Source: Paraphysomonas bandaiensis
Lineage: Eukaryota > Protista > Chrysophyceae
Length of the DNA: 64,000 nt
Reading direction: 5' to 3'
NCBI GenBank assembly: GCA_965644295.1
Contig: CBFFRP010000293.1
Location: forward strand, 1-64,000
Shown: one piece after another, positions 1-64,000 of the stretch
How the letters are laid out: the number at the start of each line of letters is the position of its first letter
Numbering within the stretch: position 1 is the stretch's first letter
Program-made: the position numbers and the translations under genes
The notes under the pieces: model-generated
The model's database searches: none
Seen by the model: the letters and a program-made list of their open reading frames with translations, nothing else
What the model was told of the DNA's origin: nothing

Positions 1-769
1 AGGCGTCAAACTAATCACATACCACAAAAGACCAGTGAGGTTAATATGCTACAAGGGGGGCTCTAGTGGACTGTGTGTGTATGTACAGTCTGCATCTTAT
101 CTTCGGATGAAGACACACTTCACTCTCGGATTACAAGTGCCGCTGTTTTTGCTGTATGGGCAATGGAGAGATCTGATTGGTGTACTCGAGTTATACTGTT
201 TTGTATACTGTATGGAATACAGGCTGTATTGTCTATATGTATATGCTGTACAACGGTGCTGGAATACGGACTGTACTTGGTGGTGATGTGTTTGCAGAGT
301 GTGTTGTGTGACACGAGGTACATAAGTACGCAATGATGCAGTTATAGGTACATGTAGGGAATATCATTATACAGATTATACAGCTGCTGTATTATGTATT
401 ACTGCTGAACGCTGATTGGCTAGTCACTGCATTTTTGGTCTGTGGCTGTTGAGTTGGTTTAAGGCTCTTCCTATAGGCCTCTACGTAAATCTTCCAGAAG
501 GTGAATATCTCCACAAAATTGGTGAAATGTTGCTGAATTTTCTGCAGAATATTGTTCTATGTTCTCTGCTGTGTTTCTAGATAGTTCATAGAATGTAAAT
601 GGTTCTGTATGAGTTGTTTGTGTTCTATGTGCTGTCATTATTATGTTACTAGCCTTGCTGTTAACACGTTTGAGGAGGTGTCTTCAGATAAGTGCTTGAG
701 GGTGCTCAGGCAGTTGCAGGGCAACGTAATAAGCATTTTTATCTCTATATTTGCTAGTTACTTGTTACA
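1..769 (+). repeat. Gypsy 5' LTR (partial at window edge)
   Basis: Position 1 matches 6523. Ends ...TTGTTACA, the inverted counterpart of the TGTAAC start of the 3' LTR. The right boundary could alternatively be ~821. Confidence 0.85.
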
Positions 770-934
770 TTCGCACATTCATTTCATATACATAGCTGCA
801 CCCGGTGTGATACCCCGGGTTTGGTTAAAGTAAATTTACTTCCGAAAGCAGCGAACGAATCTGCAGATTTGGAATTGATATAAAAAAAGATATATATAAT
901 ATTTATTATTACACAATACTGAGGATTCGTTAAC

Positions 935-2509
935 ATGGAACACAATAATCTTCAGGAAATGCTGCAATCTTTTATGCAACAGCAACAACAAATGATACAG
1001 CAGACGTTGCATCAGAATGCACAAGTGGCGAGACAAGAGATGCAGCAAGAAATTCAAAAAATAAACCAGGGATTGCTGGGAAGGTTCGAGCATGTTGACC
1101 AACGAGTGGATGCTTTGATAGAGGAAAAGCAAAAGAGCGATCAGAAAGTGGAGACTGTGCTGGAAAACATCAATGCCAGGCTGGAAACTATGGAAACCAG
1201 AACTGCTATCCTGGAAGGGGAGAAAGAATTAACGGAACAGCAGGACAGGGCGATTACCCATCCGAGCGCATCTAGAGAACGCAAGACTATTTTCATGAAA
1301 GAGGTTGAGGAGACTACACATCTGGCGGAGAGAAGGCAAGTAGTTGTACAAATGCCTACTCCCTCTCATTCGCACATATTCCTAAATTCAATGGACCTGG
1401 CGGACTATGCTCAATTTGTGACCAAGTGGTTTGACTGGCAGGTCAAATATGGTGTGAGACTAGAGCCGGCCCTCATTGTTTCCCAAAGCATTCGAAATCT
1501 ACTAATTTTCAACAATGATATGACGGAATCTCAGTTTCAAGAACTCTCACCTGAACAATTTTGCAAGCTGATGGCTAAAGAAACTCAAGTACTGTCCAAG
1601 CTCGAGTTTTCCAACACGTTAAGGCATGCCCTAAGAGACATCAAAAAGTTAAACTGGGAAAGAGTTAGACCGAATACTCACGAGAGGTTCTTCCAAGGCA
1701 TTCTGAGGCGTAGAGACATATACTTAAGGACCTTCAGGATTATTATGGAGAACAATAGGCAGTATTGCCCAGACCTGGAAGGCAAGGACTTTGGGTTAGC
1801 CCAAGTATTCCTAAATTTGATTGATGATACTTACAACAAGACTGTCTTGGCCGAAATTCCCAAGGTCAAGGCAGGGAACTACTCCAAGGTCGAAGAGTTC
1901 CTGGAAGCTTATGTTAAGAAGGCTAAGGAGCACTATGACACGTCGAAGCGTATTAGACTGGTGCCATACAGTGGTGAAGACTATAGCATGAAAAGTCATG
2001 ACATGCGCAAGAACAAGCAGTACTCTTCACAGGAAGACAAGTACAAAGGACATGAGACAAAAACGTATCCGATGACCAGTGGGGAAGCTAAGCCTTTGCA
2101 CCAGATAAATGACTTCAGTGATGATGAAGATCAGGAGCCACGGGAATCCAGAAATGCAGAGCCAGACTCAGATGACGACTCTGACTATGAGGAAGATCCA
2201 AAGACCACTGCAGAAGGTCATGACACGAATCAGCGCTACGAGGACAAAGTGGACCAGCAGACGGCAAGAGATCAGGACACAGACTACAGAAGGCTACAAG
2301 CCATAGAGGCAACTGCTACTGGGTTGGGATGTGTCAATTTCGCCTTGTATGGGAAGTGCTTTAGAGGAGACCAGTGCAAATATGCCGGAAGTCACAATGA
2401 GAAGTGTGCAAAGGACTGCAGACAGTGGATGATGAAGAAGTTGGCGACGATGGAAAGAGATGGTCCGGGACCTCCTAAGATAATGAAGCGTGATCCAACG
2501 AAATCTTGA
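935..2509 (+). CDS. gag: Gag-like protein (N-terminal Q-rich coiled coil, C-terminal CCCH-type zinc finger)
   Basis: 524-aa ORF between the 5' LTR and pol; contains CVNFALYGKCFRGDQCKYAGSH; ends in TGA in frame with pol. Confidence 0.85.
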   Translation: MEHNNLQEMLQSFMQQQQQMIQQTLHQNAQVARQEMQQEIQKINQGLLGRFEHVDQRVDALIEEKQKSDQKVETVLENINARLETMETRTAILEGEKELTEQQDRAITHPSASRERKTIFMKEVEETTHLAERRQVVVQMPTPSHSHIFLNSMDLADYAQFVTKWFDWQVKYGVRLEPALIVSQSIRNLLIFNNDMTESQFQELSPEQFCKLMAKETQVLSKLEFSNTLRHALRDIKKLNWERVRPNTHERFFQGILRRRDIYLRTFRIIMENNRQYCPDLEGKDFGLAQVFLNLIDDTYNKTVLAEIPKVKAGNYSKVEEFLEAYVKKAKEHYDTSKRIRLVPYSGEDYSMKSHDMRKNKQYSSQEDKYKGHETKTYPMTSGEAKPLHQINDFSDDEDQEPRESRNAEPDSDDDSDYEEDPKTTAEGHDTNQRYEDKVDQQTARDQDTDYRRLQAIEATATGLGCVNFALYGKCFRGDQCKYAGSHNEKCAKDCRQWMMKKLATMERDGPGPPKIMKRDPTKS

Positions 2510-5500
2510 CTACTGCAGGGTCTTTCTGGGCCCCCTGTTGTCAGTGAAACAATAAGCTCACACAGCAGGAAGGCTTGCAGAAAGGCCCTGGAGCGAAGTT
2601 TCCTGCAGGCATGCGGCATAGGCAGGAGACTATGGACTGCCGCACACACTAAAGCGAGGATTGAAGTAGTAGATAGGAAGAACGTGGAAATAAGAAGAGA
2701 CGTAGAGACATCAGTACTGTTCGACACGGGAGCCCTCTGTTCGAACTACATCAGCATAAGGAAGTTTAGAGATATCGAGAAACACATGCATACTAAGGAC
2801 ATAATACACAAGAGAACAAAAGTCGGATTAGCAGACAATAAGACAGTGGCATGGAGTGACATCATGGTGAGACTTACCTTGAAGTTCGAGGATCGTTCAC
2901 TGAGCGCGGTTTCATGCAAATACTCTGGAGAATTTATTGTGTTGGACATGAAAGATAATGAGATCATAATTGGGTTACCTGCGATACTAGGGGACTTGTG
3001 GGACTTCTTTTGCTACAGTCTAAAAGGCAATGCAGAAAGAAAGATTAGAACGAGCGTGCCAGATGCGGAGGAGGAGATGTTGCAGTTCTTGGCATCCATG
3101 GACAACGTAGTGCATCCCTGGTCAAATAGTATGGAGGGAGAGCCACCGGAAGAAGAAATGTCTCCGTTGCCAGTGCAGTTTGGTGAGGTGATCAAGTTTT
3201 TGGGAAAAAGCAGAGAAGAAGCCATTCAGGAATTCAAGGATTTGATGCCCGAGCATATAGCTGAAGATTTTGACAAAGCAACACCTGTTCGAGAACTGTT
3301 ACTAAATGAAGGTTTGAAAGTTTTTGTACCAGAGACATGGACTGGTATCAGAGGTGTTGAACCATTAAAACTCACCTTCAAAGACACTTTACCTCAGCGA
3401 CTCAAGCCCAAAGCCAGACCCATAAACCCAAGACTCTGGGAGGCAGCAGAAAAGGAATTTTTGAGACTGCGTGGATACATGTACGAGAAGAGTAGGTCAC
3501 CATGGGCGTCTTGCTTGGTTGTGGCTCCCAAGGCTACGAAGCCGTTCATCAGGTTCTGTGGTGATTACGTAGAGATCAACAAGCATATTCACATTGGTAA
3601 CTACACTATACCTAATATTAGGCACCAGTTGGATCGTATCATGGGGTACAAGGTATTTTTAGACATAGATCTCACAAATGCCTTCCACCAAATCCCATTA
3701 CATGAAGAGACGGCGGAGAAGCTATCCATTCAAACTCCTTGGGGTCAATATCAACCACGATTCATGCCTGAGGGAATAGGTCCTGCTACTGGCGTTTTAC
3801 AAGAGACTGTCAATGCATTGTTTTCAGACTTACCGTGGGCCATAGTGATATTCGACAACATTTTGCTTCTGGCGATGGATTACCAAGAGGCATACGAGAG
3901 ACTGAAAATCTTTATCGAGAGATGCATACAACACAATGTTGTTCTCAAGTTTGCAAAGAGCTGGCTAGGTTTTGGAGAAGTCAAGTTCTTTGGCTATAGA
4001 TGTAAGCACCAGAGCTTTGAGTTGACAGAGGATAGAAAGGCTGCATTACTTGAGATACCTTTTCCAGAATCCGGGAACAGATCCAAGAAAATCAGATCAT
4101 TATTAGGATGTGGAGTTTTCTTTGCACCTTTTGTGAAAAATTACAGTGAGAAAGTTAGACATTTGACAGATCTTACGAAACCTGAATTCGACTGGTCAGA
4201 TGAGTCAAAGTGGGAGCACGACTATAGACAGGAATTCGAAGATTTCAAGAAGGATTTGCAAGAGGCATGTGCACTTCATTACCCAGATTACGAGCTGCCA
4301 TGGGTGATAAGAACTGATGCGAGTGAGATAGGTGTTGGCGGAGTCCTCATTCAAATCAAGACACATGCAGACGGTTCAAAGGAGGAGCAAATTATAGCGC
4401 TGATCTCCAAAAGATTCTCTAAGCAAGCACAGAAGTGGGATACTATTGAGCAGGAGGGATTTGCAATCTACTATGTGGTCAAGAGACTGGCGTATTATCT
4501 AATCGGGAAGGAGTTTTTGTTGGAGACGGATCATAACAACCTGAGATGGATAGAAGCGTCAGAAGTACCCAAGATTATACGATGGAGAATTTACCTGCAG
4601 TCATTTGTGTTTAAGGTGAGACATATCCCTGGAAAAGAAAATGTACTGGCCGATACACTCTCCAGACTCCATCTATGTGTTGCTGAAGAGGACGAGCATG
4701 AAGATTGTCATACAGCGGAAGGGCTATGCCACCTGTGTAATGAAGATGACGAATTTGAGGAGGAGGAGTTAGAATATGAACAGCGCATGAGTACCTTATG
4801 CAATATGTTTGATGAGGAAGAGGTGCTAGGAGAGGAGATCAAACCCACCCCTAACCATTTGCAGCTCACACCAACGGAGTGTTTAGATCAGGTTCACAAT
4901 GCCCAAGTCGGACACTGGGGAGAGCGCGAGACCTGGAGGAGACTGAACAGGGATTTCCCTGGGCATGGCATATCCCAGCGACAAGTTAAGGACTATATAG
5001 ACCGATGCGCAAATTGCCAGAAGTCCAGGAGGGAGATGAAAACTCGGCTGATCCCTGTGCAGAGACACTTGAAACCTCCAACACACAGGACCGCAATCGG
5101 TATAGATGCATTAGCCATTACACCCCACGGCCGCAATGGAGAGACACACATTAACGTCATTGTGAATTTGTTTACGGAGCTAGCGTTTTTGAACCCAGTG
5201 AAAGGATGCTCAGCAAAGACCCTGGCGGATTCAGTCTGGAAGTATTGGGCGAATTTCGGTTTTACTGACATGATCATATCTGATTTGGGACCAGATTTAA
5301 ATTCAGCGTTATTCAAGGAATTGACCGATCTGGTGGGAGTTCGGCATGTCTTCAGCATTGCGAACAAACATGTCAATGGTTGCGAGCGGGTGAATAAGGA
5401 AGTGGGACGACACTTGCGAGCATTGGTATATGACACCAGAGAGAAGGATGTTTTTGACGACCCAACCTTCATCCCCAGCGTCCAAATCATTCTCAACACA

Positions 5501-6487
5501 CACAGATCAGCAGAGACAAACTATACTCCATTTGAGCTGACTTTTGGGACACCAGACTCAGTCTATAGTGATCTCGCGAAGAAATTCGAGCGTGTCCCTG
5601 AGCACCTATACCTCCAGAAGATGCACGAGAACCTTCACCAGTTACGCAACGCATCTAGACAATACCAAGAGACTCTGATCAAGAAGAGAGTGGAGGGTCC
5701 TAACCAGAGGATGGGTCCCCAGAACAAATTCCAGAAAGGGGATCTGGTCTTGTACGACCCAGGAGTGAGACCGGTGCCGAAGCTGTCTACAAAACGCAAG
5801 GGACCTTTCGAGGTAGTTCACCAGTACAAGAATGACGTAGACTGCAGAAATGTATTAACAGGGGCTATTCACAAATATTCTGTAACTGACCTAGAGTACT
5901 TTGTGGGTTCAAAGGAGGATGCCGTGGAAGCTGCCATCCGAGATCAAGAGCAATTCAGAGTCAAGGTGATTCATGGGTACAAGGGAGATTCCAACCACCG
6001 TACTAGCATGACATTCATTGTGGAGTATGCAGATGGGGACATACTGGAAGTACCATGGAGTAGAGATCTATTCGATTGTCAGGCATATGAAGATTTCTGT
6101 AAATCTAGGAAGTACTTACATCACCTCATCCTGGATCAGAATCAGGTCACTCCTTTCAAGACTCAGCTCAGGAGGGCAGACGTCACAGCAGTGCAAGTAG
6201 GTGATAGAGTGTATGTGGATCTTCGTTTCTTTGGGGATCAGTGGTATCAGAGCTTGGACCTTCCAGACTTTTCTACAAAATCGTATGTGGTGGTCTTCGA
6301 ATACACGCATTGGTACCACAGGACATCTAAAAAGAAGATTAGCGCTCGTTTTCTGCTTAATGGTGCTACTTACGCCCTCGATAATTATCTTGTGTTTGCG
6401 TGGGGCTCAGTCAAGACCTTCGATGAGACCTACATGGTGCTGGTGGATGCAGACATAGCCAAAAGGTATCCCCGCATAGTTGAATAG
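2510..6487 (+). CDS. pol: Pol polyprotein (protease, RT, RNase H, integrase, chromodomain), probably expressed by readthrough of the gag UGA
   Basis: Motifs LFDTGA (PR); FLDIDLTNAFHQ and IFDN (RT); TDAS/TDH/ADTLSR (RH); H-x5-H...C-x2-C, GIDAL/ISDLG/NGCER and GPF (IN); chromodomain-like FRVKVI...FIVEY...VPW. The frame is open from 2510; the ORF track start at 2684 is a GTG. Confidence 0.95.
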   Translation, partial: LLQGLSGPPVVSETISSHSRKACRKALERSFLQACGIGRRLWTAAHTKARIEVVDRKNVEIRRDVETSVLFDTGALCSNYISIRKFRDIEKHMHTKDIIHKRTKVGLADNKTVAWSDIMVRLTLKFEDRSLSAVSCKYSGEFIVLDMKDNEIIIGLPAILGDLWDFFCYSLKGNAERKIRTSVPDAEEEMLQFLASMDNVVHPWSNSMEGEPPEEEMSPLPVQFGEVIKFLGKSREEAIQEFKDLMPEHIAEDFDKATPVRELLLNEGLKVFVPETWTGIRGVEPLKLTFKDTLPQRLKPKARPINPRLWEAAEKEFLRLRGYMYEKSRSPWASCLVVAPKATKPFIRFCGDYVEINKHIHIGNYTIPNIRHQLDRIMGYKVFLDIDLTNAFHQIPLHEETAEKLSIQTPWGQYQPRFMPEGIGPATGVLQETVNALFSDLPWAIVIFDNILLLAMDYQEAYERLKIFIERCIQHNVVLKFAKSWLGFGEVKFFGYRCKHQSFELTEDRKAALLEIPFPESGNRSKKIRSLLGCGVFFAPFVKNYSEKVRHLTDLTKPEFDWSDESKWEHDYRQEFEDFKKDLQEACALHYPDYELPWVIRTDASEIGVGGVLIQIKTHADGSKEEQIIALISKRFSKQAQKWDTIEQEGFAIYYVVKRLAYYLIGKEFLLETDHNNLRWIEASEVPKIIRWRIYLQSFVFKVRHIPGKENVLADTLSRLHLCVAEEDEHEDCHTAEGLCHLCNEDDEFEEEELEYEQRMSTLCNMFDEEEVLGEEIKPTPNHLQLTPTECLDQVHNAQVGHWGERETWRRLNRDFPGHGISQRQVKDYIDRCANCQKSRREMKTRLIPVQRHLKPPTHRTAIGIDALAITPHGRNGETHINVIVNLFTELAFLNPVKGCSAKTLADSVWKYWANFGFTDMIISDLGPDLNSALFKELTDLVGVRHVFSIANKHVNGCERVNKEVGRHLRALVYDTREKDVFDDPTFIPSVQIILNTHRSAETNYTPFELTFGTPDSVYSDLAKKFERVPEHLYLQKMHENLHQLRNASRQYQETLIKKRVEGPNQRMGPQNKFQKGDLVLYDPGVRPVPKLSTKRKGPFEVVHQYKNDVDCRNVLTGAIHKYSVTDLEYFVGSKEDAVEAAIRDQEQFRVKVIHGYKGDSNHRTSMTFIVEYADGDILEVPWSRDLFDCQAYEDFCKSRKYLHHLILDQNQVTPFKTQLRRADVTAVQVGDRVYVDLRFFGDQWYQSLDLPDFSTKSYVVVFEYTHWYHRTSKKKISARFLLNGATYALDNYLVFAWGSVKTFDETYMVLVDADIAKRYPRIVE

Positions 6488-6493
6488 CATAAC

Positions 6494-6512
6494 AGAGAGG
6501 GGGAGGGGGCAG
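6494..6512 (+). promoter_or_regulatory. Polypurine tract of the Gypsy element
   Basis: AGAGAGGGGGAGGGGGCAG immediately before TGTAAC of the 3' LTR. Confidence 0.9.
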
Positions 6513-7258
6513 TGTAACGCCGAGGCGTCAAACTAATCACATACCACAAGACCAGTGAGGTTAATATGCTACAAGGGGGGCTCTAGTGGACTGTGTGTGT
6601 ATGTACAGTCTGCATCTTATCTTCGGATGAAGACACACTTCACTCTCGGATTACAAGTGCCGCTGTTTTTGCTGTATGGGCAATGGAGAGATCTGATTGG
6701 TGTACTCGGGTTATACTGTTTTGTATACTGTATGGAATACAGGCTGTATTGTCTATATGTATATGCTGTATAACGGTGCTGGAATACGGACTGTACTTGG
6801 TGGTGATGTGTTTGCAGAGTGTGTTGTGTGACACGAGGTACATAAGTACGCAATGATGCAGTTATAGGTACATGTAGGGACTATTACTATACAGCTGCTG
6901 TATTATGTATTGCTGCTGAACGCTGATTGGCTAGTCACTGCATTTTTGGTCTGTGGCTGTTGAGTTGGTTTAAGGCTCTTCCTATAGGCCTCTACGTGAA
7001 TCTTCCAGAAGGTGGATATCTCCACAAAATTGGCGAAATGTTGCTGAATTTTCTGCAGAATATTGTTCTTTGTTCTCTGCTGTGTTTCTAGATAGTTCAT
7101 AGAATTAAAATGGTTCTGTATGAGTTGTTTGTCTTCTATGTGCTGTCATTATTATGTTACTAGCCTTGCTGTTCAGATAAGTGCTTGAGGGTGCTCAGGC
7201 AGTTGCAGGGCATAGTAATAAGCATATTTATCTCTACATTATCTATTTTCTTGTTACA
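6513..7258 (+). repeat. Gypsy 3' LTR
   Basis: TGTAAC...GTTACA; direct repeat of 1-769. Shared sequence continues to 7310. Confidence 0.85.
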
Positions 7259-7480
7259 TTCGCACATTCATTTCATATACATAGCTGCACCCGGTGTGAT
7301 ACCCCGGGTTAGGTCAAAACAGAACTAAAGTTCCATCAAAGGTAAAGCACCTTGGGTTTAACTATTAATCATCTATTCGTCTTGGTTTTTCATCAGGATT
7401 TGGGGTGTTTGGAGAATCTATATATGGTCTCCATTAGCGGCTGGGAGTTGCATTAGAAGCTGTGTGTTATACTCTGGTGA

Positions 7481-8945
7481 CTCCACTGTGCTGCACCCTT
7501 CCGTGCCCATCTGGACTGATTGTCAGGCGGTGCAGACGCGGACCAAAGAGGCCCTATATCACACAGACGGCGCGCCCTCTCGGAAGAAGGCCCCACAGGG
7601 CATATTTTACGAAAGCCTCGCCACCACACCTCTCAAACAACGCCCCATAAAATGGACGCGCACACACCCAGAACGCAGAACTCAAGACCAAAGCAACTGG
7701 ACCTACAACGACCACGGCATCTATACCGCCGACGCTGCCGCTAGTGGTGATTGGAATACACTGGACAGAGTGCTCGGAGCCTCCAACTACAGTGTTGTCA
7801 CAACGGACGCTACGCACATACTGGAAGAATTCTTAACCACGGGTCAATGGCACTGGCGAAGATACGACACACACCTCCTCACAGACCTCGGTCCCATGCT
7901 AGGAGACGTCACAGATCTCCACCACCAGAGAGACCTCCATCAATACACCCTCCGAAGAGATAGCGTGTATGCTGCACAAACGCAGCGAGACCCGCAGTAT
8001 TGGACACAAAGCGGAACGAGGCTCCCACATAAGCTCCATTCTCTCCTTACCACATAACTCCTCTAACTACTCTATCTACGTATACGCGAGACGGCATACG
8101 GATGGGACAATCATACGCGATGGGAAGAAACCGGACCAAAGGAAGAACCGGCATGATCACATAACAGCCTCGGCGTGCGCAGACACTGCACACCCAAAAG
8201 ACAACATGGCGCACATGCTTCTCACCTGCACACACCAGGACCTCACTCAAATACGTGAAGATGTTCACCAAGCACACCACAGCAAGCTAGGTAAACTTCG
8301 CGCACGTACGCTCCCCCAACCCTGGTTTCATACCGCCATAACCATCAGTTCCACGTCCTCGAAAAATCCGTGACCTCTATTCTCCTTCCCCTATATGATG
8401 GAGGGCTCCGCATGCTTCAAAACAGAGGACTCAGACACCACAACATAGACACGGCACCAGTAACACCGATTACGACCCCCCCACAATCACAGCAACGCCA
8501 GTCCCAGGATACGCACCCACCACCAAAAATACTCCAAAACTACTCCAAGCGACATCCACCCCAAGAATTCTACCCTCTGTTAGAGTCGGAAGCCGACAGA
8601 GACAAGCGCCACCACTCCGGAAACAACTCCTCCTTACCTGTGGCAGAAATCCCACATCGACAACCAGCACCATCTCCACAACCGACCTACATTTTCATAT
8701 ACACCTCTAGCCCCACTCATCCCCCGCCACACACACGACACAGGCCCGCAAGACACACTGCCCAAAGGCAGACCCCCCGACTAGCCTCACTACAAGGGAC
8801 GGTTGCACAAGCAGTGATGCACAAGCAGTCCCGAGACGGTTGCCCACCACTAGTCGTAAATAGCAAGCCCAGTTATTAGTTAGTCTATTGATGTAAAACT
8901 AGTTTCTGAACACAACCGTTCTCATGTAATAAAATCAGATATTCC
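7481..8945 (+). mobile_element. 5'-truncated, frameshifted non-LTR (LINE-like) retroelement remnant
   Basis: Flanked by the 11-bp direct repeat TACTCTGGTGA (7470-7480, 8946-8956). A/C-rich broken ORFs with a C-terminal zinc-knuckle-like D-x3-H-x4-C (KDNMAHMLLTC). AATAAA near the 3' end. Confidence 0.6.
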
Positions 8946-10094
8946 TACTCTGGTGATTGCCATCTACGGTTACGAGAGTGGTTTGTGTACACATATGAAC
9001 TTCAACGTGATGATTGACCTACATTATTACACCCTTATCATCATGCATAGCATAATGTGCATGTGCTTGTATCTATGGCTTGGCTGTCAGAAGCACTTTA
9101 GCAAGTATATGTGACATGAATATGATTATGAATAGTATATATATTATATATATGTTATATGTACACAATATATATATCGCCTGGGGGTATGTTCATCTTG
9201 TTTTGAGGTTATTGGTGAACAGTGTGTGATAGTCATATTCGTGTGGTGTGCACTGAACCCTAATTGGTGTTCGGAGGGAGTACTAACTGGACATGTCTGC
9301 TACATTGAACATTATTGGTGGGCCAAGTCTCAACGTCTACCTCTTACCAGTGTTGGAGTATTGGCGCCTTTCCAGGATAGGCGTTCAGAGTGACACAGTT
9401 GATATTTGATATATCGTGCTCTTGTGCCATATCACAACTCAGTCATGACTTCTCTAGATTTCAACGTAATAGATAGTTGACGGACCATTTATCTCAAAAT
9501 AGCACTTCCATGATTACATCAACGAACAGAATCTAGAGAAATATTTTTAGTTAGATACTGCATAAATAAGTTCGCTACCATATCTGATGATCATTTAAGA
9601 TTCGACATATGTAAGATATATATTATTAACTTTAATCTTTTCCGACATAAATTCATATTTAAATCGATAGTGTACAAAAAAACGAAGGTGTCAATAAAAT
9701 CACGTAAAGGTGACAGGTTCGAGTGTGCCTAACCAGCAGGCTTACTCTACACAACGATGATATCAGCCAGTACGTAAACAATATAAATAATAATCTCAAT
9801 GAATTGCATCAAAAGAAAAAACTTGCAACCTCTCACCATAGAGGTGTCATATTACATGATAATATATTCATAAAGAAAAAGACAGTACAAATTCGTGGTG
9901 ATATCTCAACCACTCACCAGATATTATTGTACATAGTAACAATACTAAAATTGATACCACTGAGCACTACCGTTTCTATCTACTTTCCTAATAAACAGTA
10001 TATTCTATGAAAATGAAGGGTCCCCAAGCGAAAACCACGCACTAAAAAACAGCAAAAAATATACCTGTGAGAAGGTGATGTGGCACCAACCACG

Positions 10095-10388
10095 TCAATC
10101 CTTTACAATGAATACGTTATGACGTACTTCTAATACGGTCTCCTTTTGAGACCTAGAAGTAATAGCGTCGAAGCTTTTCATACGATTTTCATTTTCTTGT
10201 TGTAATTCCATTGATATCCTGGCTTCACCAGTGAATATCATGTGATCCTCCACAGTGATGTACATCAACTTAGCACTGCGAACACAACCCAACTTTTCGA
10301 AAGCCTCAACTACATCGCTGAGAGTGTAATCCAGAGGAAGATTGGTTGCGCAGATATCAATGAGAGGAACTCCTGTCGTCATAGTCAT
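10095..10388 (-). CDS. RRM-like RNA-binding domain protein (exon; gene probably extends to ~10490)
   Basis: IDICATNLPLDYTLSDVVEAFEKLGCVRSAKL...TGEARISM resembles the RNP2/RNP1 pattern. Confidence 0.5.
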   Translation of the reverse strand: MTMTTGVPLIDICATNLPLDYTLSDVVEAFEKLGCVRSAKLMYITVEDHMIFTGEARISMELQQENENRMKSFDAITSRSQKETVLEVRHNVFIVKD

Positions 10389-10958
10389 GAAGGATAAATA
10401 TACTCTGCAAGTGGAATAAACACCTTTGCATTAACACTGTAGCGCTAATCTCTGGTCCACGTCACCAAAGTAAATATCAGTCCATTCCATCGTCTGTCCA
10501 AAGTGCGATGTGTTCTGGATGCATTTAATCGTCACCCAAAAGTGTTGCGGGGTATTCTGGTGTTCTGTGAAGTGGGAGTCAATATTGGCTAGATATTACG
10601 CACCAAATAAAAACGTGGAATAGATACATGATTGGCTAGAGTCCATTCTCTATGCACAGCTCTGCTATATACGGAACGTATCTGGAGCATAGACTACAGC
10701 AGCCTGACACATATGCACAGCTCTGCTGGTTCGTATACGTCGTAGTACTGCATGATACTGTATATGCATCTATATACAGCGTTGTAATATCCTGCCTACA
10801 GCGACAAGCAATCCATGGAGCCGCTCAATCGATAGAGATCTACAGATTATAGGATACAGAAGTGAGCAGTGCCATAGGCAACTGACAGCTTTTATTTGCG
10901 GAAGAATTCTCTGGTTCCGCATCAGCGTCGCATCTGTGGTGATATACTGTTACACGAT

Positions 10959-13125
10959 ATGGCTCTGCAGTTGGTCTGCTTGCTCGCTACTCTCTCGTTA
11001 TGGTCGATGAGTTGCGCTCCTTTAGAGCTGCCGGTTATTATCAGCTCCGAGAATTCTCTCCCCTCGGCATGGTCTGCAACGATATCTGTTGAGGAGCACA
11101 GACATGTGAATGAGCAAGTGGCGTTCACTACGCGTTCGTACTGTTATAAGTCGAAATGCAGCTATCCTGGACCAACCATATCTCTTAAACCTGGAGACAA
11201 TTTTACTTTAACGCTTGTGAATAAATTAAGATCCGAAAGTGTCAATGAAGAGTATGTCATGAACACGATGCACTCTCCGAACACGACTAATGTGCACACT
11301 CATGGAATTCATATCGACCCCAATGTGGATAATGTGTTTGTGTCTGCGGAGCCTGGAGAATCTCTTGTATATCCGTATCACATACCTACTGACCACTCGC
11401 CGGGGACGCACTGGTACCATTCACACTACCATGGTAGTTCAACTTACCAAGTTATGGGAGGCTTAGTTGGAGCAATTATCGTCGAGCCTACGCCTGCACA
11501 GAATATTCCACTGTCTATAACTGAGGCCGACGAGTATTTATTAGTGATCAGTCGGTTAAAATTTGACCAAGAAGTATCATCTCGTACTGGAGAGGTAAAC
11601 CAAGGGTGTGGGCGCGACTTTTATTGTGACCCACTGGTGGAAGCACCACTGTGTACAGGTGAGGAAACTGAGCCCTCTCCCTACGAATCCTTTCGTATAT
11701 ATTCATACACGGAACTAGGAGTTGAGACAGGCAATCAAATGGATGTCAATCCTGTCCTGATGAATGAATCGATACAGGATATGCATCTCGTGAATGGACA
11801 ATTTCGACCTACTCTACGTCATATGGTTCGCGGGTCTCCTGCCATTCTGCGGATTGTGCACGCAAGTGGAGGAGGACAACTTGCTCTCTCTATTCGTGAG
11901 GATGGATGTGTGATGGAGGTTATTGCCTATGATGGTGTTTACTTAGACTCTTTGCTGCCAATGGATACGGTTTACTTGGTGGAAGCATCTCGAGCTGATA
12001 TCCAAGTGGTTTGCTATGCTCCAGGCGTATTCACGGTACAGCATCATGGAGATGACGCCGCGGGGGTACTGTTCTATTTAAATGTATCTTCCACGGGACA
12101 AATCAAACCAATGGTGACGAATGCTGACCTTGGAAATATTTTGCGTCCGTGGTATTTACAGGACCTCACTGGTTCTGAGGTCCCCGTCGATAGTTTTTAC
12201 TCCCTTCACACCTGGAGGAATGGGCTAAATCATTCTATATGCGGACACTGGATGGGAGCGGGGTACAATTGCAGTGGCGTAAAACCCTGGGGCACCGGTG
12301 ATCCGAATACATCTTCCACTGTCTGTCCATTTTCTCAGTTTTCTGGGGAACGGGGTCTAAATCCAGCTAATTACACTACGGCGAATAAGCTCGTGACTCC
12401 TCAGGGCGCTGTAAACCAGTGGGCCATCTATGGAATGGGAAACGATCAGCACCCTATGCATATTCATGTGAACCACTTTCAGGTAATTTTCACGTATGGA
12501 GGGTATTGAATCGATGCACCAGAATGAAAAGTAATACTGTGTCACAGGTGATTGAGTTTGACGGGGATGGAGAGAATTCAGCCGGGCACGAAAAGTTCTT
12601 CCTCCCAGGACAGTGGAGGGATACAATTCCTGCTTTTGAGGTCAGTCATCTATATTTACGCATGTAGTAACAGAGCGATGGAAAATAGGGACAGTTGATT
12701 GTACGCTTTAGGGCGGCGGATTTTTCAGGGGAAAATGTTATCCACTGTAAGTTACTATCCGATTTATATGGAACAGTAACGTCTCTGGTAGGCCATTTCC
12801 TTCGACATGAAGATTTGGGCATGATGGACTCATTTCTTATTACTCCAGAGCACGGGTATCGTGTAGAAAGTAACACTGCACAGAAAGGCCCTACTTTTGC
12901 AACGCACCTGTTTACTCAACACGCACTTAGTATACTGGGGTCTTTCGTTGCTTTCGTTGGTGTGCTTGGTAGGTTGTGTTCGTTTTTTTTTTTCACCTAA
13001 CATTCTCAGTTTTGGGTATCATTTCGCGTGGATATTGGAATAGGGGACAATCTCAATCGAAGCCACTATCTGTGGAAGATGAGGATGTCCTGATAGCTTT
13101 TATCGAAGAAGTCGGCCGTGATTGA
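10959..13125 (+). CDS. Multicopper oxidase with signal peptide and C-terminal transmembrane helix (multi-exon)
   Basis: Copper motifs HTHG, WYHSH and HPMHIH, plus HCHFLRHEDLGMM reconstituted across a GT-AG intron at ~12747-12791. Hydrophobic N- and C-termini. Confidence 0.9.
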
Positions 13126-14404
13126 TTGTTATCAATATACGTGGAGCTGATTTTGGAAACGGATGTAATATATTTTTCACCTGTCAATTGTGTACACTAA
13201 ATACTTGTTATCACATGCCTCTGTGTTGTTATCAGGTATATGTCATATGCTGCTACACAAGTTATGTCTGTTTGCTACTACTCACCTTGCTAGAATGTTA
13301 TAAAATAAGGCCAAGTCTTAGAAAGGTAATTATGACATGAATAAAGAGTTAATTTCAAATATTGCACCAGCACAACATTACTTCCATTACAACCCTCGGA
13401 TTACGACGTACATCTATACTAATACTAAGTCGAAGCTTGTGTGTTGTGACAACATACAACTCGCTCGACACTAAGCTGACATGACAACAAACGCCTATTG
13501 CAATTAATAAGATAAATTCAGTTTCATTACTAGTATCATATAATTATAGTAAATGTCTCATTATGAACAATAGGCGTTGAAGAGTCAAAATGCTTAACTC
13601 TGATATCCTACTATTTAGCGCTACGAAAGCAAACACTTTTGCTCTGTCACTCAAATTAAACCCAGTGAGCAAACAGAAGGGAGATTGAAGAAGGGAAGCA
13701 GCGATATGTGTAACACATATAATATATTTAATCAACAAAAGTAAGATATATATATATACTCAGGTACACAGCGACAATGCTTACGATATCATATATAATG
13801 ATGGACAATGGACAGCATGAAGAAGTATGGCAACAACCTAGCGGCAAGTTACTTGAGGTTAGTATATATATATATAATTATTATGTAAACGTTATATATA
13901 TACAGAAACTTCGTCAAAGAAAAGGACTAAAATACAGAAATGGTACCACACAATCATTAGGCAATGAGTGGGCAAGTTTTATTGTAGTATATATATATAT
14001 ATAGATATTATTGCAATGTATTTTTGCCCCGTCCATTGATAAGCACAATACCCCTCAATAAAGTCTTACTGCGCTATATATTGACAGAATTTAGAGTAAA
14101 TGTGAGTCCCTATCAATATATTATATTATAGTGTAAGTGTGTAAGTGATCCACAACGTACCTTTCTGGGAGAGGTAAATACCGGAGAGATTGCTTTCATG
14201 CTTCTGATATTTTATTTAACTTTTGACTTTTCTTGTGCAGGGGCAGCACTATCAGGAAGAAGTAATCACGATTGAGGATGGAGGCATTTCATCCCCTCCC
14301 ATCCACTAGGATGCTGTCGTCAAAGAGTTGGTGCAGCAACTGAAATAGTCCCAGGATACGTAGAGAGAAGAGATGAAGAAGACTAAATAATCAAGCAAAG
14401 AAGT

Positions 14405-14560
14405 GGTTCCCTTACCAGTCAAAAGACATCTTTCGGACCTGACGAATAAACAGGCATCCACTGTATCGGGCTGCCTACTGAAGTCAAGCATTCGCGCTAG
14501 TACACCTTAAGGACAGAGAGCAAAAGTGCACCTTGGTGCTTGCGGTGACGCACAAAAGTC
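14405..14560 (+). repeat. Dispersed degenerate repeat, family A (related copies at ~14856-14920 and ~43880-44090)
   Basis: Shared blocks GTATCGGGCTGCCT-CTGAAGT, TGCTTGCGGTGACGCACA and AGGGACACTA...TTTGGGCCTTGA-GAATA. Confidence 0.65.
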
Positions 14561-15433
14561 GAGGTAATACCAATACATGGTGAAATTTTTGATGATATGG
14601 TCGGAAAAGGGTTTAAATATGCACAATAAGTAGTAACTATGAAGATATTAATAGTGTGAAGAATATTGTTTATAATATTTTTTACTACTTTCTTGTATAT
14701 TACTTCAGTTTTACAGCAATAAAAGTCACCGTCTACACATACATATTTATACAGTTCAAGCTATCTATTCCCTCAATCATAATATAGAGCTATTCTTTGT
14801 ACGATACCCCACTACTACGTCGCAACATTCTGCTGTAGGCTCTGTGACTATTTCAAGGGACACTATAATATAAGTGTCACTCGTTTAGACGTCTTTGGGC
14901 CTTGACGAATACACATGCATGACAAGACATCGTATGTCACTCTTAAACACAAACGAGTCGCCCCAAACGAGAGTTTTCACGATGATATGATTTCCCGATC
15001 AATAGAAGTAAACATAAATATAATTATTAATATACTGTATAGTATATTCATATCGTTGATGTAATCATACACTGTTTGAGTAAAGCAAAAAACTGAATTA
15101 ATAAATCCCAACAAGCTAAGAAGCACTCCAACCTAACTAGCTGTTGTAACTATATCCCAGTACTCTAATTGCCATCACCAACAGTAGAATTTACACTCCC
15201 GGCGTAAATCTATGTTTGAATATTACAAGACAATATATTTTCACCCTCCCCTGGTGCTTATTATCCATGTATGTGTTAAGAACTAACAATGGGGGGTTGA
15301 GAATGCTGTAAAACAAATATTTCTTAGAGGGTCGATTGAAATATACATTGACTTCATTTCATTTCTAGAAAACTCATTCGCAGGCCGCGACTGCATTATT
15401 TTCTATATGAAATAGTATGAATGATTTTAATCA

Positions 15434-16898
15434 TTACACTTCTTGCTGACTTTTCTTAGCATTGGAATGAATGGCAACGGAGCCATAGTAAGCAAACAAC
15501 GCACCAACCGCACTTACAAAAACCATGATTGCAATTTGAATCCTCGTCATGCTGTTAAATGCAAAATAACCGAAAGCGCCCGCAAGGCCACTGGTGAATG
15601 CAATACCAGCAAAGGCAGCAGTATTCGTCTCTGCAGATCCGCCGAAATAGTCCGCTACTACCGCTTTATTAGTGTTCTCCTGTAAATGTATCAGTTGTAC
15701 ACGACAATACCAAAGATGTAAGCATACCCATGTACCACGCCCGATACCATATATGATTAGATAAGGAATAATCATGCCCCATGTCCCCAGCTGATCATCA
15801 GAGAAGAAAAAGAACGCCAAGCCAGTAGCCATTAGTCCAACAGCACCGATGGTCATCATTACAGGCTTGCCGAAACGCTGCGCCGCCCAGCCGGCAGGGA
15901 CGGCGATGGCTGCTCCAGTGAGTACAATAATAGCGGAGAGTAGACCAACGTAGGTGCCACCGAGAGAGTCAGAGTCTGCAATCACAGTACCAAACACGTA
16001 GAATGGAACGAAGCTAGATGCTAGGCCGAATGCAATCTGGTCCACACATTTAGGAGAAAGAGTCATTTTTTGTGTTACAGATCACGAGACATACCAACCT
16101 ATGTATGACATATATACCTCTACATATATACATAGCACCCACCTGAAATGGTACTAGAAGAGAAAGTCGAGAATCTGACACCATTAGCCGGCCTGTTGCA
16201 TATACATTCGTCACAACTACATCTTTGTCAAAAGTCCATGTGCCATGGTCGCCCAAATCATCCAGCCGAGTCACTGCAAACGTAGCTAGAAACGCAATTG
16301 CAGTGTATATGGTAAATATAACGAATGGAGCACTACCAGGGGCCTCAAGAAAAATTATAGTAGCCAATGCTTTGGTGATGCACTCCAACCCCAGGTAAGA
16401 CGCTGCAAATATTCCCGCGAATTCAGAGTTCACATCTTCCAAAGTTTTCAGCGAGGCGCGAGCATATAACTTCGCATTTCCAGCAAAATAACGCCCCTGG
16501 GCAGTCCAGAGCATACCACCTGCTGTGCCACCAATACAAGCAGCAATCATAAATACAGGCCACGCGATCCACGGCAGTACTACAGCAACCAGAAATCCAG
16601 CCACATAGACACAATATCCACTAACGCCCAGAAAAAGACCAGTCTTGGGTCCAACCATCGATACAGTAGGTTTGGAAAGAAGGAATGAAGTCAATGCATA
16701 ACATATATACAGTGCCCCACCACCATATGCTCCTTTTAAGTCGCCTAGTTCAGTGGAGGCATAGGCCAGACATGCGACAACAGACCCATGATTAGCTGAA
16801 AACGCCATAGACATTAATATAAAGTTCCACTTGAGGCGATTGCACTGCTGGGTATCGACCTCAGAACTGTAAATAAGCGGCTCTTCTTCTTTATGCAT
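15434..16898 (-). CDS. UNC-93-like MFS membrane protein (3 exons)
   Basis: Many hydrophobic helices; GPK...G...Y and G-x3-G-MLWTAQGRYF motifs typical of the UNC-93 family; GT-AG introns join the ORFs. Confidence 0.8.
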
Positions 16899-17616
16899 GC
16901 TCGATGAACTCTCAACTACAGGAGTGCACTGCTGCTACTATAATGATACACAGTACAAATCAAGTGCTTTTATACTGATTTGATTGGGAATGGGCACTCT
17001 ATGTATGAAACTACGGCATCTATGGTGTATGTTGTCACGGCAGATAGCACCACAATGCGACAGTGCAGAGCGGCCCACAAACATACATACAATACATGCA
17101 GACTGAGATGTAGATATCCGAATCCCGTACACGAATACGACTGACTACGAACCATATATGATATACGATATACCATACAGCAGTATACACATACAGCAGT
17201 ACGCGTACCATATAGGTGCAACCAGTAGGAATATCCTACACAGCAGTATACTGCACACAGCAAGGGGAATATGCAAAGGCTGCTGTTTGGCCCATTTATC
17301 AAGATGCTATACGCACGTATACCCAGGTATACCGTCATGTATTATGGGCGTCTGTTTTGTAACGTCTCTTGGCGGTCCGAATACACTGCGTATACGGGGT
17401 GTATAGGTATACTGCTGCCTGCATATGAAGCACCCACAAGTCACGACAATCTGCCTGTTCCAGTTGCAAAGCAGAGGGTTACAGATGGACATGAGAGAGC
17501 AAACCATGGAGGAGCAATGAGCATACCGCTACCCTTATAATTCAACTGGTAACATGATGTGTGGTCAATAGACATATCTTATATATTTGTAGCGCTTATT
17601 AATTGGACTGGCGGGC

Positions 17617-19194
17617 ATGTCGCAGCGGCGAAATCGACCTCCCTCTGGCAAACACAACATTCCTCGTGGAACCGCTGTAAACAAAGACCGAGGTCTTGCT
17701 GCTCAGTTAAATGTTAGACCACAATCGGCCCGGTCGGCAGGTGATCACAGCTGGAGAAGTACCACTCCGAGAAGAGTAACGCCTCGAAGTAGAAACAACT
17801 GCGAAACCTTCGACTTCTCTTGCTCAGGTCGTTCGAATTCATCACGACCGAGCTCCGCAAGATATAATTCCGTTCATGCTGAGACTCGTAATTCAAAGGT
17901 TTTGTCGAGTAAGGGTCGACCCAAGTCAGCTGCCTCTCATATGTATCACGCTAGGAGCCGAGGAAATAATGTGCATGAGGTTGTTTTGTTGTTTCAATGA
18001 AGAAGCATATAACTATATATCAGGAGCGTCATAATGCTCTTTTTAAACAACCTGAGGATGCTTTGCGCACCCCTGACCATTCGGGAAACTGTGATGTACG
18101 AGCAGGAGAAGAATCTTCCCGCCCAGAAGAATACTCGTCCCGCCTACACTCTCCCGGCCTTCGCCACGAAGTAGATGTTGATGGAGGCACGGTACGTGAT
18201 TAAGTGATAATGGTAGGATGGATTTGGTACTGAAGTGTGGTACTTTGCAGGAAGCAGTGCTAAGTCGACTGAGAGATAAAGTGGAAGCAGCGAAGAAGCA
18301 GAAACAGATGGAAGATACCCGTCTAATGAGTGACTATAACGCCTTCTCTCTTCCGAGAACGTCGATTGTAAGTACTGTGCGTCACGAGACTGTTCCCCTA
18401 ATTGTTTCTAGGCGTATCCTCTGCGGACTGTATTGCTGGATCCGGTGGTGAACAACTTCCCACCCAGCCGTACTCGAAGTGAGCTCATGCGAAAGATAAA
18501 GATATCCCAAATACCTCACCCCAGTTACGATATTGTAAGTTCAGTTTCTATGTAGCAGTAGCTCGTCGAGTAAATTATTACCATTTACCAATTGGTTTGT
18601 GTATTTGCTACACGCAATGACCATGCTGTACTATAGGATGGTGACGGATGGGTCAGTCAGGAGGACTACAAGCTTTCGAAACGATTTGACTTCGATGGAA
18701 ATGGAGTGATTGACCCAGATGAAAGGGCGGTTGCCAAGCATGTCATTGCTGACGAATTCTTTTGTAATCACAAAGATGAACTGCACTTCTTTGGTGATCA
18801 AATTGCAAAAGCATCTCATGAGGAAAACGTGAAGAAATTGGAAAAAGCGCATTGCTTTGAGAGAACATTAGGCCGTCTGAAAGCTGTGGAGGAGTCACTC
18901 AAGAGTCGCTCGTCGAAAGAAATGATCAATTGTATGTCATCCTCGAGTCCTGACCTCACTAAATATAACTACTATACTGATAAGTTTGATAGTACGGCAT
19001 GGAATAGTTTTGATGCGATCCCCAGAGAAAGGGGTAAGGTTCAGCACAATGGATCGAGAAGAGAGCTTCTACAGGCTCGGCGGGAGAGGTTGCAGGATGA
19101 AGCCACAGCCAAGTACGAAGTTGTAGCTAACAGTCTTCCCAAATATAGAACTCATAAAATATCATTGATATCTAATTATGCTTTGGAAAACTAG
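17617..19194 (+). CDS. Uncharacterised protein with an EF-hand pair (multi-exon)
   Basis: Spliced reading PHPSYDI/DGDGWVSQEDY...FDFDGNGVIDPDE gives two EF-hand loops. R/S-rich N-terminus with RPxSA repeats. Confidence 0.7.
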
Positions 19195-19985
19195 ATTGGA
19201 TTCTCTTTTCCGATACTGGCTTTAGCGTTACTGTTCAGAATGAAGTGTATCATTTTTCACTCAAATAGACGGCTTTAAAACACGGAATGCTATGAACGGC
19301 GTCGGCACTTTACTGTGTGTATATTATTGAATCGTGGAGGACGTATTGTGTTGGGATTTGTGGATATACGAGAGCTGGAAATGCTTTTGTGTATGTTCGT
19401 TCACTTGTACCCATTGGCTATAGATGCAAGATTTCCGTACCTATTTTTAATGTTAAATAATAAATTAATATGACATAACAATATAATTGTAATGTACTGG
19501 TAAGTTTTTTTTTTAATATGCATTGATTTGCATACTGCATTGACATTGTTTATGAGGAAAGCACAAAGGCGGAGCAGTCAGAATAAAGTGTTATTAACAC
19601 GGTATATATGAGAACACCCAATTTCAATGCCGATGACGCTTTCGTTTACAGTATATTTGACTTTTTTCAGCCCGAGAAATTCGGGCCGCTAATCAGATAA
19701 AACTCGAGATCCCGACTTGAAATGAAAATTCCCTGCGATTGACATAATTAAATAAGAAGTGCATATATTTAAAGCTCCTACTTCATTTGCAAACCGAAAT
19801 TAAGACGAGAGAAATGTGTGTTCTAGACAAATAATATCTGCGCTACTGGCGTAGCTTCGTATGAAATTAACGGGAGTAGGAATGTGATGCAGTGCATAGA
19901 AAATAGAAAATACCTAACTCCTAACTCTAACTGTTATTTTCAAACGGAACGATTTAAAAGTGGCCACAGAAATTAGTTCTACGTG

Positions 19986-20279
19986 TGTTGAGAAACGCTC
20001 ATTTTACACTAGATCACAGAGAGAATTTGTCGTAAGACTAGATAGATTTATTAATATCGTTTACACGAAGTTGTGATAACCAACACTAACTCATTATAAT
20101 CCCTGCATAATATCCTACATATGCGAACCTCTCGTTACTGAACATATCTTGAACGATCAAACTATTTCAGTTTCTCAATATCATCACAGCATTTGTACAT
20201 CACTATATTTCACTGTATTCTCGTACATTGTCTTGAAGTGACATACTGAATATACTAGAATAAGATCCATATTCTAATA
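19986..20279 (-). repeat. Copia-1 3' LTR
   Basis: Identical to 25202-25495. Preceded on the sense strand by the PPT TTGAGTGGGAG (20280-20290). Confidence 0.95.
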
Positions 20280-20458
20280 CTCCCACTCAATGTAGAATGC
20301 AGTGAGATAAAACAACAGTGATCACAATAATCTGATAATGCTATGACTATCTAGTCCCATAGGTAAAAACAGATGTGAAATCTTTTAAAGATACATATAT
20401 ATCTAGCAGTCAACTAGATATACAGTTATGTGGGATTTTCACCCACTAAAACACACCT

Positions 20459-23400
20459 TTAACCTCTTCGGGGTCGTTTCTTCTGCTGCTCCTCCACACT
20501 GTTAGACACACTCCTCTTAACCCCGGTAATCGTTTTCTCATGACGGCTGAAGATCTTCGTGGACAACGCCTTTGTAAAAATATCGGCCGCCATATCATCC
20601 GTAGATACATGAATCAACTTTGCTGTAGGAAATTTTCCATTAACATGTTCTCTTATCCAGTGATACTTGATGTCAATATGCTTCGACCTCTTATGATACA
20701 CTGGATTCTCTGAAAGATCCTTTGCACTCTTACTATCCATAAAGAATGGAGTCGGCTTCGCTACCAAGAGTCCGAGCTCCTTGAACACCCCCCGAAGCCA
20801 CACCAGTTCTTGCAAAGCCGCATACTCCGCCATATACTCAGATTCCATGCTCGAAGTCGCAACTGTGGTCTGAAGCTTGGACTGCCAGGCCAATGCGCCC
20901 GCACATAAAAACACGATGTATCCCGTTGTGGATCGCCGAGTCATCCTATCCCCAGCCCAGTCTGAATCACTGAATACATGTAAATCAAACTCACTCCCAC
21001 TGAATCTGATTCCCTTATCAACTGTACCACGTAAATATTTCAACAAATGAATAGCTAATCTGCAAGTCGCATATGTTGGAGAAGTACTAAATCGAGCCAA
21101 TAACCCCACAGCGTAAGCCAAATCAGGTCTAGTGTGAATCGCCAAATGCAACACCGCTCCAATAATTCCTCTATACGGAAATGATTCGACCCACTGCTTC
21201 TGCTCCTCCGTCAGCTCACGTTGCTCTGCCAACAAGTCCTGAACATTGGTAGGTAGTGGAGTCTCCTTATTCTTACTGCTCTTTCCCATAAACGAACTGA
21301 ATTTCTTGACAATATTCTTGGCATATTCCGATTGATCTAACATGTACCAGTCCTCGCCTCTCGTGATTCTGATATTCAGAAACCGTTTGCACACACCCAG
21401 ATCATGCATTTCAAACGTTTCGCAGAACCTACGTTTAACACTTTCTAAGTAGGTGAGATCAGCAGATGCAATGATAATATCATCAACATATATCAGCAAT
21501 AAGTGCAATTGACCATTACTCCATCGCATATACAAGCATGTATCTAAAATGCAAGCAGTAAAATGTAACGATTTGATAAACTTGTCAATATGCTTGTTCC
21601 ACTGCCTCGGTGATGACCGCAAACCATATAAGGCCTTGATCAATTGAAAACACCACCCCGCTGGCAACTCTTCATCAGGTGGAGGTGCCATATACACATC
21701 CTCTTCAAGATCGGCATAACAAAACGCTGATGATACGTCCAACTGATGTACATGCATATGAAACATAAAGGCAATTGCAAGAACCAGTCGAATGGTTATT
21801 CCTTTGACCACTGGAGCAAACGTGGACTGCTCCTCCTCCGTTTTTTCTTGTAGATTCCCTAATGCAACCAGCCGCGCCTTATACTTGACTACGTTCCCCA
21901 GAAGGTCTCTCTTCACCGTGTGAACATACTTTGCTCGCACCAACTTCACTCCTCGTGGAGTCCGCACAATCTTTAAGACACGTCTCTTCAGTAGTGAGGT
22001 CTTCTCCACCTTCCGAGCTTCTCTCCACTTCATGTACTGTGGAGATCTCTCTGCTTCAGCATAGGAGTCTGGTGTCTTAAAATCATCATGTTGAAACTCT
22101 GCATGTTTAAAGTTAACAGTGCATGCATCTGGCACCTCAACCATATTTATTTCTCCTAACACCGATGCGTTCGCCAACCTACGCTGTAGCCGTTTCCGCC
22201 GTACACGACCATCACCATCTAGTTCAATAGGTCGTCTAGTAGTTATATACGAACCCATACCTTGCTCATCCTGAGCCCGCAAATCTTGCGGTGTGGGAGG
22301 AGCCCCGCTCGCATCCCCAGACCCATGGTCTGTCAAGGTCTGCAACCTCACGACTGTCTGTTGACAGGTTGGGTCGGGACTCTCCTGGAACCCTCCAGGT
22401 CTTCCCTGGTCCAGCTCCCTGGCTGGCGTAGTACTCAGGGCGTCCCCCTTTCCTATGTACCCGGTATTCCCGGGGGTTTCTGCAGTCATACGCACCACGT
22501 CTTCGACGTGTATAGGCACCCGGTGCTCTATATGCTCGCGACCTGCAGTAACAAGTGAACGGTATGCTACAATCACACCCTTACGTTCTACAACTCTTGT
22601 TGTCTTGTACAGAAGTCCGTCCTCATCATCAATATGATACGTTCCTTCTAAGCTGACATAGTCGGATGCAAGCTTGGGTCTAGCGGCCTCCCGCACTCGA
22701 AGAGCATCAATCTCTGCGAAATACTTCTCTGATCGTGATGGCGTTGACTCATCAGTCAATATATGGACTGTAGTCACCACCTTGTTTGATTCAGGAAGAT
22801 ATACATGGTATCCTACCTTCTCATCAGAGTAACCCATTAAATATCCAACTAGAGCCTTATCCTCCCAATCCTTTCGTCGATCCGCCTTCGGTGAAAGAAC
22901 ATAAGTTCGACACCCCCATACCCTAAGATATCTCAAATTTGGAGGCTCACCCGTTAGAAACTCTATAGGAGACATATACCCTTTATCTGTTTTCGTTGGC
23001 AATCGAATCAAAATATATCTGGCTGCCATGTATGCATCCAGCCAAAATTGCGGTGGCAGTCCAGATTGGATTAGCATTGCAAGAGTCATCTCTCCAGCAG
23101 TTCTGAACTTCCTCTCCTCTATGGCATTCATTTCTGGAGAGTCTGTTGAGCTCCACGTATGTTGATAGCACTCCTGTGTCCTAAGATACTGACGCAGCTC
23201 TTCACTGATTAACTCTCTTGCACCATCTGCATGATAGTGCTCCATCTTGAGCTTGTACCTTCTAACATCTCCTCTAAATAGCTCTTTGAAGACTTCTAAG
23301 ATCGCTTCCCCAGTTCTGTGGACTAAACCCGTCGCCCAGAACATTTTGCTGGCATGATGCGTTATCTTTAACACATACCTCTCACCTCCTCTAGCAGGAC

Positions 23401-24304
23401 AATTTAAGTACACAGCGATATCTGCTGAAAAATTCGGTCTAACGGAATTCTCGTCCTTCGTTCGGAAGCTGACTCGGGTTATCTTAGACCTGGCACACAC
23501 ATCACACAAACACTGATTTTTGTGTACCTTGGCTGTGAGGTGTTTCCGTTTCAACCCTGTACCCATGATGAGCATCCTCTTATGTGCCTCTACTAAAGCA
23601 TGTTTGTTGAAGTGACCCGCTCTCCGATGCAGCAACTCCAGCTCGTCCTCACCAGTCCTATCGCTAAGATTTACTTCACAATTACTCGGTGTAGACACAT
23701 CTGGAAGCTCCAACAGCTGCTGAGTTGGAACTGCAGTCATTCCATTCTTCATGGGTCCCTCCAGTACCAGTTCACCAGTATTACAGTCATAAATTTGGAT
23801 CCCATACCACACCGTGAATCGATAGCCCATTTCGTTCAGCTTACGTCCGGAGCACAGGCATCGATTGATCTGATCTGAAATTTCTATGTCTCTCCATGCT
23901 CCACGGGAACCCACACTTGTGATATGAATCTCTGATCCCTTCTTAGAGCCGTTTATCACCTTTGATGTATTCATATGAGTGTCAAGCATGGTCACATCAT
24001 TCATCAAGAACATTGATGATGAACAGCAGGTGTCAATATATGTATAATGCATGTCATCATTTACACTACATATATTCGTTTCATGTATATTGCATGACAA
24101 TTTCATAACATCCTCGATCATATTTGCTTCATCTTCATCAGAGAATTCTGCTGGTTCTCCACGCCGTATATTCTCTACTGTCAGTAGCCTTTTGTCCGGC
24201 TTCCTACCATGATTCTTCCCTTTCTCTCCTCTTCTAGAATGCTTTTTCTTCGTCGTTGGACAATCAGCAGCAAGATGTTCCAGAGAGACTTGCAATTTCT
24301 GCAT
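20459..24304 (-). CDS. pol: Copia pol portion (PR, IN, RT, RNase H)
   Basis: YIDTCCS (PR); HRRAGH...CDVC and SADI/HADG/IEER (IN); KARLVA and LIYVDD (RT); FSDSDWAGD, RSKHIDIKYH and ADIFTK (RH). Confidence 0.95.
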   Translation of the reverse strand: MQKLQVSLEHLAADCPTTKKKHSRRGEKGKNHGRKPDKRLLTVENIRRGEPAEFSDEDEANMIEDVMKLSCNIHETNICSVNDDMHYTYIDTCCSSSMFLMNDVTMLDTHMNTSKVINGSKKGSEIHITSVGSRGAWRDIEISDQINRCLCSGRKLNEMGYRFTVWYGIQIYDCNTGELVLEGPMKNGMTAVPTQQLLELPDVSTPSNCEVNLSDRTGEDELELLHRRAGHFNKHALVEAHKRMLIMGTGLKRKHLTAKVHKNQCLCDVCARSKITRVSFRTKDENSVRPNFSADIAVYLNCPARGGERYVLKITHHASKMFWATGLVHRTGEAILEVFKELFRGDVRRYKLKMEHYHADGARELISEELRQYLRTQECYQHTWSSTDSPEMNAIEERKFRTAGEMTLAMLIQSGLPPQFWLDAYMAARYILIRLPTKTDKGYMSPIEFLTGEPPNLRYLRVWGCRTYVLSPKADRRKDWEDKALVGYLMGYSDEKVGYHVYLPESNKVVTTVHILTDESTPSRSEKYFAEIDALRVREAARPKLASDYVSLEGTYHIDDEDGLLYKTTRVVERKGVIVAYRSLVTAGREHIEHRVPIHVEDVVRMTAETPGNTGYIGKGDALSTTPARELDQGRPGGFQESPDPTCQQTVVRLQTLTDHGSGDASGAPPTPQDLRAQDEQGMGSYITTRRPIELDGDGRVRRKRLQRRLANASVLGEINMVEVPDACTVNFKHAEFQHDDFKTPDSYAEAERSPQYMKWREARKVEKTSLLKRRVLKIVRTPRGVKLVRAKYVHTVKRDLLGNVVKYKARLVALGNLQEKTEEEQSTFAPVVKGITIRLVLAIAFMFHMHVHQLDVSSAFCYADLEEDVYMAPPPDEELPAGWCFQLIKALYGLRSSPRQWNKHIDKFIKSLHFTACILDTCLYMRWSNGQLHLLLIYVDDIIIASADLTYLESVKRRFCETFEMHDLGVCKRFLNIRITRGEDWYMLDQSEYAKNIVKKFSSFMGKSSKNKETPLPTNVQDLLAEQRELTEEQKQWVESFPYRGIIGAVLHLAIHTRPDLAYAVGLLARFSTSPTYATCRLAIHLLKYLRGTVDKGIRFSGSEFDLHVFSDSDWAGDRMTRRSTTGYIVFLCAGALAWQSKLQTTVATSSMESEYMAEYAALQELVWLRGVFKELGLLVAKPTPFFMDSKSAKDLSENPVYHKRSKHIDIKYHWIREHVNGKFPTAKLIHVSTDDMAADIFTKALSTKIFSRHEKTITGVKRSVSNSVEEQQKKRPRRG

Positions 24305-25218
24305 CCCGTGTATTCAGCACTTCCAGGACGCTGCCCTGATATCTCTCCATCCTTCTTCCTCTGCTTCCTCCTGCACTGTTCAGTTGAATGGCTATGAGGA
24401 ATTCCTTCTTTCCTGCAATATCTACAGTTGCCCTTCTTACGCTTATCCCGTTCCGTTCGAGACCGTTTGCTCTTTTCAATGAAATTCAGCTCCTCCACCT
24501 TCTTGCGTTTCCGCTCTAACGCAATCCTTCCAGGAATGGTATCATCATACCGTTCTATCTTCCTTGATAATGTTGCATAATCAACATCATCAGGCATCAA
24601 ATACAAAGCAACATTCAGAGGAGCATATTCTTCATTCAACAGACCTTCTCGTAACCGTGTTATTTTTGAGAGCTCCGATATGTCCTGCTGCTGCTCCTGT
24701 AGCTCTTTCAGCAGTATTTCAAACCGTATTATATAGTCCTTCGCAGTCTCCTCCGGACGCATACGGAAAGAGCCATACTGAGTCAACAGTTCACTGATCT
24801 TGTTTTGCTTCCCTCCAGCAAAGCACTTCTTCAACTCATCAATCATAATATGCGCCTTAAACCTGTTGCTTCCTTTTCCATCAGCCTTGAACCCTTTATG
24901 TAGAAGATGGAATTTCTGAAGCGCCTTCGAAGATGTTTGCACTGCCTCTCTGCAGTACGAATACGCTATGGCATTCGCCTTCCAGTACTTCTTCACAGCC
25001 TGTCTGTAAGACTTTTCCTCCATTAACGTGAGTGGCTGTTCCCCAAAGTCGCTTTCCTTCGGTGGTGGCTCCACCGCTACTTCACTTTGCTCTTTCCTCA
25101 TGAGGAATGTTTCGAAGTCCTCAATCCATTGTTCAACATTGCTCTCATTAAACTGTGGCACTACTCCTCTATCCTCCTTCTCTCCTCCTCGCTCGCTACC
25201 ATGTTGAGAAACGCTCAT
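24181..25218 (-). CDS. gag: Copia gag portion, separated from pol by an apparent 2-bp frameshift
   Basis: Gag-like ETAKDYIIRF motif and zinc knuckles. The second knuckle, CRNCKSL/EHLAADC, is split between frames. Confidence 0.85.
   Translation of the reverse strand: MSVSQHGSERGGEKEDRGVVPQFNESNVEQWIEDFETFLMRKEQSEVAVEPPPKESDFGEQPLTLMEEKSYRQAVKKYWKANAIAYSYCREAVQTSSKALQKFHLLHKGFKADGKGSNRFKAHIMIDELKKCFAGGKQNKISELLTQYGSFRMRPEETAKDYIIRFEILLKELQEQQQDISELSKITRLREGLLNEEYAPLNVALYLMPDDVDYATLSRKIERYDDTIPGRIALERKRKKVEELNFIEKSKRSRTERDKRKKGNCRYCRKEGIPHSHSTEQCRRKQRKKDGEISGQRPGSAEYTGCRNCKSLWNILLLIVQRRRKSILEEERKGRIMVGSRTKGY
25190..25201 (-). promoter_or_regulatory. Primer binding site, initiator tRNA-Met type
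   Basis: TGGTAGCGAGCG directly after the 5' LTR. TGGTAGC is the complement of the ...GCUACCA end typical of tRNA-iMet. Confidence 0.8.
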
Positions 25219-25495
25219 TTTACACTAGATCACAGAGAGAATTTGTCGTAAGACTAGATAGATTTATTAATATCGTTTACACGAAGTTGTGATAACCAAC
25301 ACTAACTCATTATAATCCCTGCATAATATCCTACATATGCGAACCTCTCGTTACTGAACATATCTTGAACGATCAAACTATTTCAGTTTCTCAATATCAT
25401 CACAGCATTTGTACATCACTATATTTCACTGTATTCTCGTACATTGTCTTGAAGTGACATACTGAATATACTAGAATAAGATCCATATTCTAATA
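25202..25495 (-). repeat. Copia-1 5' LTR
   Basis: 294 bp; sense-strand termini TATTAG...CTCAACA. Confidence 0.95.
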
Positions 25496-25766
25496 ACGTG
25501 TAGTATTTTTAAAACAACCTGATGATCATTACTTTGATTTGTACTCAGTGTTCACGCTACATGCAATTCTATCATTCTCTGTTTAAATAGTGGCATCAAA
25601 GTACATCTCTGCTTGGATGGGGTTCTTACGTATAACTGAGCTAGTGTGCAATACCACGGCATACATTTAACAGATCTGCAAGTTTATCTCAATTCTCACT
25701 AAACTGCGCATTCGAGGAAATGACATAAATATTATCGGACCATGTCTTGCAATGTAGAAAAATGTT

Positions 25767-28700
25767 TCATTTTTTCTTATCTCGGTTGGTGAACATCATA
25801 ATTACCATAGCAGTAATTGCGTATCCAAATCCATTCCACATCAGTGCTGCGATGTCGTAGTCAAAATTATCTATATTATACCCGATTTGATCGAGTCCAG
25901 CATCGACATTCATGTAGTCCTCGCCATTTAGAGGGCCAGTGGGAACAGTTTCATAGTATTTCACTTGAGACACATAGAATGCTTCTAGAGCCCATCGAGT
26001 TCCGGATATACGCCATAGCCAGCGAATGCTGTCTGGCAAGTCCCGCACCTCGTTTATGGTGGGGTTTGCTCCAGAAAAACCTACTGCATATAGAAGTGCA
26101 AAAAGGACTCCAGTCAAGAACACATTCTTAGGTGAGGCAATGGAGGACAAAAAGAAACCAAGAGACCAGGCCCACCAGTACATTGCAAAGAAAAGTTCGT
26201 ACAGCTCTCCGGTGCTACCGGTGTTCGGGAAGCGAATCTGAAACGCTAGCCAGAAGAATAGAGCTGCCATAACTATATTAGGCAATTCCACTAACCACTT
26301 GGCAATGAAGTACGGAACCGTTTTAAGTCCTGCGGCAGACTCACGCCAGTAGTTCACTTGCTCGTTACCAAAAGTTCCAGTTGAAATGGATATGGCGGCA
26401 AATATGGTTCCAAAAACGAGAAAATTAGCAGTTCCTTGATAACTATCAACCAGAGGTGATGTACAAGACTCGTGTAAATCTCTAGTCACAGTGCCACAAA
26501 CCACATCTGGAAGTGGCCCCACGTACTGTAGGTCCGTAGAAACAGAGGAAACAACTAACGCAACTCCAAGGTGAATAAGCATCTGGCTCAGGAATGCACC
26601 AAAGCGGCGGTATTTCTGTTTGAAAGCCCGAATAATGCAAACATAAAGCTGACCAAAGAGCCCAGGCGTATTTCTGATATCATCAGTTCTCGTAATTTCT
26701 TTGAATGCTTGTAGCACTACGCCTTTTACATCATAAAAGAATGATGCCACAATACTCGAAAAGAATAAAGCCACAGAATGAAGAAATATACAGAACGCAT
26801 TCGAATTTTGAAGGGGGTTTAATTCTGCAGCAACCCTTTCAGCATGTTCCGCGGAGTGTACCGTTACACTCACAGTTCTCCCTCCTATAGCGGTATTAGT
26901 GCGTGATCGAGGGCGCTACAACATAAGTTGCTTTTAGACGCACATTCCATGCAAGTAAATACAAAACACATACCTGAGCTCCACCCTCAGGATCTTGCAA
27001 AAGAGTGTCTTTCATATTACCCGTAGTGCTCTCACTTGTAGCCTCTGGCGGCGCATCCGGTTTATAGTCCAGCGGGCGTCCATTTATCTACATTGGGAAT
27101 TATATGATCTGGATAAAAATGAGAAATATCGTTCGTAAATACCTTGTTGTCCCAAAACCTGAACAAGTCCGAGGGAATGAAATCAGGGTCGTCCTTCCTG
27201 TCAACCGCTCCATTTGCAACATCCAAATAAAAGTCTGCGGGGTTAATGAGACCTTCTGGAATGAATCCAATGGACTCAAAGTATGCAGGAGCCTCGTCAA
27301 TTGAGCCGTGATAAACCACTTGTCCTCCTTTCCCTAGAAGCAAAAGATCGTCGAACTCAAGGAAAGCTTGAATCGAAGGCTGGTGGATAACAGAGGCAAT
27401 TGTCACGCCAGATCTCTTGGCAATGTCTTTGAGCTGTCTTGCCAATACAGCCGACGAAGTCGAGTCCAAGCCACTGGTGGGTTCGTCCTATAAGCAAACA
27501 TTAGAGCTATATACAACCAGGTTGCACTGTTCGCTATTCACATTGAGGTGAACTTACCAAGAAAAGCACACGTGGAAGTGCAACAAGCTCGATACCGATG
27601 TTCACTCTGCTTAATATTAAGTAGGATATGATACAGAGGTGGATACCTTTTTCTCTGCCCACCAGATATGCCTCTCTCTCGCTCATCACCTGAAAGCCCG
27701 AGAATGAGACGGCAGTCGAGACTTTAGACAAACAAACATACCTATTACAGAGTGCTGGACATGGTCGATACCAAGTGACAGTAGAGTTTCGTTGACGACC
27801 GCGTCTTTCTCTTCTCTGCTCATCTCAATGGGAAGCCTGTAGGAGGCAGAAAACTCGATATTGTCCCGTACAGACAATTGTCTAATCATGACGTCTTCTT
27901 GTGGCACAAAACCTACAAGTTTTTTCCACCTACACACAGGCACGTTCATCTTGTGAGGCGCTGATGTGCACACTTATATAATTTTGTACTTGGAAAGGTC
28001 GTCAACAATCTCTCCATTCACTTTTATGATACCCTCCGTCTTGGCTGCTTTACCGGTAACAAGGTTAATTATAGTAGTTTTGCTAACACAAACCCATCAG
28101 CCATATAATAAAAGTAGTGAAGTCATACCCTGCCCCAGATGGCCCCATGATTGCACAAAGTCGCTTTGGCTTGAACTGTCCAGTCACACCTTTCATAATC
28201 TGCACTCCGGAGGGGAGTATGAGGCCGACATCATTGAACTCAATTAAATATGTCATGTCCTGTTTACTTAGCTGTCGTTCTCCAACAACTGAACCATCCT
28301 CAGAAGATGTTATGGACATCTGTTGAGGCGAGGAAGGAGTTTTCCGGTTCATGGAAGGCTGCTGGACAGAGTCCTCAGGTATGGTTTCTGATACACCAGA
28401 AAGACGTGAGCTTCGCCGTACTAGGGGACGAACACCCTCTGCAACACTCATCCGATCAATAGCGGCCGGAGATAACTCCTCCACAGCAGTCATAATGTTT
28501 TCCCCTTCCTTCCCTCCTTCTTTTGCCTGTACAAGCATCAAATTCTCGGCCTCCTTCACCTTGGACTCGATATAATACTTTATCAAAAAGGCCCCATAGA
28601 GGACAACTGCGATTACAAATATACTAATAAGCGCACCACTCCTGTTAGAATCCTCTGAACCAGCTGGACAACTTCCCTTGCTACCACACTCTAGGCCCTC

Positions 28701-29169
28701 AACATAACCTGTTTTGCAGAAATATCCCTCCTTGCACTCTTCGATCACTGACGGCGTCACACAGAAGTGCTAAGAAATGAGTGAAAACGTCAGCAAATGA
28801 GATAACCACTTCAAAAAGGCATACCCCTTTGCAGCAATAAGACGGAGTTAACGTATTCTCGGGGCAATAGAATCCTGCAGCAGAGATCATACCATGAGGC
28901 CATTGGTCTGTACATTACACACCAGGAGTACAGGGGCACTGCAGCTCTCCATCGCTCGACCGTACAGTGCAGTTAGCAGCTGTGATAGCCGCCATATTGT
29001 CCTGAATCTGGTCCGAATTGTAGCCAGGACAGTAATATCCAGCAGGGCAGGTGAGATTTCCATCTGTCTGCTGACACTTGCAGGAGGATGAGGTAGCTCC
29101 TGGACACACCACTGTCACAGCTGCCGATAGGCGCAGACACACCAGAGAAATAACAACAAATACTTTCAT
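25767..29169 (-). CDS. ABCG half-transporter with Cys-rich extracellular N-terminus (ADP1/ABCG24-28-like; multi-exon)
   Basis: Signal peptide and CPAGYYCP-type repeats; Walker A GPSGAG/KTT; GFVPQED; SGGQRKRV; FLDEPTSGLD; IHQP; C-terminal TMD. Confidence 0.92.
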
Positions 29170-29250
29170 TGAGATTCTACCAATATCAAGACAATGGAGT
29201 GAATGACTCTTGTGCAATCTACCCTTGCAAAGGATCTTTCCACAAGAAAG

Positions 29251-29817
29251 TATGTATGCATGTATGTATGTATGTATGTATGTATGTATGTATGTATGTA
29301 TGTATGTATGTATGTATGTATGTATGTATGTATGTATGTATGTATGTATGTATGTATGTATGTATGTATGTATGTATGTATGTATGTATGTATGTATGTA
29401 TGTATGTATGTATGTATGTATGTATGTATGTATGTATGTATGTATGTATGTATGTATGTATGTATGTATGTATGTATGTATGTATGTATGTAGGTATGTA
29501 GGTATGTAGGTATGTATGTATGTATGTATGTATGTATGTATGTATGTATGTATGTATGTATGTATGTATGTATGTATGTATGTATGTATGTATGTATGTA
29601 TGTATGTATGTATGTATGTATGTATGTATGTATGTATGTATGTATGTATGTATGTATGTATGTATGTATGTATGTATGTATGTATGTATGTATGTATGTA
29701 TGTATGTATGTATGTATGTATGTATGTATGTATGTATGTATGTATGTATGTATGTATGTATGTATGTAGGTATGTATGTATGTATGTATGTATGTATGTA
29801 TGTAGGTATGTATGTAT
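29251..29817. repeat. (TATG)n microsatellite, ~570 bp
   Basis: About 140 near-perfect TATG units with a few TAGG variants. Confidence 0.99.
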
Positions 29818-29878
29818 TGGATCGTATCAGTTTAAGGTTTGGTATAGTTGTTCATCAAGTTGTTTGGTCTTTTGTTTA

Positions 29879-31220
29879 ATGCCACCAAAGGAAAAAGTCG
29901 TGGCAGCTGCTAGTGCACTGAAGAAAACTGCATCTGCAATTCCTCGCACCCCTATTGTCCCGGCTGATGTCCCTCCTAACGGGTGTAAGATAGTGTGCTG
30001 GAATGTCGCGGGGTTGAGAGGGACACTTAAGAATTCACCTGATATATTCAATAGTATAGTGGCCCAGCACGACCCGCATATAATCTGCTTGCAAGAGACT
30101 AAAATACAGACCTCTCATGAGGGGGATTTCGATCATATTCTTCCCCAGTATACGAAATACTGGGCATCATCCACAGCGAAGAAGGGATACGCCGGCACTG
30201 TAAATTAATAATTTATTTTGTGGTAGTCGTATATAATTTTTTTCGTCAGGCTGTGTTTGTGAAGACGTCCCAGAGCTTGCACGATAAGACTGTAAGTGGC
30301 AATGGTAAGAGCCAATCCACCCTTACGTCCATGTGGAAGAAAGGCACGAAAAAGAGAAAACTTGAGAACGCAGATGATTCAAAAGCTGATAATGGGGAAG
30401 AAAAGAGTGCGGGTATTGACTCCCTTTCTGTCCCCCTCGCAACAGATCTGCAAGTCCAGGAGGTTACGTATGAGTTACCTGATAGTCGTTTCTCAGGTAC
30501 CATTTTCAGATATACCTCATGGAAATAGTCGACAATTACATTGTGTGCAGGTGAAGGTCGAACTATCACTGTGGAATTTCCTCGATTTTTTCTGGTCAAC
30601 TGCTATGTCCCTAACTCTGGCCAGAATCTTGAACGACTGGACTACCGAACCACGGAATGGTAAATCTCTTGTAACGTCATTTTTATGTAGTTGACTCTGT
30701 ACTCTCTTCTCAGGGATCCGTACATGTACGAGTACCTGAAGTCCCTAGAGACCCGGAAGCCGGTTATATTTACTGGTGACCTTAATGTCGCACATCTTGA
30801 TTTGGATATCCATAACCCTACTGCCAAGCATATTGTGAAGCAGGCCGGCTTAACTCCACAAGAGAGAGCGTCATTTGGCTCGCTCCTTGCAACGGGGTTC
30901 CAAGACTCCCTTCGTTTTTACTACCCAAGTATGCTGTTCAAGTTAGATATTCTTGCATGTGCTCATGACTGATAGGTCACGAAGGACAATTTACGTATTG
31001 GTCAATACGCACAAACGCCCGCCCGGTTAATAAAGGACTCCGTCTTGATTATTTCATGTGCTCTAAATCTATGTTTCCACCCATTCCTGATGCAGGGATA
31101 GAAGAACTGGACAGAATGACGGTGCCCGTCCCGGGTGTTGTAGACTCATACATAATCCACGAAGGCACGGAGGGGTGCAGCGATCATTGCCCTGTCGCGC
31201 TTGTTTTGAAGCTACAGTGA
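29879..31220 (+). CDS. AP endonuclease / exodeoxyribonuclease III family (multi-exon)
   Basis: WNVAGLR, LQETK, GEGR, YVPNSG, GDLNVAH, FTYWS, RLDYF and SDHCP motifs across spliced exons. Confidence 0.93.
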
Positions 31221-32292
31221 AGTCGCAAAAGCTGCAATGGTATGAAATGTAATAATTTCTTGTTGTAACGTACTATGTTAGATTAACCTTAACGCTTATG
31301 TCTTAGTAATAGTAACACGCTTGACCTCGTGATTACGATATACGATGATACATTTGTGGTTTACACGAAATGTGGTGAGTTGATCTCGAAACTTAAGAAC
31401 TACTTTTTTGGGACAGGTTGTTGAGAAAATATATTGTCCGGTTGTATGAGCTATTTCGAAAACAGAATAGATGACCAGCGACATTCATAGTAGTATTGGT
31501 GCGCCGTAAACGTAGAATCGACTTTGCGAAGTTGTAGGTCATAGGAGATAAAACGAGCCGATGAACTAAATATTGATACAAAATCTATGAATTCTTAAGT
31601 CTACGATACTTCAACATCGTTTTCCTGGAGAATTCTTCCGAATGAATTACGCTGTTAAATGTATATAAAAATTAAATTATAGATTTACCTTGCACATATT
31701 TTGCGAATTCCTGACATTGAGTACGAAGTACATGGAATAATGCAAGCAAATATAAGATTCTTTACAAAATGTTTATTATATTTCGACAGTAGGAATGGAT
31801 GATAGATTTACCGCATTAATGACGAATAGGAATGACACAGACTACAGCGCTCAACCGAAATTTATATAGGTATCAAATAAAGACAAAACGGGCATCATTT
31901 TGATGCATTAATATTCACCATGTAGCCTTTACGTATTTGTGGTCTCCAAATACGTCGAAGAAGTACAAAGAAAAAATATGTATACAAGAATAGCTCAATG
32001 CAAAAACTAATGAGCAAAGTATCTGCCTGTACACACCAATAAACTAATCAAAATAGTAAGTATCTAGCATGAGAAATTAATCGACTGGTATATATACCAC
32101 CAGTGTTTGCAATACAAGGCTACATTGTAGGCTTGACATAAGCAAGAAATATAAAAACTAAATAAGCTGTCGGAAAACACCGCGACTCAACCTGGCAAAA
32201 GAAGCTTCCAATAGAAAGACAACCGATTGAGAATGTAAAAATAACTTTGGGGTATTCATATTCGAACTAGGTGCCTTCAGAACTCTTCCGCA

Positions 32293-34090
32293 TTATAACT
32301 CTGGATGAATTCTTCTATTTTCATAGGCGCCTCTACTTTTAACTGATGTATTTTGAGTTTCGTGGAGATATACGGTATGAGAAGAACTAGGAAATACAGC
32401 CACATGTTCTACAGCCATATCTATCATCTTGCTAATGTGACTTGAAACCACTTCAAGTGCATTCTCTTCTTTATCCTTCAATGTATCATCCACAGAGAGG
32501 GTCAATGAATAATAGATATAAGGAGTGACTGGAGGCAGTCCCTCCAAACGAACAGTTTCAGACCGGCGGCATCGACTGGATATCTGCAGTGGAAGTCTCT
32601 CGTAAACAGCGAAGTCCATCAAAATATCACCCTGAGCAATTTCCATAAGGCCCACCGCCAAGTTTATCGCTTTGCCGATAGCCACGTACTCCTTCCTTCT
32701 CTCGGTGCCCACAGCTCCGCAAAATACACTGCCAGTACTAAGGCCGATTGAAACTACATGACCCTGAAGAGAAGCCTCGTTTTTAATCATCAACGCACAG
32801 AGGAGGGCTTTCGAGAAGTTGGATGCATGAGAAGCGGTGGGTACACCCCAAAGTCCTACTAGCATACAGCCTCTGTGGTCAATGGAGAATTGTTGCATGA
32901 ACCCCCCATATGCGTCAAAACTTTTCTGCATGACTACAAAGAAGGGCTGCATACTAGATAGCTCTTCATAATCATGAGTTGTATAATTTTCTAATTTTAA
33001 ACAGAGAGCTGTTACCGATCGAATCTCAGATAAAACACACAGTGCATTCGTGGCAACTGCATTGAGAACAGGGAGTGGGATACAGCTATATACTGCTAGT
33101 TCAGCGTCCGAATTCACTACACGTGATATATCTATGCCCTGTTTTCTTATGGTATATCCGAAATTAACCATCTGCTGTAGGATGTATTATTCAAACACAA
33201 AAAAATGCGTACAAACTAACCGTAAACATACACCGAATGGTATGTAGAGACAGCGAGAGTTTTTTCCTGTAAATTCGAACAGGTGTATCGGAAGATTTAG
33301 GGCATTGGCACGCTGGACACCCGACAACAACATCTTTAACAGAATTATAGACTTCAAGGGTGACGAGAAGATCATTTTCCCGAGACGAATCTAAACACCT
33401 CCCTGCGGTATCAATGCATGTACCGTTCATACAAAATCTGCAGCGGCCATTGTAGCCTCCCAACATTGCAAAACATATTCGTCCCCTCGAAATACCTACT
33501 TGCGTACCAATTTCTAGTTTACAATTAGCCACTGCAAGACCACAGAAAACAGCCTTGACTGTATAACAGAAGGTATCAGTTTCCTCATGCGGCAAGAAAA
33601 CACACACCAATGAGTTGTTGGTGAATTCTATCACTAAAGCAAATATTATCATTAAAGCGACAGCAAATACAATATAATTAACACGAACCATCTCCTCTAT
33701 ATGAGTAAACCAAATCCACAATAGCGCTCACACAATTATTTGTGAGTACTCTCAATTGATCGATTCCAGAAGGGCCTCGCGAGCTGAGTTTGTTTGAAAG
33801 AGCAACAAGACCTGACAGCTTGACTATCATACAGCACCCATCAGAGTAGAAAGAGTTCCCTGGACGAGGAAACTTATCAAAATGTCGGACAAAGAAAGGC
33901 GAACACTGATGCAACGCCTCCAATGATTTAACTGATAACATGAGGACCAGACCAGGTAAGTTACCCAACAGTTGTTGGACAGCCGGGACAATTAGAATGC
34001 GGCGTGGTATTAACTGCCGCGTTTCTTTGTGTCAGCAGTGCGTCCATATGTTTGGGTTTCCTTGTCGTCACTGATGTGGGAATGTCTTCC
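32293..34090 (-). CDS. Soluble adenylate cyclase (ADCY10-like) two-domain class III cyclase homologue, catalytically degenerate; ends uncertain
   Basis: KLSGLVALSNKL...GIDQL; VGISRG...LGG; LWGVP; VSIGLSTGSVFCGAVGTERRKEYVAIGKAINLA. Canonical metal-binding Asp motifs are altered. Confidence 0.7.
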
Positions 34091-34350
34091 TATCCCATCC
34101 AACAGCAACGTGGGCAGGTCACTGTACACTCGTATAATCCTTCCTGGACACTGCTGTACACTGCTGTACATCTATCCACATATGGTACTGTACTGTACTG
34201 TACAGTCACAGGGTACGATAGCCTATCCCGCTGCTCTGTATACCTGCTGTATACTGTGCCATATACAGCAGTATACCAGGCGGGGCCGGATATCTAGCGG
34301 GGTGCACGAAACATCTTCCTGTTGACTGAGGGACGAGTCGAGATGAGGCA

Positions 34351-34500
34351 GGAGCACTGCAGCACAAGAGGAGCGGTGCAGGAAGGAGCACTGCAGGACA
34401 AGAGGAGCGGTGCAGGAAGGAGCACTGCAGCACAAGAGGAGCGGTGCAGGACAAGAGGAGCGGTGCAGGAAGGAGCACTGCAGGACAAGAGGAGCGGTGC
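34351..34500. repeat. Minisatellite with a 34-bp unit
   Basis: GGAGCACTGCAG(C/G)ACAAGAGGAGCGGTGCAGGAA about 4 times, plus one extra 19-bp subunit. Confidence 0.9.
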
Positions 34501-35029
34501 TGTTGACGCCATCGCTCTTATTCTAGTAGAAAGAAGAGTCTTGCGGCTACATATATATATATATTCGGGCTACATCAACCGCTGATATGTACGTTAGTAC
34601 TAAACAGCTAACACAGTCTGCTGAGAGTGTCAGCCATTCGCTATCTCTTTATTTGGCAGACCTCCCTATAATTTTTGGTGCAGTACGATGTATGCGTATC
34701 AATAGGGTGACAGGCTGACTATCCATGTGGTTCATACGGTGCATGTGGTTTAGGAATCAATCGACTTGAATCATTCCCTTGTATCAAACTATAGGTGTGT
34801 GAGTCGTGAAGGAGAATAGGCGCTGTTGTATATTCTGAGTGTATAACGTATATCAATGATTTATCTGAAGATCACTCGCGGCTTGCTTGTGTTTCTAGCA
34901 GTGTGTACACACTGGTTTCTACCGAACGGTGTTTTTGTTTTGCCTACTGGCTGGCACTTTAGGCTTGCTTTTCACATCGAGCTACTTTCTTTAACAACTG
35001 GTTTATTTGAGCACCTTGAGCCACAACAA

Positions 35030-35560
35030 AGTATCAAAAGAAACAGTGCAACACCAATATATCTCTACACCCACCACCTGGCTTGAAACTAATCAAGAAG
35101 TCTGAAGAAGAGGAGACCACAAGGGAACGAGAGCATGCCGAAGCGTTCATTTAAAGGTGCCCTCACGTACTTGACAGTGCATACCAGACCAGATATTGCA
35201 TATACTGTGAACTTACTATCACTTTTCAACACAGGACCTACCTATGCCGCATGTCAAGTTGCACTACGTATTCTCTTGTTCCAAGAGAACTTAGTCAACC
35301 ATGGTATAGTATTCACGAATTACACTGATGAAGTTAGAAGAGTACATCAATCACATGGTAGTCAAGACCACGGTCAACAGTAGCTACTTCTACTGTAGAA
35401 GCTGGATGCATACATTGATTTGATGGAGATATTACGGATGCGAGGGATGATGACAGATCATGGACTTCATGGCTTCGATCGTAGCAAATATGAGTCTCAA
35501 TAATCCTGAGTTCGCACTACAGTCGAAAAGTTGAAACACAACAATTTCCTGCATATGTAC
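35030..35560 (+). pseudogene. Degenerate Copia RT/RNase H remnant
   Basis: GALTYLTVHTRPDIAYTVNLLS-F-TGPTYAAC matches Copia-1 GAVLHLAIHTRPDLAYAVGLLARFSTSPTYATC. Stops and frameshifts surround it. Confidence 0.8.
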
Positions 35561-36569
35561 CAAGAGCGTATTAGTATATCACATAAGTAGCTGTGCAGTC
35601 TGGAATTTGTTGCAATGAAAATAAATAACTGCAACAGTAGAAGAAGGAATGCATACACGAACAGATAAAATTAAACTATGTTATCTGTTATGAATATGAT
35701 TGGCGTCAACAAAACTTCTAAACATCTTCCTCTGATATAACGACAAAAACGACCTCGTACGTTAAACGATCTATTTCAACCAAAGGGCTTCTTGCGCCTC
35801 CTTGAAACATAATGGAGATAATTTATTCGTCGCTACTACTAACCACTGACCACAGTAGTATCGAAACTTAGATAAATGCGATCTATCATTTTACCAATTA
35901 ATTAATTCATGTCATATAGTTATATTTAACCACGGTCAATAAGGAGGCTATATCGTCCCGCGCTCAAAATTTTGAAATGAGTGCGAAAAGCCCGAGATTT
36001 AAAATTTAGATAAGGGACGATACTCCTTATCCCCAGGTTAAATTGTAGCTTATCCTCATGACGTTGAAAACTAAATATTAGATTGTATAGCTATTTTAGT
36101 TGCTTGCTTGCTGTAATAAGAAATAACTGTTCCCTGATTAACATTAAGAAAACAATAGAGAATTCATATTATTCAATTAAATGGTATGTATCTGTGTATA
36201 TGCTTTTAGGACTTAGGGAATAGCAATTGTACTAGATCAATTCAAAACAATAAACCCCCTAATTTATATATATAATAGCTACAACTCCTACCACAGAAGG
36301 ATGCTGAGGGAATAGCAACTGCAAGGTGTTGGAATTCGTACATACGTGTGATGATGGATGTGAACAGTTGTAGTCGCACGAGAGGCTTCTTATTGCCTTA
36401 ATTTTAGCATCAGCATCACAATGCGCTTAACCTTTGCTAGTTCACCTGATTGAATGATGTGTATGATATTAGGCGCAAAACATCTTCATATAAGCACAAT
36501 GCGAAAGAACTGGATGCCACTGTTATTCACCACCTATAAAGCATCAGATATGGTACTTCAACTCTCCTA

Positions 36570-36750
36570 AATATTCTTGCAGTTGTTTCGAAGTCCTGGT
36601 TATGAAGGTAGATCGCTTGTACTGACAGCATACACAGCAGTGGAAGGATGGAAATCACATACAAATAACTGTTAATGTCATAATTAAGATAGAAGTGAGC
36701 TTCTGTTAAGCCGAATATTGAAGTTGCATGTCTATATTTGCCCGGTGAAG
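36570..36750 (-). repeat. Dispersed degenerate coding-like repeat, family B (second copy ~62908-63140)
   Basis: Shared CGAAGTCCTGGTT-TGAAG-TAGATC and AATTAAGATAGAAG...CCGAATATTGAAGTTG...TTGCCCGG. Confidence 0.7.
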
Positions 36751-37552
36751 ATATAAAACAAAATGTGGATAATTGTTTCTTCAACTGCTGTATTCTTCAA
36801 GTAACCGTCATGTTTAAAACCTTTAAAATACAGCTTATAATTCGTTACAAATAAGCAAAACTCAATATAAGCTATTTAAGCCTCCTCCACTTCTTGGCCT
36901 CGTAGAACAAATGAGGCGGCTTGATATCCGAGTTCCACGTAACTAGTGTGCTAATGTGTAACGGAAACTGACACTCTTAATGGATAGTTACGTAAAAACT
37001 AAATAATACCTAACCATGAGCAGATTTTTATCGCTTAAACTACCGGAAATTATCTAATAATTATTGATGTAATATATCCGCTTTGTGTATGCCGTCATTG
37101 TTTCGCTTTTATATCGATGTGTGACGAGTTGCGTAGCTTTTACTGCATTCTCAGGCATTTGCTGTCAACAACATAATTAACTAAAAATATGGTGTAAGCC
37201 TATGATTCTTTGCGTTCTGGATATAGCGTCACAATCATCGACTAGTTCCTGTACGCTTATTCTAACAAGAAACTAGCCCACACCATATTAATGATACACA
37301 GTAGTCGTATGGGGATTATTACAGCTTTTTGGTTGCACTGAACGCAAACAATAAAACTATTCACACAGACGACATCCACTCGACAACTGAGGGTAGCATT
37401 TTATCAGTAACGTCATGACCTCTACCACACTATCGAGCCATAAAATAACACTATATGAACATAATGTAACCATTTTCAATGGCAGTTACATTTTAATACA
37501 ATGTCAGTGAATAATATACCGTATATCACAAAGTCATTGACACCATATCGAC

Positions 37553-40500
37553 TTATAAGTCTCTTGGAAACTTGTACTCGTGAAGTGGCGGAGCCAGACA
37601 TGTCGTGAAGGTGTCAGGAACACCAGCTTTCTCAAGAGCAATGCGAATAACTTCTTCCACAGCTTTTCCCCATCCAAATGCGAGTTCCAGAGGCTCCATC
37701 CTGTTCATGTAACACGGTGATGATGCCATGTAGGTCGAGTTCTCAGCAATTCCCTGATCTCTCCACCAGTAATATCTATTACACAACAAACTGATTAGCA
37801 CAAGCACGATGAGAAGAGAGTAAATGCTACACAAACGTACAGTGAGTTCGCCGACCAGACATATCCATACGGATAGACTGTCGGATTTTGACGCCATCCA
37901 GCAATTCTCATCACTGGTACACGAAATAGTTCAGCTCTATCAGCCATGATCCGTCCTGCTTTCGTGAGGAGCTCTCGTCCACGAAGTAAGAGTCGGTTTC
38001 TCTCCTCGGGGGTTGTATGGAGGTCTTGGGACATGTATAGCACTTGGTTCTGTATGAAGTAAAAAGTTAAGTCGAATAGAGTCAACAGTACAGCATACAT
38101 ACATGTTCAGCCCGCAGTGCCAACAGCTTCACGCAATCAACAAATTCGTCAAGATAGGCCATCGCTCCCTGAGAAAAGATCACCACAACTCTTCATGAAC
38201 GTGTAGACGTGAAATATAAATGCATTTAAGATACGTACTCTATCCAAAACACCCTCAGCGCGATTTCTGATATCCATAAAGTCTTGTGCGTGAGCTCCAA
38301 ACCTATGTTGCATCTCACTCAGTATCTTAAGCGCATCTTCCCACTGTGGATCTGACGGCTCTGTCAAGTGTACCTTGTCTGGTTGAGTGAAAGACAGACC
38401 CAACAAACGCGGAATGTCAACCCAAGTGTCTGCACCAGACATATAAGCATGACCAGATAACTTCGTCAAATCTGAACTCTCCTGGTGATGAACTTTGCCA
38501 TGAACCATTACCTCAGCCTGTGTCTGCGACAATCGAACTATGGCATGCGAAACATCTTCAGCAAAATCTCCAAACAGACCCAGAACGTGCCGTAGTGAGA
38601 TTAAAAATGCTTCCCAGTCATCAGCTTCGTCCATTAACGGGTTCCACGCAGCACGTGCAGTGATAACATTTGACAAATGATACCCGTACTCCCACCCGGA
38701 CTCGAAGTTCATTTGACCATTTATGCGAAAGCCTATCGTTAAGGCAATAAAAAATATTACATCGAATGAAAAGACACAAAATAGAAGACCGAACCTTGTT
38801 CTTCCTGCTGTCGAGCTGTTCTTCTCAGATCATACAGCCTACGTTGTCCAAATAGCGGAATGAAAAGTGGCACATCCACGTCAACGTTAACCCTATATAT
38901 AGAAGCAGTGAGAATGTTTACATACTTCCAAGGCGATGCTGTGTCGGTATTATAGACGAATACCGTACCAATAGGCCGTTTCTGGGTAAAACAACACATC
39001 TCGTTTCTTCAAAGAGGCCTCGAAAGTCATATAGTCCGACATGTAGCTAAAATTTTCGTTTCCATATGCTCCAGCAGTTGGATCATCAAGACTATACACC
39101 TGTTTCCACGGTACAAATGAATTTTAGGACACTTTACTACATTCGTAGACAGATGGTGCCAACCAATTAGTCACCTGCACAGTATGGGGCATGACAGCGA
39201 GTCCTTCTGATGCATAAGTAGGTAGAAAATTGAAATTTATTGGTTCTCCTGTTCTCGGATCAGGATACTTAAGTTCCCCGTTCTCATTCACGTCTTCACA
39301 GTACTGATCCGTCGAGCAGTGCACCTTCGTCAACGCCTCTCTTTTCCAGTGGGTAGTTACTGAAACATTCAATTAAAAATAGAGTGCCCACGAGACTGTT
39401 CGATTGACATGAATAATTCAAGGAAAAGTTGCATGCCCAATTTACATTACGTAAAACATACCTCTGGAGGTGTACACCTCAAACAGCTGAAGCATAGTAT
39501 CACAAGATGGCTTAGTAAACTCCGATAGACCAGACTCCGTAGATATGAAGTCATACTCAGCGGTGAATGCCCAGTCCACTCTGTTTTCAATATCGCTCTT
39601 CTGAGTATCAAAATCGTCCCTGATATTCACCATCGCCCAACCTATACAATTCCAGCTATTAATCAACAATGTGTTATCGAAATAGAAAGAGTGTATGCTG
39701 AATCAACAGATTTAAAGGAGAACATGATATATTCGTACCATGCTGCTGAAGATTGGCAAGAGGAATGTCAGCACCAATTAAAACACCATATTTATGGGCC
39801 AGTCTGTTTATTTCTCTCAGACGGAGCTGCCTCTTCGTACCGGAAGTCAATTCACCCCAAGCATCCCACTTTTCGTTACCCAACAGCAAAACCTCAACAC
39901 GGTTCTGACGGTTTGCTAAGAGCCATTCAAATAACCCATCTAGTGTGAGAAACATATCTTCCCAAGTTTCGCAGTGTACACCACGTGGACAGGTCTTCGA
40001 GCTGTCGTTAGAGAACATTGGAATGTCATATCCATTTAAAACTTCAGTAAATTCTAATGGATGCTGAGTGTGTATATGCCAAGTTCGCTTTTCCCAATAC
40101 GGGGATTCAGTAATATAAATATCACGGGATAATGTTGGAAGGAAACTGGGAATATACGGTGCCAAGGGGTGAAGGAAGCGAAATCCAAGCAGCTCCAATG
40201 CCGCGTAACTTCCAACCGCTGCGCCGTAGTGTACACTATCGACATCCAATGCAAATTGGCGGGTTCCTATTTCCATCGGTTTCCCATTAGCGACAATCAA
40301 TGTGGAGTTCGAGATGTATTCTCTTGTGGATATTTCGAACCCCTCCGATCGGACATCATCCAGTGACAGATACCTGCTGCTCAGAGAGGTGTTTCCCAGA
40401 GACAGCACTAACGAAGACGAATTCAGTTGATTGGCCTCAGCGTCCCACTCCTCCACCCTGATTCCTGTCTCCCGCAGCAGGCTCCTCACTCTATTAGGGA

Positions 40501-40624
40501 CTGCCCCTAGATTCTCCCCAAACACACAGTACACAACGTCATAGCCATCGACATGTCCGCCCTCACAGAGACACAGACACAGCAATAGACACAAACACAC
40601 CCACTTACTGAGGATTGATCTCAT
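37553..40624 (-). CDS. Uncharacterised secreted protein (multi-exon); N-terminus resembles the accessory domain of GH20/GH67-like enzymes
   Basis: Signal peptide; LIVANG...GSYAALELLGFRFLHP; HIHTQHPLE; FYPETAYWVNVDVDVPLF (spliced); NFESGWEYGY. Consistent GT-AG introns. Confidence 0.75.
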
Positions 40625-41120
40625 TACGACACAACGAATTAGTCGTTAATAGACTATCTCACCACCTGTTGATAATAGTCTGCTGGATCAGTACAACACG
40701 GAGCGGACTGCACGCATAGCTATATATGCAGATATATCGAGTGCGCTGTGCGAGTATACCTGTATACCGTATACTATACATAGGAATTCCTACTGCTGTA
40801 GCAGAACACAGTACAGTACCACAATTTCCAATTCCAAAATACGCTCAGTATACGCCGCTGTAGGGCAGGTATCTACAATTAATTTTCAGGTGACGGTATA
40901 CGGCGGTATACGGTATACGGTATACGGTGGAGGGCAGATAGGTGGACACCAAACGTGCAGCACGTTTTTGCTGGGAACTGAAAATTAAAACGTGCGGCAC
41001 GTCATCTGCGCTCTCATTCGCTGTCTGAGATCCACATCAATGCATTCATTCCATCGAACAATCAGATTGCCATCAATACACTGCTGTTAGTATCATTCCG
41101 TTTATCTAGTGGGTGAAGTA

Positions 41121-43170
41121 ATGAGCACTGCGTTGCATGTGTTTGCTCTTGCAGCTATTGGAGTTGTATGTCTTGTACATGGCGAAAGCGACGCATCACT
41201 GGTAAGCACCGCTCTTTGCATGCTTATGATTTAAAGTTTACCTGAACCTGATATAGGATGCGGTAGACCAGTGCACTGTCGATAATTGGGGACAACCACA
41301 TCAAACTCGCCGTCCATTTCGGTCAACATATACAACTGCTATACGAGAAAAGTGCGCCGCCGAATTCGCTAAAAGCACTCCGATGGCAACCACACTACAG
41401 AACGCTATGGTTAATTTCTACCCCAATACTTCCATATACGACACTTTTAAGGGAATCGATTTAGTTCCTGAAAACAACCATTTGTTTGCGGATTTCCCTT
41501 CACCTTGGAAGCGCAATTTGGATGCATCCAAATCAAAGCCTGGGTCAATGCACGGAATGACTTGTGATACCCCAATGGATGATGGAAGTACGTGGTCAGT
41601 TACCCGTATTGGACCCATGATTACACGAGGTGGATATGATTGGACACAGATTGGTTGGGATGACGTTTTTGGACTCGAGGAGAAGTTAAAGCGCTTTCCG
41701 GATGGGGTGTATGCACTCGAACAAGTGTCAGTGCCCGTGCTAAAAGATGGTACCAGACTGGGTAACCCTCCGGTACATATCCACCATATCCATGTGGGTC
41801 CTAAGACGGGAGTTAGACAACGTACAGATTTATTTGCATGCTTGACTTCGAGCGATGGAGAAGTGTGCTATGACCCGACACGTGTGTTCGAGCACCACGG
41901 CGACTACCAATGCACGGAGGATGAGGGTGGACTTGACTGCTTGGTGGAGACTATTCCTGATGGATATGGGAAACTTCTCACGTATCCACTTGGGCTGGAG
42001 GGAGATATCAATGATGTAAGGGCCGTTGACAGTGAGCCGCTGGAGTGGTATTACGAACTCGGTATCCGGTGGGTACCTAGGATAGCCGCTGATGGCACGG
42101 AGAGCACAATAAAGCCTATTAATTTTTTCAACTTTGCCGGACCTGGAGATTTCAGTCTTCGTCATCAGAACTCATACATATTTACTTTTCAGGCTCCAAC
42201 GGATCACGATAACCTGTTCTGGTACACTGGTCGCATGCCGTTTTCTGGACAAATGCTTCGAAATAAATTCCATGCACACAACAAAATTTTCAAGGAGTCC
42301 ATCTTCTTTGCCGCCTCCCCAGCGGAACTTGGTTTAACCAGAGAAAATAAGTTAGTACCAGATAAGCCTTATCATACGGTTGACATCCGGGATGGAGGGT
42401 TCAATAGCCTCGATGAAGTGAAGCAATTTATCATGGACAACCTCGACGCATCTGCGAAGGCGTTTGATACTCTTCATGGTGAAGGGTACTATACCTCTGT
42501 GGTAGACATGGATAATGACAAATCAAGTCGCTTGCGTCCGCGGGCCGTTTGTCATGGTGTTTCGAAGCTAGAGGAGGTAGAAGGGTACTTTTATGATCGA
42601 CGGGAGCCTACGTGTTGCGCGCCGTGGGATATAGAACGTGGTGATATTTTCACTGTGGTTGGCTTCAATAAGAAACTACAACACGCCATGGGGCCTCATA
42701 CGGATATCAAGCCAGCCACTTTCCCTGGACACGTGGGGTGGTGGCTAAGCACCACCAACGAAGAGGAGAAACCCATTAGTCGATTCGGACTGGGCATGTT
42801 TACTCAGGAGCCAAATGGATACCTATATGACATAAAGAGAATGAGCCCATATCAGCGTCTTGGTTATCAGCTAAATGGAGGAACGATATCTCATCATAAT
42901 GTATTCTTTCACGACCAATTTTTGGGAAGTGCTATTCTTCTTACCCTCCTCTCTCATCCGATTGTTTTCTTAATTCTTATTTTAATGCTCGTTGGTATAC
43001 TGATCCATAGATGTCTAAAAAATTACGTTATCAGAGTACTCAAGAAGCGCTCACCGAATTCCTCTAGTGACGATTCATGTCCTGACCCGGAGGCAGTGAT
43101 TCACTCAGTCGCTAAAGCTGTCACTAATGGTTCAGAAGCAGAGCTGATCAATATTTTACACAAACAGTAA
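41121..43170 (+). CDS. Uncharacterised type I membrane protein with His-cluster motifs (2 exons)
   Basis: Signal-peptide exon 41121-41201 splices in frame to 41257. Motifs PVHIHHIH, EHHGD and FHAH; C-terminal TM helix. Confidence 0.8.
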
Positions 43171-43879
43171 ATGCAACTGCCCATGTGAATTGATCGTTAT
43201 TGTAGCACCCACTATACATGTCTTAGTTAGCGTAAATATGTTTCATAAAATATTTTAGGCAGATGTCTTCCTGTTCGAACCACTACATTATTGCTATATT
43301 TATCGCAACTTGTATAATTCATCACGTGAAGTATTCTACCTGCACTGGAAACTTCTGTAATTGATAATAATTTGCTCGTTTATGAGTTCATATACATCAC
43401 AACATACATAACCATTCAGTTTGTTGGTGATTATAAAATGCTAATTTTATGGTTTGTTCCAACACACTAATGGATATTGTGCTGTAACTTTTAGCTAGAT
43501 AATCCTGTCACGAATGAATACAACGATCTCATATCTCATATGATCTTTTGGCTTGTTTTCTTTCATCCTCACGAAGTACTTCTACTTGCTACACATAATA
43601 ATTCAGTTTTATTCCTTAGAACATATTCGCTGTGTTAGAATAGTAAAACATTTAATATTGTTGTGCTTGTCACCAGAGAAAAAGCAGACAATTATTGCAA
43701 CTCAGTTAACAAATACAGTCAATTTTCCCCTCAACAAAGTCGGAATCGCACCTTTTCGTGATGTTCTAGAGGATAAGTACCGGAGATGCTTCTCCGAGAA
43801 ACACACGTGAGCCGCATATTATACACTCAGCAGATATGGTTATGCCCACTCATATAGCCAAATGCTTTGTGTGGTACAC

Positions 43880-44090
43880 AAGGGACACTAAATATAAGTT
43901 ATAGTTGTCACTTGTGTAGACGTCTTCTTTGGGCCTTGAAGAATAAACAGCCATCCGGATTGGGGGCCAACCTCAAGGGCATCTGAGGTATCGGGCTGCC
44001 TGCTGAAGTTAAACATCCGGGAATGGGTCTACCTTAATGACAGAGACGAGAAAGTGATTGCACTTTGATGCTTGCGGTGACGCACATAAA
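43880..44090 (+). repeat. Dispersed degenerate repeat, family A
   Basis: Similar to 14405-14560 and 14856-14920. Confidence 0.65.
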
Positions 44091-45676
44091 ACTTTCGTAG
44101 CGCCAAATAGTAGGATATATATATATTATAATATAGAGTTATAAGCACCAGTTAGTTAAATTGCTTTGCTACATTAGATTTAACTCATACACGCCTATAT
44201 TGCTAATAATCAGACATTTACTACTAAAAAGTCAATATTCGGCTAACTGAGTGAACCAACAAGTTACCACACCTCCTCCATTTTTTAGAGTTGCTCTTAT
44301 CGACATTATGTACAGCAGGTATTCGGATCCATAAAATCTTATCATCTGAAGAATTAAAATATGGACGAGTTGTACATGTATGTGAACAAATAATGTATTA
44401 CAGTGCTTACTACTTGAAAAAAGACTGCAACCCGAAATCCCAGAATGATTCAACAGTTTATACACAACAGAGAGATCAAAACTAATACATGTTCCAATGT
44501 GTATGGCCCTTTACTCGTGATATACTTCGTAAAAGGAGTAGGCTTTGTTGTAATAGCTACTGCTTCGTTGCTACTGCTAGCATAGCACTTTCACGTCACG
44601 GCTTTACGCTGCGGCCACGATGTGCTTTTTATCCTGAGCATGCATCGATAAATACCACGAGTTTCAGCGCAGTAAGAAAATACTGCGGCTGACAAATAAA
44701 TTACAGTAGCGACAATATTCTAACATTCTAACTGCTATATGTGCAAACCTTTTTAATACTTGATTACATGTAATACCGATAGTGAGTGCATTTATACATC
44801 TTAATGAAGCTATCCAGCCTAATACTTTGGTGAAGGACAGGGATGGCTTTGGCCAGAAAATGCACGACTTCTACGAGGCAATATCAGAACTGATAAGATA
44901 AGAGACCCACTGCTCAACAAAGACAAGAGCAGAGCTACACGATCGTCTATATGACAGGAGGGTCATGAGTATATTAAGCTATTTGTGTGAGCATACGAAA
45001 TTTCAATTGCAAATGTCCAGTACGAAGAAGAATGACTTTGGAAGCAACTATCCGAGAAGATGAATGCCTAAGGTACAGATTAAAATTTTGAAATCGTGTT
45101 GGGCGTACAAATTTCGGCGTTGTATGATATTGACTTAATTAAGGAGTGTTGATTTTTGTTTCTTTCAGATCGAACTCGTGGCTTGTAAAGTTAAGGACTT
45201 ACTGAGTTGATCAAGTTACTTATTGTCTTTAAATTAAATGAATAAATGTATTAATACGAGAGTATCCAGAGCTAAATTTGAAGCGTCGATTTACCATGTA
45301 TAAATAATTTGTGAATCGCATTCACGTTTCCGGATGACACGACATTACGCCTTACTAACATACGGGAATGATTATAGTTATGAGTTTATAGTACAATCTT
45401 AAAGTTCAACATGTTTCAGCTAAAAATTTCTGGCTACTCTACCCTTACGAAAAGGCAAGTACCCATGAAAAATATATGATGTTGTACAACATATCAAACA
45501 CTGAGCCATGTCTGATACTTAGTTCAGTTTGGACTACATACCAGTGCTCACAGCTTGTCGACCAAGTGGAATATCTTGTGTGCAGTGTGACTCAATACGC
45601 CATTCATGAGCCGACGAAACTATGTGATTATATAAGTGCGAATGATATTCATGCCACAATGATGTGTGTGTTTATC

Positions 45677-46480
45677 TCAGCTTTTACCTTCAGTCAAGGC
45701 AGATTTTGTCATAACATACATGAAACTATCAAGGCAGCCATTGCTTCCACCAAGAGTATTAACAGTTAAGGACCAGCCATACGTATCACACATACCCTCC
45801 TCGACTGTATAGGGATTCAATACTGTATTATTTTTCCGCTGGCCCATAAGATATTTAGTTCTGAAATGAGGCTGAGAAAAGCTGATTTGAAGAAATACTC
45901 CAGTGGGTATTAGTACGCGAGAGACGCTCCGGCACATTTTATCTGACGAGTCAATAACTTGAGTAGCAGGATCCCAAACACTGCCTTCATCTACCATAAG
46001 GGCATCCATAGCTGCCTTATCAATTACGACATCGAAGCTGCCCTCTGGAAAATCAAGCTCGCACATATCCATTTTGATCCAATTCATTGTTTCACGTTCC
46101 TGATTAGATTCCTTCATACGATCAATGACAACGTCGGAGAAGTCAATGTTAGTTATATTCTTGTACCCTGCATCATACAAGTCTGCAGAAAATGTGCTGT
46201 TGCCACACCCAACAATGAGAATTCTATCATTTTTCTTGAGATGAGTGCACACATCATCTTTCACACTATCGAACGTCATTAGCCAATCATATGACTCCTC
46301 TTTGGCAAATCTTTCGTCCCAATATTCTCTTCTTCCGTACTCTGAGTTGTGAGCAGCGGTGAAATCAGAGGACTGTTCAGAGGACCCCACCTCCGCTTTA
46401 ACTTGCTCCTTATCAACATGATCTTTAAGAGCTGCGAGAGTGGCAGGTGAAAGAACGTCAGATAGAGCAGCAAAATCCAT
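45677..46480 (-). CDS. Class I SAM-dependent methyltransferase, EEF1AKMT4/METTL13-like
   Basis: EYWDERF...YDW; ILIVGCGNS; NIDFS; FDVVIDKAAMDAL; ISFSQPHFR. Confidence 0.9.
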   Translation of the reverse strand: MDFAALSDVLSPATLAALKDHVDKEQVKAEVGSSEQSSDFTAAHNSEYGRREYWDERFAKEESYDWLMTFDSVKDDVCTHLKKNDRILIVGCGNSTFSADLYDAGYKNITNIDFSDVVIDRMKESNQERETMNWIKMDMCELDFPEGSFDVVIDKAAMDALMVDEGSVWDPATQVIDSSDKMCRSVSRVLIPTGVFLQISFSQPHFRTKYLMGQRKNNTVLNPYTVEEGMCDTYGWSLTVNTLGGSNGCLDSFMYVMTKSALTEGKS

Positions 46481-47028
46481 GTATGCAAGCAGTTTGCGCG
46501 CTCCTTGTCTATTATGAGGATGTTTATATGAAGGGAGTCCAGTAACTTAGTTCTTAACTTATGCCCATATCCATATATCCTGCTGTGTGTACATGTCCGC
46601 AGATATATGTACTGCTCTACATGTACCATGTACATAACAACAATGAATGGGTGGGAGATATTCGAGCTGGCCATCCAATAGCATTTCCATATTTCAGTTT
46701 ATCCATATTTTATTGGTGCACAGTTTCTTCACTATGTCCACTGCCAGTGTGTTGAAATTCTCTCAAAATACGAAAATTGATTTTGTTGATAGAAAATGTG
46801 ATTTTTTTGGAGAGAATTTACTGTTTTTCTTGCTCCTGACATGGTTGAACAAGTAAACATATACGGAAACACGTACAGAGTATATACAGCAGTCTGTTAT
46901 GGTGTGCGTAGACTCTGGTTCATATGCAGCAATTGCAGCAGAGACAGCCTCACAAACAGATCAGTGCTGTGCATTGCCATCATCATCACTCTGGCTACAG
47001 GCTCATCTTGCCACTGGATTGGACTCTA

Positions 47029-50000
47029 ATGTCCGGCGATAAGGGAATAAGTATTCCAGGAGGGCTCGGGGATAAGAAGGAGTATCGTCGAGTGGATGTG
47101 GAGGGACTGGACGTGTTGCTGGTCTCCAATATGAAGGTTCCATCTGCAACCAAGGAATCTCATGCTGCTGCTGCTATGGCTGTAGAGGTGGGTAGTTTTC
47201 AAGACCCGCTATTAGTGGAAGGCATATCTCATTTCCTTGAACACATGCTGTTCATGGGGAGTGACGCTTATCCGGGTGAGAATGAATACGACGCCTTTAT
47301 CTCTGGTCATGGAGGGTACTGTAATGCTTTCACAGAGACAGAGCATACCGTATATAGCTTCGATATACCGACTGAGCATTTCTATAAAGCCTTGGATATA
47401 TTTTCTCATTGCTTTAAATCAGCTAAGCTATCCACTGATTCTAGCGAACGTGAGATCAGAGCTATTGAAAGTGAATTTCGCCTTGCGGTTCTGTCTGACA
47501 CATCTAGGTGTCAGGAGGTGTTAAATATGCAAGCTCCAGACTCTCATGTATTGAGGAAATTTTCGTGGGGTAATCGTCATAGCCTTGTCAGCGTACCTGC
47601 AATGAATGATATCAGCACTGATGCGGAGTTGCGAAAGCACTATAATAATTATTACCACCCGCATAATTGTCACCTAGTAGTTCTAGCACCTGTGTCACTA
47701 GACGAATTAGAGAATAAGGTAAAATCCTATTTTTCTGCATGGACACGTAGCTCTGTTGCTGCAGAAGTGAAGGAACCAGCCCGACTGCTTCCAACCGCTG
47801 AATGTCCTCTACCTTCCACTGCCCGTCTCTTGCGCATATGCCCAGTAAAGCGTAGCACTCATATATTACGTCTACATTGGGCCCTCCCGCCGACTCTGAC
47901 GCAGTATAGGTCTAAGTGTGAGCAGTACTTGAGTCATTTGATGGGTCATGAGGGACAAGGGAGTATTCTCAGCTACTTGAAGTCGGAAGGACTTGCGGTT
48001 GGATTATGTGCAGGAGTAAGTATCTCATTTTTGCAGTGCACTGCCTGAAATGTGCACACTTCAATCATTACTTTATGTGGTTGTGGATTAACTGATAGTA
48101 TATGTATGTTCAGGTTGGAGCGGATGGAATGAATCTCAACTCCCATTTTTCTATCTTTCAGCTCTCTGTGATCCTCACTGTAAAAGGTTTAGTCCAATGG
48201 ATGAGAGTGACTGCAATTGTGTATCAGTACATACACATGTTAAAAGAGGAAGGAATCCAAAAGTGGGTGTTCGATGAGTTACAGCAGCTGGGTCAAATTG
48301 AGTTTGGTGGGTATTCATGTGTACTCGTGTATCTAGGGCATTAACTGTTAACGCCGTGGCTATCATCACGCTCTGCCGTTACAGACGAACTAATTTTGAC
48401 TGTTATATTTACTTGTAGACTACAAGGATGAGTGTGACCCCGAGGATATGACAACAAGTCTTGCGGTAGAGATGACATCTCCTTATAGCAGACGCCATGA
48501 AGACATTCTCAAAGCAGAGGATGTTTTCTGGGACTGGGATCCGGAAGGAATCCGATCTCTTCTTGGACACCTTCGTCCATCTAGAGGAATTGTCATTTTG
48601 TTATCTTCTTTTTTTGAATCAGAATCAGCACAGGAAGGTGTTCTAGGATTGTCCCACAAGCGTTGCCGGGAGGCGTCAGATATTTCGAGCAGTGATACCG
48701 GAAGTGAGTCCGAAGGTGATACAGAGTACGACTTCAAGGATACAAGCAGTGAATTTAATGAGACAGATGATGATTTCTCCGACCATGATGCTGATACCAA
48801 TTCCTCTGTTGATCTTCGACAGATTGTAGACGATAGTGGAATTCCTAGGGATTACTGGCATCTAGTGCTTCCTCCATCTGGCGACCGGAAACCTATCACA
48901 GAACCCCATTTCGGAACCGCATTTTGGCAAGATGATATTCCTTGCGAAATCGTAAATGGCATGTGGGAGAAAGACCTGACTCGAAACACAGCATTGCACC
49001 TACCACCATGGAACCCCTACATTCCTGTTGATCTGACTGTGCTATCTGGAGTAGCCCCGCTAGAAGGGGATGGAGACACACGGCCACCTGCAGTAGTTTC
49101 AGAGTGTACATTTGTGCGCGTGTGGCACCTTCTCGAGTTTGAATTCAGCATGCCCAAGACGACTGTTACTTTCACTGTGTACTCGCGTCTCCTCCTTCAA
49201 GCCTACCGCAATGACGCTTGTGCATCTGATGCGATTAGGGCATCTACCGCTTTGGAATTGTTTTCATTTGTGATCTCTGACTTCCTTGCGGAGGAGATTT
49301 ATATGGCCGATATGGCTGGTTTGGAGTGTGGTATCAACACATGTGAAAGTGGTGTCATTGTGTCAATATCAGGGTTTCATGATAAGGCATTTTTATTAGC
49401 CCAGAAAGTACTGAATGCTCTGGTGAACTGGGAAGTCGCTATTACCCAAGAGCGAGTCGAAAGGCAGCTGGAAGTAATGATAAAATCATGTGAGAACAGC
49501 TATTTGCTTGCACCAGCGGCCGCCAACACACACCGACTGTTGTACCTCATGCCCCAGAAAGTGTCCAAGGACATGAAGTTGTCTGTGTTAAAGAGTTGGC
49601 AGTCAGCGAGTAGTGACGAGACTGTGGGATTCGTTTGCGAATGGGTAAATGAGTTGTTTTCCTACTCAATGTGTGAGGCTCTTGTACAAGGAAACACTTC
49701 TCTTCAAACAGCGACCAGGTTTGCAGATACAATGAGGTCCATACTGTCCGTACGGCGAAAAAGCGAAGCTAGCGGTCGTAGTTCATGTTTTTTGTCTCCA
49801 CCGGCACCTGCAGTGCGTTTACTAGATCCTAGTAGTGTTGTTACAATTCAAGCGATACCGAAGAGTATGAGCGACAAAAATGTGTGCGTAGTCGCATATT
49901 ACCAAATGGGAAAAGTGGAACCCCGTAATTTAGCCGTTCTGAATATCATTCGACAAATTATGGAGGAGCCTCTATTTGACAATCTCCGAACTAAACAACA

Positions 50001-50492
50001 GGTATGTATTATTTTTGTTGCCTAGGGTTTCTTATTGCCGATGTTTCACAGTTGGGGTACAGCGTATCTTGTGACATATGTGATACTTACGGGGTATTGG
50101 GGTTCACAATCGAAGTTGTATCTTCTTCCCATTCATTATCTGCTGTCCGGTCTGCTATTGCCCAATTTGCAGAAGTTACATTTCCTACCATATTGAGAGG
50201 ACAAACTACTGAGCAGTATGCTTCACACATCGACGCTGTGTTGACGAGTTTAAAAACTCCGTCACTCTCTCTGAATGAGTCCACGCGTCTCAACTGGTCA
50301 GAAATAACAGATAGAAGGTATTGGTTCTCATCCCGGAGAGATCGAATTGGAATTCTTTTGTCTATATCTCACGCAGAAGTTTTCGAGTTTTACAGCAAAT
50401 TTATGCTGGGTGAACCAAAGGAAACATCTCATAGAAGCCTGTTAGTTATAGAATCTCAGAGACATGATACTGTGGGTTTAAAAATAGCGTAA
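47029..50492 (+). CDS. M16A metallopeptidase (insulysin/nardilysin family; multi-exon)
   Basis: HFLEHMLFMGS (HxxEH); NAFT; SHLMGHEGQGS; FDNLRTKQQ/LGY. Confidence 0.93.
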
Positions 50493-52122
50493 TCTGATAT
50501 TATTAGGTTTGAATACATTTGTTATTTACAAACTTATAACGGCTGTTGTGTAGATAGCATGTGCCGAAAGTATAGTATATTTTTTCATTGTTAGAATACT
50601 GTCAAATAGTTTTCGACCTTAGTTTAACTAAACTTGAAGTGAACAAATCTGGTAAAATCCTTTTTTCTTAAATTGGCTTCTCCAGTGACCCATACATCGG
50701 CAGTCTATCAGTGTGTTACTTATGAATATTATAAAATAGCATGCAAAGAAGAAACAAATATTACGGCAGAAATTTTTACAATAGATAAAATGTTTACAAG
50801 TAGTGAATGTCTGGTTATTAGCAATAGGCGTTTTACGAGTCAGTGCTCAAAACTGATATCCTGTTAAGATTCATTGATTCACGTATATACCTCTTAACGC
50901 GTGAATACAACACATGGATACAATGAAATATCTAATAGACTGAATAATTACCAAACTATATATAAGATACGCATCTGTACAAGATACGCAAATGTGTGTG
51001 GTGCTATAACGCTCTGTTCAAACGTATCTTGCTATTCCATACTATTAGGTCTTATTCTTCATGTGAAGGTTATATAATCAATCTCTATATCTTATAATAC
51101 GAAGTGCATCTTTTACTAAATACTAAGACTAGCTATAAATCTTATTTTCTCCCGTACTTATTTTCCAGAACACCACGAAAGGTGCGACTCCGATTTTGTT
51201 GAAGGTATTTCGGGCTCATAGCTTGTAATATTGGCAGCAATTCTCGTGTATTTACCAAAGAATCCTGAAACACTTTAATAGTGCACAAAGTCTAAGCGTT
51301 TAATTACTCGACCACTAGCTTCTTTTAGTCGACATTTTACTATTAACATCATCCTTTTATCTTGTTGGTGACTCTACGAACTACATTGGGGAACTGTAAA
51401 TTAAATTATTTTGCTCCACTTAAATGGCTTATGATTACTTCAATTAACGGTTAAATTTGGTAAATACTTTTACTGCTACTGAACGCGAAAAAATCTTGTC
51501 GCAGTAATAGTCACAAAACAACATCTTGATTGGGGTTAGTGGTTAGTGTAACATATGATATCTTGATATCTTGGAATGCTAGATATATATGTAGGTATTT
51601 ATTGTAGCGACCTATATTTATATTGCAATATATATTGCGGATTGCGGGCCCAAAGCTGGTAATATATATTTACTACCTCTGGTAAATGATGTAGTTTTAA
51701 CGTAGAATTGTCATCAATGTATACAGTTATCAAAATGGTAAAATAACATAAGTATAGAGCTCTTAAAAGTGTTATCAAATATATTAGCTATACTGAACAC
51801 CTAACTATAGTAACTGTATATTACTATAAGGTTGTATTGAAGCTAATCAATGCAGAGAGTTGCAATGAATAATGTGAAATGCTTATTATCATGTCACTTA
51901 TACAAATATCCACTGGATAAAGGACGAACACTCTCAAGTAAAAGGCATAGTATCTAGCTGTCCAATGTGTTGATTTATGTGATGGTCAGTTGAAGGCAAA
52001 AGCAGCTCATAACATAATTCCCACCAGATGATACGCTCTAAATTAGAAAAAAGGGATTCTTCTACTATAAAGGTATATATTCTGATGTGTCAATCTACAG
52101 TACCATATTTGCGCTCTTCCAT

Positions 52123-53237
52123 CTAAACGTTTAACTTGGTAAGGGCATTAAGTACTGCTCTGCCCCCTTGAGTTTCAAGATTATTGAATGTCTCCTCGTC
52201 AATAACTCTGGCTGTTTGCCTATTAGCAACCTAACATAGCGAAAACAGAACAGTGGCAGTTCGTCATATGCAGACGATTATAACATAAAGAGACATACCA
52301 CAATAGCAGCCGCACTGGCTTTTATAGGGACTTTACAACACTGCGCAAGATGAAGTAAAAGATAAGTCTCCATTTCCATGGTCATCGCGCTGGGGAACTT
52401 TTCCACAACCCGAGACAAGATATCGTGGTTGCAGTCGTCGAAATTCTGATCAATCCTGTCTAGTCACAGAGTAAGGAAATCTATTGACAATATCGCCACC
52501 ACTATTAATCTTACTCTGACTAGAATAAAAGGAGTCAGCGGTTACGTTTAAGCCTTTGTGCACTCTATCAGCTCCAACTTCGGATTCCATTTCGCTGACG
52601 AGGTGACTGCTCAGCTCTGTGTTCGATGGAGCCACCTAGAACTGTGTGTAACTAATATGATTAAGCATTGGACATTTTACCTTGTGTAAATGGTACGGTT
52701 CAGATTGACCATCTCTGATATCTTGCTCCGGAAAATAGTCATAATTTCGGGCGACGAAGCTAGATCCGGCAGAGGCTACAACGATAGATCCCTCCGACGC
52801 AGTTTCCACAATGCCCCCACAGGTACCAAACCGAATGACTGCCATTGGACCCTCAACAACTGCTCTTGCTTCTCTAACAAAGAAATCCATCATTGAAGGG
52901 CCCTATAACATGTTACACAGGAAAACGCCTGAACATTCAAGTTACCATGCCGATAGCGACAACAGATACATGCACGCCGCGATAGTATCCTGTGATGGTT
53001 AGAAACCCTCGAGTTGAAGTTATTGTCTGAGGAGCAGGATCAGAATCAAATAGTGAAGCAATGACTTTGGCTCTGCTGCTGGTCCCAACAACAACTATTC
53101 TGTTAGCAACTGCAGTCATCATATGAGTGTCGCCATCCACACCACACAAACCACACACCTTCTCCTCGAGCTGTCTGCATGTGCAAGTTGCGGCCATCAG
53201 ACATTGGCATGCCATTAGTATTCTCATAAACAGACAT
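52123..53237 (-). CDS. Uridine/purine nucleoside phosphorylase (PNP_UDP_1 family; multi-exon)
   Basis: VANRIVVVG; RGFLTITG; IGMG (spliced); IRFGTCGG; TADSFYSSQ; MEMETY. Confidence 0.88.
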
Positions 53238-53407
53238 CGTTGGTGGGGGGTGTCAATAGATTGTGGTGCAGGTCCAGGGATGCGACAGACTCTCAGGCTC
53301 GTATGAGTGCAGTGCAGTGAAGTGCTGCACATGAGAGGAAGAACAACAGCATACAGCACGTATACCATGGTATACCATGCATGCACTGTATATACATGTA
53401 AATCTAC

Positions 53408-53762
53408 CGAAGAGAAAAAATGTACGGATCACTCTACTGTCGTCAGTACTACAGGCTGGCAATGACACGGATCCAATACTCCCGTTGTTCTTTATCGGTC
53501 TACACTACAGGTAGGCAAAGAAACAAGTCTCTTGACAGATACTACAGAAATTGTTAGTGACAAGAAATTATGAGTCTCCCCTACAGTCATAATACTGTTC
53601 TCGTGTACTCATTCATATTTCTGTGTACATTCTAGACCGTATCCTACAGAGCTACAAATGCACTAAACTGAAAAATACAACCATCAGGGGAACAAAAATA
53701 ACGACAGACGTTAACTCTTGTCACTCGCACTTTCTCGTACCAACGTATCACTTTGCTCTGCG
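53408..53762 (-). repeat. Copia-2 3' LTR
   Basis: Direct repeat of 58152-58506. Preceded on the sense strand by a short PPT-like AGGGGTG. The ORF stop lies inside it. Confidence 0.95.
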
Positions 53763-56700
53763 CACCCCTGTGGCATGTGTATTGTCTCCCACGATACCAC
53801 ATGACATATACCTGTACAGAGTACCTTGAAGGGGCTTTGTCAATGCATCTGCAAGCATCATCTTCGTCGGTAAGTGCTGCAAACGAATATTTCCTGCCTT
53901 GTAATTCTCTCTGATGATCTCGCGCCTCACACGTAGATATTTCGATCGATACTTGCCACCACCTTTCATCACAAGCGATAAAGTTGACGTGTTGTCTTGA
54001 AGTACCACAGGTGCGCCAATATCGTATCCTTGACCCTTGATGAAATCTGCACACTGTATCACCTGCATCATCATATCTGACAGTCCCACCAATTCAGATT
54101 CTGTCGAGTCTTTCGTGACCATCCTTTGCTTCGAGGATTTGCACAGAACTGTCGCGCCACCTACCTTAACCACGAGTCCCGTATGTCCTTTGCCATCCTC
54201 ATGACATGCGAATGCTGAATCGATATATCCAGTGACAGCCAGCTCCTTCCCCACACACAATACCAAGTTCTGTTCCCTAGTCGCATTGAGGTAGCGGGCT
54301 ACTCTGTGAAGCTTTTCCATATCTGCCTGTGTAGGACTCTTCACTTTTGTACTCAGGTAAGCGATTGCAAGCAATATATCCGGTCTCACTCTCTTAGCCA
54401 GGTATAATAATTGTGCCACCATCTTATGGAACTTTCTCCTCTCATTCTTGCTGATCAATTTAGTCGTAGTGTTCTTAAATAACGCACCAGTAGCTGGTGA
54501 TGCAGCATTCCCTGTTACACCGTGTTCCTGTAGAAAATTCTCTATGTATGACTTCATAGACACCGTGATCTCGCCGTTCTCTGCTATTATTATATGCATG
54601 CCTAGGTAGGATAGATTTTTGTCATCGCTATACTTTACTTCCACAAAACGCTCCCTGAGCTCTTGTACAAGCTTCTTGGTATCTTCCTCCTTGTGTGACA
54701 TAACCAGTAGGTCGTCGACAAACACTACCACTGTGCATGTGTGTCCATCAACCACTCTGTTCATTACACATGGGTCTACCTCATTATGTTTGAACCCAAT
54801 CAATCGCAGGAATCCAGTTATAGTTTCATACCACAATCTCGCGCTCTGTATGCATCCATATAATGCCTTGTCTAGTCGTACATACAGCTTGCCGCTCTCG
54901 TCCACGTAGGGCTTAACTTCCGGCGCTACCTTAGATAGTATCGTAGTTAGCATAGGCTCTAGCTCCATGATGACTTCCTCTCCTGTCATCTCCGCATTTA
55001 AATACGCGCCTCCAATGTCCACCGTTGCTATATGCCGCTTCTCCTTGGCAGCAATTGCTAAGCACATCATGATCGATTGCATCGCTGCTGTTGGCGACGA
55101 TGTGTCTGTATACAGCTTCCTGTCTTGCTGTGCCCCATTCGCCACTAGTCGAGCTTTTACTTTCTCAAAGCGACCCATGCCATCGTACTTTGTCTTGAGG
55201 AACATTAGCGATCGGATTGTCTTCTTCAATTGCTTCTTTGACAACTGCTTCTTCTGCACCGGACTCATAGCCTTCTTCTCATGCAATAGTTGCTTTAGCT
55301 CTGCAACAATGGCTTTATATGCTGTAGGTCCATACTCCTGCAATCCTTTCATAACACTTGTATGGTAGGCTCTATACTCCACCGGCTTAGACGACTGGAT
55401 TCCAGAATCATCTCTCACTTGCTCTCCATGATCCTCACCGATGCTATTGTTTACCGGCACATTACGCTCACCGTCGTCATTGTCGTCACCGTCGTCACCA
55501 ACAAGCTGTGGAACATCTTCATCTTCATTCTCTGCTGAGTCGACTACATCTTCATGACTCGTTCGCGACTCTAGTTGTCGTTCGCCCTTCGCTGATTCTT
55601 CCAAGTAAGTCGAGTTATGATCCTCTTCATTAGACTCATGTCCCTCTGGCAGGTTCATCTTATCCTCCTCTCTATCCAGCCCATCTTTCGCATCAGTCTT
55701 CTGTAGCAATGGTGTCATATCGTCTCTTCCACTGCTATTATCACACGTCTTTGCTGCATTATTCATTGCGTCTATTATGAGCTGTGTTGTTCGCATCTTT
55801 ACCCAGTTAGTTCTTCTAATTCTCTTCTGTGTCTTGATATTGAAGAATACCCAACTACCGTTAGCATTGCCAGTAGGATACAATGCTATGCATGGCTCCG
55901 TACGATCCTGCTCGGCATTATTACTCCTCACCTTAGGATTGTAGCACTCCACGTAGTCTCCAAATGCCACATCTAGTTCTTTTCTGTAGTTCGGCTTTCT
56001 CCCAGTGAAAGCTACTCGTGGAGCGACGATGGAATGACTTGTCGATGGTCTTCTCAGATTCATGCGACTGTTCGCATATTTCACTAAGTCTTCCACGTTC
56101 GCATTAGGCAATTTCCACGGTAGACCTGCATTCACACTTCTTATGATCTCCTTCAGCCTTCTTATCTTGCTATCGACCCTATCCATATGATCTCCAGCAC
56201 CGCTGATGTCTATCTCCACCCCTGTAATCTTTCCTCGAAGTGGTTGAAATCCCGGCTGTGGATCCAGGTATGCTATCCTCGGTGTAAATCCATGGCTGCG
56301 CAATAGACTCACTTGCTCTTGCAGAGCTAGTCCAAGATCGTCTGTTCTCTCACTCGGTAGTGCCGCCACCAAAGTTAGTCCAAGAGGCTCCGACAACGTG
56401 ATCATGAAGGGTTGCTTCCTCACATAGAATAAGTCCGTATATAACCGCTGACTCTTTTGCTGCGACGCCTTCAATTCAATATCCACGTGTTGTCTGCGTA
56501 CCTTCTTTTTGGTGTGTTTTCCTCTGATAGCCTCACACGGTTTGCCATATATATCGAACGACCTTCTGATATCATTTGCCGTCAGCTGCACCCCTGTGAT
56601 GTTGCCGTCACTCACGAGGTTTATCGCATCTTGTTCTGAGTCAAAACCAGAATTGCGTATTAGTTCTCGAGCTTCTCTCGCCCTAGCAACTTCGCCTCTT

Positions 56701-58136
56701 GTGTATTTTTGTTCTTCCATGCTTGTTGATGTAACATTAACATTGCCTTCTGCCCAGTCTCTCATATCAGCTACATACATTTTGTTCCGCCTTCTGAACA
56801 CTAGTTCTTTGTTTTGTAGATACACAGTGTACGATACACCCGGTTCATAAGCCACTGGATACATATCTTCCACATCGGCCTGGCATAATACACTCACACG
56901 TAGGTCTTCAGCCGTCTTACACGTGAAGAAATGATCCAGCTCTCCCACGTTCGGTAGTTCTACGGCGTGTCCAGATAGACCGGCTACCGTGCACTTTCTG
57001 CTTGCTGGCCTCACGTCCTTCAGCAACCACGGGTGTACAACTGATACGTCCGCCTGGTTGTCTAGAAGCACCTCGTACCACTCAAAACGCTCACCGCTCG
57101 ATGCATATGCGTTCATTGTTGTGACCGAGCACTGTTTTTCCTCCGGCTCTACATTATCGGGACAATCACTCAGTTTGTGTCCGGGCTCTCCACAACCCCA
57201 GCACACCATGGGTTTCCTCGGCCTATTACCGCGACGTCTCGGCTCCTGGTCATCATTGGCCTTCTGTTTTCTGTCCATTTCACTCGCACGCCTTTGCTTG
57301 GTGGATTGTTCCTTCTGGCTGACAAATGCTACTCCACCATTCGATTTTGCTCCTCTCCTCGGGGTAAGATACTTCGATGCTTTAGTGTAGATATCGTTGA
57401 CGTGCTCAGGTGGCTTCTGCGTGCCCATCATCAGATCATTTAGATAATTTGTCTTGAATTCCCCATAACGGGCATCATCCAATCCCCTAAAGAAATCCAT
57501 GGCTATGTCCTCATCATCCATTCTCGGATTGTCGGCGTCATTGTACGCATCTAGTAGGAAATCGAATCTCTCCTTGTAGCCCACTATGCTCTCGAAGGGA
57601 CCTTGTTTTGCGTCTTGATATTTCTTCCTAGTCTCTGCACGGACGACCGCTTCGACATTTGAGCTCGTTGCTGACTTATGAGTCTCCTTTACAGCCAACC
57701 ACAGCAGCAGAGGGTCCTTGGTCGAGTTGATTTTGTCGTATTCTGGTGTGAGCTTTATTGCGTCAATTGATTCATTGCTCAGATGATTGTAGATGAATGC
57801 ATAGAAAGCAGTCCGATTCGCCTTCATTTCATTAATCAATTTCGCCCTTGCCTTCCTGGCATCCTTCATATCTTCAGCGTTAAATCCGTGGGGGTCGTTT
57901 TTTAAGTTATATTCTGCAGGGTTTACACGCGGCGGTTCATAGTACTTGTCCAGTTCGATTAGCCTTGCCAGGTCTCCATATCTCTCCATTCCCTCGGCCA
58001 CAAGCTTCTGCTTGAACGTCGCCAAGTTGGTATTGGCACCATATTTCAGTATTGGCACAGACGTGGACGCACTGTTGCTCGCCGAACCCCTAGCCCTTTG
58101 TTCAAATCGCTTCTGAAACTTCTTGTTGGATCTCAT
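53748..58136 (-). CDS. Gag-Pol polyprotein (CCHC knuckle, PR, IN, RT, RNase H)
   Basis: CWGCGEPGHKLSDC; LLDNQA; YTDLF/YLDPQ/RVDSKIR; KARLVANG, DIGGAYL, KALYG and FVDD; YIDSAF, STESE, QDN and ADALTKPL. Confidence 0.96.
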   Translation of the reverse strand: MRSNKKFQKRFEQRARGSASNSASTSVPILKYGANTNLATFKQKLVAEGMERYGDLARLIELDKYYEPPRVNPAEYNLKNDPHGFNAEDMKDARKARAKLINEMKANRTAFYAFIYNHLSNESIDAIKLTPEYDKINSTKDPLLLWLAVKETHKSATSSNVEAVVRAETRKKYQDAKQGPFESIVGYKERFDFLLDAYNDADNPRMDDEDIAMDFFRGLDDARYGEFKTNYLNDLMMGTQKPPEHVNDIYTKASKYLTPRRGAKSNGGVAFVSQKEQSTKQRRASEMDRKQKANDDQEPRRRGNRPRKPMVCWGCGEPGHKLSDCPDNVEPEEKQCSVTTMNAYASSGERFEWYEVLLDNQADVSVVHPWLLKDVRPASRKCTVAGLSGHAVELPNVGELDHFFTCKTAEDLRVSVLCQADVEDMYPVAYEPGVSYTVYLQNKELVFRRRNKMYVADMRDWAEGNVNVTSTSMEEQKYTRGEVARAREARELIRNSGFDSEQDAINLVSDGNITGVQLTANDIRRSFDIYGKPCEAIRGKHTKKKVRRQHVDIELKASQQKSQRLYTDLFYVRKQPFMITLSEPLGLTLVAALPSERTDDLGLALQEQVSLLRSHGFTPRIAYLDPQPGFQPLRGKITGVEIDISGAGDHMDRVDSKIRRLKEIIRSVNAGLPWKLPNANVEDLVKYANSRMNLRRPSTSHSIVAPRVAFTGRKPNYRKELDVAFGDYVECYNPKVRSNNAEQDRTEPCIALYPTGNANGSWVFFNIKTQKRIRRTNWVKMRTTQLIIDAMNNAAKTCDNSSGRDDMTPLLQKTDAKDGLDREEDKMNLPEGHESNEEDHNSTYLEESAKGERQLESRTSHEDVVDSAENEDEDVPQLVGDDGDDNDDGERNVPVNNSIGEDHGEQVRDDSGIQSSKPVEYRAYHTSVMKGLQEYGPTAYKAIVAELKQLLHEKKAMSPVQKKQLSKKQLKKTIRSLMFLKTKYDGMGRFEKVKARLVANGAQQDRKLYTDTSSPTAAMQSIMMCLAIAAKEKRHIATVDIGGAYLNAEMTGEEVIMELEPMLTTILSKVAPEVKPYVDESGKLYVRLDKALYGCIQSARLWYETITGFLRLIGFKHNEVDPCVMNRVVDGHTCTVVVFVDDLLVMSHKEEDTKKLVQELRERFVEVKYSDDKNLSYLGMHIIIAENGEITVSMKSYIENFLQEHGVTGNAASPATGALFKNTTTKLISKNERRKFHKMVAQLLYLAKRVRPDILLAIAYLSTKVKSPTQADMEKLHRVARYLNATREQNLVLCVGKELAVTGYIDSAFACHEDGKGHTGLVVKVGGATVLCKSSKQRMVTKDSTESELVGLSDMMMQVIQCADFIKGQGYDIGAPVVLQDNTSTLSLVMKGGGKYRSKYLRVRREIIRENYKAGNIRLQHLPTKMMLADALTKPLQGTLYRYMSCGIVGDNTHATGVRRAK

Positions 58137-58138
58137 TC

Positions 58139-58151
58139 TAATTTCTTGTCA
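58139..58151 (-). promoter_or_regulatory. Putative self-priming primer binding site
   Basis: TGACAAGAAATTA directly after the 5' LTR. With the last LTR base it is perfectly complementary to 58301-58314 within the LTR. No TGG start. Confidence 0.65.
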
Positions 58152-58506
58152 CGAAGAGAAAAAATGTACGGATCACTCTACTGTCGTCAGTACTACAGGC
58201 TGGCAATGACACGGATCCAATACTCCCGTTGTTCTTTATCGGTCTACACTACAGGTAGGCAAAGAAACAAGTCTCTTGACAGATACTACAGAAATTGTTA
58301 GTGACAAGAAATTATGAGTCTCCCCTACAGTCATAATACTGTTCTCGTGTACTCATTCATATTTCTGTGTACATTCTAGACCGTATCCTACAGAGCTACA
58401 AATGCACTAAACTGAATAATACAACCATCAGGGGAACAAAAATAACGACAGACGTTAACTCTTGTCACTCGCACTTTCTCGTACCAACGTATCACTTTGC
58501 TCTGCG
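58152..58506 (-). repeat. Copia-2 5' LTR
   Basis: Sense-strand termini CGCAGAG...CTCTTCG. Confidence 0.95.
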
Positions 58507-60200
58507 TCTACACACGGACAGGAGCAGCAGGTGTGTGTATACCGGTACTGTATTCGTGGTATACTGCTGCATACTGTACCGGATGGTGTGTGACTGACGT
58601 GTGATGGCCCGTTGTATGCTCTCATCCATCGCGGGTCTGGAGGAGGTGGGTGCAAGCTGAGGTCTGGAAAATGACTCTGGCATATTATTTGTTGGGACAT
58701 TCAAAAATATGTGTATTATCATATGGCACACACTCCATAGTGGAAGTGTCACTTTATCAGGTTTCACAAACAAATGCATGATATATACTGCATCGTACTA
58801 TGTACTACAGGAATCCATGTGATGCGATTGTTGTATGGCGTAGGTAGACTTACTGATACATTTTACTTTTGTGTCAGTGGCTAGCTTAACGCTATCTGTA
58901 TAAAGATAATCAGTATGGATTGGTCATTAAGTGTCAAGGTTAATGGGATTGTATCACTTCTAGACGTTGAATTTTGAAATATGTATCTATCAACATCACT
59001 CGTCCAGTTATGAATTCCGCAGCTAAGCGAACAACAATTTACGATTTAAATATGTGTCGCTTTTTGATTGAGTTACATCACACTGCATTTTGGTACTTTA
59101 CTAACGAATATGTCATCTTGGAGGATCACGAAAATTTATACAATTGGTATACAGTTGCGGTCACATCGGAGAGTATCAAGGTGTGAAGTCATTCGAATAA
59201 ACGTATTAAGGTGTTGAAGTAATTCGAATAAACGTATTTTTCTTGTCTCAGAAGCTCTAAGGACAATACATACTTTCATTATTATGAGGAAAATTTTATT
59301 CAACGTAGTCAATTTGGTTGTAATACTTAGGCACATTATTTTGGTGGAATAACCTAGTCAAAGTAATAAATGACTTAACCTAGTCAATTTTGGTATTCAA
59401 ACTAGATGTTCTTATATCCATTGATTACATACTGTGACTGCTAAAGATACCTATATCACCACACAATATATTAGTGGCTTACAGAGCATCAAATCAAACA
59501 TTCAATCATAACAGTGAACTCATATATACATATCTACTTAACACAGGAGTATATATGTCTATCCAGCCTATTTATAGGTTATAAGTATATAGCGTTGGGT
59601 CCCCTGTGAGTGTTATGGGGAAGAAGGGTCCATGAAGCTGTGGATATAACTCATAACTCACACTATGATCTGCAGGACATCTCGAGATCTAAATATGCTA
59701 TGAGTGGTAGCGCTCATCTTCCTTCACTTCTCTAATGATTGCATTGGCTTCCAGGAACGCATAAATCGCCATGTTTTTAGACCAAGAAATATAAGAAGGA
59801 GGTTTTCAGGACACAAAGCAAGATCATATATCATAAAAACAGCATCATGAAGTGGACTGTAGAGCTGCAGCAGAACATCAGTATCATGAGGTGTGTTTCG
59901 TGCAAAGTCATACCGTATCATAAGGAGTGTGTTGTGCAGTGGAGCCATTAGTCATACTACAATTCGAAAACAATAAGTTATAACAACACCTCTAGGTTGC
60001 TAGGTCGACGTCTATCGATATTTGATGGACGCCCTATAATTTATAGAGAACAATTCCACTTTACCAAAAGGCATCTATAGATGTAATAAATGGTAAGCTA
60101 TTGATAATAAAACATTCCCTTAGCGCAGGGAAATAATTATTAATTCAAATAACGCAAGCAGCTCCAATATCCATTATGAAAATTTATCGATATGCTAACA

Positions 60201-62260
60201 TCATACTGCGTTTGCTTTGCACGGATTTTTATGCAGCTTATGGTGCTTGACCTGACACTCCCGAGAGCAATACCGTACTCTCTTACATCTTCCACACAGC
60301 TGAAGATTTTGAGTGTTTTTACACCCAGAAGCAGCACATACGGGCTGATCAACATTTCCACGCAGATTAATGGCTTCGAGTGTGCGATTGAACGTATGTT
60401 CATAGTTGGCCAGTGTTCGCTTTACCAAATCTTTGCAGAAGCACTCACCATCAATAAACATTCCCATCCCTGTCAAGAGGACATTACATATTTCACTCGT
60501 ATCAGAAGTCTACCTAGCTTATTAACATCTTCTTCGTAATCTTTTGCTTCTTTGCTAAGTCGTCTAATTGTGCTCAAGTCGTATGTCTTTCCCTCCCCAC
60601 CCATAATAATATATCCCGCCAAATCCCACCTATAGAGACGATGTAATGGCTAATACATACGGCAACAAACTTTTACCTTGTCTTCGCAGCCGCAAATGCG
60701 TTATTATTGTACAGGCTTGCGTTAGTCATGCCTCTCCGAAGAGCGACACACACAGCAACCGGGTTTGTCTGCACAGAGCACAACCAGCCCATGTTCCAGT
60801 CACCCTGTCCATCCCCCATGATATCTGTGAATATTATCAATTCATATCGCCATTCGGAAAATATATATTTTCAAATTCATTCTTCGAAAGGGAATTGCTA
60901 TGTAAGTACCTCGGGATGTCACACAGCAAAAGATAAAGTACCTGAGCACGACCGAACTCTCAATTCATTTTCAGCAGTTCGTTGCATGCAGATATAGAAC
61001 TCTATTCTTTTCTGAACGACAAGAAGCAATTTCACATTCAAAGTAGCACACATGAAATGAATACAGGAGCAAAATTACCAGCAGTATCATTTTGTCAATT
61101 GTGACGTCTCTGCCAAAGTCCATCTGGTTAGGCTTGCGAAATATGGCTCGGATTATTTTCACCGCTGATGTGCTAAGCATATGTCGCATCAAAGAAAATG
61201 CTCCATTTATACCATCTGCTTGCCCGTCTGCTTGCAAGCATTAGTTTTCAAGCAAACAATAATAACAGAGCTAAGAAACGTCACTAATGCAGAGCAAAAC
61301 TTGAGTCATGTCAGGTGAACTACCTCGAACTTTCCCAATCACCCGAACAGCCTGTGGATGGTATGAAATAAACAGAGCAAGCTCCTGCATGGTGGTGTCA
61401 GTCTCATGCAGGAAGTCCGATGACATAATATTGCGCTCAATATCTGCATCCGACAAAGTACATTAGTTCAACTGCTGGAGAGTAACTTTTGTAGACTCTG
61501 ATTTTACCTTCAAGTTGCTTCCTACATTCTTCTATACAGCGCATTGCAAATAGCGGTTGCCCGAGAATATTTCCACGCAGTCCTACAAGTGCATCATTAC
61601 AACCTCGTACACAAATTGAGGATACAAAAGAATCCATGGTAGGGGAAATATATGATAACACATTTACGTGTTATAATCAACACCTGTAACCTATGACTAA
61701 ATCCCACCTTCTGCATACAGATAAAGCCAGTTGCTAAAACAACCCTGCATCAATAGTCCCGGTGGCTTCCTCCAAAGTTCTTCTGACCAAGAGTCCGTTA
61801 AGTGATACGCTAACTCGAACTCGGGCCAGGGGCAGCAGTCTCCCTTTATCTGGGTACCCATTAAAGGAATCCGGCTTTCTGATAACGCGTTTTGCCATAC
61901 TATGCGAGAAATATAGTCAAATTTATCGTCAGTCAGAGAGGGCACGCTGATAATATCATTTGACGACAAGTTTTCCATGACATCTCCTGTTCTCAGAAGT
62001 ACCACACTAACAGATTTCAATTCCTCGTTATAACCAATTATACTTCCAAAGGGATCAGCTGCACCAGCAACTTTAACCACCTCAGCGAGTCGAATAGGCC
62101 CTGTGTCACCTTCTCCAAGCACTGTCCTCGGGATATCCTGTAAATCATCAATGAGGCCGAATGCAAGGGCATATCTCCTTAGAGTAGTCGACTCCTCCTG
62201 CCCCGCTAGCACACTCTCACGACATCGCCGCAATCGATCGATAATGTCAACACCAGACAT
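60201..62260 (-). CDS. MYND zinc-finger protein (multi-exon)
   Basis: C-terminal CAASGC...LCGRCKRVRYCSRECQVKHHKLHKNPC. Upstream same-strand ORFs are separated by GT-AG introns. Confidence 0.75.
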
Positions 62261-62726
62261 TGTTAACAAAACACTGCTCTCATATCATCATCACAAGCAC
62301 TGCCTGTCCACAAACCAGAGTGCGCACATTATACATGTACACAAGCACCCCTACAAGACACCACTCTCCATATACAAAAAAAAAACTTTTTTCTAGCAGA
62401 TATTCGAATATCTGGATATTCATCGCAGGAAGTTGGTGTTTTCTCATTCCTATTGGTATTCACAAGAATTTAAAATCGCTTGATATCGACCCAAGCGGCA
62501 AGCACGTCTCAGCGATGTTCGAGCCATGTTTCGTAATCACCTACGATGAGAATGTCATCTTCCTACTCTTCACTTTCAAGACATAGAGATATCACAATAT
62601 CTGCAGCCGATGCTCTGATTTTGCTCGATCGCGGTAACTGCAAGAGAGAATACATAGTGAGCATGTGTCTGTTTTTACTGTTCATCAAATTGATTGATGA
62701 TTGATAGAAAGTGAACCTCCAGATGA

Positions 62727-62791
62727 AGTTGACTCACTCAGTAACACCTAGTTAACTCACTCAGTGACACCTAGTTAACTCACAGTGACGC
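62727..62791. repeat. 23-bp tandem repeat, ~2.7 copies
   Basis: AGTT(G/A)ACTCACTCAGT(A/G)ACACCT repeated. Confidence 0.8.
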
Positions 62792-62907
62792 ACAACTTAC
62801 TACGAGACAGTATTAGAGGCCTCCCTAAACCTAAACCCTGTAAGGACTGGGAGGCACTCTCCTAATCACATATACAGCATCAGATATGTCACTTAAACTA
62901 TTCGTTA

Positions 62908-63140
62908 ATATTCTTGAAGTTGCAACGAAGTCCTGGTTTTGAAGATAGATCATTCTGATCTTCTACATCAAATGAAGGATGGAATACAACTTGGAGTGTT
63001 TGATGATCTGCTTTTGTTAATTGGCTGATCGTGTAACAAGATGAATCACTTACTAATGACTGTCAATATCAAAATTAAGATAGAAGAGTGTTTCCAGTGA
63101 ACCGAATATTGAAGTTGAGTGTTTATAGTTGCCCGGCGCT
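62908..63140 (-). repeat. Dispersed degenerate coding-like repeat, family B
   Basis: Similar to 36570-36750; contains stops. Confidence 0.7.
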
Positions 63141-63374
63141 AACATGAGCGTTTTGCTGTACCCAATTCAGACAATATGGGGATAGTAGCTTAATTGCCAT
63201 TTTAACTACCTCAATACAATATCGTGATCAGCGAAAACAGTACTGCTTGTAGTGGTTGACCTATGGTAAATAATATTGCTTATTTAGTTACTTCATCGAT
63301 CCATTTTCAAATGTAAATTCTGTACAAGCATAAGCACACACAAAAGAGTTTACATGGCAAAAGACAACTGGTTA

Positions 63375-64000
63375 TCACGCAAACACGTATGCATAGCACG
63401 TATCACATTTCTTAGATTCCATAGGAAAGTATCTGATATTCGGGTTAGGCCCTGCATCCAGAGTGCCACCCTGCTTTATGTTGCCGGGTCCAAGGCCTTT
63501 GTTCCTTGTTTCATTCACGAAAAAGTTCGCAAAGTACTGCATTGCTCGTATTGCGTCGGTGCTGCACATTTTGCGTGTTATAAGGTGATACAGAATAATA
63601 ACTAGTATATGACATTACTATATAAACACAGCAATCACCTGTGATCCACAGCGGCGTGGTCATAGTCGTACGCATTGGCCTCTGGATGCCACTGAACAGC
63701 ATATATAGGTCTTGTCGCATGCTCGAAAGTGCTTACAAAAGGCACACCCAGCCAGTCAGTATTGACACTTAATGCAACGTAGTTTTCCGGTACCATGATC
63801 GACTCAAATGTGGTAGGAGTAACACCATAATGATGCCAATTTACAGTGTAATTATGAGCAGTGAGCAGTGTGTATACATCTTCCGGTATATTACCAAAGA
63901 GCTTTGATTTCCGTGCTGCATCGATTACGTTAAGCGGCAGTAACTGATATTCCGAATGATAGTTTGATAACACATCAACACCACATGCAGTAATATCGAT
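63375..64000 (-). CDS. Gamma-glutamyl hydrolase (peptidase C26), 5' part outside the window
   Basis: NWHHYGV; FVSTFEH...PIYAVQWHPE; HS-DAI...QYFANFFVNETR after splicing. Confidence 0.85.

Follow-up and report, generated by a model that had tools for sequence, protein, structure and literature searches.

Gammaretroviruses and a few fungal retrotransposons are well-established cases of readthrough-type gag-pol expression, whereas stem-loop stimulators of UGA-CUA or UGA-CGG readthrough have been described chiefly in RNA viruses. In MuLV, an in-frame UAG lies between gag and pol, with a compact H-type pseudoknot about 8 nt downstream that sets the Gag:Gag-Pol ratio. UGA-CUA and UGA-CGG are consensus readthrough contexts, and in alphaviruses, a 3' stem boosts UGA readthrough up to 10-fold (PMC3159437). 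In the part of the same paper dealing with SEPN1, the selenocysteine redefinition element is described as a hairpin that lies 6 nt 3' of the UGA and needs no SECIS to stimulate readthrough (PMC3159437). Among Ty3/gypsy retrotransposons, the fission-yeast elements Tj1, Tcry1, and Tosmo1-3 have, according to passages in two papers, gag and pol in one frame, a single UGA followed by CU(A/G), and a pol without AUG (PMC4600332, PMC10085805). The passage on Tj1 adds that transposition requires the gag stop and that its removal abolishes activity (PMC4600332). Tca2 of Candida albicans, a Ty1/copia-type element, likewise has its gag and pol separated by a UGA, with a pseudoknot predicted at the junction, but in a yeast reporter this junction failed to give readthrough; it also harbors an internal promoter (PMC2194720). 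Since the Tca2 junction failed in that assay, anatomy alone can mislead.

Here, we describe an element at the start of a 64,000-nt window, the whole stretch of DNA analyzed, which corresponds to positions 1 to 64,000 of contig CBFFRP010000293.1 of the marine protist Paraphysomonas bandaiensis. It is an LTR retrotransposon of the Ty3/gypsy type, young and transcribed (Table 1). The 5' LTR is 97.4% identical to positions 6523-7318 over 796 alignment columns. Pfam matches and the DTG motif upstream of them give the domain order PR-RT-RH-IN between flanking LTRs, which is that of Ty3/gypsy (Metaviridae-type) elements. In pol, rve gave a weak Pfam match only, and the zinc finger of gag matched zf-CCCH_DUS3L with 24.4 bits, short of the cut-off. 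A primer-binding site of the tRNA type (TGG) was not seen downstream of the 5' LTR.

Table 1. Features of the retrotransposon and of its gag-pol junction (window coordinates)
Feature	Position	Strand	Remarks
5' LTR	1..829	+	first ~10 nt lost to contig start
gag ORF, 524 aa	935..2506	+	from ORF list and translation; stop at 2507-2509
gag N-terminus			coiled-coil-like
gag CCCH zinc finger	about 2324-2401		near C-terminus
In-frame UGA between gag and pol	2507..2509	+	proposed recoding site
Spacer CUACUG, 6 nt	2510..2515	+	CUA is first codon, giving UGA-CUA context
Hairpin, 75 nt, 29 bp	2516..2590	+	proposed readthrough stimulator
pol ORF, 1325 aa + TAG stop	2510..6487	+	without own start codon upstream of protease
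Protease (PR) DTG	2723-2731		landmark in pol
Reverse transcriptase (RT)	about 3614-4000		Pfam RVT_1
RNase H (RH)	about 4286-4606		Pfam RT_RNaseH, RT_RNaseH_2
Integrase (IN) zinc domain	about 4877-5029		Pfam Integrase_H2C2
Polypurine tract	6494..6509	+	directly upstream of 3' LTR, read from sequence
3' LTR	6513..7318	+	begins TG

A first-pass annotation made from the sequence had placed gag and pol in one frame, interrupted by a single TGA followed by CTA and with no ATG before the protease, and the ORF list and translations bear this out. Frame 0 from the gag start is open for 1851 codons to the TAG at 6485-6487 with that TGA as its sole internal stop, and the nearest in-frame ATG after it, at 2786, lies downstream of the protease DTG. 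The junction therefore has the layout of a leaky stop, one UGA between two ORFs of which the second lacks a usable start codon, together with a 3' context that favors readthrough, UGA-CUA with C at +4. As far as the passages on the fission-yeast elements go, the element has in common with them the gene order of the superfamily, the in-frame UGA-CU(A/G), and a pol without AUG. It differs in host, in a pol that is only distantly related, and in reading UCU-UGA-CUA instead of GAA-UGA-CU; moreover, it has a 3' hairpin, whereas those passages mention none (PMC4600332, PMC10085805). The annotation was right to liken UGA-CUA with an extended 3' stem-loop to the alphavirus signal (PMC3159437), but its view that Gypsy elements more usually frameshift or use one ORF calls for one correction. 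In-frame UGA-CU is already documented, in the passages cited, for fission-yeast Ty3/gypsy elements, so the present finding is less unusual than was held (PMC10085805, PMC4600332).

The hairpin begins exactly 6 nt 3' of the stop, within the 4 to 7 nt proposed earlier, and the nested pairing of 2516-2528 with 2578-2590, GGCC with GGCU, 2534-2541 with 2562-2569, and GUGA with UCAC was confirmed. It consists of a basal stem of 13 bp followed by stems of 4, 8, and 4 bp and an apical loop of 10 nt. Folding of the region, as the annotation had suggested, gave a strong hairpin: the minimum free energy (MFE) computed for 2507-2600 was -46.6 kcal/mol, with a z-score of -5.28, a stability reached by 0 of 200 dinucleotide shuffles, and the hairpin alone has a dG of -40.8. 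The 85-nt window after the stop is the global MFE minimum of gag-pol (-45.4 versus a mean of -15.1, sd 4.1), and none of 739 distant 85-nt windows is as stable. A stable structure thus lies at a short 3' distance from the stop. As for a pseudoknot, the apical region (2541-2561) has no complementary stretch of at least 6 bp in the 130 nt that follow. The likeness to MuLV is limited to an in-frame gag/pol stop with a 3' RNA structure; having a UGA and a simple hairpin instead of a UAG and a pseudoknot, the element would work alike but is not a member of that type. The alphavirus/tobravirus/furovirus type likewise combines UGA, CUA or CGG, and a downstream stem with compensatory changes (Firth et al. 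2011, PMC3159437). In those RNA viruses, however, spacers measure 7-12 nt and loops often 100-270 nt (PMC3159437), whereas the protist elements, which are DNA-integrated retrotransposons in the case of the window element, have spacers of 6-7 nt and compact structures of 24-75 nt.

The stop is conserved far beyond this copy. All seven genomic copies of the window family (family A; 90-100% identity) keep TGA-CTA and the stem, and eight diverged families of the same genome, with pol 53-60% identical, each have one in-frame UGA at the end of gag. Elsewhere, 27 gag homologues were found, and 11/11 external gag relatives from other samples carry one UGA in frame at the corresponding site. In metagenome relatives with 39-56% pol identity, the stop, where present, is always TGA and lies 45-90 codons before the protease. 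Pooling the distinct stop-bearing relatives gives UGA in 50/50; 39 of these have C at +4, 9 have U, and 2 have G, and CGG (14) and CUA (9) are among the codons that follow. Three external relatives (L066, L068, and L070) carry the 8-nt yeast motif GAA-UGA-CU. Moreover, in several lineages, peptide motifs directly after the stop are conserved in frame, suggesting that the post-stop frame is translated.

Hairpins recur at this position in relatives. The post-stop window is the most stable structure of the element in families A and B and in one further element (L074), and it falls within the top 1% of element stability in 22 of the 35 metagenome elements. Spacers are mostly 6-8 nt, and the hairpins, all compact (24-75 nt), are mutually unrelated in sequence in many lineages. 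In 12 elements of a freshwater clade, a stem of 9-12 bp starts 6-7 nt after UGA-CGG, and each of its 9 stem positions has undergone compensatory pair changes, as counted by a structure-anchored script and not from a MAFFT alignment; this is a different hairpin from that of family A. The family A stem varies little, with no double compensatory changes and four one-sided changes that all keep pairing; in one copy (C247), three cells in the apical part of the stem are unpaired. Among the 29 UGA elements and 19 single-ORF relatives scanned, the most stable window overlaps the junction in 17/29 of the former versus 1/19 of the latter (Fisher p = 0.0002), linking the hairpin to the stop.

RNA runs unspliced across the site. 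Contigs of polyA metatranscriptomes cover 2387-2557 with no differences and span 2454-2747 without a joint, and near the stop, contigs from two polyA metatranscriptome runs and two other runs show no GT-AG joint on the sense strand. The first-pass annotation had named a spliced or subgenomic RNA as a source of Pol that would speak against its reading; contigs crossing both stop and hairpin unspliced do not bear this out. Splicing was seen on the antisense strand, where it creates no antisense ORF, the longest stop-free stretch remaining 175 codons.

We consider it likely that Pol is made only as Gag-Pol, by programmed readthrough of the UGA that is stimulated by the hairpin and sets the Gag:Gag-Pol ratio. 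The annotation had proposed that programmed readthrough sets this ratio, and the results support the proposal; the occurrence and efficiency of readthrough, the amino acid inserted, and stimulation by the hairpin are what we infer at this junction. The majority of ribosomes would stop at the UGA and release Gag, while in a minority, a near-cognate tRNA would decode it, allowing in-frame continuation into protease, RT, RNase H, and integrase. This split between termination and readthrough would yield a low Gag-Pol:Gag ratio. Two cis elements may act together, namely, the 3' context with C at +4, here CUA, and the very stable hairpin, whose 6-nt spacer would place it at the mRNA entrance when the UGA occupies the ribosomal A site.

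A part of this reading is challenged by relatives that have the stop alone. In five families of the same genome (D to H; family E reads UGA-CUAG) and in several external lineages, the UGA is kept but no significant hairpin follows it, so the hairpin is dispensable for the UGA strategy. The short context (UGA-C/CUA) might then suffice for readthrough, with the hairpin serving genomic RNA packaging or dimerization, Dicer/RNAi as a substrate, or RT pausing. The only known RNA family met in Rfam is mir-330, a miRNA-precursor-like match that would suit such another role, but it is sub-threshold (25.6 bits versus a cut-off of 60) and mirrors only the long hairpin shape. We regard this explanation as unlikely, since strong junction structure tracks the presence of the stop and the 6-8 nt spacer, held across unrelated hairpins, is the geometry of known readthrough stimulators. 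Pol could also be produced without any readthrough, by initiation at an internal site or a non-AUG codon, by termination followed by reinitiation, from an internal promoter or a subgenomic RNA, or from a rare spliced mRNA. Tca2 provides a precedent (PMC2194720), family C has an AUG two codons 3' of the stop, and RNA evidence at the level of contigs leaves room for rare spliced or subgenomic forms. However, family A lacks an in-frame AUG before the protease DTG, the contigs show no sense-strand joint near the stop, and the peptide just 3' of the stop is conserved in frame in several lineages. Initiation models do not predict a stop that is always UGA with a preference for C at +4 either, and we find such a route to Pol rather improbable.

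A selenocysteine reading of the UGA, in which the hairpin would play the part of the SEPN1 redefinition element, draws on a tRNA-Sec(UCA) gene in the host (69.6 bits, confirmed by ARAGORN) and on the SEPN1 stem, which in the passage describing it also starts 6 nt after its UGA (PMC3159437). SEPN1 is a selenoprotein mRNA with a SECIS in its 3' UTR, whereas an Rfam search of positions 1-7400, including the 3' LTR, detected no SECIS at E <= 1; in addition, the CUA and CGG contexts are of the near-cognate readthrough type, and the hairpin is absent from many relatives. Selenocysteine insertion is therefore very improbable. The annotation had raised a private nonsense mutation against its own reading, together with the advice to check the stop in other copies and families; that the stop is such a mutation in a copy now dead is refuted by its conservation in every copy, in the families, and in the external relatives. 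A general use of UGA as a sense codon by the host was rejected as well, since it occurs exactly once in 1851 codons and always at the gag-pol border. The probability left to either of these two explanations is negligible.

Seen across relatives, gag and pol have switched at least five times between a single gag-pol ORF and the UGA-split layout, as forced by well-supported branches. On balance, we lean toward the view that UGA-C and a compact hairpin following it at 6-8 nt form a modular recoding cassette, repeatedly gained and lost across an aquatic-protist Ty3/gypsy-like superfamily, in which sequence is replaced freely and position is kept. Recoding in this large superfamily has apparently not been described before. 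No new mechanism is revealed, the trick having been described before in some viruses and in retrotransposons of yeast; this locus and roughly 50 relatives, all from marine and freshwater protist retrotransposons, combine both features, the readthrough-type gag-pol junction and the stem-loop. The strict use of UGA, the recurrence of virus-like CUA and CGG, and the unrelated hairpins at 6-8 nt offer comparative evidence on how readthrough signals are built and rebuilt. For annotation, the pol of such elements should not be called a pseudogene or a separate gene. If the cassette view is true, these elements would provide, as a natural library, dozens of eukaryotic readthrough stimulators that arose independently, compact and suited to reporter tests.

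In the window element, a member of retrotransposon family A with the Ty3/gypsy domain order of RT, RNase H and integrase zinc domain (Pfam), we found gag and pol joined in one reading frame, with the gag TGA as the sole internal stop across 1851 gag+pol codons. CTA is the codon directly 3' of this stop, and the earliest in-frame ATG past it (2786) lies downstream of the protease active site. The LTRs share 97.4% identity across 796 aligned columns; the contig starts 10 nt inside the 5' LTR, so that for this copy neither the target-site duplication nor the flank upstream can be read. The first-pass annotation had reported this gag-TGA-CTA-pol arrangement with a downstream stem, and ORFs, frame and fold confirm it, the stem arms pairing exactly as claimed. 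Folding of 2507-2600 gives -46.6 kcal/mol (z = -5.28; 0 of 200 shuffles equally stable), and the post-stop window is the lowest-energy 85-nt window of the whole coding region (-45.4 versus a mean of -15.1, sd 4.1), with a stability matched by 0 of 739 distant windows.

Features of the retrotransposon at the start of the window
Feature	Position	Details
5' LTR	1-829	window start falls inside LTR
gag	935-2509	ATG-initiated ORF, 524 aa, terminator TGA
Gag CCCH-type zinc finger	~2324-2401	Gag residues 464-489
pol frame	2510 to TAG 6485-6487	same frame as gag
Hairpin	2516-2590	29 bp, -40.8 kcal/mol, 6 nt past stop
Protease DTG	2723	
RT catalytic motif	~3848-3859	alignment A2 F448 D449 N450
Polypurine tract	6494-6509	
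3' LTR	6513-7318	
Segments skipped in RNA-run contigs	1499-1550, 1631-1681, 1775-1834, 3285-3375, 3556-3611, 4541-4594, 4733-4794, 5842-5890, 6068-6119	minus strand

The encoded proteins have features of their own. The zinc finger in Gag, a sub-threshold match to Pfam zf-CCCH_DUS3L, is of CCCH type at the place where retroelement Gag usually has CCHC knuckles. The RT catalytic motif reads I-F-D-N, not Y-x-D-D; F-D-N occurs without exception in the 18 aligned elements, which are diverged and apparently active, and is therefore a trait of the clade rather than a sign of decay.

A private nonsense mutation, the outcome that the first-pass annotation had set against its own reading, was looked for and is excluded by the UGA being kept across copies, families and external relatives. 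In the genome (62.5 Mb, 669 contigs), TGA-CTA and the stem are kept in all seven family A copies (90-100% identity), and a pol search recovered at least 76 related copies, with pol frames typically of about 1313-1333 codons. The eight related families A-H, whose pol shares 53-60% identity with that of the window element, all have gag and pol in one frame with a single UGA between them (UGA-CUA in A, UGA-CUG in B, UGA-CAA in C, UGA-GGU in D, UGA-CUA-G in E, UGA-UGG in F and G, UGA-GAU in H), the exception being a UAA at the junction of one degenerate family B copy. Public proteins include 27 gag homologues, and 11 of the 11 encoding contigs fetched, from five different samples, carry a single in-frame TGA with open pol behind it. 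Scanning metagenomes with an alignment of pol gave 80 loci (39-56% identity) of two architectures, either a single gag-pol ORF or an in-frame stop 45-90 codons 5' of the protease, and in the split layout the stop is always TGA. Among pooled distinct sequences, the stop is UGA in 50 of 50, followed at +4 by C (39), U (9) or G (2), with CGG (14), CUA (9) and CUG (4) among the next codons. The pol tree places the window element within a 26-row clade with UGA in every row, and the whole tree has at least five architecture switches on well-supported branches.

Just past the stop, in frame and without an AUG, families D, F and H keep the motif V-x-x-C-D-G-x-D-D-C and six external elements keep W-N-D-R-D-L ... 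L-A-N-x-F-G, which indicates that post-stop codons are translated in frame 0. We infer readthrough, as we do translation generally, from sequence, comparison and precedent.

Hairpins of unrelated sequence take the same post-stop place in several lineages. Those of family B (-28.9 kcal/mol; 0 of 595 distant windows as stable) and of element L074 (-27.2 kcal/mol; 0 of 591) both follow a 6-nt spacer; that of family C is weaker (25 of 733), and one is common to the external elements L066 and L070 (1 of 600 for L066). Among 35 metagenome elements that carry an in-frame UGA, the post-stop window ranks in the top 1% of the element's own windows in 22. As a control, the most stable 85-nt window was located in each element: among 29 distinct UGA elements, 17 have it overlapping the junction, whereas among 19 single-ORF relatives just one has it no more than 150 nt from the homologous point (Fisher p = 0.0002). 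The 12 distinct elements of a freshwater clade have UGA-CGG (CUG in one), a 6-7 nt spacer and a 9-12 bp hairpin, whose two to four Watson-Crick/wobble pair types at every one of 9 stem positions point clearly to compensatory change. Variation among family A copies is low, with 0 double changes in the stem and four one-sided changes, all wobble-preserving; a 90%-identical copy (contig C247) has a rebuilt apical stem and a slightly better fold. In families D-H and several external lineages, window folding scans found the UGA with no significant structure, which argues that the hairpin would be an optional enhancer and not a requirement.

Further structures were seen in external elements. Five of the freshwater clade (L127, L128, L129, L136 and L146) have a second large GC-rich hairpin within ~75 nt upstream of the UGA, ending a few nt before it, so that with the other hairpin 7 nt after it the stop is bracketed (combined folds -58 to -66 kcal/mol over 120 nt). 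In the metagenome relative L113, an 85-nt window inside gag, ~1068 nt 5' of the gag stop, folds at -65.5 kcal/mol, far stronger than any other structure in that element.

A variant genetic code is excluded by the finding of one UGA in 1851 codons, at the gag-pol border. Expression of pol by internal initiation, reinitiation, subgenomic RNA or splicing has a low probability: such junctions can act non-canonically, as in Candida Tca2 (PMC2194720), but these routes leave unexplained the UGA-only stop, the mostly C at +4 and the conserved post-stop peptide. The window element was found in runs of 9 studies, polyA marine metatranscriptomes among them, and RNA-run contigs at 2387-2557 (no differences) and 2454-2747 extend over both stop and hairpin with no joint, as do contigs from DNA-like runs. 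The spliced pol RNA that the first-pass annotation had considered would need a sense-strand GT-AG joint in gag-pol, and none was found in these contigs, which rare isoforms could escape.

Decoding of the UGA as selenocysteine is also unlikely. The host genome encodes tRNA-Sec(UCA) (G000:C339:26360-26445, or L160:1500-1586, minus strand; 69.6 bits, ARAGORN agrees) and therefore probably makes selenoproteins, and the SEPN1 stem begins 6 nt past its UGA (PMC3159437), but a search of 1-7400 against Rfam gave no SECIS hit at E <= 1, and CUA/CGG-type contexts are near-cognate readthrough contexts. The hairpin might have some other function, against which count its tie to the stop and its fixed spacing.

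On the minus strand, at least nine short segments (49-91 nt) are missing from RNA-run contigs. Since these have a GT(A/G)AG-like donor at the start and AG at the end, the element's antisense transcripts appear to undergo splicing at numerous tiny introns; two skips, 4538|4593 and 5841|5891, are clean within one contig, and no long antisense ORF is created by this splicing. Two non-GT-AG skips, 1153 to 4180 (RNA run; 3026 nt skipped, 10 foreign letters present) and 876 to 1088 (DNA-like runs; 211 nt skipped), resemble copies with internal deletions and not spliced RNAs.

By precedent as well as by sequence and comparison, the window element would work like its closest known counterparts, the fission-yeast, alphavirus-type and MuLV systems. 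The MuLV gag-pol signal is UAG plus a pseudoknot, and the window signal is not of that type, because its stop is UGA and a search for a pseudoknot found no complementarity of at least 6 bp between the apical region (2541-2561) and the 130 nt that follow. For the fission-yeast Ty3/gypsy elements Tj1, Tcry1 and Tosmo1-3, published reports give GAA-UGA-CU(A/G), with the 8-nt GAA-UGA-CU strictly conserved (PMC4600332, PMC10085805), and a Tj1 stop needed for transposition (PMC4600332); the same 8 nt recur in three of the 11 external contigs. UGA-CUA/CGG with an extended 3' stem is a class established from alphaviruses and a number of plant viruses (PMC3159437), every sequence-level feature of which is found in the window element, but with a 6-nt spacer in place of 7-12 nt and a compact stem in place of a long-range one. 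Literature searches on retrotransposon readthrough and a diatom retrotransposon survey yielded no account of the arrangement for stramenopile or other protist retrotransposons. The recoding signal would be of a kind already known, with a protist retrotransposon member apparently undescribed, and the most interesting part of the finding is the pattern across the clade.

Follow-up and report, generated by a model that had tools for sequence, protein, structure and literature searches.

The window, a 64,000-nucleotide stretch of Paraphysomonas bandaiensis contig CBFFRP010000293.1, contains an intact Ty1/copia retrotransposon on the minus strand at 53408–58506. It is enclosed by two direct LTRs of 355 bp, a 3′ LTR at 53408–53762 (sense 5′-CGCAGAG...CTCTTCG-3′) and a 5′ LTR at 58152–58506, which differ at one position (offset 265); LTR identity spans exactly these coordinates, and the pairing breaks at the first base beyond each end of the repeat. 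Immediately outside are the two copies of a 5 bp target site duplication (TSD), TCTAC, at 53403–53407 and 58507–58511. Two direct LTRs with a TSD of 4–6 bp are as expected of Ty1/copia elements, both here and at a second insertion with the duplication GATAC, but the TG...CA termini that are usual, though not defining, for the group are replaced by CG...CG: both LTR termini are CG, in a symmetric arrangement that forms part of a longer terminal inverted repeat. The 3′ LTR is directly preceded by the polypurine tract AGGGGTG (53763–53769), and tracts of the GGGGTG type are also found in relatives, ahead of either a TG or a CG LTR start. CpG depletion was considered as a cause of the unusual ends and rejected (observed/expected ratio 0.88 in the element and 0.79 in the rest of the window).

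A single Gag-Pol open reading frame of 1462 amino acids without stops (53748–58136, minus strand, as are all features of the element below) begins 15 nt past the 5′ LTR, and its end lies 15 nt within the 3′ LTR. Its N-terminal part includes a Gag zinc knuckle, CX2CX4HX4C, at residues 312–325 (57162–57203; its zf-CCHC match, with E 0.0035, falls short of the curated cut-off), followed by a putative protease active-site motif (57051–57068), named from its position, in which D359 is invariant in all 58 aligned proteins. The reverse transcriptase is of the copia type (residues 972–1211, 54500–55223; RVT_2 E 4.9e-29, 102 bits against a cut-off of 31.6), with a VFVDD motif at 54711–54725, and acidic motifs at residues 1304–1432 (53841–54227), including a D1306 that is invariant in the alignment, mark a region that we take to be RNase H from its copia-like motifs. 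No Pfam integrase domain was detected in the polyprotein, a PDB search with the polyprotein profile matched only knuckle and Gag entries, and folding of the integrase as a single sequence reached a pLDDT of only 35. However, the predicted model of residues 473–792 (55761–56720; pLDDT 93.7) has a retroviral integrase fold, matching the RSV integrase with Z 17.3 and an rmsd of 2.6 over 149 aligned residues, and the prototype foamy virus (PFV) intasome with a Foldseek E of 1.6e-10; no HHCC zinc ligands are present in this integrase. The integrase thus lies before the RVT_2 match, giving the order Gag(CCHC)-PR-IN-RT-RH.

The element is predicted to be self-primed. The primer-binding position (58139–58152) takes in the final G of the 5′ LTR and 13 further nt, lacks the TGG start of a tRNA primer site, and is perfectly complementary to a 14-nt segment within the 5′ LTR (58301–58314; copy in the 3′ LTR at 53557–53570); there are no tRNA genes in the window, and priming by half of a host tRNA would be an alternative. 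We took the criterion for self-priming, a complement of at least 10 nt to the element's own 5′ LTR lying 0–5 nt from the LTR end, as in PMC6317226. None of 200 shuffles reached the 14-nt complement, and the self-primer helix is present in both the minimum free energy and the centroid structures, although as a whole the 197-nt RNA is no more stably folded than its shuffles (z −0.09). A candidate initiator or transcription start, TCA, lies just before the self-primer (58315–58317) and recurs at the self-primer start in 22 of 30 loci with a complement. These 30 were found among 39 loci, have perfect complements of 10–19 nt from the LTR end whose letters differ by family, and are each significant at p<0.05 when compared with 200 shuffles, for which the mean is about 6; the other nine failed the test. 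We therefore predict, from complementarity, that the element is primed by its own RNA in the manner of Tf1.

Junctions of the element and its target were sought by comparing contigs of runs X1, X9, X10 and X14 with window positions 53300–53800. In the marine metagenomes X9 and X10 a contig covers 53300–53407 and continues directly with window position 58512 onward, with a single TCTAC, and is the empty allele. X1 contains the junctions GATAC|CGAAGAG and CTCTTCG|GATAC, which, because of their common 5-mer, we infer to be the two sides of one insertion that has CG at either end and a TSD of 5 bp; this length is that of the window family, the other clade loci (see below) being without both genomic flanks. 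Five further contigs exit the LTR exactly after 53762 (two in X1, one of which may be the window's own site, one in X9 and two in X10), and none of three loose-end strings, two of them two-contig consensuses, starts with the CA that an extended TG...CA boundary would need. No junction was found in X14 at 53300–53800, and a separate comparison listed no empty-site joint in X1, X3, X5 or X8, with occupied junctions carried by X1, X3 and X5. These results bear out the first-pass annotation, which had drawn the same boundaries from the LTRs and TSD, had expected an empty allele to collapse to one TCTAC and other copies to show CG...CG beside a different 5-bp TSD, and had suggested recent activity. 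That the element is young and recently active is supported by its intact reading frame, the single mismatch in 355 LTR positions, and its presence/absence polymorphism. We also note that the contig depth summed for X1 inside the element is about 4–5 times that of its flank, which is no measure of copy number, and that part of the element is present in RNA-type runs, from which we do not infer expression. Scans of viral contigs found no relatives.

Phylogenetic trees of the RT-RH region, built without using either the LTR ends or the integrase residues, group the element with L001, L002, L007, L020, L026, L049, L050, L054, L066, L073, L076 and others, including one member from Chaetoceros (FastTree support 0.97 with 146 rows; IQ-TREE SH-aLRT 96 with 56 of those rows). 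The LTR starts with CG in all 11 readable clade loci (one is unreadable) and with TG in 59 of 60 loci outside. The caller of LTR starts had only TG and CG as possible outputs, and for seven loci the start was set manually; CG starts of L055, L019, L053 and L039 proved to be polypurine-tract miscalls, and the tally excludes L055 and L023. Calling LTR ends from inverted repeats alone misplaced many of them (14 of 30 positive), and it was replaced by a scan that tries every CA or CG upstream of the gag start as an end, against a corresponding null. Where the far end is set by the primer site it is CG in the window element, L001, L002, L007 and L076, and CA in all 26 loci outside the clade; in L026, L054 and L066 CG closes the best terminal inverted repeat, and the far ends of L020, L049 and L050, which are not fixable, stand outside this tally. 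CG is kept as RT-RH identity falls from 56% (L001) to about 35% (L054). The immediate sisters of the clade, L008 and L079, have TG...CA ends and a glutamate at the third catalytic position of the integrase. The family-wide CG...CG ends proposed in the first-pass annotation are thus supported by the second insertion, and CG ends characterise the clade.

Alignment of the integrases and the topology of the model identify D568 (56433–56435), an aspartate in all 106 aligned proteins, as the first catalytic residue, and D625 (56262–56264; aspartate in 99 of 106) is aligned as the second. The third is also an aspartate, D655 (56172–56174), giving a D,D(29)D triad in place of the D,D(35)E and HHCC usual in Ty1/copia, with the fold retained. 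Residue 655 is an aspartate in 8/8 clade loci and a glutamate in 50/50 others, and an aspartate occupies this position in 178 of 240 homologous proteins scored. A second clade-typical aspartate, D649 (56190–56192), located six residues N-terminal to D655, is present in all eight clade loci and in 4 of 50 others; nine more integrase positions are clade-typical. In the foamy virus a loop (residues 214–218) stacks on the terminal base that is joined, and Glu221 holds a metal bound to the 3′-OH of that base (PMC6784120, PMC3395085). With equivalence set by offset from the catalytic residue rather than by residue-level superposition, D649 falls at the PFV place six before the glutamate and D655 at the glutamate itself, and because of these placements the pair is likely to be an adaptation to CG. 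The CG end and the aspartate are both seen directly in five loci only (the window element, L001, L002, L007 and L076), and since the ends and the pair arose on the same single branch they represent one evolutionary event and not a statistical test; from that event we still only infer that the aspartates may cause the CG preference. The altered integrase specificity put forward in the first-pass annotation has in this way gained a correlated change in the active site, and is itself a probable reading. That annotation mentions neither the apparent absence of a tRNA primer site, nor the complementarity of the primer site to the LTR, nor the D,D,D triad. The window element does show recent integration by an LTR integrase whose third catalytic residue is an aspartate.

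The first-pass annotation implied that such ends were without precedent, which does not hold. Troyka LTR retrotransposons also have 5′-CG...CG-3′ termini, confirmed by empty sites (Kojima 2025, PMC12440569), and AtRE1 is symmetric with TA...TA (10.1101/137141). The element resembles Troyka further in LTR length (100–400 bp in Troyka), a single Gag-Pol and aquatic hosts. However, Troyka has the order RP-RT-RH-IN, 3-bp TSDs, CGCCA/TGGCG ends and a CX2CX8-10HX4C knuckle, and has been found only in animals (PMC12440569), whereas the element has the Copia order, 5-bp TSDs at two sites, CGCAG/CTTCG ends, a canonical knuckle and a protist-type host; the passages of PMC12440569 consulted mention neither the catalytic triad nor the primer of Troyka. 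Because CG...CG is already published for this unrelated group, with its Gypsy domain order and 3-bp TSDs, the element is a convergent Copia case. Among plant Copia elements, TARE1 (TA...CA), AtRE1 and Tos17 (TG...GA) share with it short LTRs near genes and non-TGCA ends, which do not bar an element from being counted as Copia (Ou and Jiang, 10.1101/137141), but the first T was invariant in that survey of 50 plant genomes, whereas here the first base is C, throughout a deep clade. LTR_retriever seeks TG..CA and then seven other motifs (10.1101/137141), and motif-based finders would be likely to miss the family.

The domain order, RVT_2 match and single reading frame are those of Ty1/copia (Pseudoviridae), including the diatom CoDi elements (Maumus 2009, PMC2806351; Llorens 2009, PMC2774666), and in the Atlas, clusters of related integrases include records from diatoms; the CG ends, the D,D(29)D triad, the lack of HHCC and the apparent lack of a tRNA primer site set the element apart. 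The clade may nevertheless correspond to one of the named CoDi groups (CoDiI, CoDiII, CoDi6). As in Tf1/Tf2 and the plant Copia TAR lineage, sequence following the 5′ LTR would pair with the likely 5′ end of the RNA and not with a tRNA. Tf1 is a Gypsy element whose 11-nt primer was shown experimentally (PMC7175516), whereas the 10–19 nt complements here are predicted, as is self-priming in TAR (PMC6317226). The integrase shares its catalytic core fold with those of RSV and PFV, but retroviral integrases (RSV, MMTV, HIV-1, PFV) have D,DX35E and join CA-3′ (PMC3395085), in place of D,DX29D and CG-3′ here. Literature searches, made outside Repbase, turned up no account of a Copia with CG ends, of a Copia integrase with a D,D,D triad, or of self-priming elements in this group; this is weak evidence of absence, as one search also missed Troyka.

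We favor, as the more probable reading, a young and intact Ty1/copia element with CG at both 3′ ends, whose clade integrase likely recognises CG-3′ and not CA-3′, with predicted own-RNA priming and an aspartate pair that is likely an adaptation. The most serious alternative, in our judgment unlikely, is that the integrase merely tolerates any C-purine end, that CG is held by reverse transcription, in which the self-primer's last C pairs with the terminal G and the first C determines where RNase H cuts behind the polypurine tract, and that the aspartates are unrelated passengers of the same branch. The complement does include the last G of the LTR in all five clade loci with a primer site, L030, outside the clade, combines a CG start and CA end with a glutamate integrase, and one protein inside the clade (P0036) carries glutamate at the third catalytic position. 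However, TG...CA relatives self-prime whether or not the final base of the LTR is paired (offset −1 in 14 of 26, 0 in 12 of 26), so that this pair is not needed; the two ends have changed symmetrically within a longer inverted repeat; and as glutamate occupies the catalytic position in all 50 outside loci, its replacement is unlikely to be neutral. It is improbable that CG is preferred via other residues, such as P626, G602 or C-terminal positions, with D655 and D649 tuning metal geometry only: there are eleven clade-typical positions and in PFV the catalytic residue contacts the metal and not the base, but D655 is the only one with eight of eight in the clade and none of 50 outside, and D649 lies within the stretch that in PFV stacks on the terminal base. 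That the ends are misdrawn, the true TG...CA including the inner dinucleotides, or that CG is a mutation of one copy, is highly improbable and refuted by the junctions: TG does stand before the 3′ LTR and after the 5′ LTR on the sense strand, but the same TG precedes the TG-starting LTRs of relatives, the empty site collapses to one TCTAC, the other junctions break exactly at CG, and CG is clade-wide. Least credible of all, and refuted by domain order and TSD length, is that the element is Troyka or took its ends from it, the shared terminal dinucleotides (PMC12440569) being outweighed by an integrase before an RVT_2 reverse transcriptase, the 5-bp TSD, the knuckle, the different termini, and nearest outgroups that are TG...CA copia elements.

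On the favored reading of a CG-3′-joining integrase, transcription would start at the TCA near 58315, and the first ~15 nt of the RNA would fold back on the site that directly follows the 5′ LTR, where RNase H would cut the folded 5′ end free as a primer, as in Tf1. Plus-strand synthesis would start at the GGGGTG tract, and the integrase would join CG-3′ ends at a stagger of 5 bp. A switch to CG from CA would keep the subterminal C, and at the joined nucleotide one purine would replace another.

The near-invariance of CA-3′ joining by LTR and retroviral integrases is poorly understood (10.1101/137141), and the clade together with its TG...CA sisters L008 and L079 provides a matched natural pair with two candidate residues. 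CG...CG is not unique to Troyka, and a large group would escape annotation that relies on a TG...CA motif or on Pfam models of the integrase, since 178 of the 240 homologues carry the aspartate and Pfam found no integrase here. More tentatively, a deep and still active Copia clade of aquatic protists, which is predicted to prime itself and has a D,D,D integrase without zinc finger, may have rewired that integrase, through replacement of the catalytic glutamate by aspartate and an aspartate in the end-stacking loop, to join CG-3′; if true, this would be a natural two-residue specificity switch from CA-3′ to CG-3′, and a second origin of CG...CG ends independent of Troyka.

The Ty1/copia retrotransposon at 53408–58506 (minus strand) is delimited by 355-bp LTRs, since 53408–53762 and 58152–58506 match with one mismatch and diverge from the first base outside, and TCTAC lies on both flanks. 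Its single open reading frame (1462 residues) is on the minus strand, and the sense LTR therefore reads CGCAGAG...CTCTTCG. Pfam finds a copia reverse transcriptase (RVT_2, E 4.9e-29), a weak match to a zinc knuckle, and no integrase domain in this frame.

Among 24 sequencing runs listed, 14 contain at least half of the sampled words, and public contigs from 7 of these 14 were compared with the window. The first-pass annotation had predicted an empty allele with a single TCTAC, and further copies with CG ends in a different 5-bp target site duplication (TSD), and both are seen. In metagenome runs X9 and X10, contigs follow the left flank to 53407 and continue with the right flank from 58512, while run X1 contains two further junctions, GATAC-CGAAGAG and CTCTTCG-GATAC, which we read as a second insertion that has its own TSD and whose terminal inverted repeat is perfect. 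In five more contigs the match to the LTR breaks off exactly after 53762, and the occupied site is present in X1, X3 and X5. Given both site states and the further CG junctions, the insertion is polymorphic and the CG ends are a property of the family. Contigs of X1, X9 and X10 compared with 53747–53800 show a polypurine tract and LTR start common to related families; one X1 contig keeps the CG at 53761–53762 and diverges beyond, so that at least one CG-start sister family is likely in the same organism. A nucleoside phosphorylase gene (PNP_UDP_1; 52300–53237, minus strand) has the same orientation as the element, and its likely start codon is about 166 bp downstream of it; the polymorphism may thus affect expression of this gene.

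Two other retrotransposons are present in the window. An unrelated, intact-looking Copia at 19986–25495 (minus strand) has identical 294-bp LTRs, TSD ACGTG, two ORFs that overlap, and a primer site of the TGG type; its sense termini are TA...CA, non-canonical at one end, as in TARE1. A Gypsy element at 1–7318 (plus strand), cut by the window start, has diverged LTRs (93–99% blocks with indels) and a single stop between gag and pol at 2507–2509. A long 4/8-nt microsatellite array (29110–29830) is a source of spurious open frames.

A protein search with the element gave 518 matches; the best cluster (71% identity) contains a transcript from the chrysophyte Paraphysomonas, and another match is from the diatom Chaetoceros. 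A marine stramenopile is accordingly inferred as the likely host. Scans identified 77 related loci from metagenomes and 19 in prokaryote bins; the latter (L078–L096) place a eukaryotic-type retrotransposon group in bacterial MAG contigs, and are probably contaminating contigs. Because most loci are collapsed or circular single elements, LTR starts were read after the polypurine tract and LTR ends before the primer site. Starts were called in 72 sequences, window included and L055 and L023 dropped, by a caller with TG or CG as its sole outputs, seven being re-called by hand. The start is CG in all 11 readable members of one clade, defined from RT-RH alone (support 0.97 in FastTree with 146 rows; SH-aLRT 96 in IQ-TREE with 56 of these); outside it, 59 of 60 sequences start with TG. 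Three clade loci (L017, L033, L077) lack readable ends. Where the primer site fixes the far end, this is CG in five clade members and CA in 26/26 others; for three further members the best inverted repeat gives CG, and three more give no far-end call. The exception, L030, lies outside the clade, with CG...CA ends (LTR start at 5328) and a Glu integrase, and its CG start may reflect mutation of this one copy or a half-switch that arose independently. The CG ends are thus real and clade-wide.

No TGG follows the 5′ LTR of the element. Instead, 58139–58152 is the exact complement of 58301–58314 within the LTR, just after TCA. Among 39 sequences with an LTR and downstream gag start, 30 have a perfect 10–19 nt complement from the LTR end (shuffles give about 6 nt), beginning at TCA in 22 of the 30; its letters differ between families, so the pairing itself is what is conserved. 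This fits the priming of Tf1, in which the first 11 RNA bases are described as pairing with the primer site and being cut off by RNase H (PMC7175516), and agrees with the criterion by which the plant Copia lineage TAR was predicted to self-prime (PMC6317226); self-priming of the element is thus predicted from sequence. In L025, L061 and L074 the complement begins after ...AATA or ...AAT, not ...AACA, which suggests TG...TA ends in some relatives. Since members with TG...CA ends and members with CG...CG ends alike have the complement, predicted self-priming would be older than the CG switch.

The first-pass annotation implied that symmetric CG ends have no precedent, but CG...CG termini are already published for the Troyka group, and termed unique to it (PMC12440569). 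The element shares these ends but fails three of four Troyka tests (TSD length, domain order, zinc knuckle) and passes the Copia tests for structure, domain order and RT, and is thus a convergent case. Seven motifs other than TGCA are listed in a plant survey, all of them keeping the first T (10.1101/137141). Word searches of the open-access literature found no description of a CG-ended or D,D,D Copia. The element is a new variant within Ty1/copia and not a separate kind of element, and the CG motif alone has a precedent.

A model of residues 473–792 (51-row alignment) folds at pLDDT 93.7 and matches the RSV integrase core (Z 17.3, rmsd 2.6 over 149 residues) and the foamy virus (PFV) intasome (E 1.6e-10). 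The integrase triad begins with the acidic residues D568 and D625. Among 58 sequences with enough integrase to score, residue 655, the third of the triad, is Asp in 8/8 clade loci and Glu in 50/50 others, and position 649 is Asp in 8/8 versus 4/50; among 240 homologous proteins the third residue is Asp in 178 and Glu in 32, with 30 unmatched by the pattern. Lost HHCC ligands and short spacing (29–31) are common to TG...CA relatives and do not track with CG. In PFV, the loop Pro214–Gly218 stacks on the terminal viral adenine, and the viral 3′-OH is bound by metal B, which is held by Glu221 (PMC6784120, PMC3395085); by offset, 649 would fall in this loop and 655 would correspond to Glu221. Asp at 649 and 655 is thus a concrete candidate for the change in end specificity. 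Against a causal role, the switch happened a single time in evolution, nine further positions change along with it, and P0036, a homologous protein inside the clade, has Glu at the third catalytic position, so these residues remain a candidate cause. The altered integrase specificity proposed in the first-pass annotation gains a correlated change at the active site, and is a likely reading. What the matched integrase change adds is that end recognition becomes testable.

Follow-up and report, generated by a model that had tools for sequence, protein, structure and literature searches.

A predicted self-priming site in a Copia-order LTR retrotransposon, kept by compensatory change among its aquatic relatives

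How does an LTR retrotransposon start its minus-strand DNA when the sequence behind its 5' LTR does not look like a binding site for a tRNA? This question is raised by an element on the minus strand of the 64,000-nucleotide stretch of DNA that was analysed here (the window), which is transposon-rich eukaryotic DNA that also contains another Copia element, one of the Gypsy type and ordinary host genes. A sequence-only reading had proposed that the element primes on its own RNA, in the manner of Tf1 from Schizosaccharomyces pombe. Self-priming frees an LTR retrotransposon from its dependence on host tRNAs. It has so far been demonstrated only in Tf1-type Gypsy elements, and predicted in one plant Copia lineage. 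The parts of the element are as follows, from its 5' flank to its 3' flank.

58507..58511, minus strand: upstream copy of the target-site duplication, GTAGA, directly 5' of the 5' LTR.
58152..58506, minus strand: 5' LTR, 355 nt, with the ends CGCAGAG...CTCTTCG and 354/355 identity to the 3' LTR.
58333..58338, minus strand: TATTAT, from its sequence a possible TATA-like box, 24 nt upstream of the LTR-internal arm.
58315..58317, minus strand: TCA, an initiator-like motif adjoining the start of the arm, conserved in relatives and resembling the motif in PMC4686930.
58301..58314, minus strand: TAATTTCTTGTCAC, arm within the LTR at the start of R, which would serve as the self-primer; exact complement of the primer-binding arm, covarying in relatives.
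58153..58300, minus strand: remaining R-U5, 148 nt, enclosed by the duplex (fold and alignment).
58139..58152, minus strand: primer-binding arm GTGACAAGAAATTA, whose first base is the last base of the LTR and which ends 2 nt before the gag ATG.
53748..58136, minus strand: gag-pol ORF, single and intact, 1462 aa, with its stop codon inside the 3' LTR.
57159..57206, minus strand: CCHC zinc knuckle of Gag, residues 311-326 (PF00098, E 0.0009-0.0035, just under the gathering score).
55737..56729, minus strand: integrase-like region, residues 470-800 (AlphaFold model and Foldseek; no Pfam match).
54504..55223, minus strand: Copia-type reverse transcriptase RVT_2, residues 972-1211 (PF07727, E 4.9e-29, 102 bits against a cut-off of 31.6).
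53763..53771, minus strand: ACAGGGGTG, directly next to the 3' LTR and within the coding sequence, probably the plus-strand primer site (polypurine type).
53408..53762, minus strand: 3' LTR, 355 nt, with a second copy of the arm at 53570-53557 (LTR alignment).
53403..53407, minus strand: downstream copy of the target-site duplication, GTAGA, directly 3' of the 3' LTR.

By its sequence, this is an intact LTR retrotransposon of the Copia order that appears to be functional and to have been inserted recently. The sole difference between the two LTRs is at 58417 in the 5' LTR, corresponding to 53673 in the 3' LTR, and the LTRs are flanked by a perfect 5-bp duplication, GTAGA, at 58511-58507 and 53407-53403. 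The gag-pol ORF extends 14 nt into the 3' LTR, where it stops at a TGA. With the ORF running into the 3' LTR and the primer-binding arm ending just before the ATG, there is almost no non-coding sequence outside the LTRs. The motif ACAGGGGTG is likely to be the plus-strand primer site, and the same motif is found at the matching place in five of the related loci described below (L001, L002, L083, L084 and L085).

The assignment to the Copia order, which the sequence-only reading had made, is borne out by the RVT_2 domain and by the fold of the region upstream of it. A Pfam profile search of the integrase region gave no family match even at E=5. Residues 470-800 were modelled with AlphaFold on the basis of 22 relatives (pLDDT 83), and Foldseek matched this model to the catalytic-core and C-terminal domains of retroviral integrases (E about 1e-7, probability 1.0). 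Because this integrase fold lies upstream of the reverse transcriptase (residues 972-1211), the domain order is PR-IN-RT, that of Copia elements. The Gypsy-type domain order and reverse transcriptase of the Tf1/sushi group were not found: the reverse transcriptase is of the RVT_2 type and the integrase precedes it. Two further observations on the integrase region were made by eye: no HHCC zinc-finger motif is evident, and in the alignment D99 and D156 are invariant and E194 nearly so, which could be the DDE triad. An Rfam search of the element gave nothing relevant.

The termini of Copia-order LTRs are usually TG...CA, and these termini are not strictly defining for the order. In the window element they are absent. 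Its LTRs have the ends CGCAGAG...CTCTTCG, an imperfect 7-nt terminal inverted repeat, with the CG pairs at 58505-58506/58152-58153 and 53761-53762/53408-53409. The same CG...CG termini are found in L001 and L087, and the sub-clade's consensus ends, CGYAGAG...CTCTNCG, also in L004; the LTRs of a more distant relative, L067, end in TGTTG...CAACA. LTR finders that require TG and CA would place the boundaries of CG...CG elements wrongly. In addition, the 355-nt LTR (58152-58506, minus strand) contains five copies of the hexamer CTGTAG, with roughly 0.1 expected. The sites are largely kept in L001 (4512-4867), as four CTGTAG and one TGTAG. Three of the five sites lie in R-U5, and they may represent a UGUA-type polyadenylation element or a factor-binding element.

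At the junction of the 5' LTR and the interior, the minus strand reads ...CTCTTCG/TGACAAGAAATTAGA-ATG. The sequence-only reading was right that neither a TGG nor a tRNA-type site follows the LTR, and the perfect 14-nt complement that it described between this place and the LTR interior was found again by reading the sequence and by a pattern search. The 14-mer GTGACAAGAAATTA (58152-58139) starts with the final base of the 5' LTR and extends 13 bases beyond it, and is the exact reverse complement of TAATTTCTTGTCAC (58314-58301) within the same LTR. The only other exact copy of TAATTTCTTGTCAC in the 64 kb is the one in the 3' LTR, at 53570-53557. Also as described earlier, CTCA directly precedes the arm, and TATTAT is found 24 nt upstream of 58314 (58338-58333). 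The chance of finding a perfect 14-mer complement to a fixed site in a 355-nt LTR is about 342/4^14, or roughly 1e-6. Control windows taken from the ORF and compared with the same target gave a longest match of 10-11 nt; the control windows reached 10-12 nt at most, and shuffled controls gave 8-12 nt with one single 15. Both the minimum-energy and the centroid structure predicted for the leader contain the 14-bp helix, although the stability of the whole leader is unremarkable (z -0.4). A near-copy in U3, GTGACAAGAGTTAA (58468-58455, minus strand; three mismatches to the primer-site arm), was considered as a second site and rejected. Such a copy occurs in 2 of 31 elements with 0.9 expected, and is probably due to chance.

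The window itself offers an internal contrast. The second Copia element, at about 19986-25495 on the minus strand, is unrelated to the first (about 21% amino acid identity). It has LTRs of roughly 294 nt, a CACGT target duplication and a gag ATG inside the 5' LTR. Right after its LTR end, ...CTCAACA, stands TGGTAGCGAGCG, a site of the tRNA-iMet type, and by its sequence this would be the classical site for the 3' end of that tRNA, set against the element that appears to prime itself. The Ty3/Gypsy element, at about 25-7318 on the plus strand, has LTRs of roughly 800 nt. Its gag ORF spans 935-2509, its pol ORF (2684-6487) carries RVT_1, RNase H and integrase H2C2 domains, and the sequence after its 5' LTR begins TGGTTAAAG. 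A long tandem array with an 8-nt period is found at 29110-29700 (plus strand), counted in 72 overlapping registers, and overlaps a 230-aa ORF at 29516-30208.

If the complementarity serves priming, it should be kept by relatives even where the sequence is not, and the sequence-only reading had proposed a search for compensatory change between the two 14-mers. The outcome was strongly positive. A protein search returned hundreds of relatives, almost all of them metagenome proteins, with the nearest in Tara Oceans and other aquatic metagenomes. From ENA and Logan contigs, 80 JGI metagenome contigs and five further JGI contigs, 92 loci were gathered (labelled L001 and so on). As an example, in L001, with 70% amino acid identity to the window element, GTGATAGAAAATTATG after the LTR pairs with CATAATTTTCTATCAC inside the LTR, and the three differences of its arms from those of the window element are all compensated. 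In L002 (61% identity), GTAAGAGGAAATTATG after the LTR pairs with CATAATTTCCTCTTAC inside it. In both loci, wherever one arm departs from the window element, the other shows the matching change. Between the window element and L001, R-U5 is about 90% conserved (over the first ~110 nt of 148), and U3 much less.

The survey covered the 35 loci whose intact ORFs are 1350 aa or longer, some of these loci having less than 30% protein identity. The search for the primer site was extended beyond the 25-33 nt before the ATG, which recovered elements with sites further upstream. Perfect arm pairs of 11-17 nt were found in 31 of the 35 loci, and pairs of at least 13 nt in 27. Of the four loci without a pair of at least 11 nt, L011 and L037 are on contigs that lack a complete LTR, L010 has a pair of 10 nt and L054 has none. 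Six additional loci also have arm pairs (L086, L087, L088, L089, L090 and L091). In the relatives with pairs, a conserved U5 end rich in pyrimidines (...TTYCAAC or ...TTCTAC) always comes immediately before one arm, and the second arm is found within the LTR, 46-172 nt further upstream. When 29 leaders were folded, the minimum-energy structure of 28 had the helix complete or nearly so. The pairing is present on every major branch of the protein tree (FastTree, midpoint root), including relatives with less than 30% identity.

The arms themselves vary greatly. Between elements, the primer-site arms have a mean identity of 0.43 over their first 11 nt, and three to four types of Watson-Crick pair are seen at each of the 11 anchored positions in 31 non-redundant elements. 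These pairs were counted by anchoring on the arms and not on a single leader alignment, as the leaders are too divergent and, for many contigs, the two arms are found on separate pieces. Within its own element an arm pairs at 11 of 11 positions; across elements the mean is 4.7 of 11, with 2 of 930 pairs reaching 10, and matches of at least 12 nt occur in 10 of 1190 cross-element comparisons. Judged on sequence, this compensatory conservation is about as strong as such evidence can be. In one sub-clade (L060, L073, L077, L081 and L082), the primer site lies 230-460 nt upstream of the first ATG of the long ORF, which points to a long leader or to an additional ORF upstream. It is also worth noting that L077 (period 5865) and L086 (NCBI GCA_040384245.1, period 4662) are arranged in tandem, head to tail, with a single LTR shared between neighbouring copies.

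The two ends of the duplex carry further information. At its outer end, TCA is found within one base of the start of the LTR arm in 20 of 28 non-redundant elements, where the background is 5% (binomial P about 4e-20); at the opposite end of the arm it is found in 4 of 28. Kadono et al. (2015, PMC4686930) proposed TCAH+1W as an initiator-like motif of diatoms. The window element reads TCA/TA here, and in the numbering of TCAH+1W position +1 would be 58314, the first base of the arm, while the classical CA+1 would give 58315. There is otherwise no obvious reason for the complementarity to stop at an initiator, so that the conserved TCA is good, if indirect, support for a predicted transcription start near 58314-58315.

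The inner limit of the duplex is a conserved C of U5, opposite a pyrimidine, in 25 of 31 elements (the ...TTYCAAC terminus). LTR ends obtained by self-BLAST are unreliable on collapsed contigs, and they were judged only at loci with two LTRs and real flanks, namely the window element, L001, L087, L067 and L004, with L076 ambiguous. The duplex includes exactly the last base of the LTR in the window element, L001, L087 (CG...CG LTR, duplication TTGAA) and L067 (TG...CA LTR, duplication CTGTA). It is possible that the primer is cut one base short of the end of the duplex, after ...UUGUCA, as the sequence-only reading had it. It is also possible that the last nucleotide of the primer is retained or copied into the LTR end, and that processing by the integrase then sets the terminus.

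Some information on transcripts comes from two relatives, L089 and L092, both from JGI sample 3300016919. They are cDNA-like contigs with poly(A); they have identical ends and come from one sample, and are not independent. Their protein falls into the same 90% cluster as an MMETSP peptide of Chaetoceros sp. GSL56 and has 39% identity to the window protein. The 3' ends read ...GCTCA/CTTTTTAAAGTAAAC/ATAATTTGTGAAC and then AAAAAA, the 5' ends read AAC-ATAATTTGTGAAC-ATTCG..., and the primer-site arm GTTTACTTTAAAAAG comes after ...CTTTCAAC. As the poly(A) of L089 begins 13 nt after the copy of the arm, the arm lies precisely at the border of U3 and R, and R can be at most about 28 nt long. The 5' end of L089 is 12 nt inside the arm, 3 nt before its end. 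This agrees with transcription from the arm's first base, as assemblies usually lose the beginning of a transcript, but is no proof of it. In this relative, transcription may instead start just downstream of the arm, which would place the arm in U3, and this is the main remaining weakness of the self-priming reading. The other contigs of about 5 kb were also considered as cDNAs and rejected: nearly all are assemblies with collapsed LTRs and k-mer terminal overlaps of 27-127 nt, and poly(A) is found only in L089 and L092.

The best explanation of these observations, and a likely one, is that the element's own RNA primes its minus-strand DNA as in Tf1. Transcription would start in the 5' LTR at or next to TCA/T, at about 58314-58315. 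The first ~14 nt of the RNA would fold back over the 148 nt of R-U5 and pair with 58152-58139, and the element's RNase H would cleave beside ...GUCA(C), where the duplex has its inner end. The freed 3'-OH would then be extended through U5 and the short remaining part of R to give the strong-stop DNA, which would transfer to the short R present at the RNA's 3' end, and the arm would be regenerated from the copy in the 3' LTR, as in Tf1. The proposal allows for pairing within one RNA as well as between co-packaged RNAs.

Other explanations have to be weighed against this one. The inverted repeat could be due to chance, in favour of which only the A/T richness of the arms can be named, or a host tRNA or tRNA fragment could bind the primer site TGACAAGAAATTA (TGACAAGAAATTAG), with the complement in the LTR being incidental. 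A search of the 64-kb window with ARAGORN found no tRNA genes; the case against a tRNA is drawn from the site itself and from the relatives. Since the arms differ between elements and always pair within their own element, both chance and a conserved cellular primer such as a tRNA can be set aside. For chance, the expectation of about 1e-6 and the shorter matches in the controls had already made a poor case, and with pairing that recurs with differing sequences in more than 30 relatives it becomes extremely improbable. A tRNA primer is hardly more credible and we consider it very unlikely, as the site is A/T-rich without a TGG and differs in nearly every relative, yet always matches the LTR of its own element.

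Two readings that accept the duplex as real are somewhat better placed, and still unlikely. The duplex could be a structural element of the leader that closes R-U5, with a role in packaging, dimerisation or translation of gag, while something else serves as the primer. That the leader RNA is clearly under selection follows from R-U5 being far more conserved than U3, and the pairing reaches the start codon or nearly so, running into the ATG in L001 and L002 and ending 2 nt before it in the window element. However, the inner end of the duplex is always at the terminus of U5, even in the five loci with an ATG 200-460 nt downstream (L060, L073, L077, L081 and L082), and because of this the duplex can be said to track the priming site and not the start codon. 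No other conserved primer-binding sequence was found after the LTR in any relative, so a structural role without priming seems to us a minor possibility. Alternatively, the element could prime itself from the 3' copy of the arm, in the same or a co-packaged RNA (by cyclisation or in trans), with transcription starting just after the arm. This would fit L089, which starts only 3 nt before the end of its arm and where the arm is followed by a CATAATTT motif like the one at the start of the arm in the window element. Against it, the conserved TCA marks the 5' boundary of the arm (20/28) far more often than the 3' boundary (4/28). Transcriptome assemblies commonly lack the first ~10 nt of a transcript. 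Cutting the 3' copy would also be expected to sever R-poly(A), complicating strand transfer, and we regard priming from the 3' copy as improbable to about the same degree as the structural role.

With self-priming from the 5' arm as the preferred reading, the element can be set beside systems that are already known. It resembles Tf1 and the sushi group, which are Ty3/Gypsy chromoviruses, in having no tRNA site, in a primer site after the 5' LTR that complements the start of its own transcript (as predicted here), and in a fold-back that encloses R-U5. It differs from them in its order, being a Copia element whose reverse transcriptase is of the RVT_2 type and comes after the integrase. The primer duplex of Tf1 is 11 bp long, compared with 14 bp here and 11-17 bp in the relatives. 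Unlike in Tf1, the duplex here includes the last base of the LTR; the RNase H cut and the transcription start are both predicted in this element. In Tf1, perfect complementarity between the primer site and the first bases of the mRNA is required, as summarised in PMC5445492. By analogy, then, the element is one that would work like Tf1 outside the Tf1/sushi group.

Within the Copia order, the sequence-only reading knew of no described self-priming element, and this was overstated. Neumann et al. (2019, PMC6317226) predicted self-priming for the TAR lineage of plant Ty1/copia elements, asking for at least 10 bp that are complementary to a region of the 5' LTR and start 0-5 bp after the LTR. An earlier proposal of self-priming for Houba and Osr-1 is cited there as Capy 2005. 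The window element is like TAR (Houba, Osr-1) in its order, in the sequence criterion and in that self-priming is likewise predicted only; going by sequence, self-priming in the Copia order is so far a prediction, here as in TAR. The hosts of TAR are land plants, whereas the elements described here are found in aquatic metagenomes and a diatom transcriptome. Set beside TAR by description, the present elements also differ in an integrase that Pfam does not see and, in this sub-clade, in the CG...CG ends of the LTRs. Fungal GalEa elements are another case of Copia elements without a tRNA-type primer-binding site. They have a 'Conserved Hairpin Site' instead, and no complementary LTR sequence was found for them (PMC5445492), in contrast to the perfect and covarying complement here. 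The CoDi elements (Maumus et al. 2009, PMC2806351) are Copia-like elements of diatoms that are abundant in ocean metagenomes, and one homologue of the window element carries a Chaetoceros label. The paper that defines CoDi does not discuss priming, and full-text literature searches found no description of self-priming in diatom Copia elements.

The lineage of the element is that of a marine protist, most likely a diatom, given the one Chaetoceros-labelled homologue and the marine and freshwater sources of the relatives. The sequence comparisons strongly support a new and large lineage of putatively self-priming elements within Copia, in a eukaryotic supergroup other than that of TAR, with the CG...CG ends of the LTRs (in the sub-clade), the Pfam-invisible integrase and the very short R as its unusual features. 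We lean, with some reserve, towards a wider reading, in which self-priming is ancestral and near-universal in a deep-branching Copia lineage of aquatic protists (diatom-type) that is marked by its highly divergent integrase and by a U5 end of the form ...TTYCAAC-R. If this is true, it would be the third self-priming group, after Tf1/sushi (experimental) and plant TAR (predicted), and among Copia elements the one with the best comparative support.

No new principle is involved, but the finding is solid and can serve both annotation and experimental work in diatoms. For annotation, the rule to be drawn is that tools which look for tRNA-type sites and TG...CA ends miss such elements or place their boundaries wrongly. 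For experiments, transformable diatoms offer a tractable system for a first test of self-priming in Copia elements. For the biology of the family, compensatory change has kept the required pairing in a large and very diverse Copia group of diatoms and other aquatic protists, and this bears on the question of whether self-priming is ancestral in LTR retroelements or has evolved repeatedly: if the reading is correct, it either arose more than once or is old.
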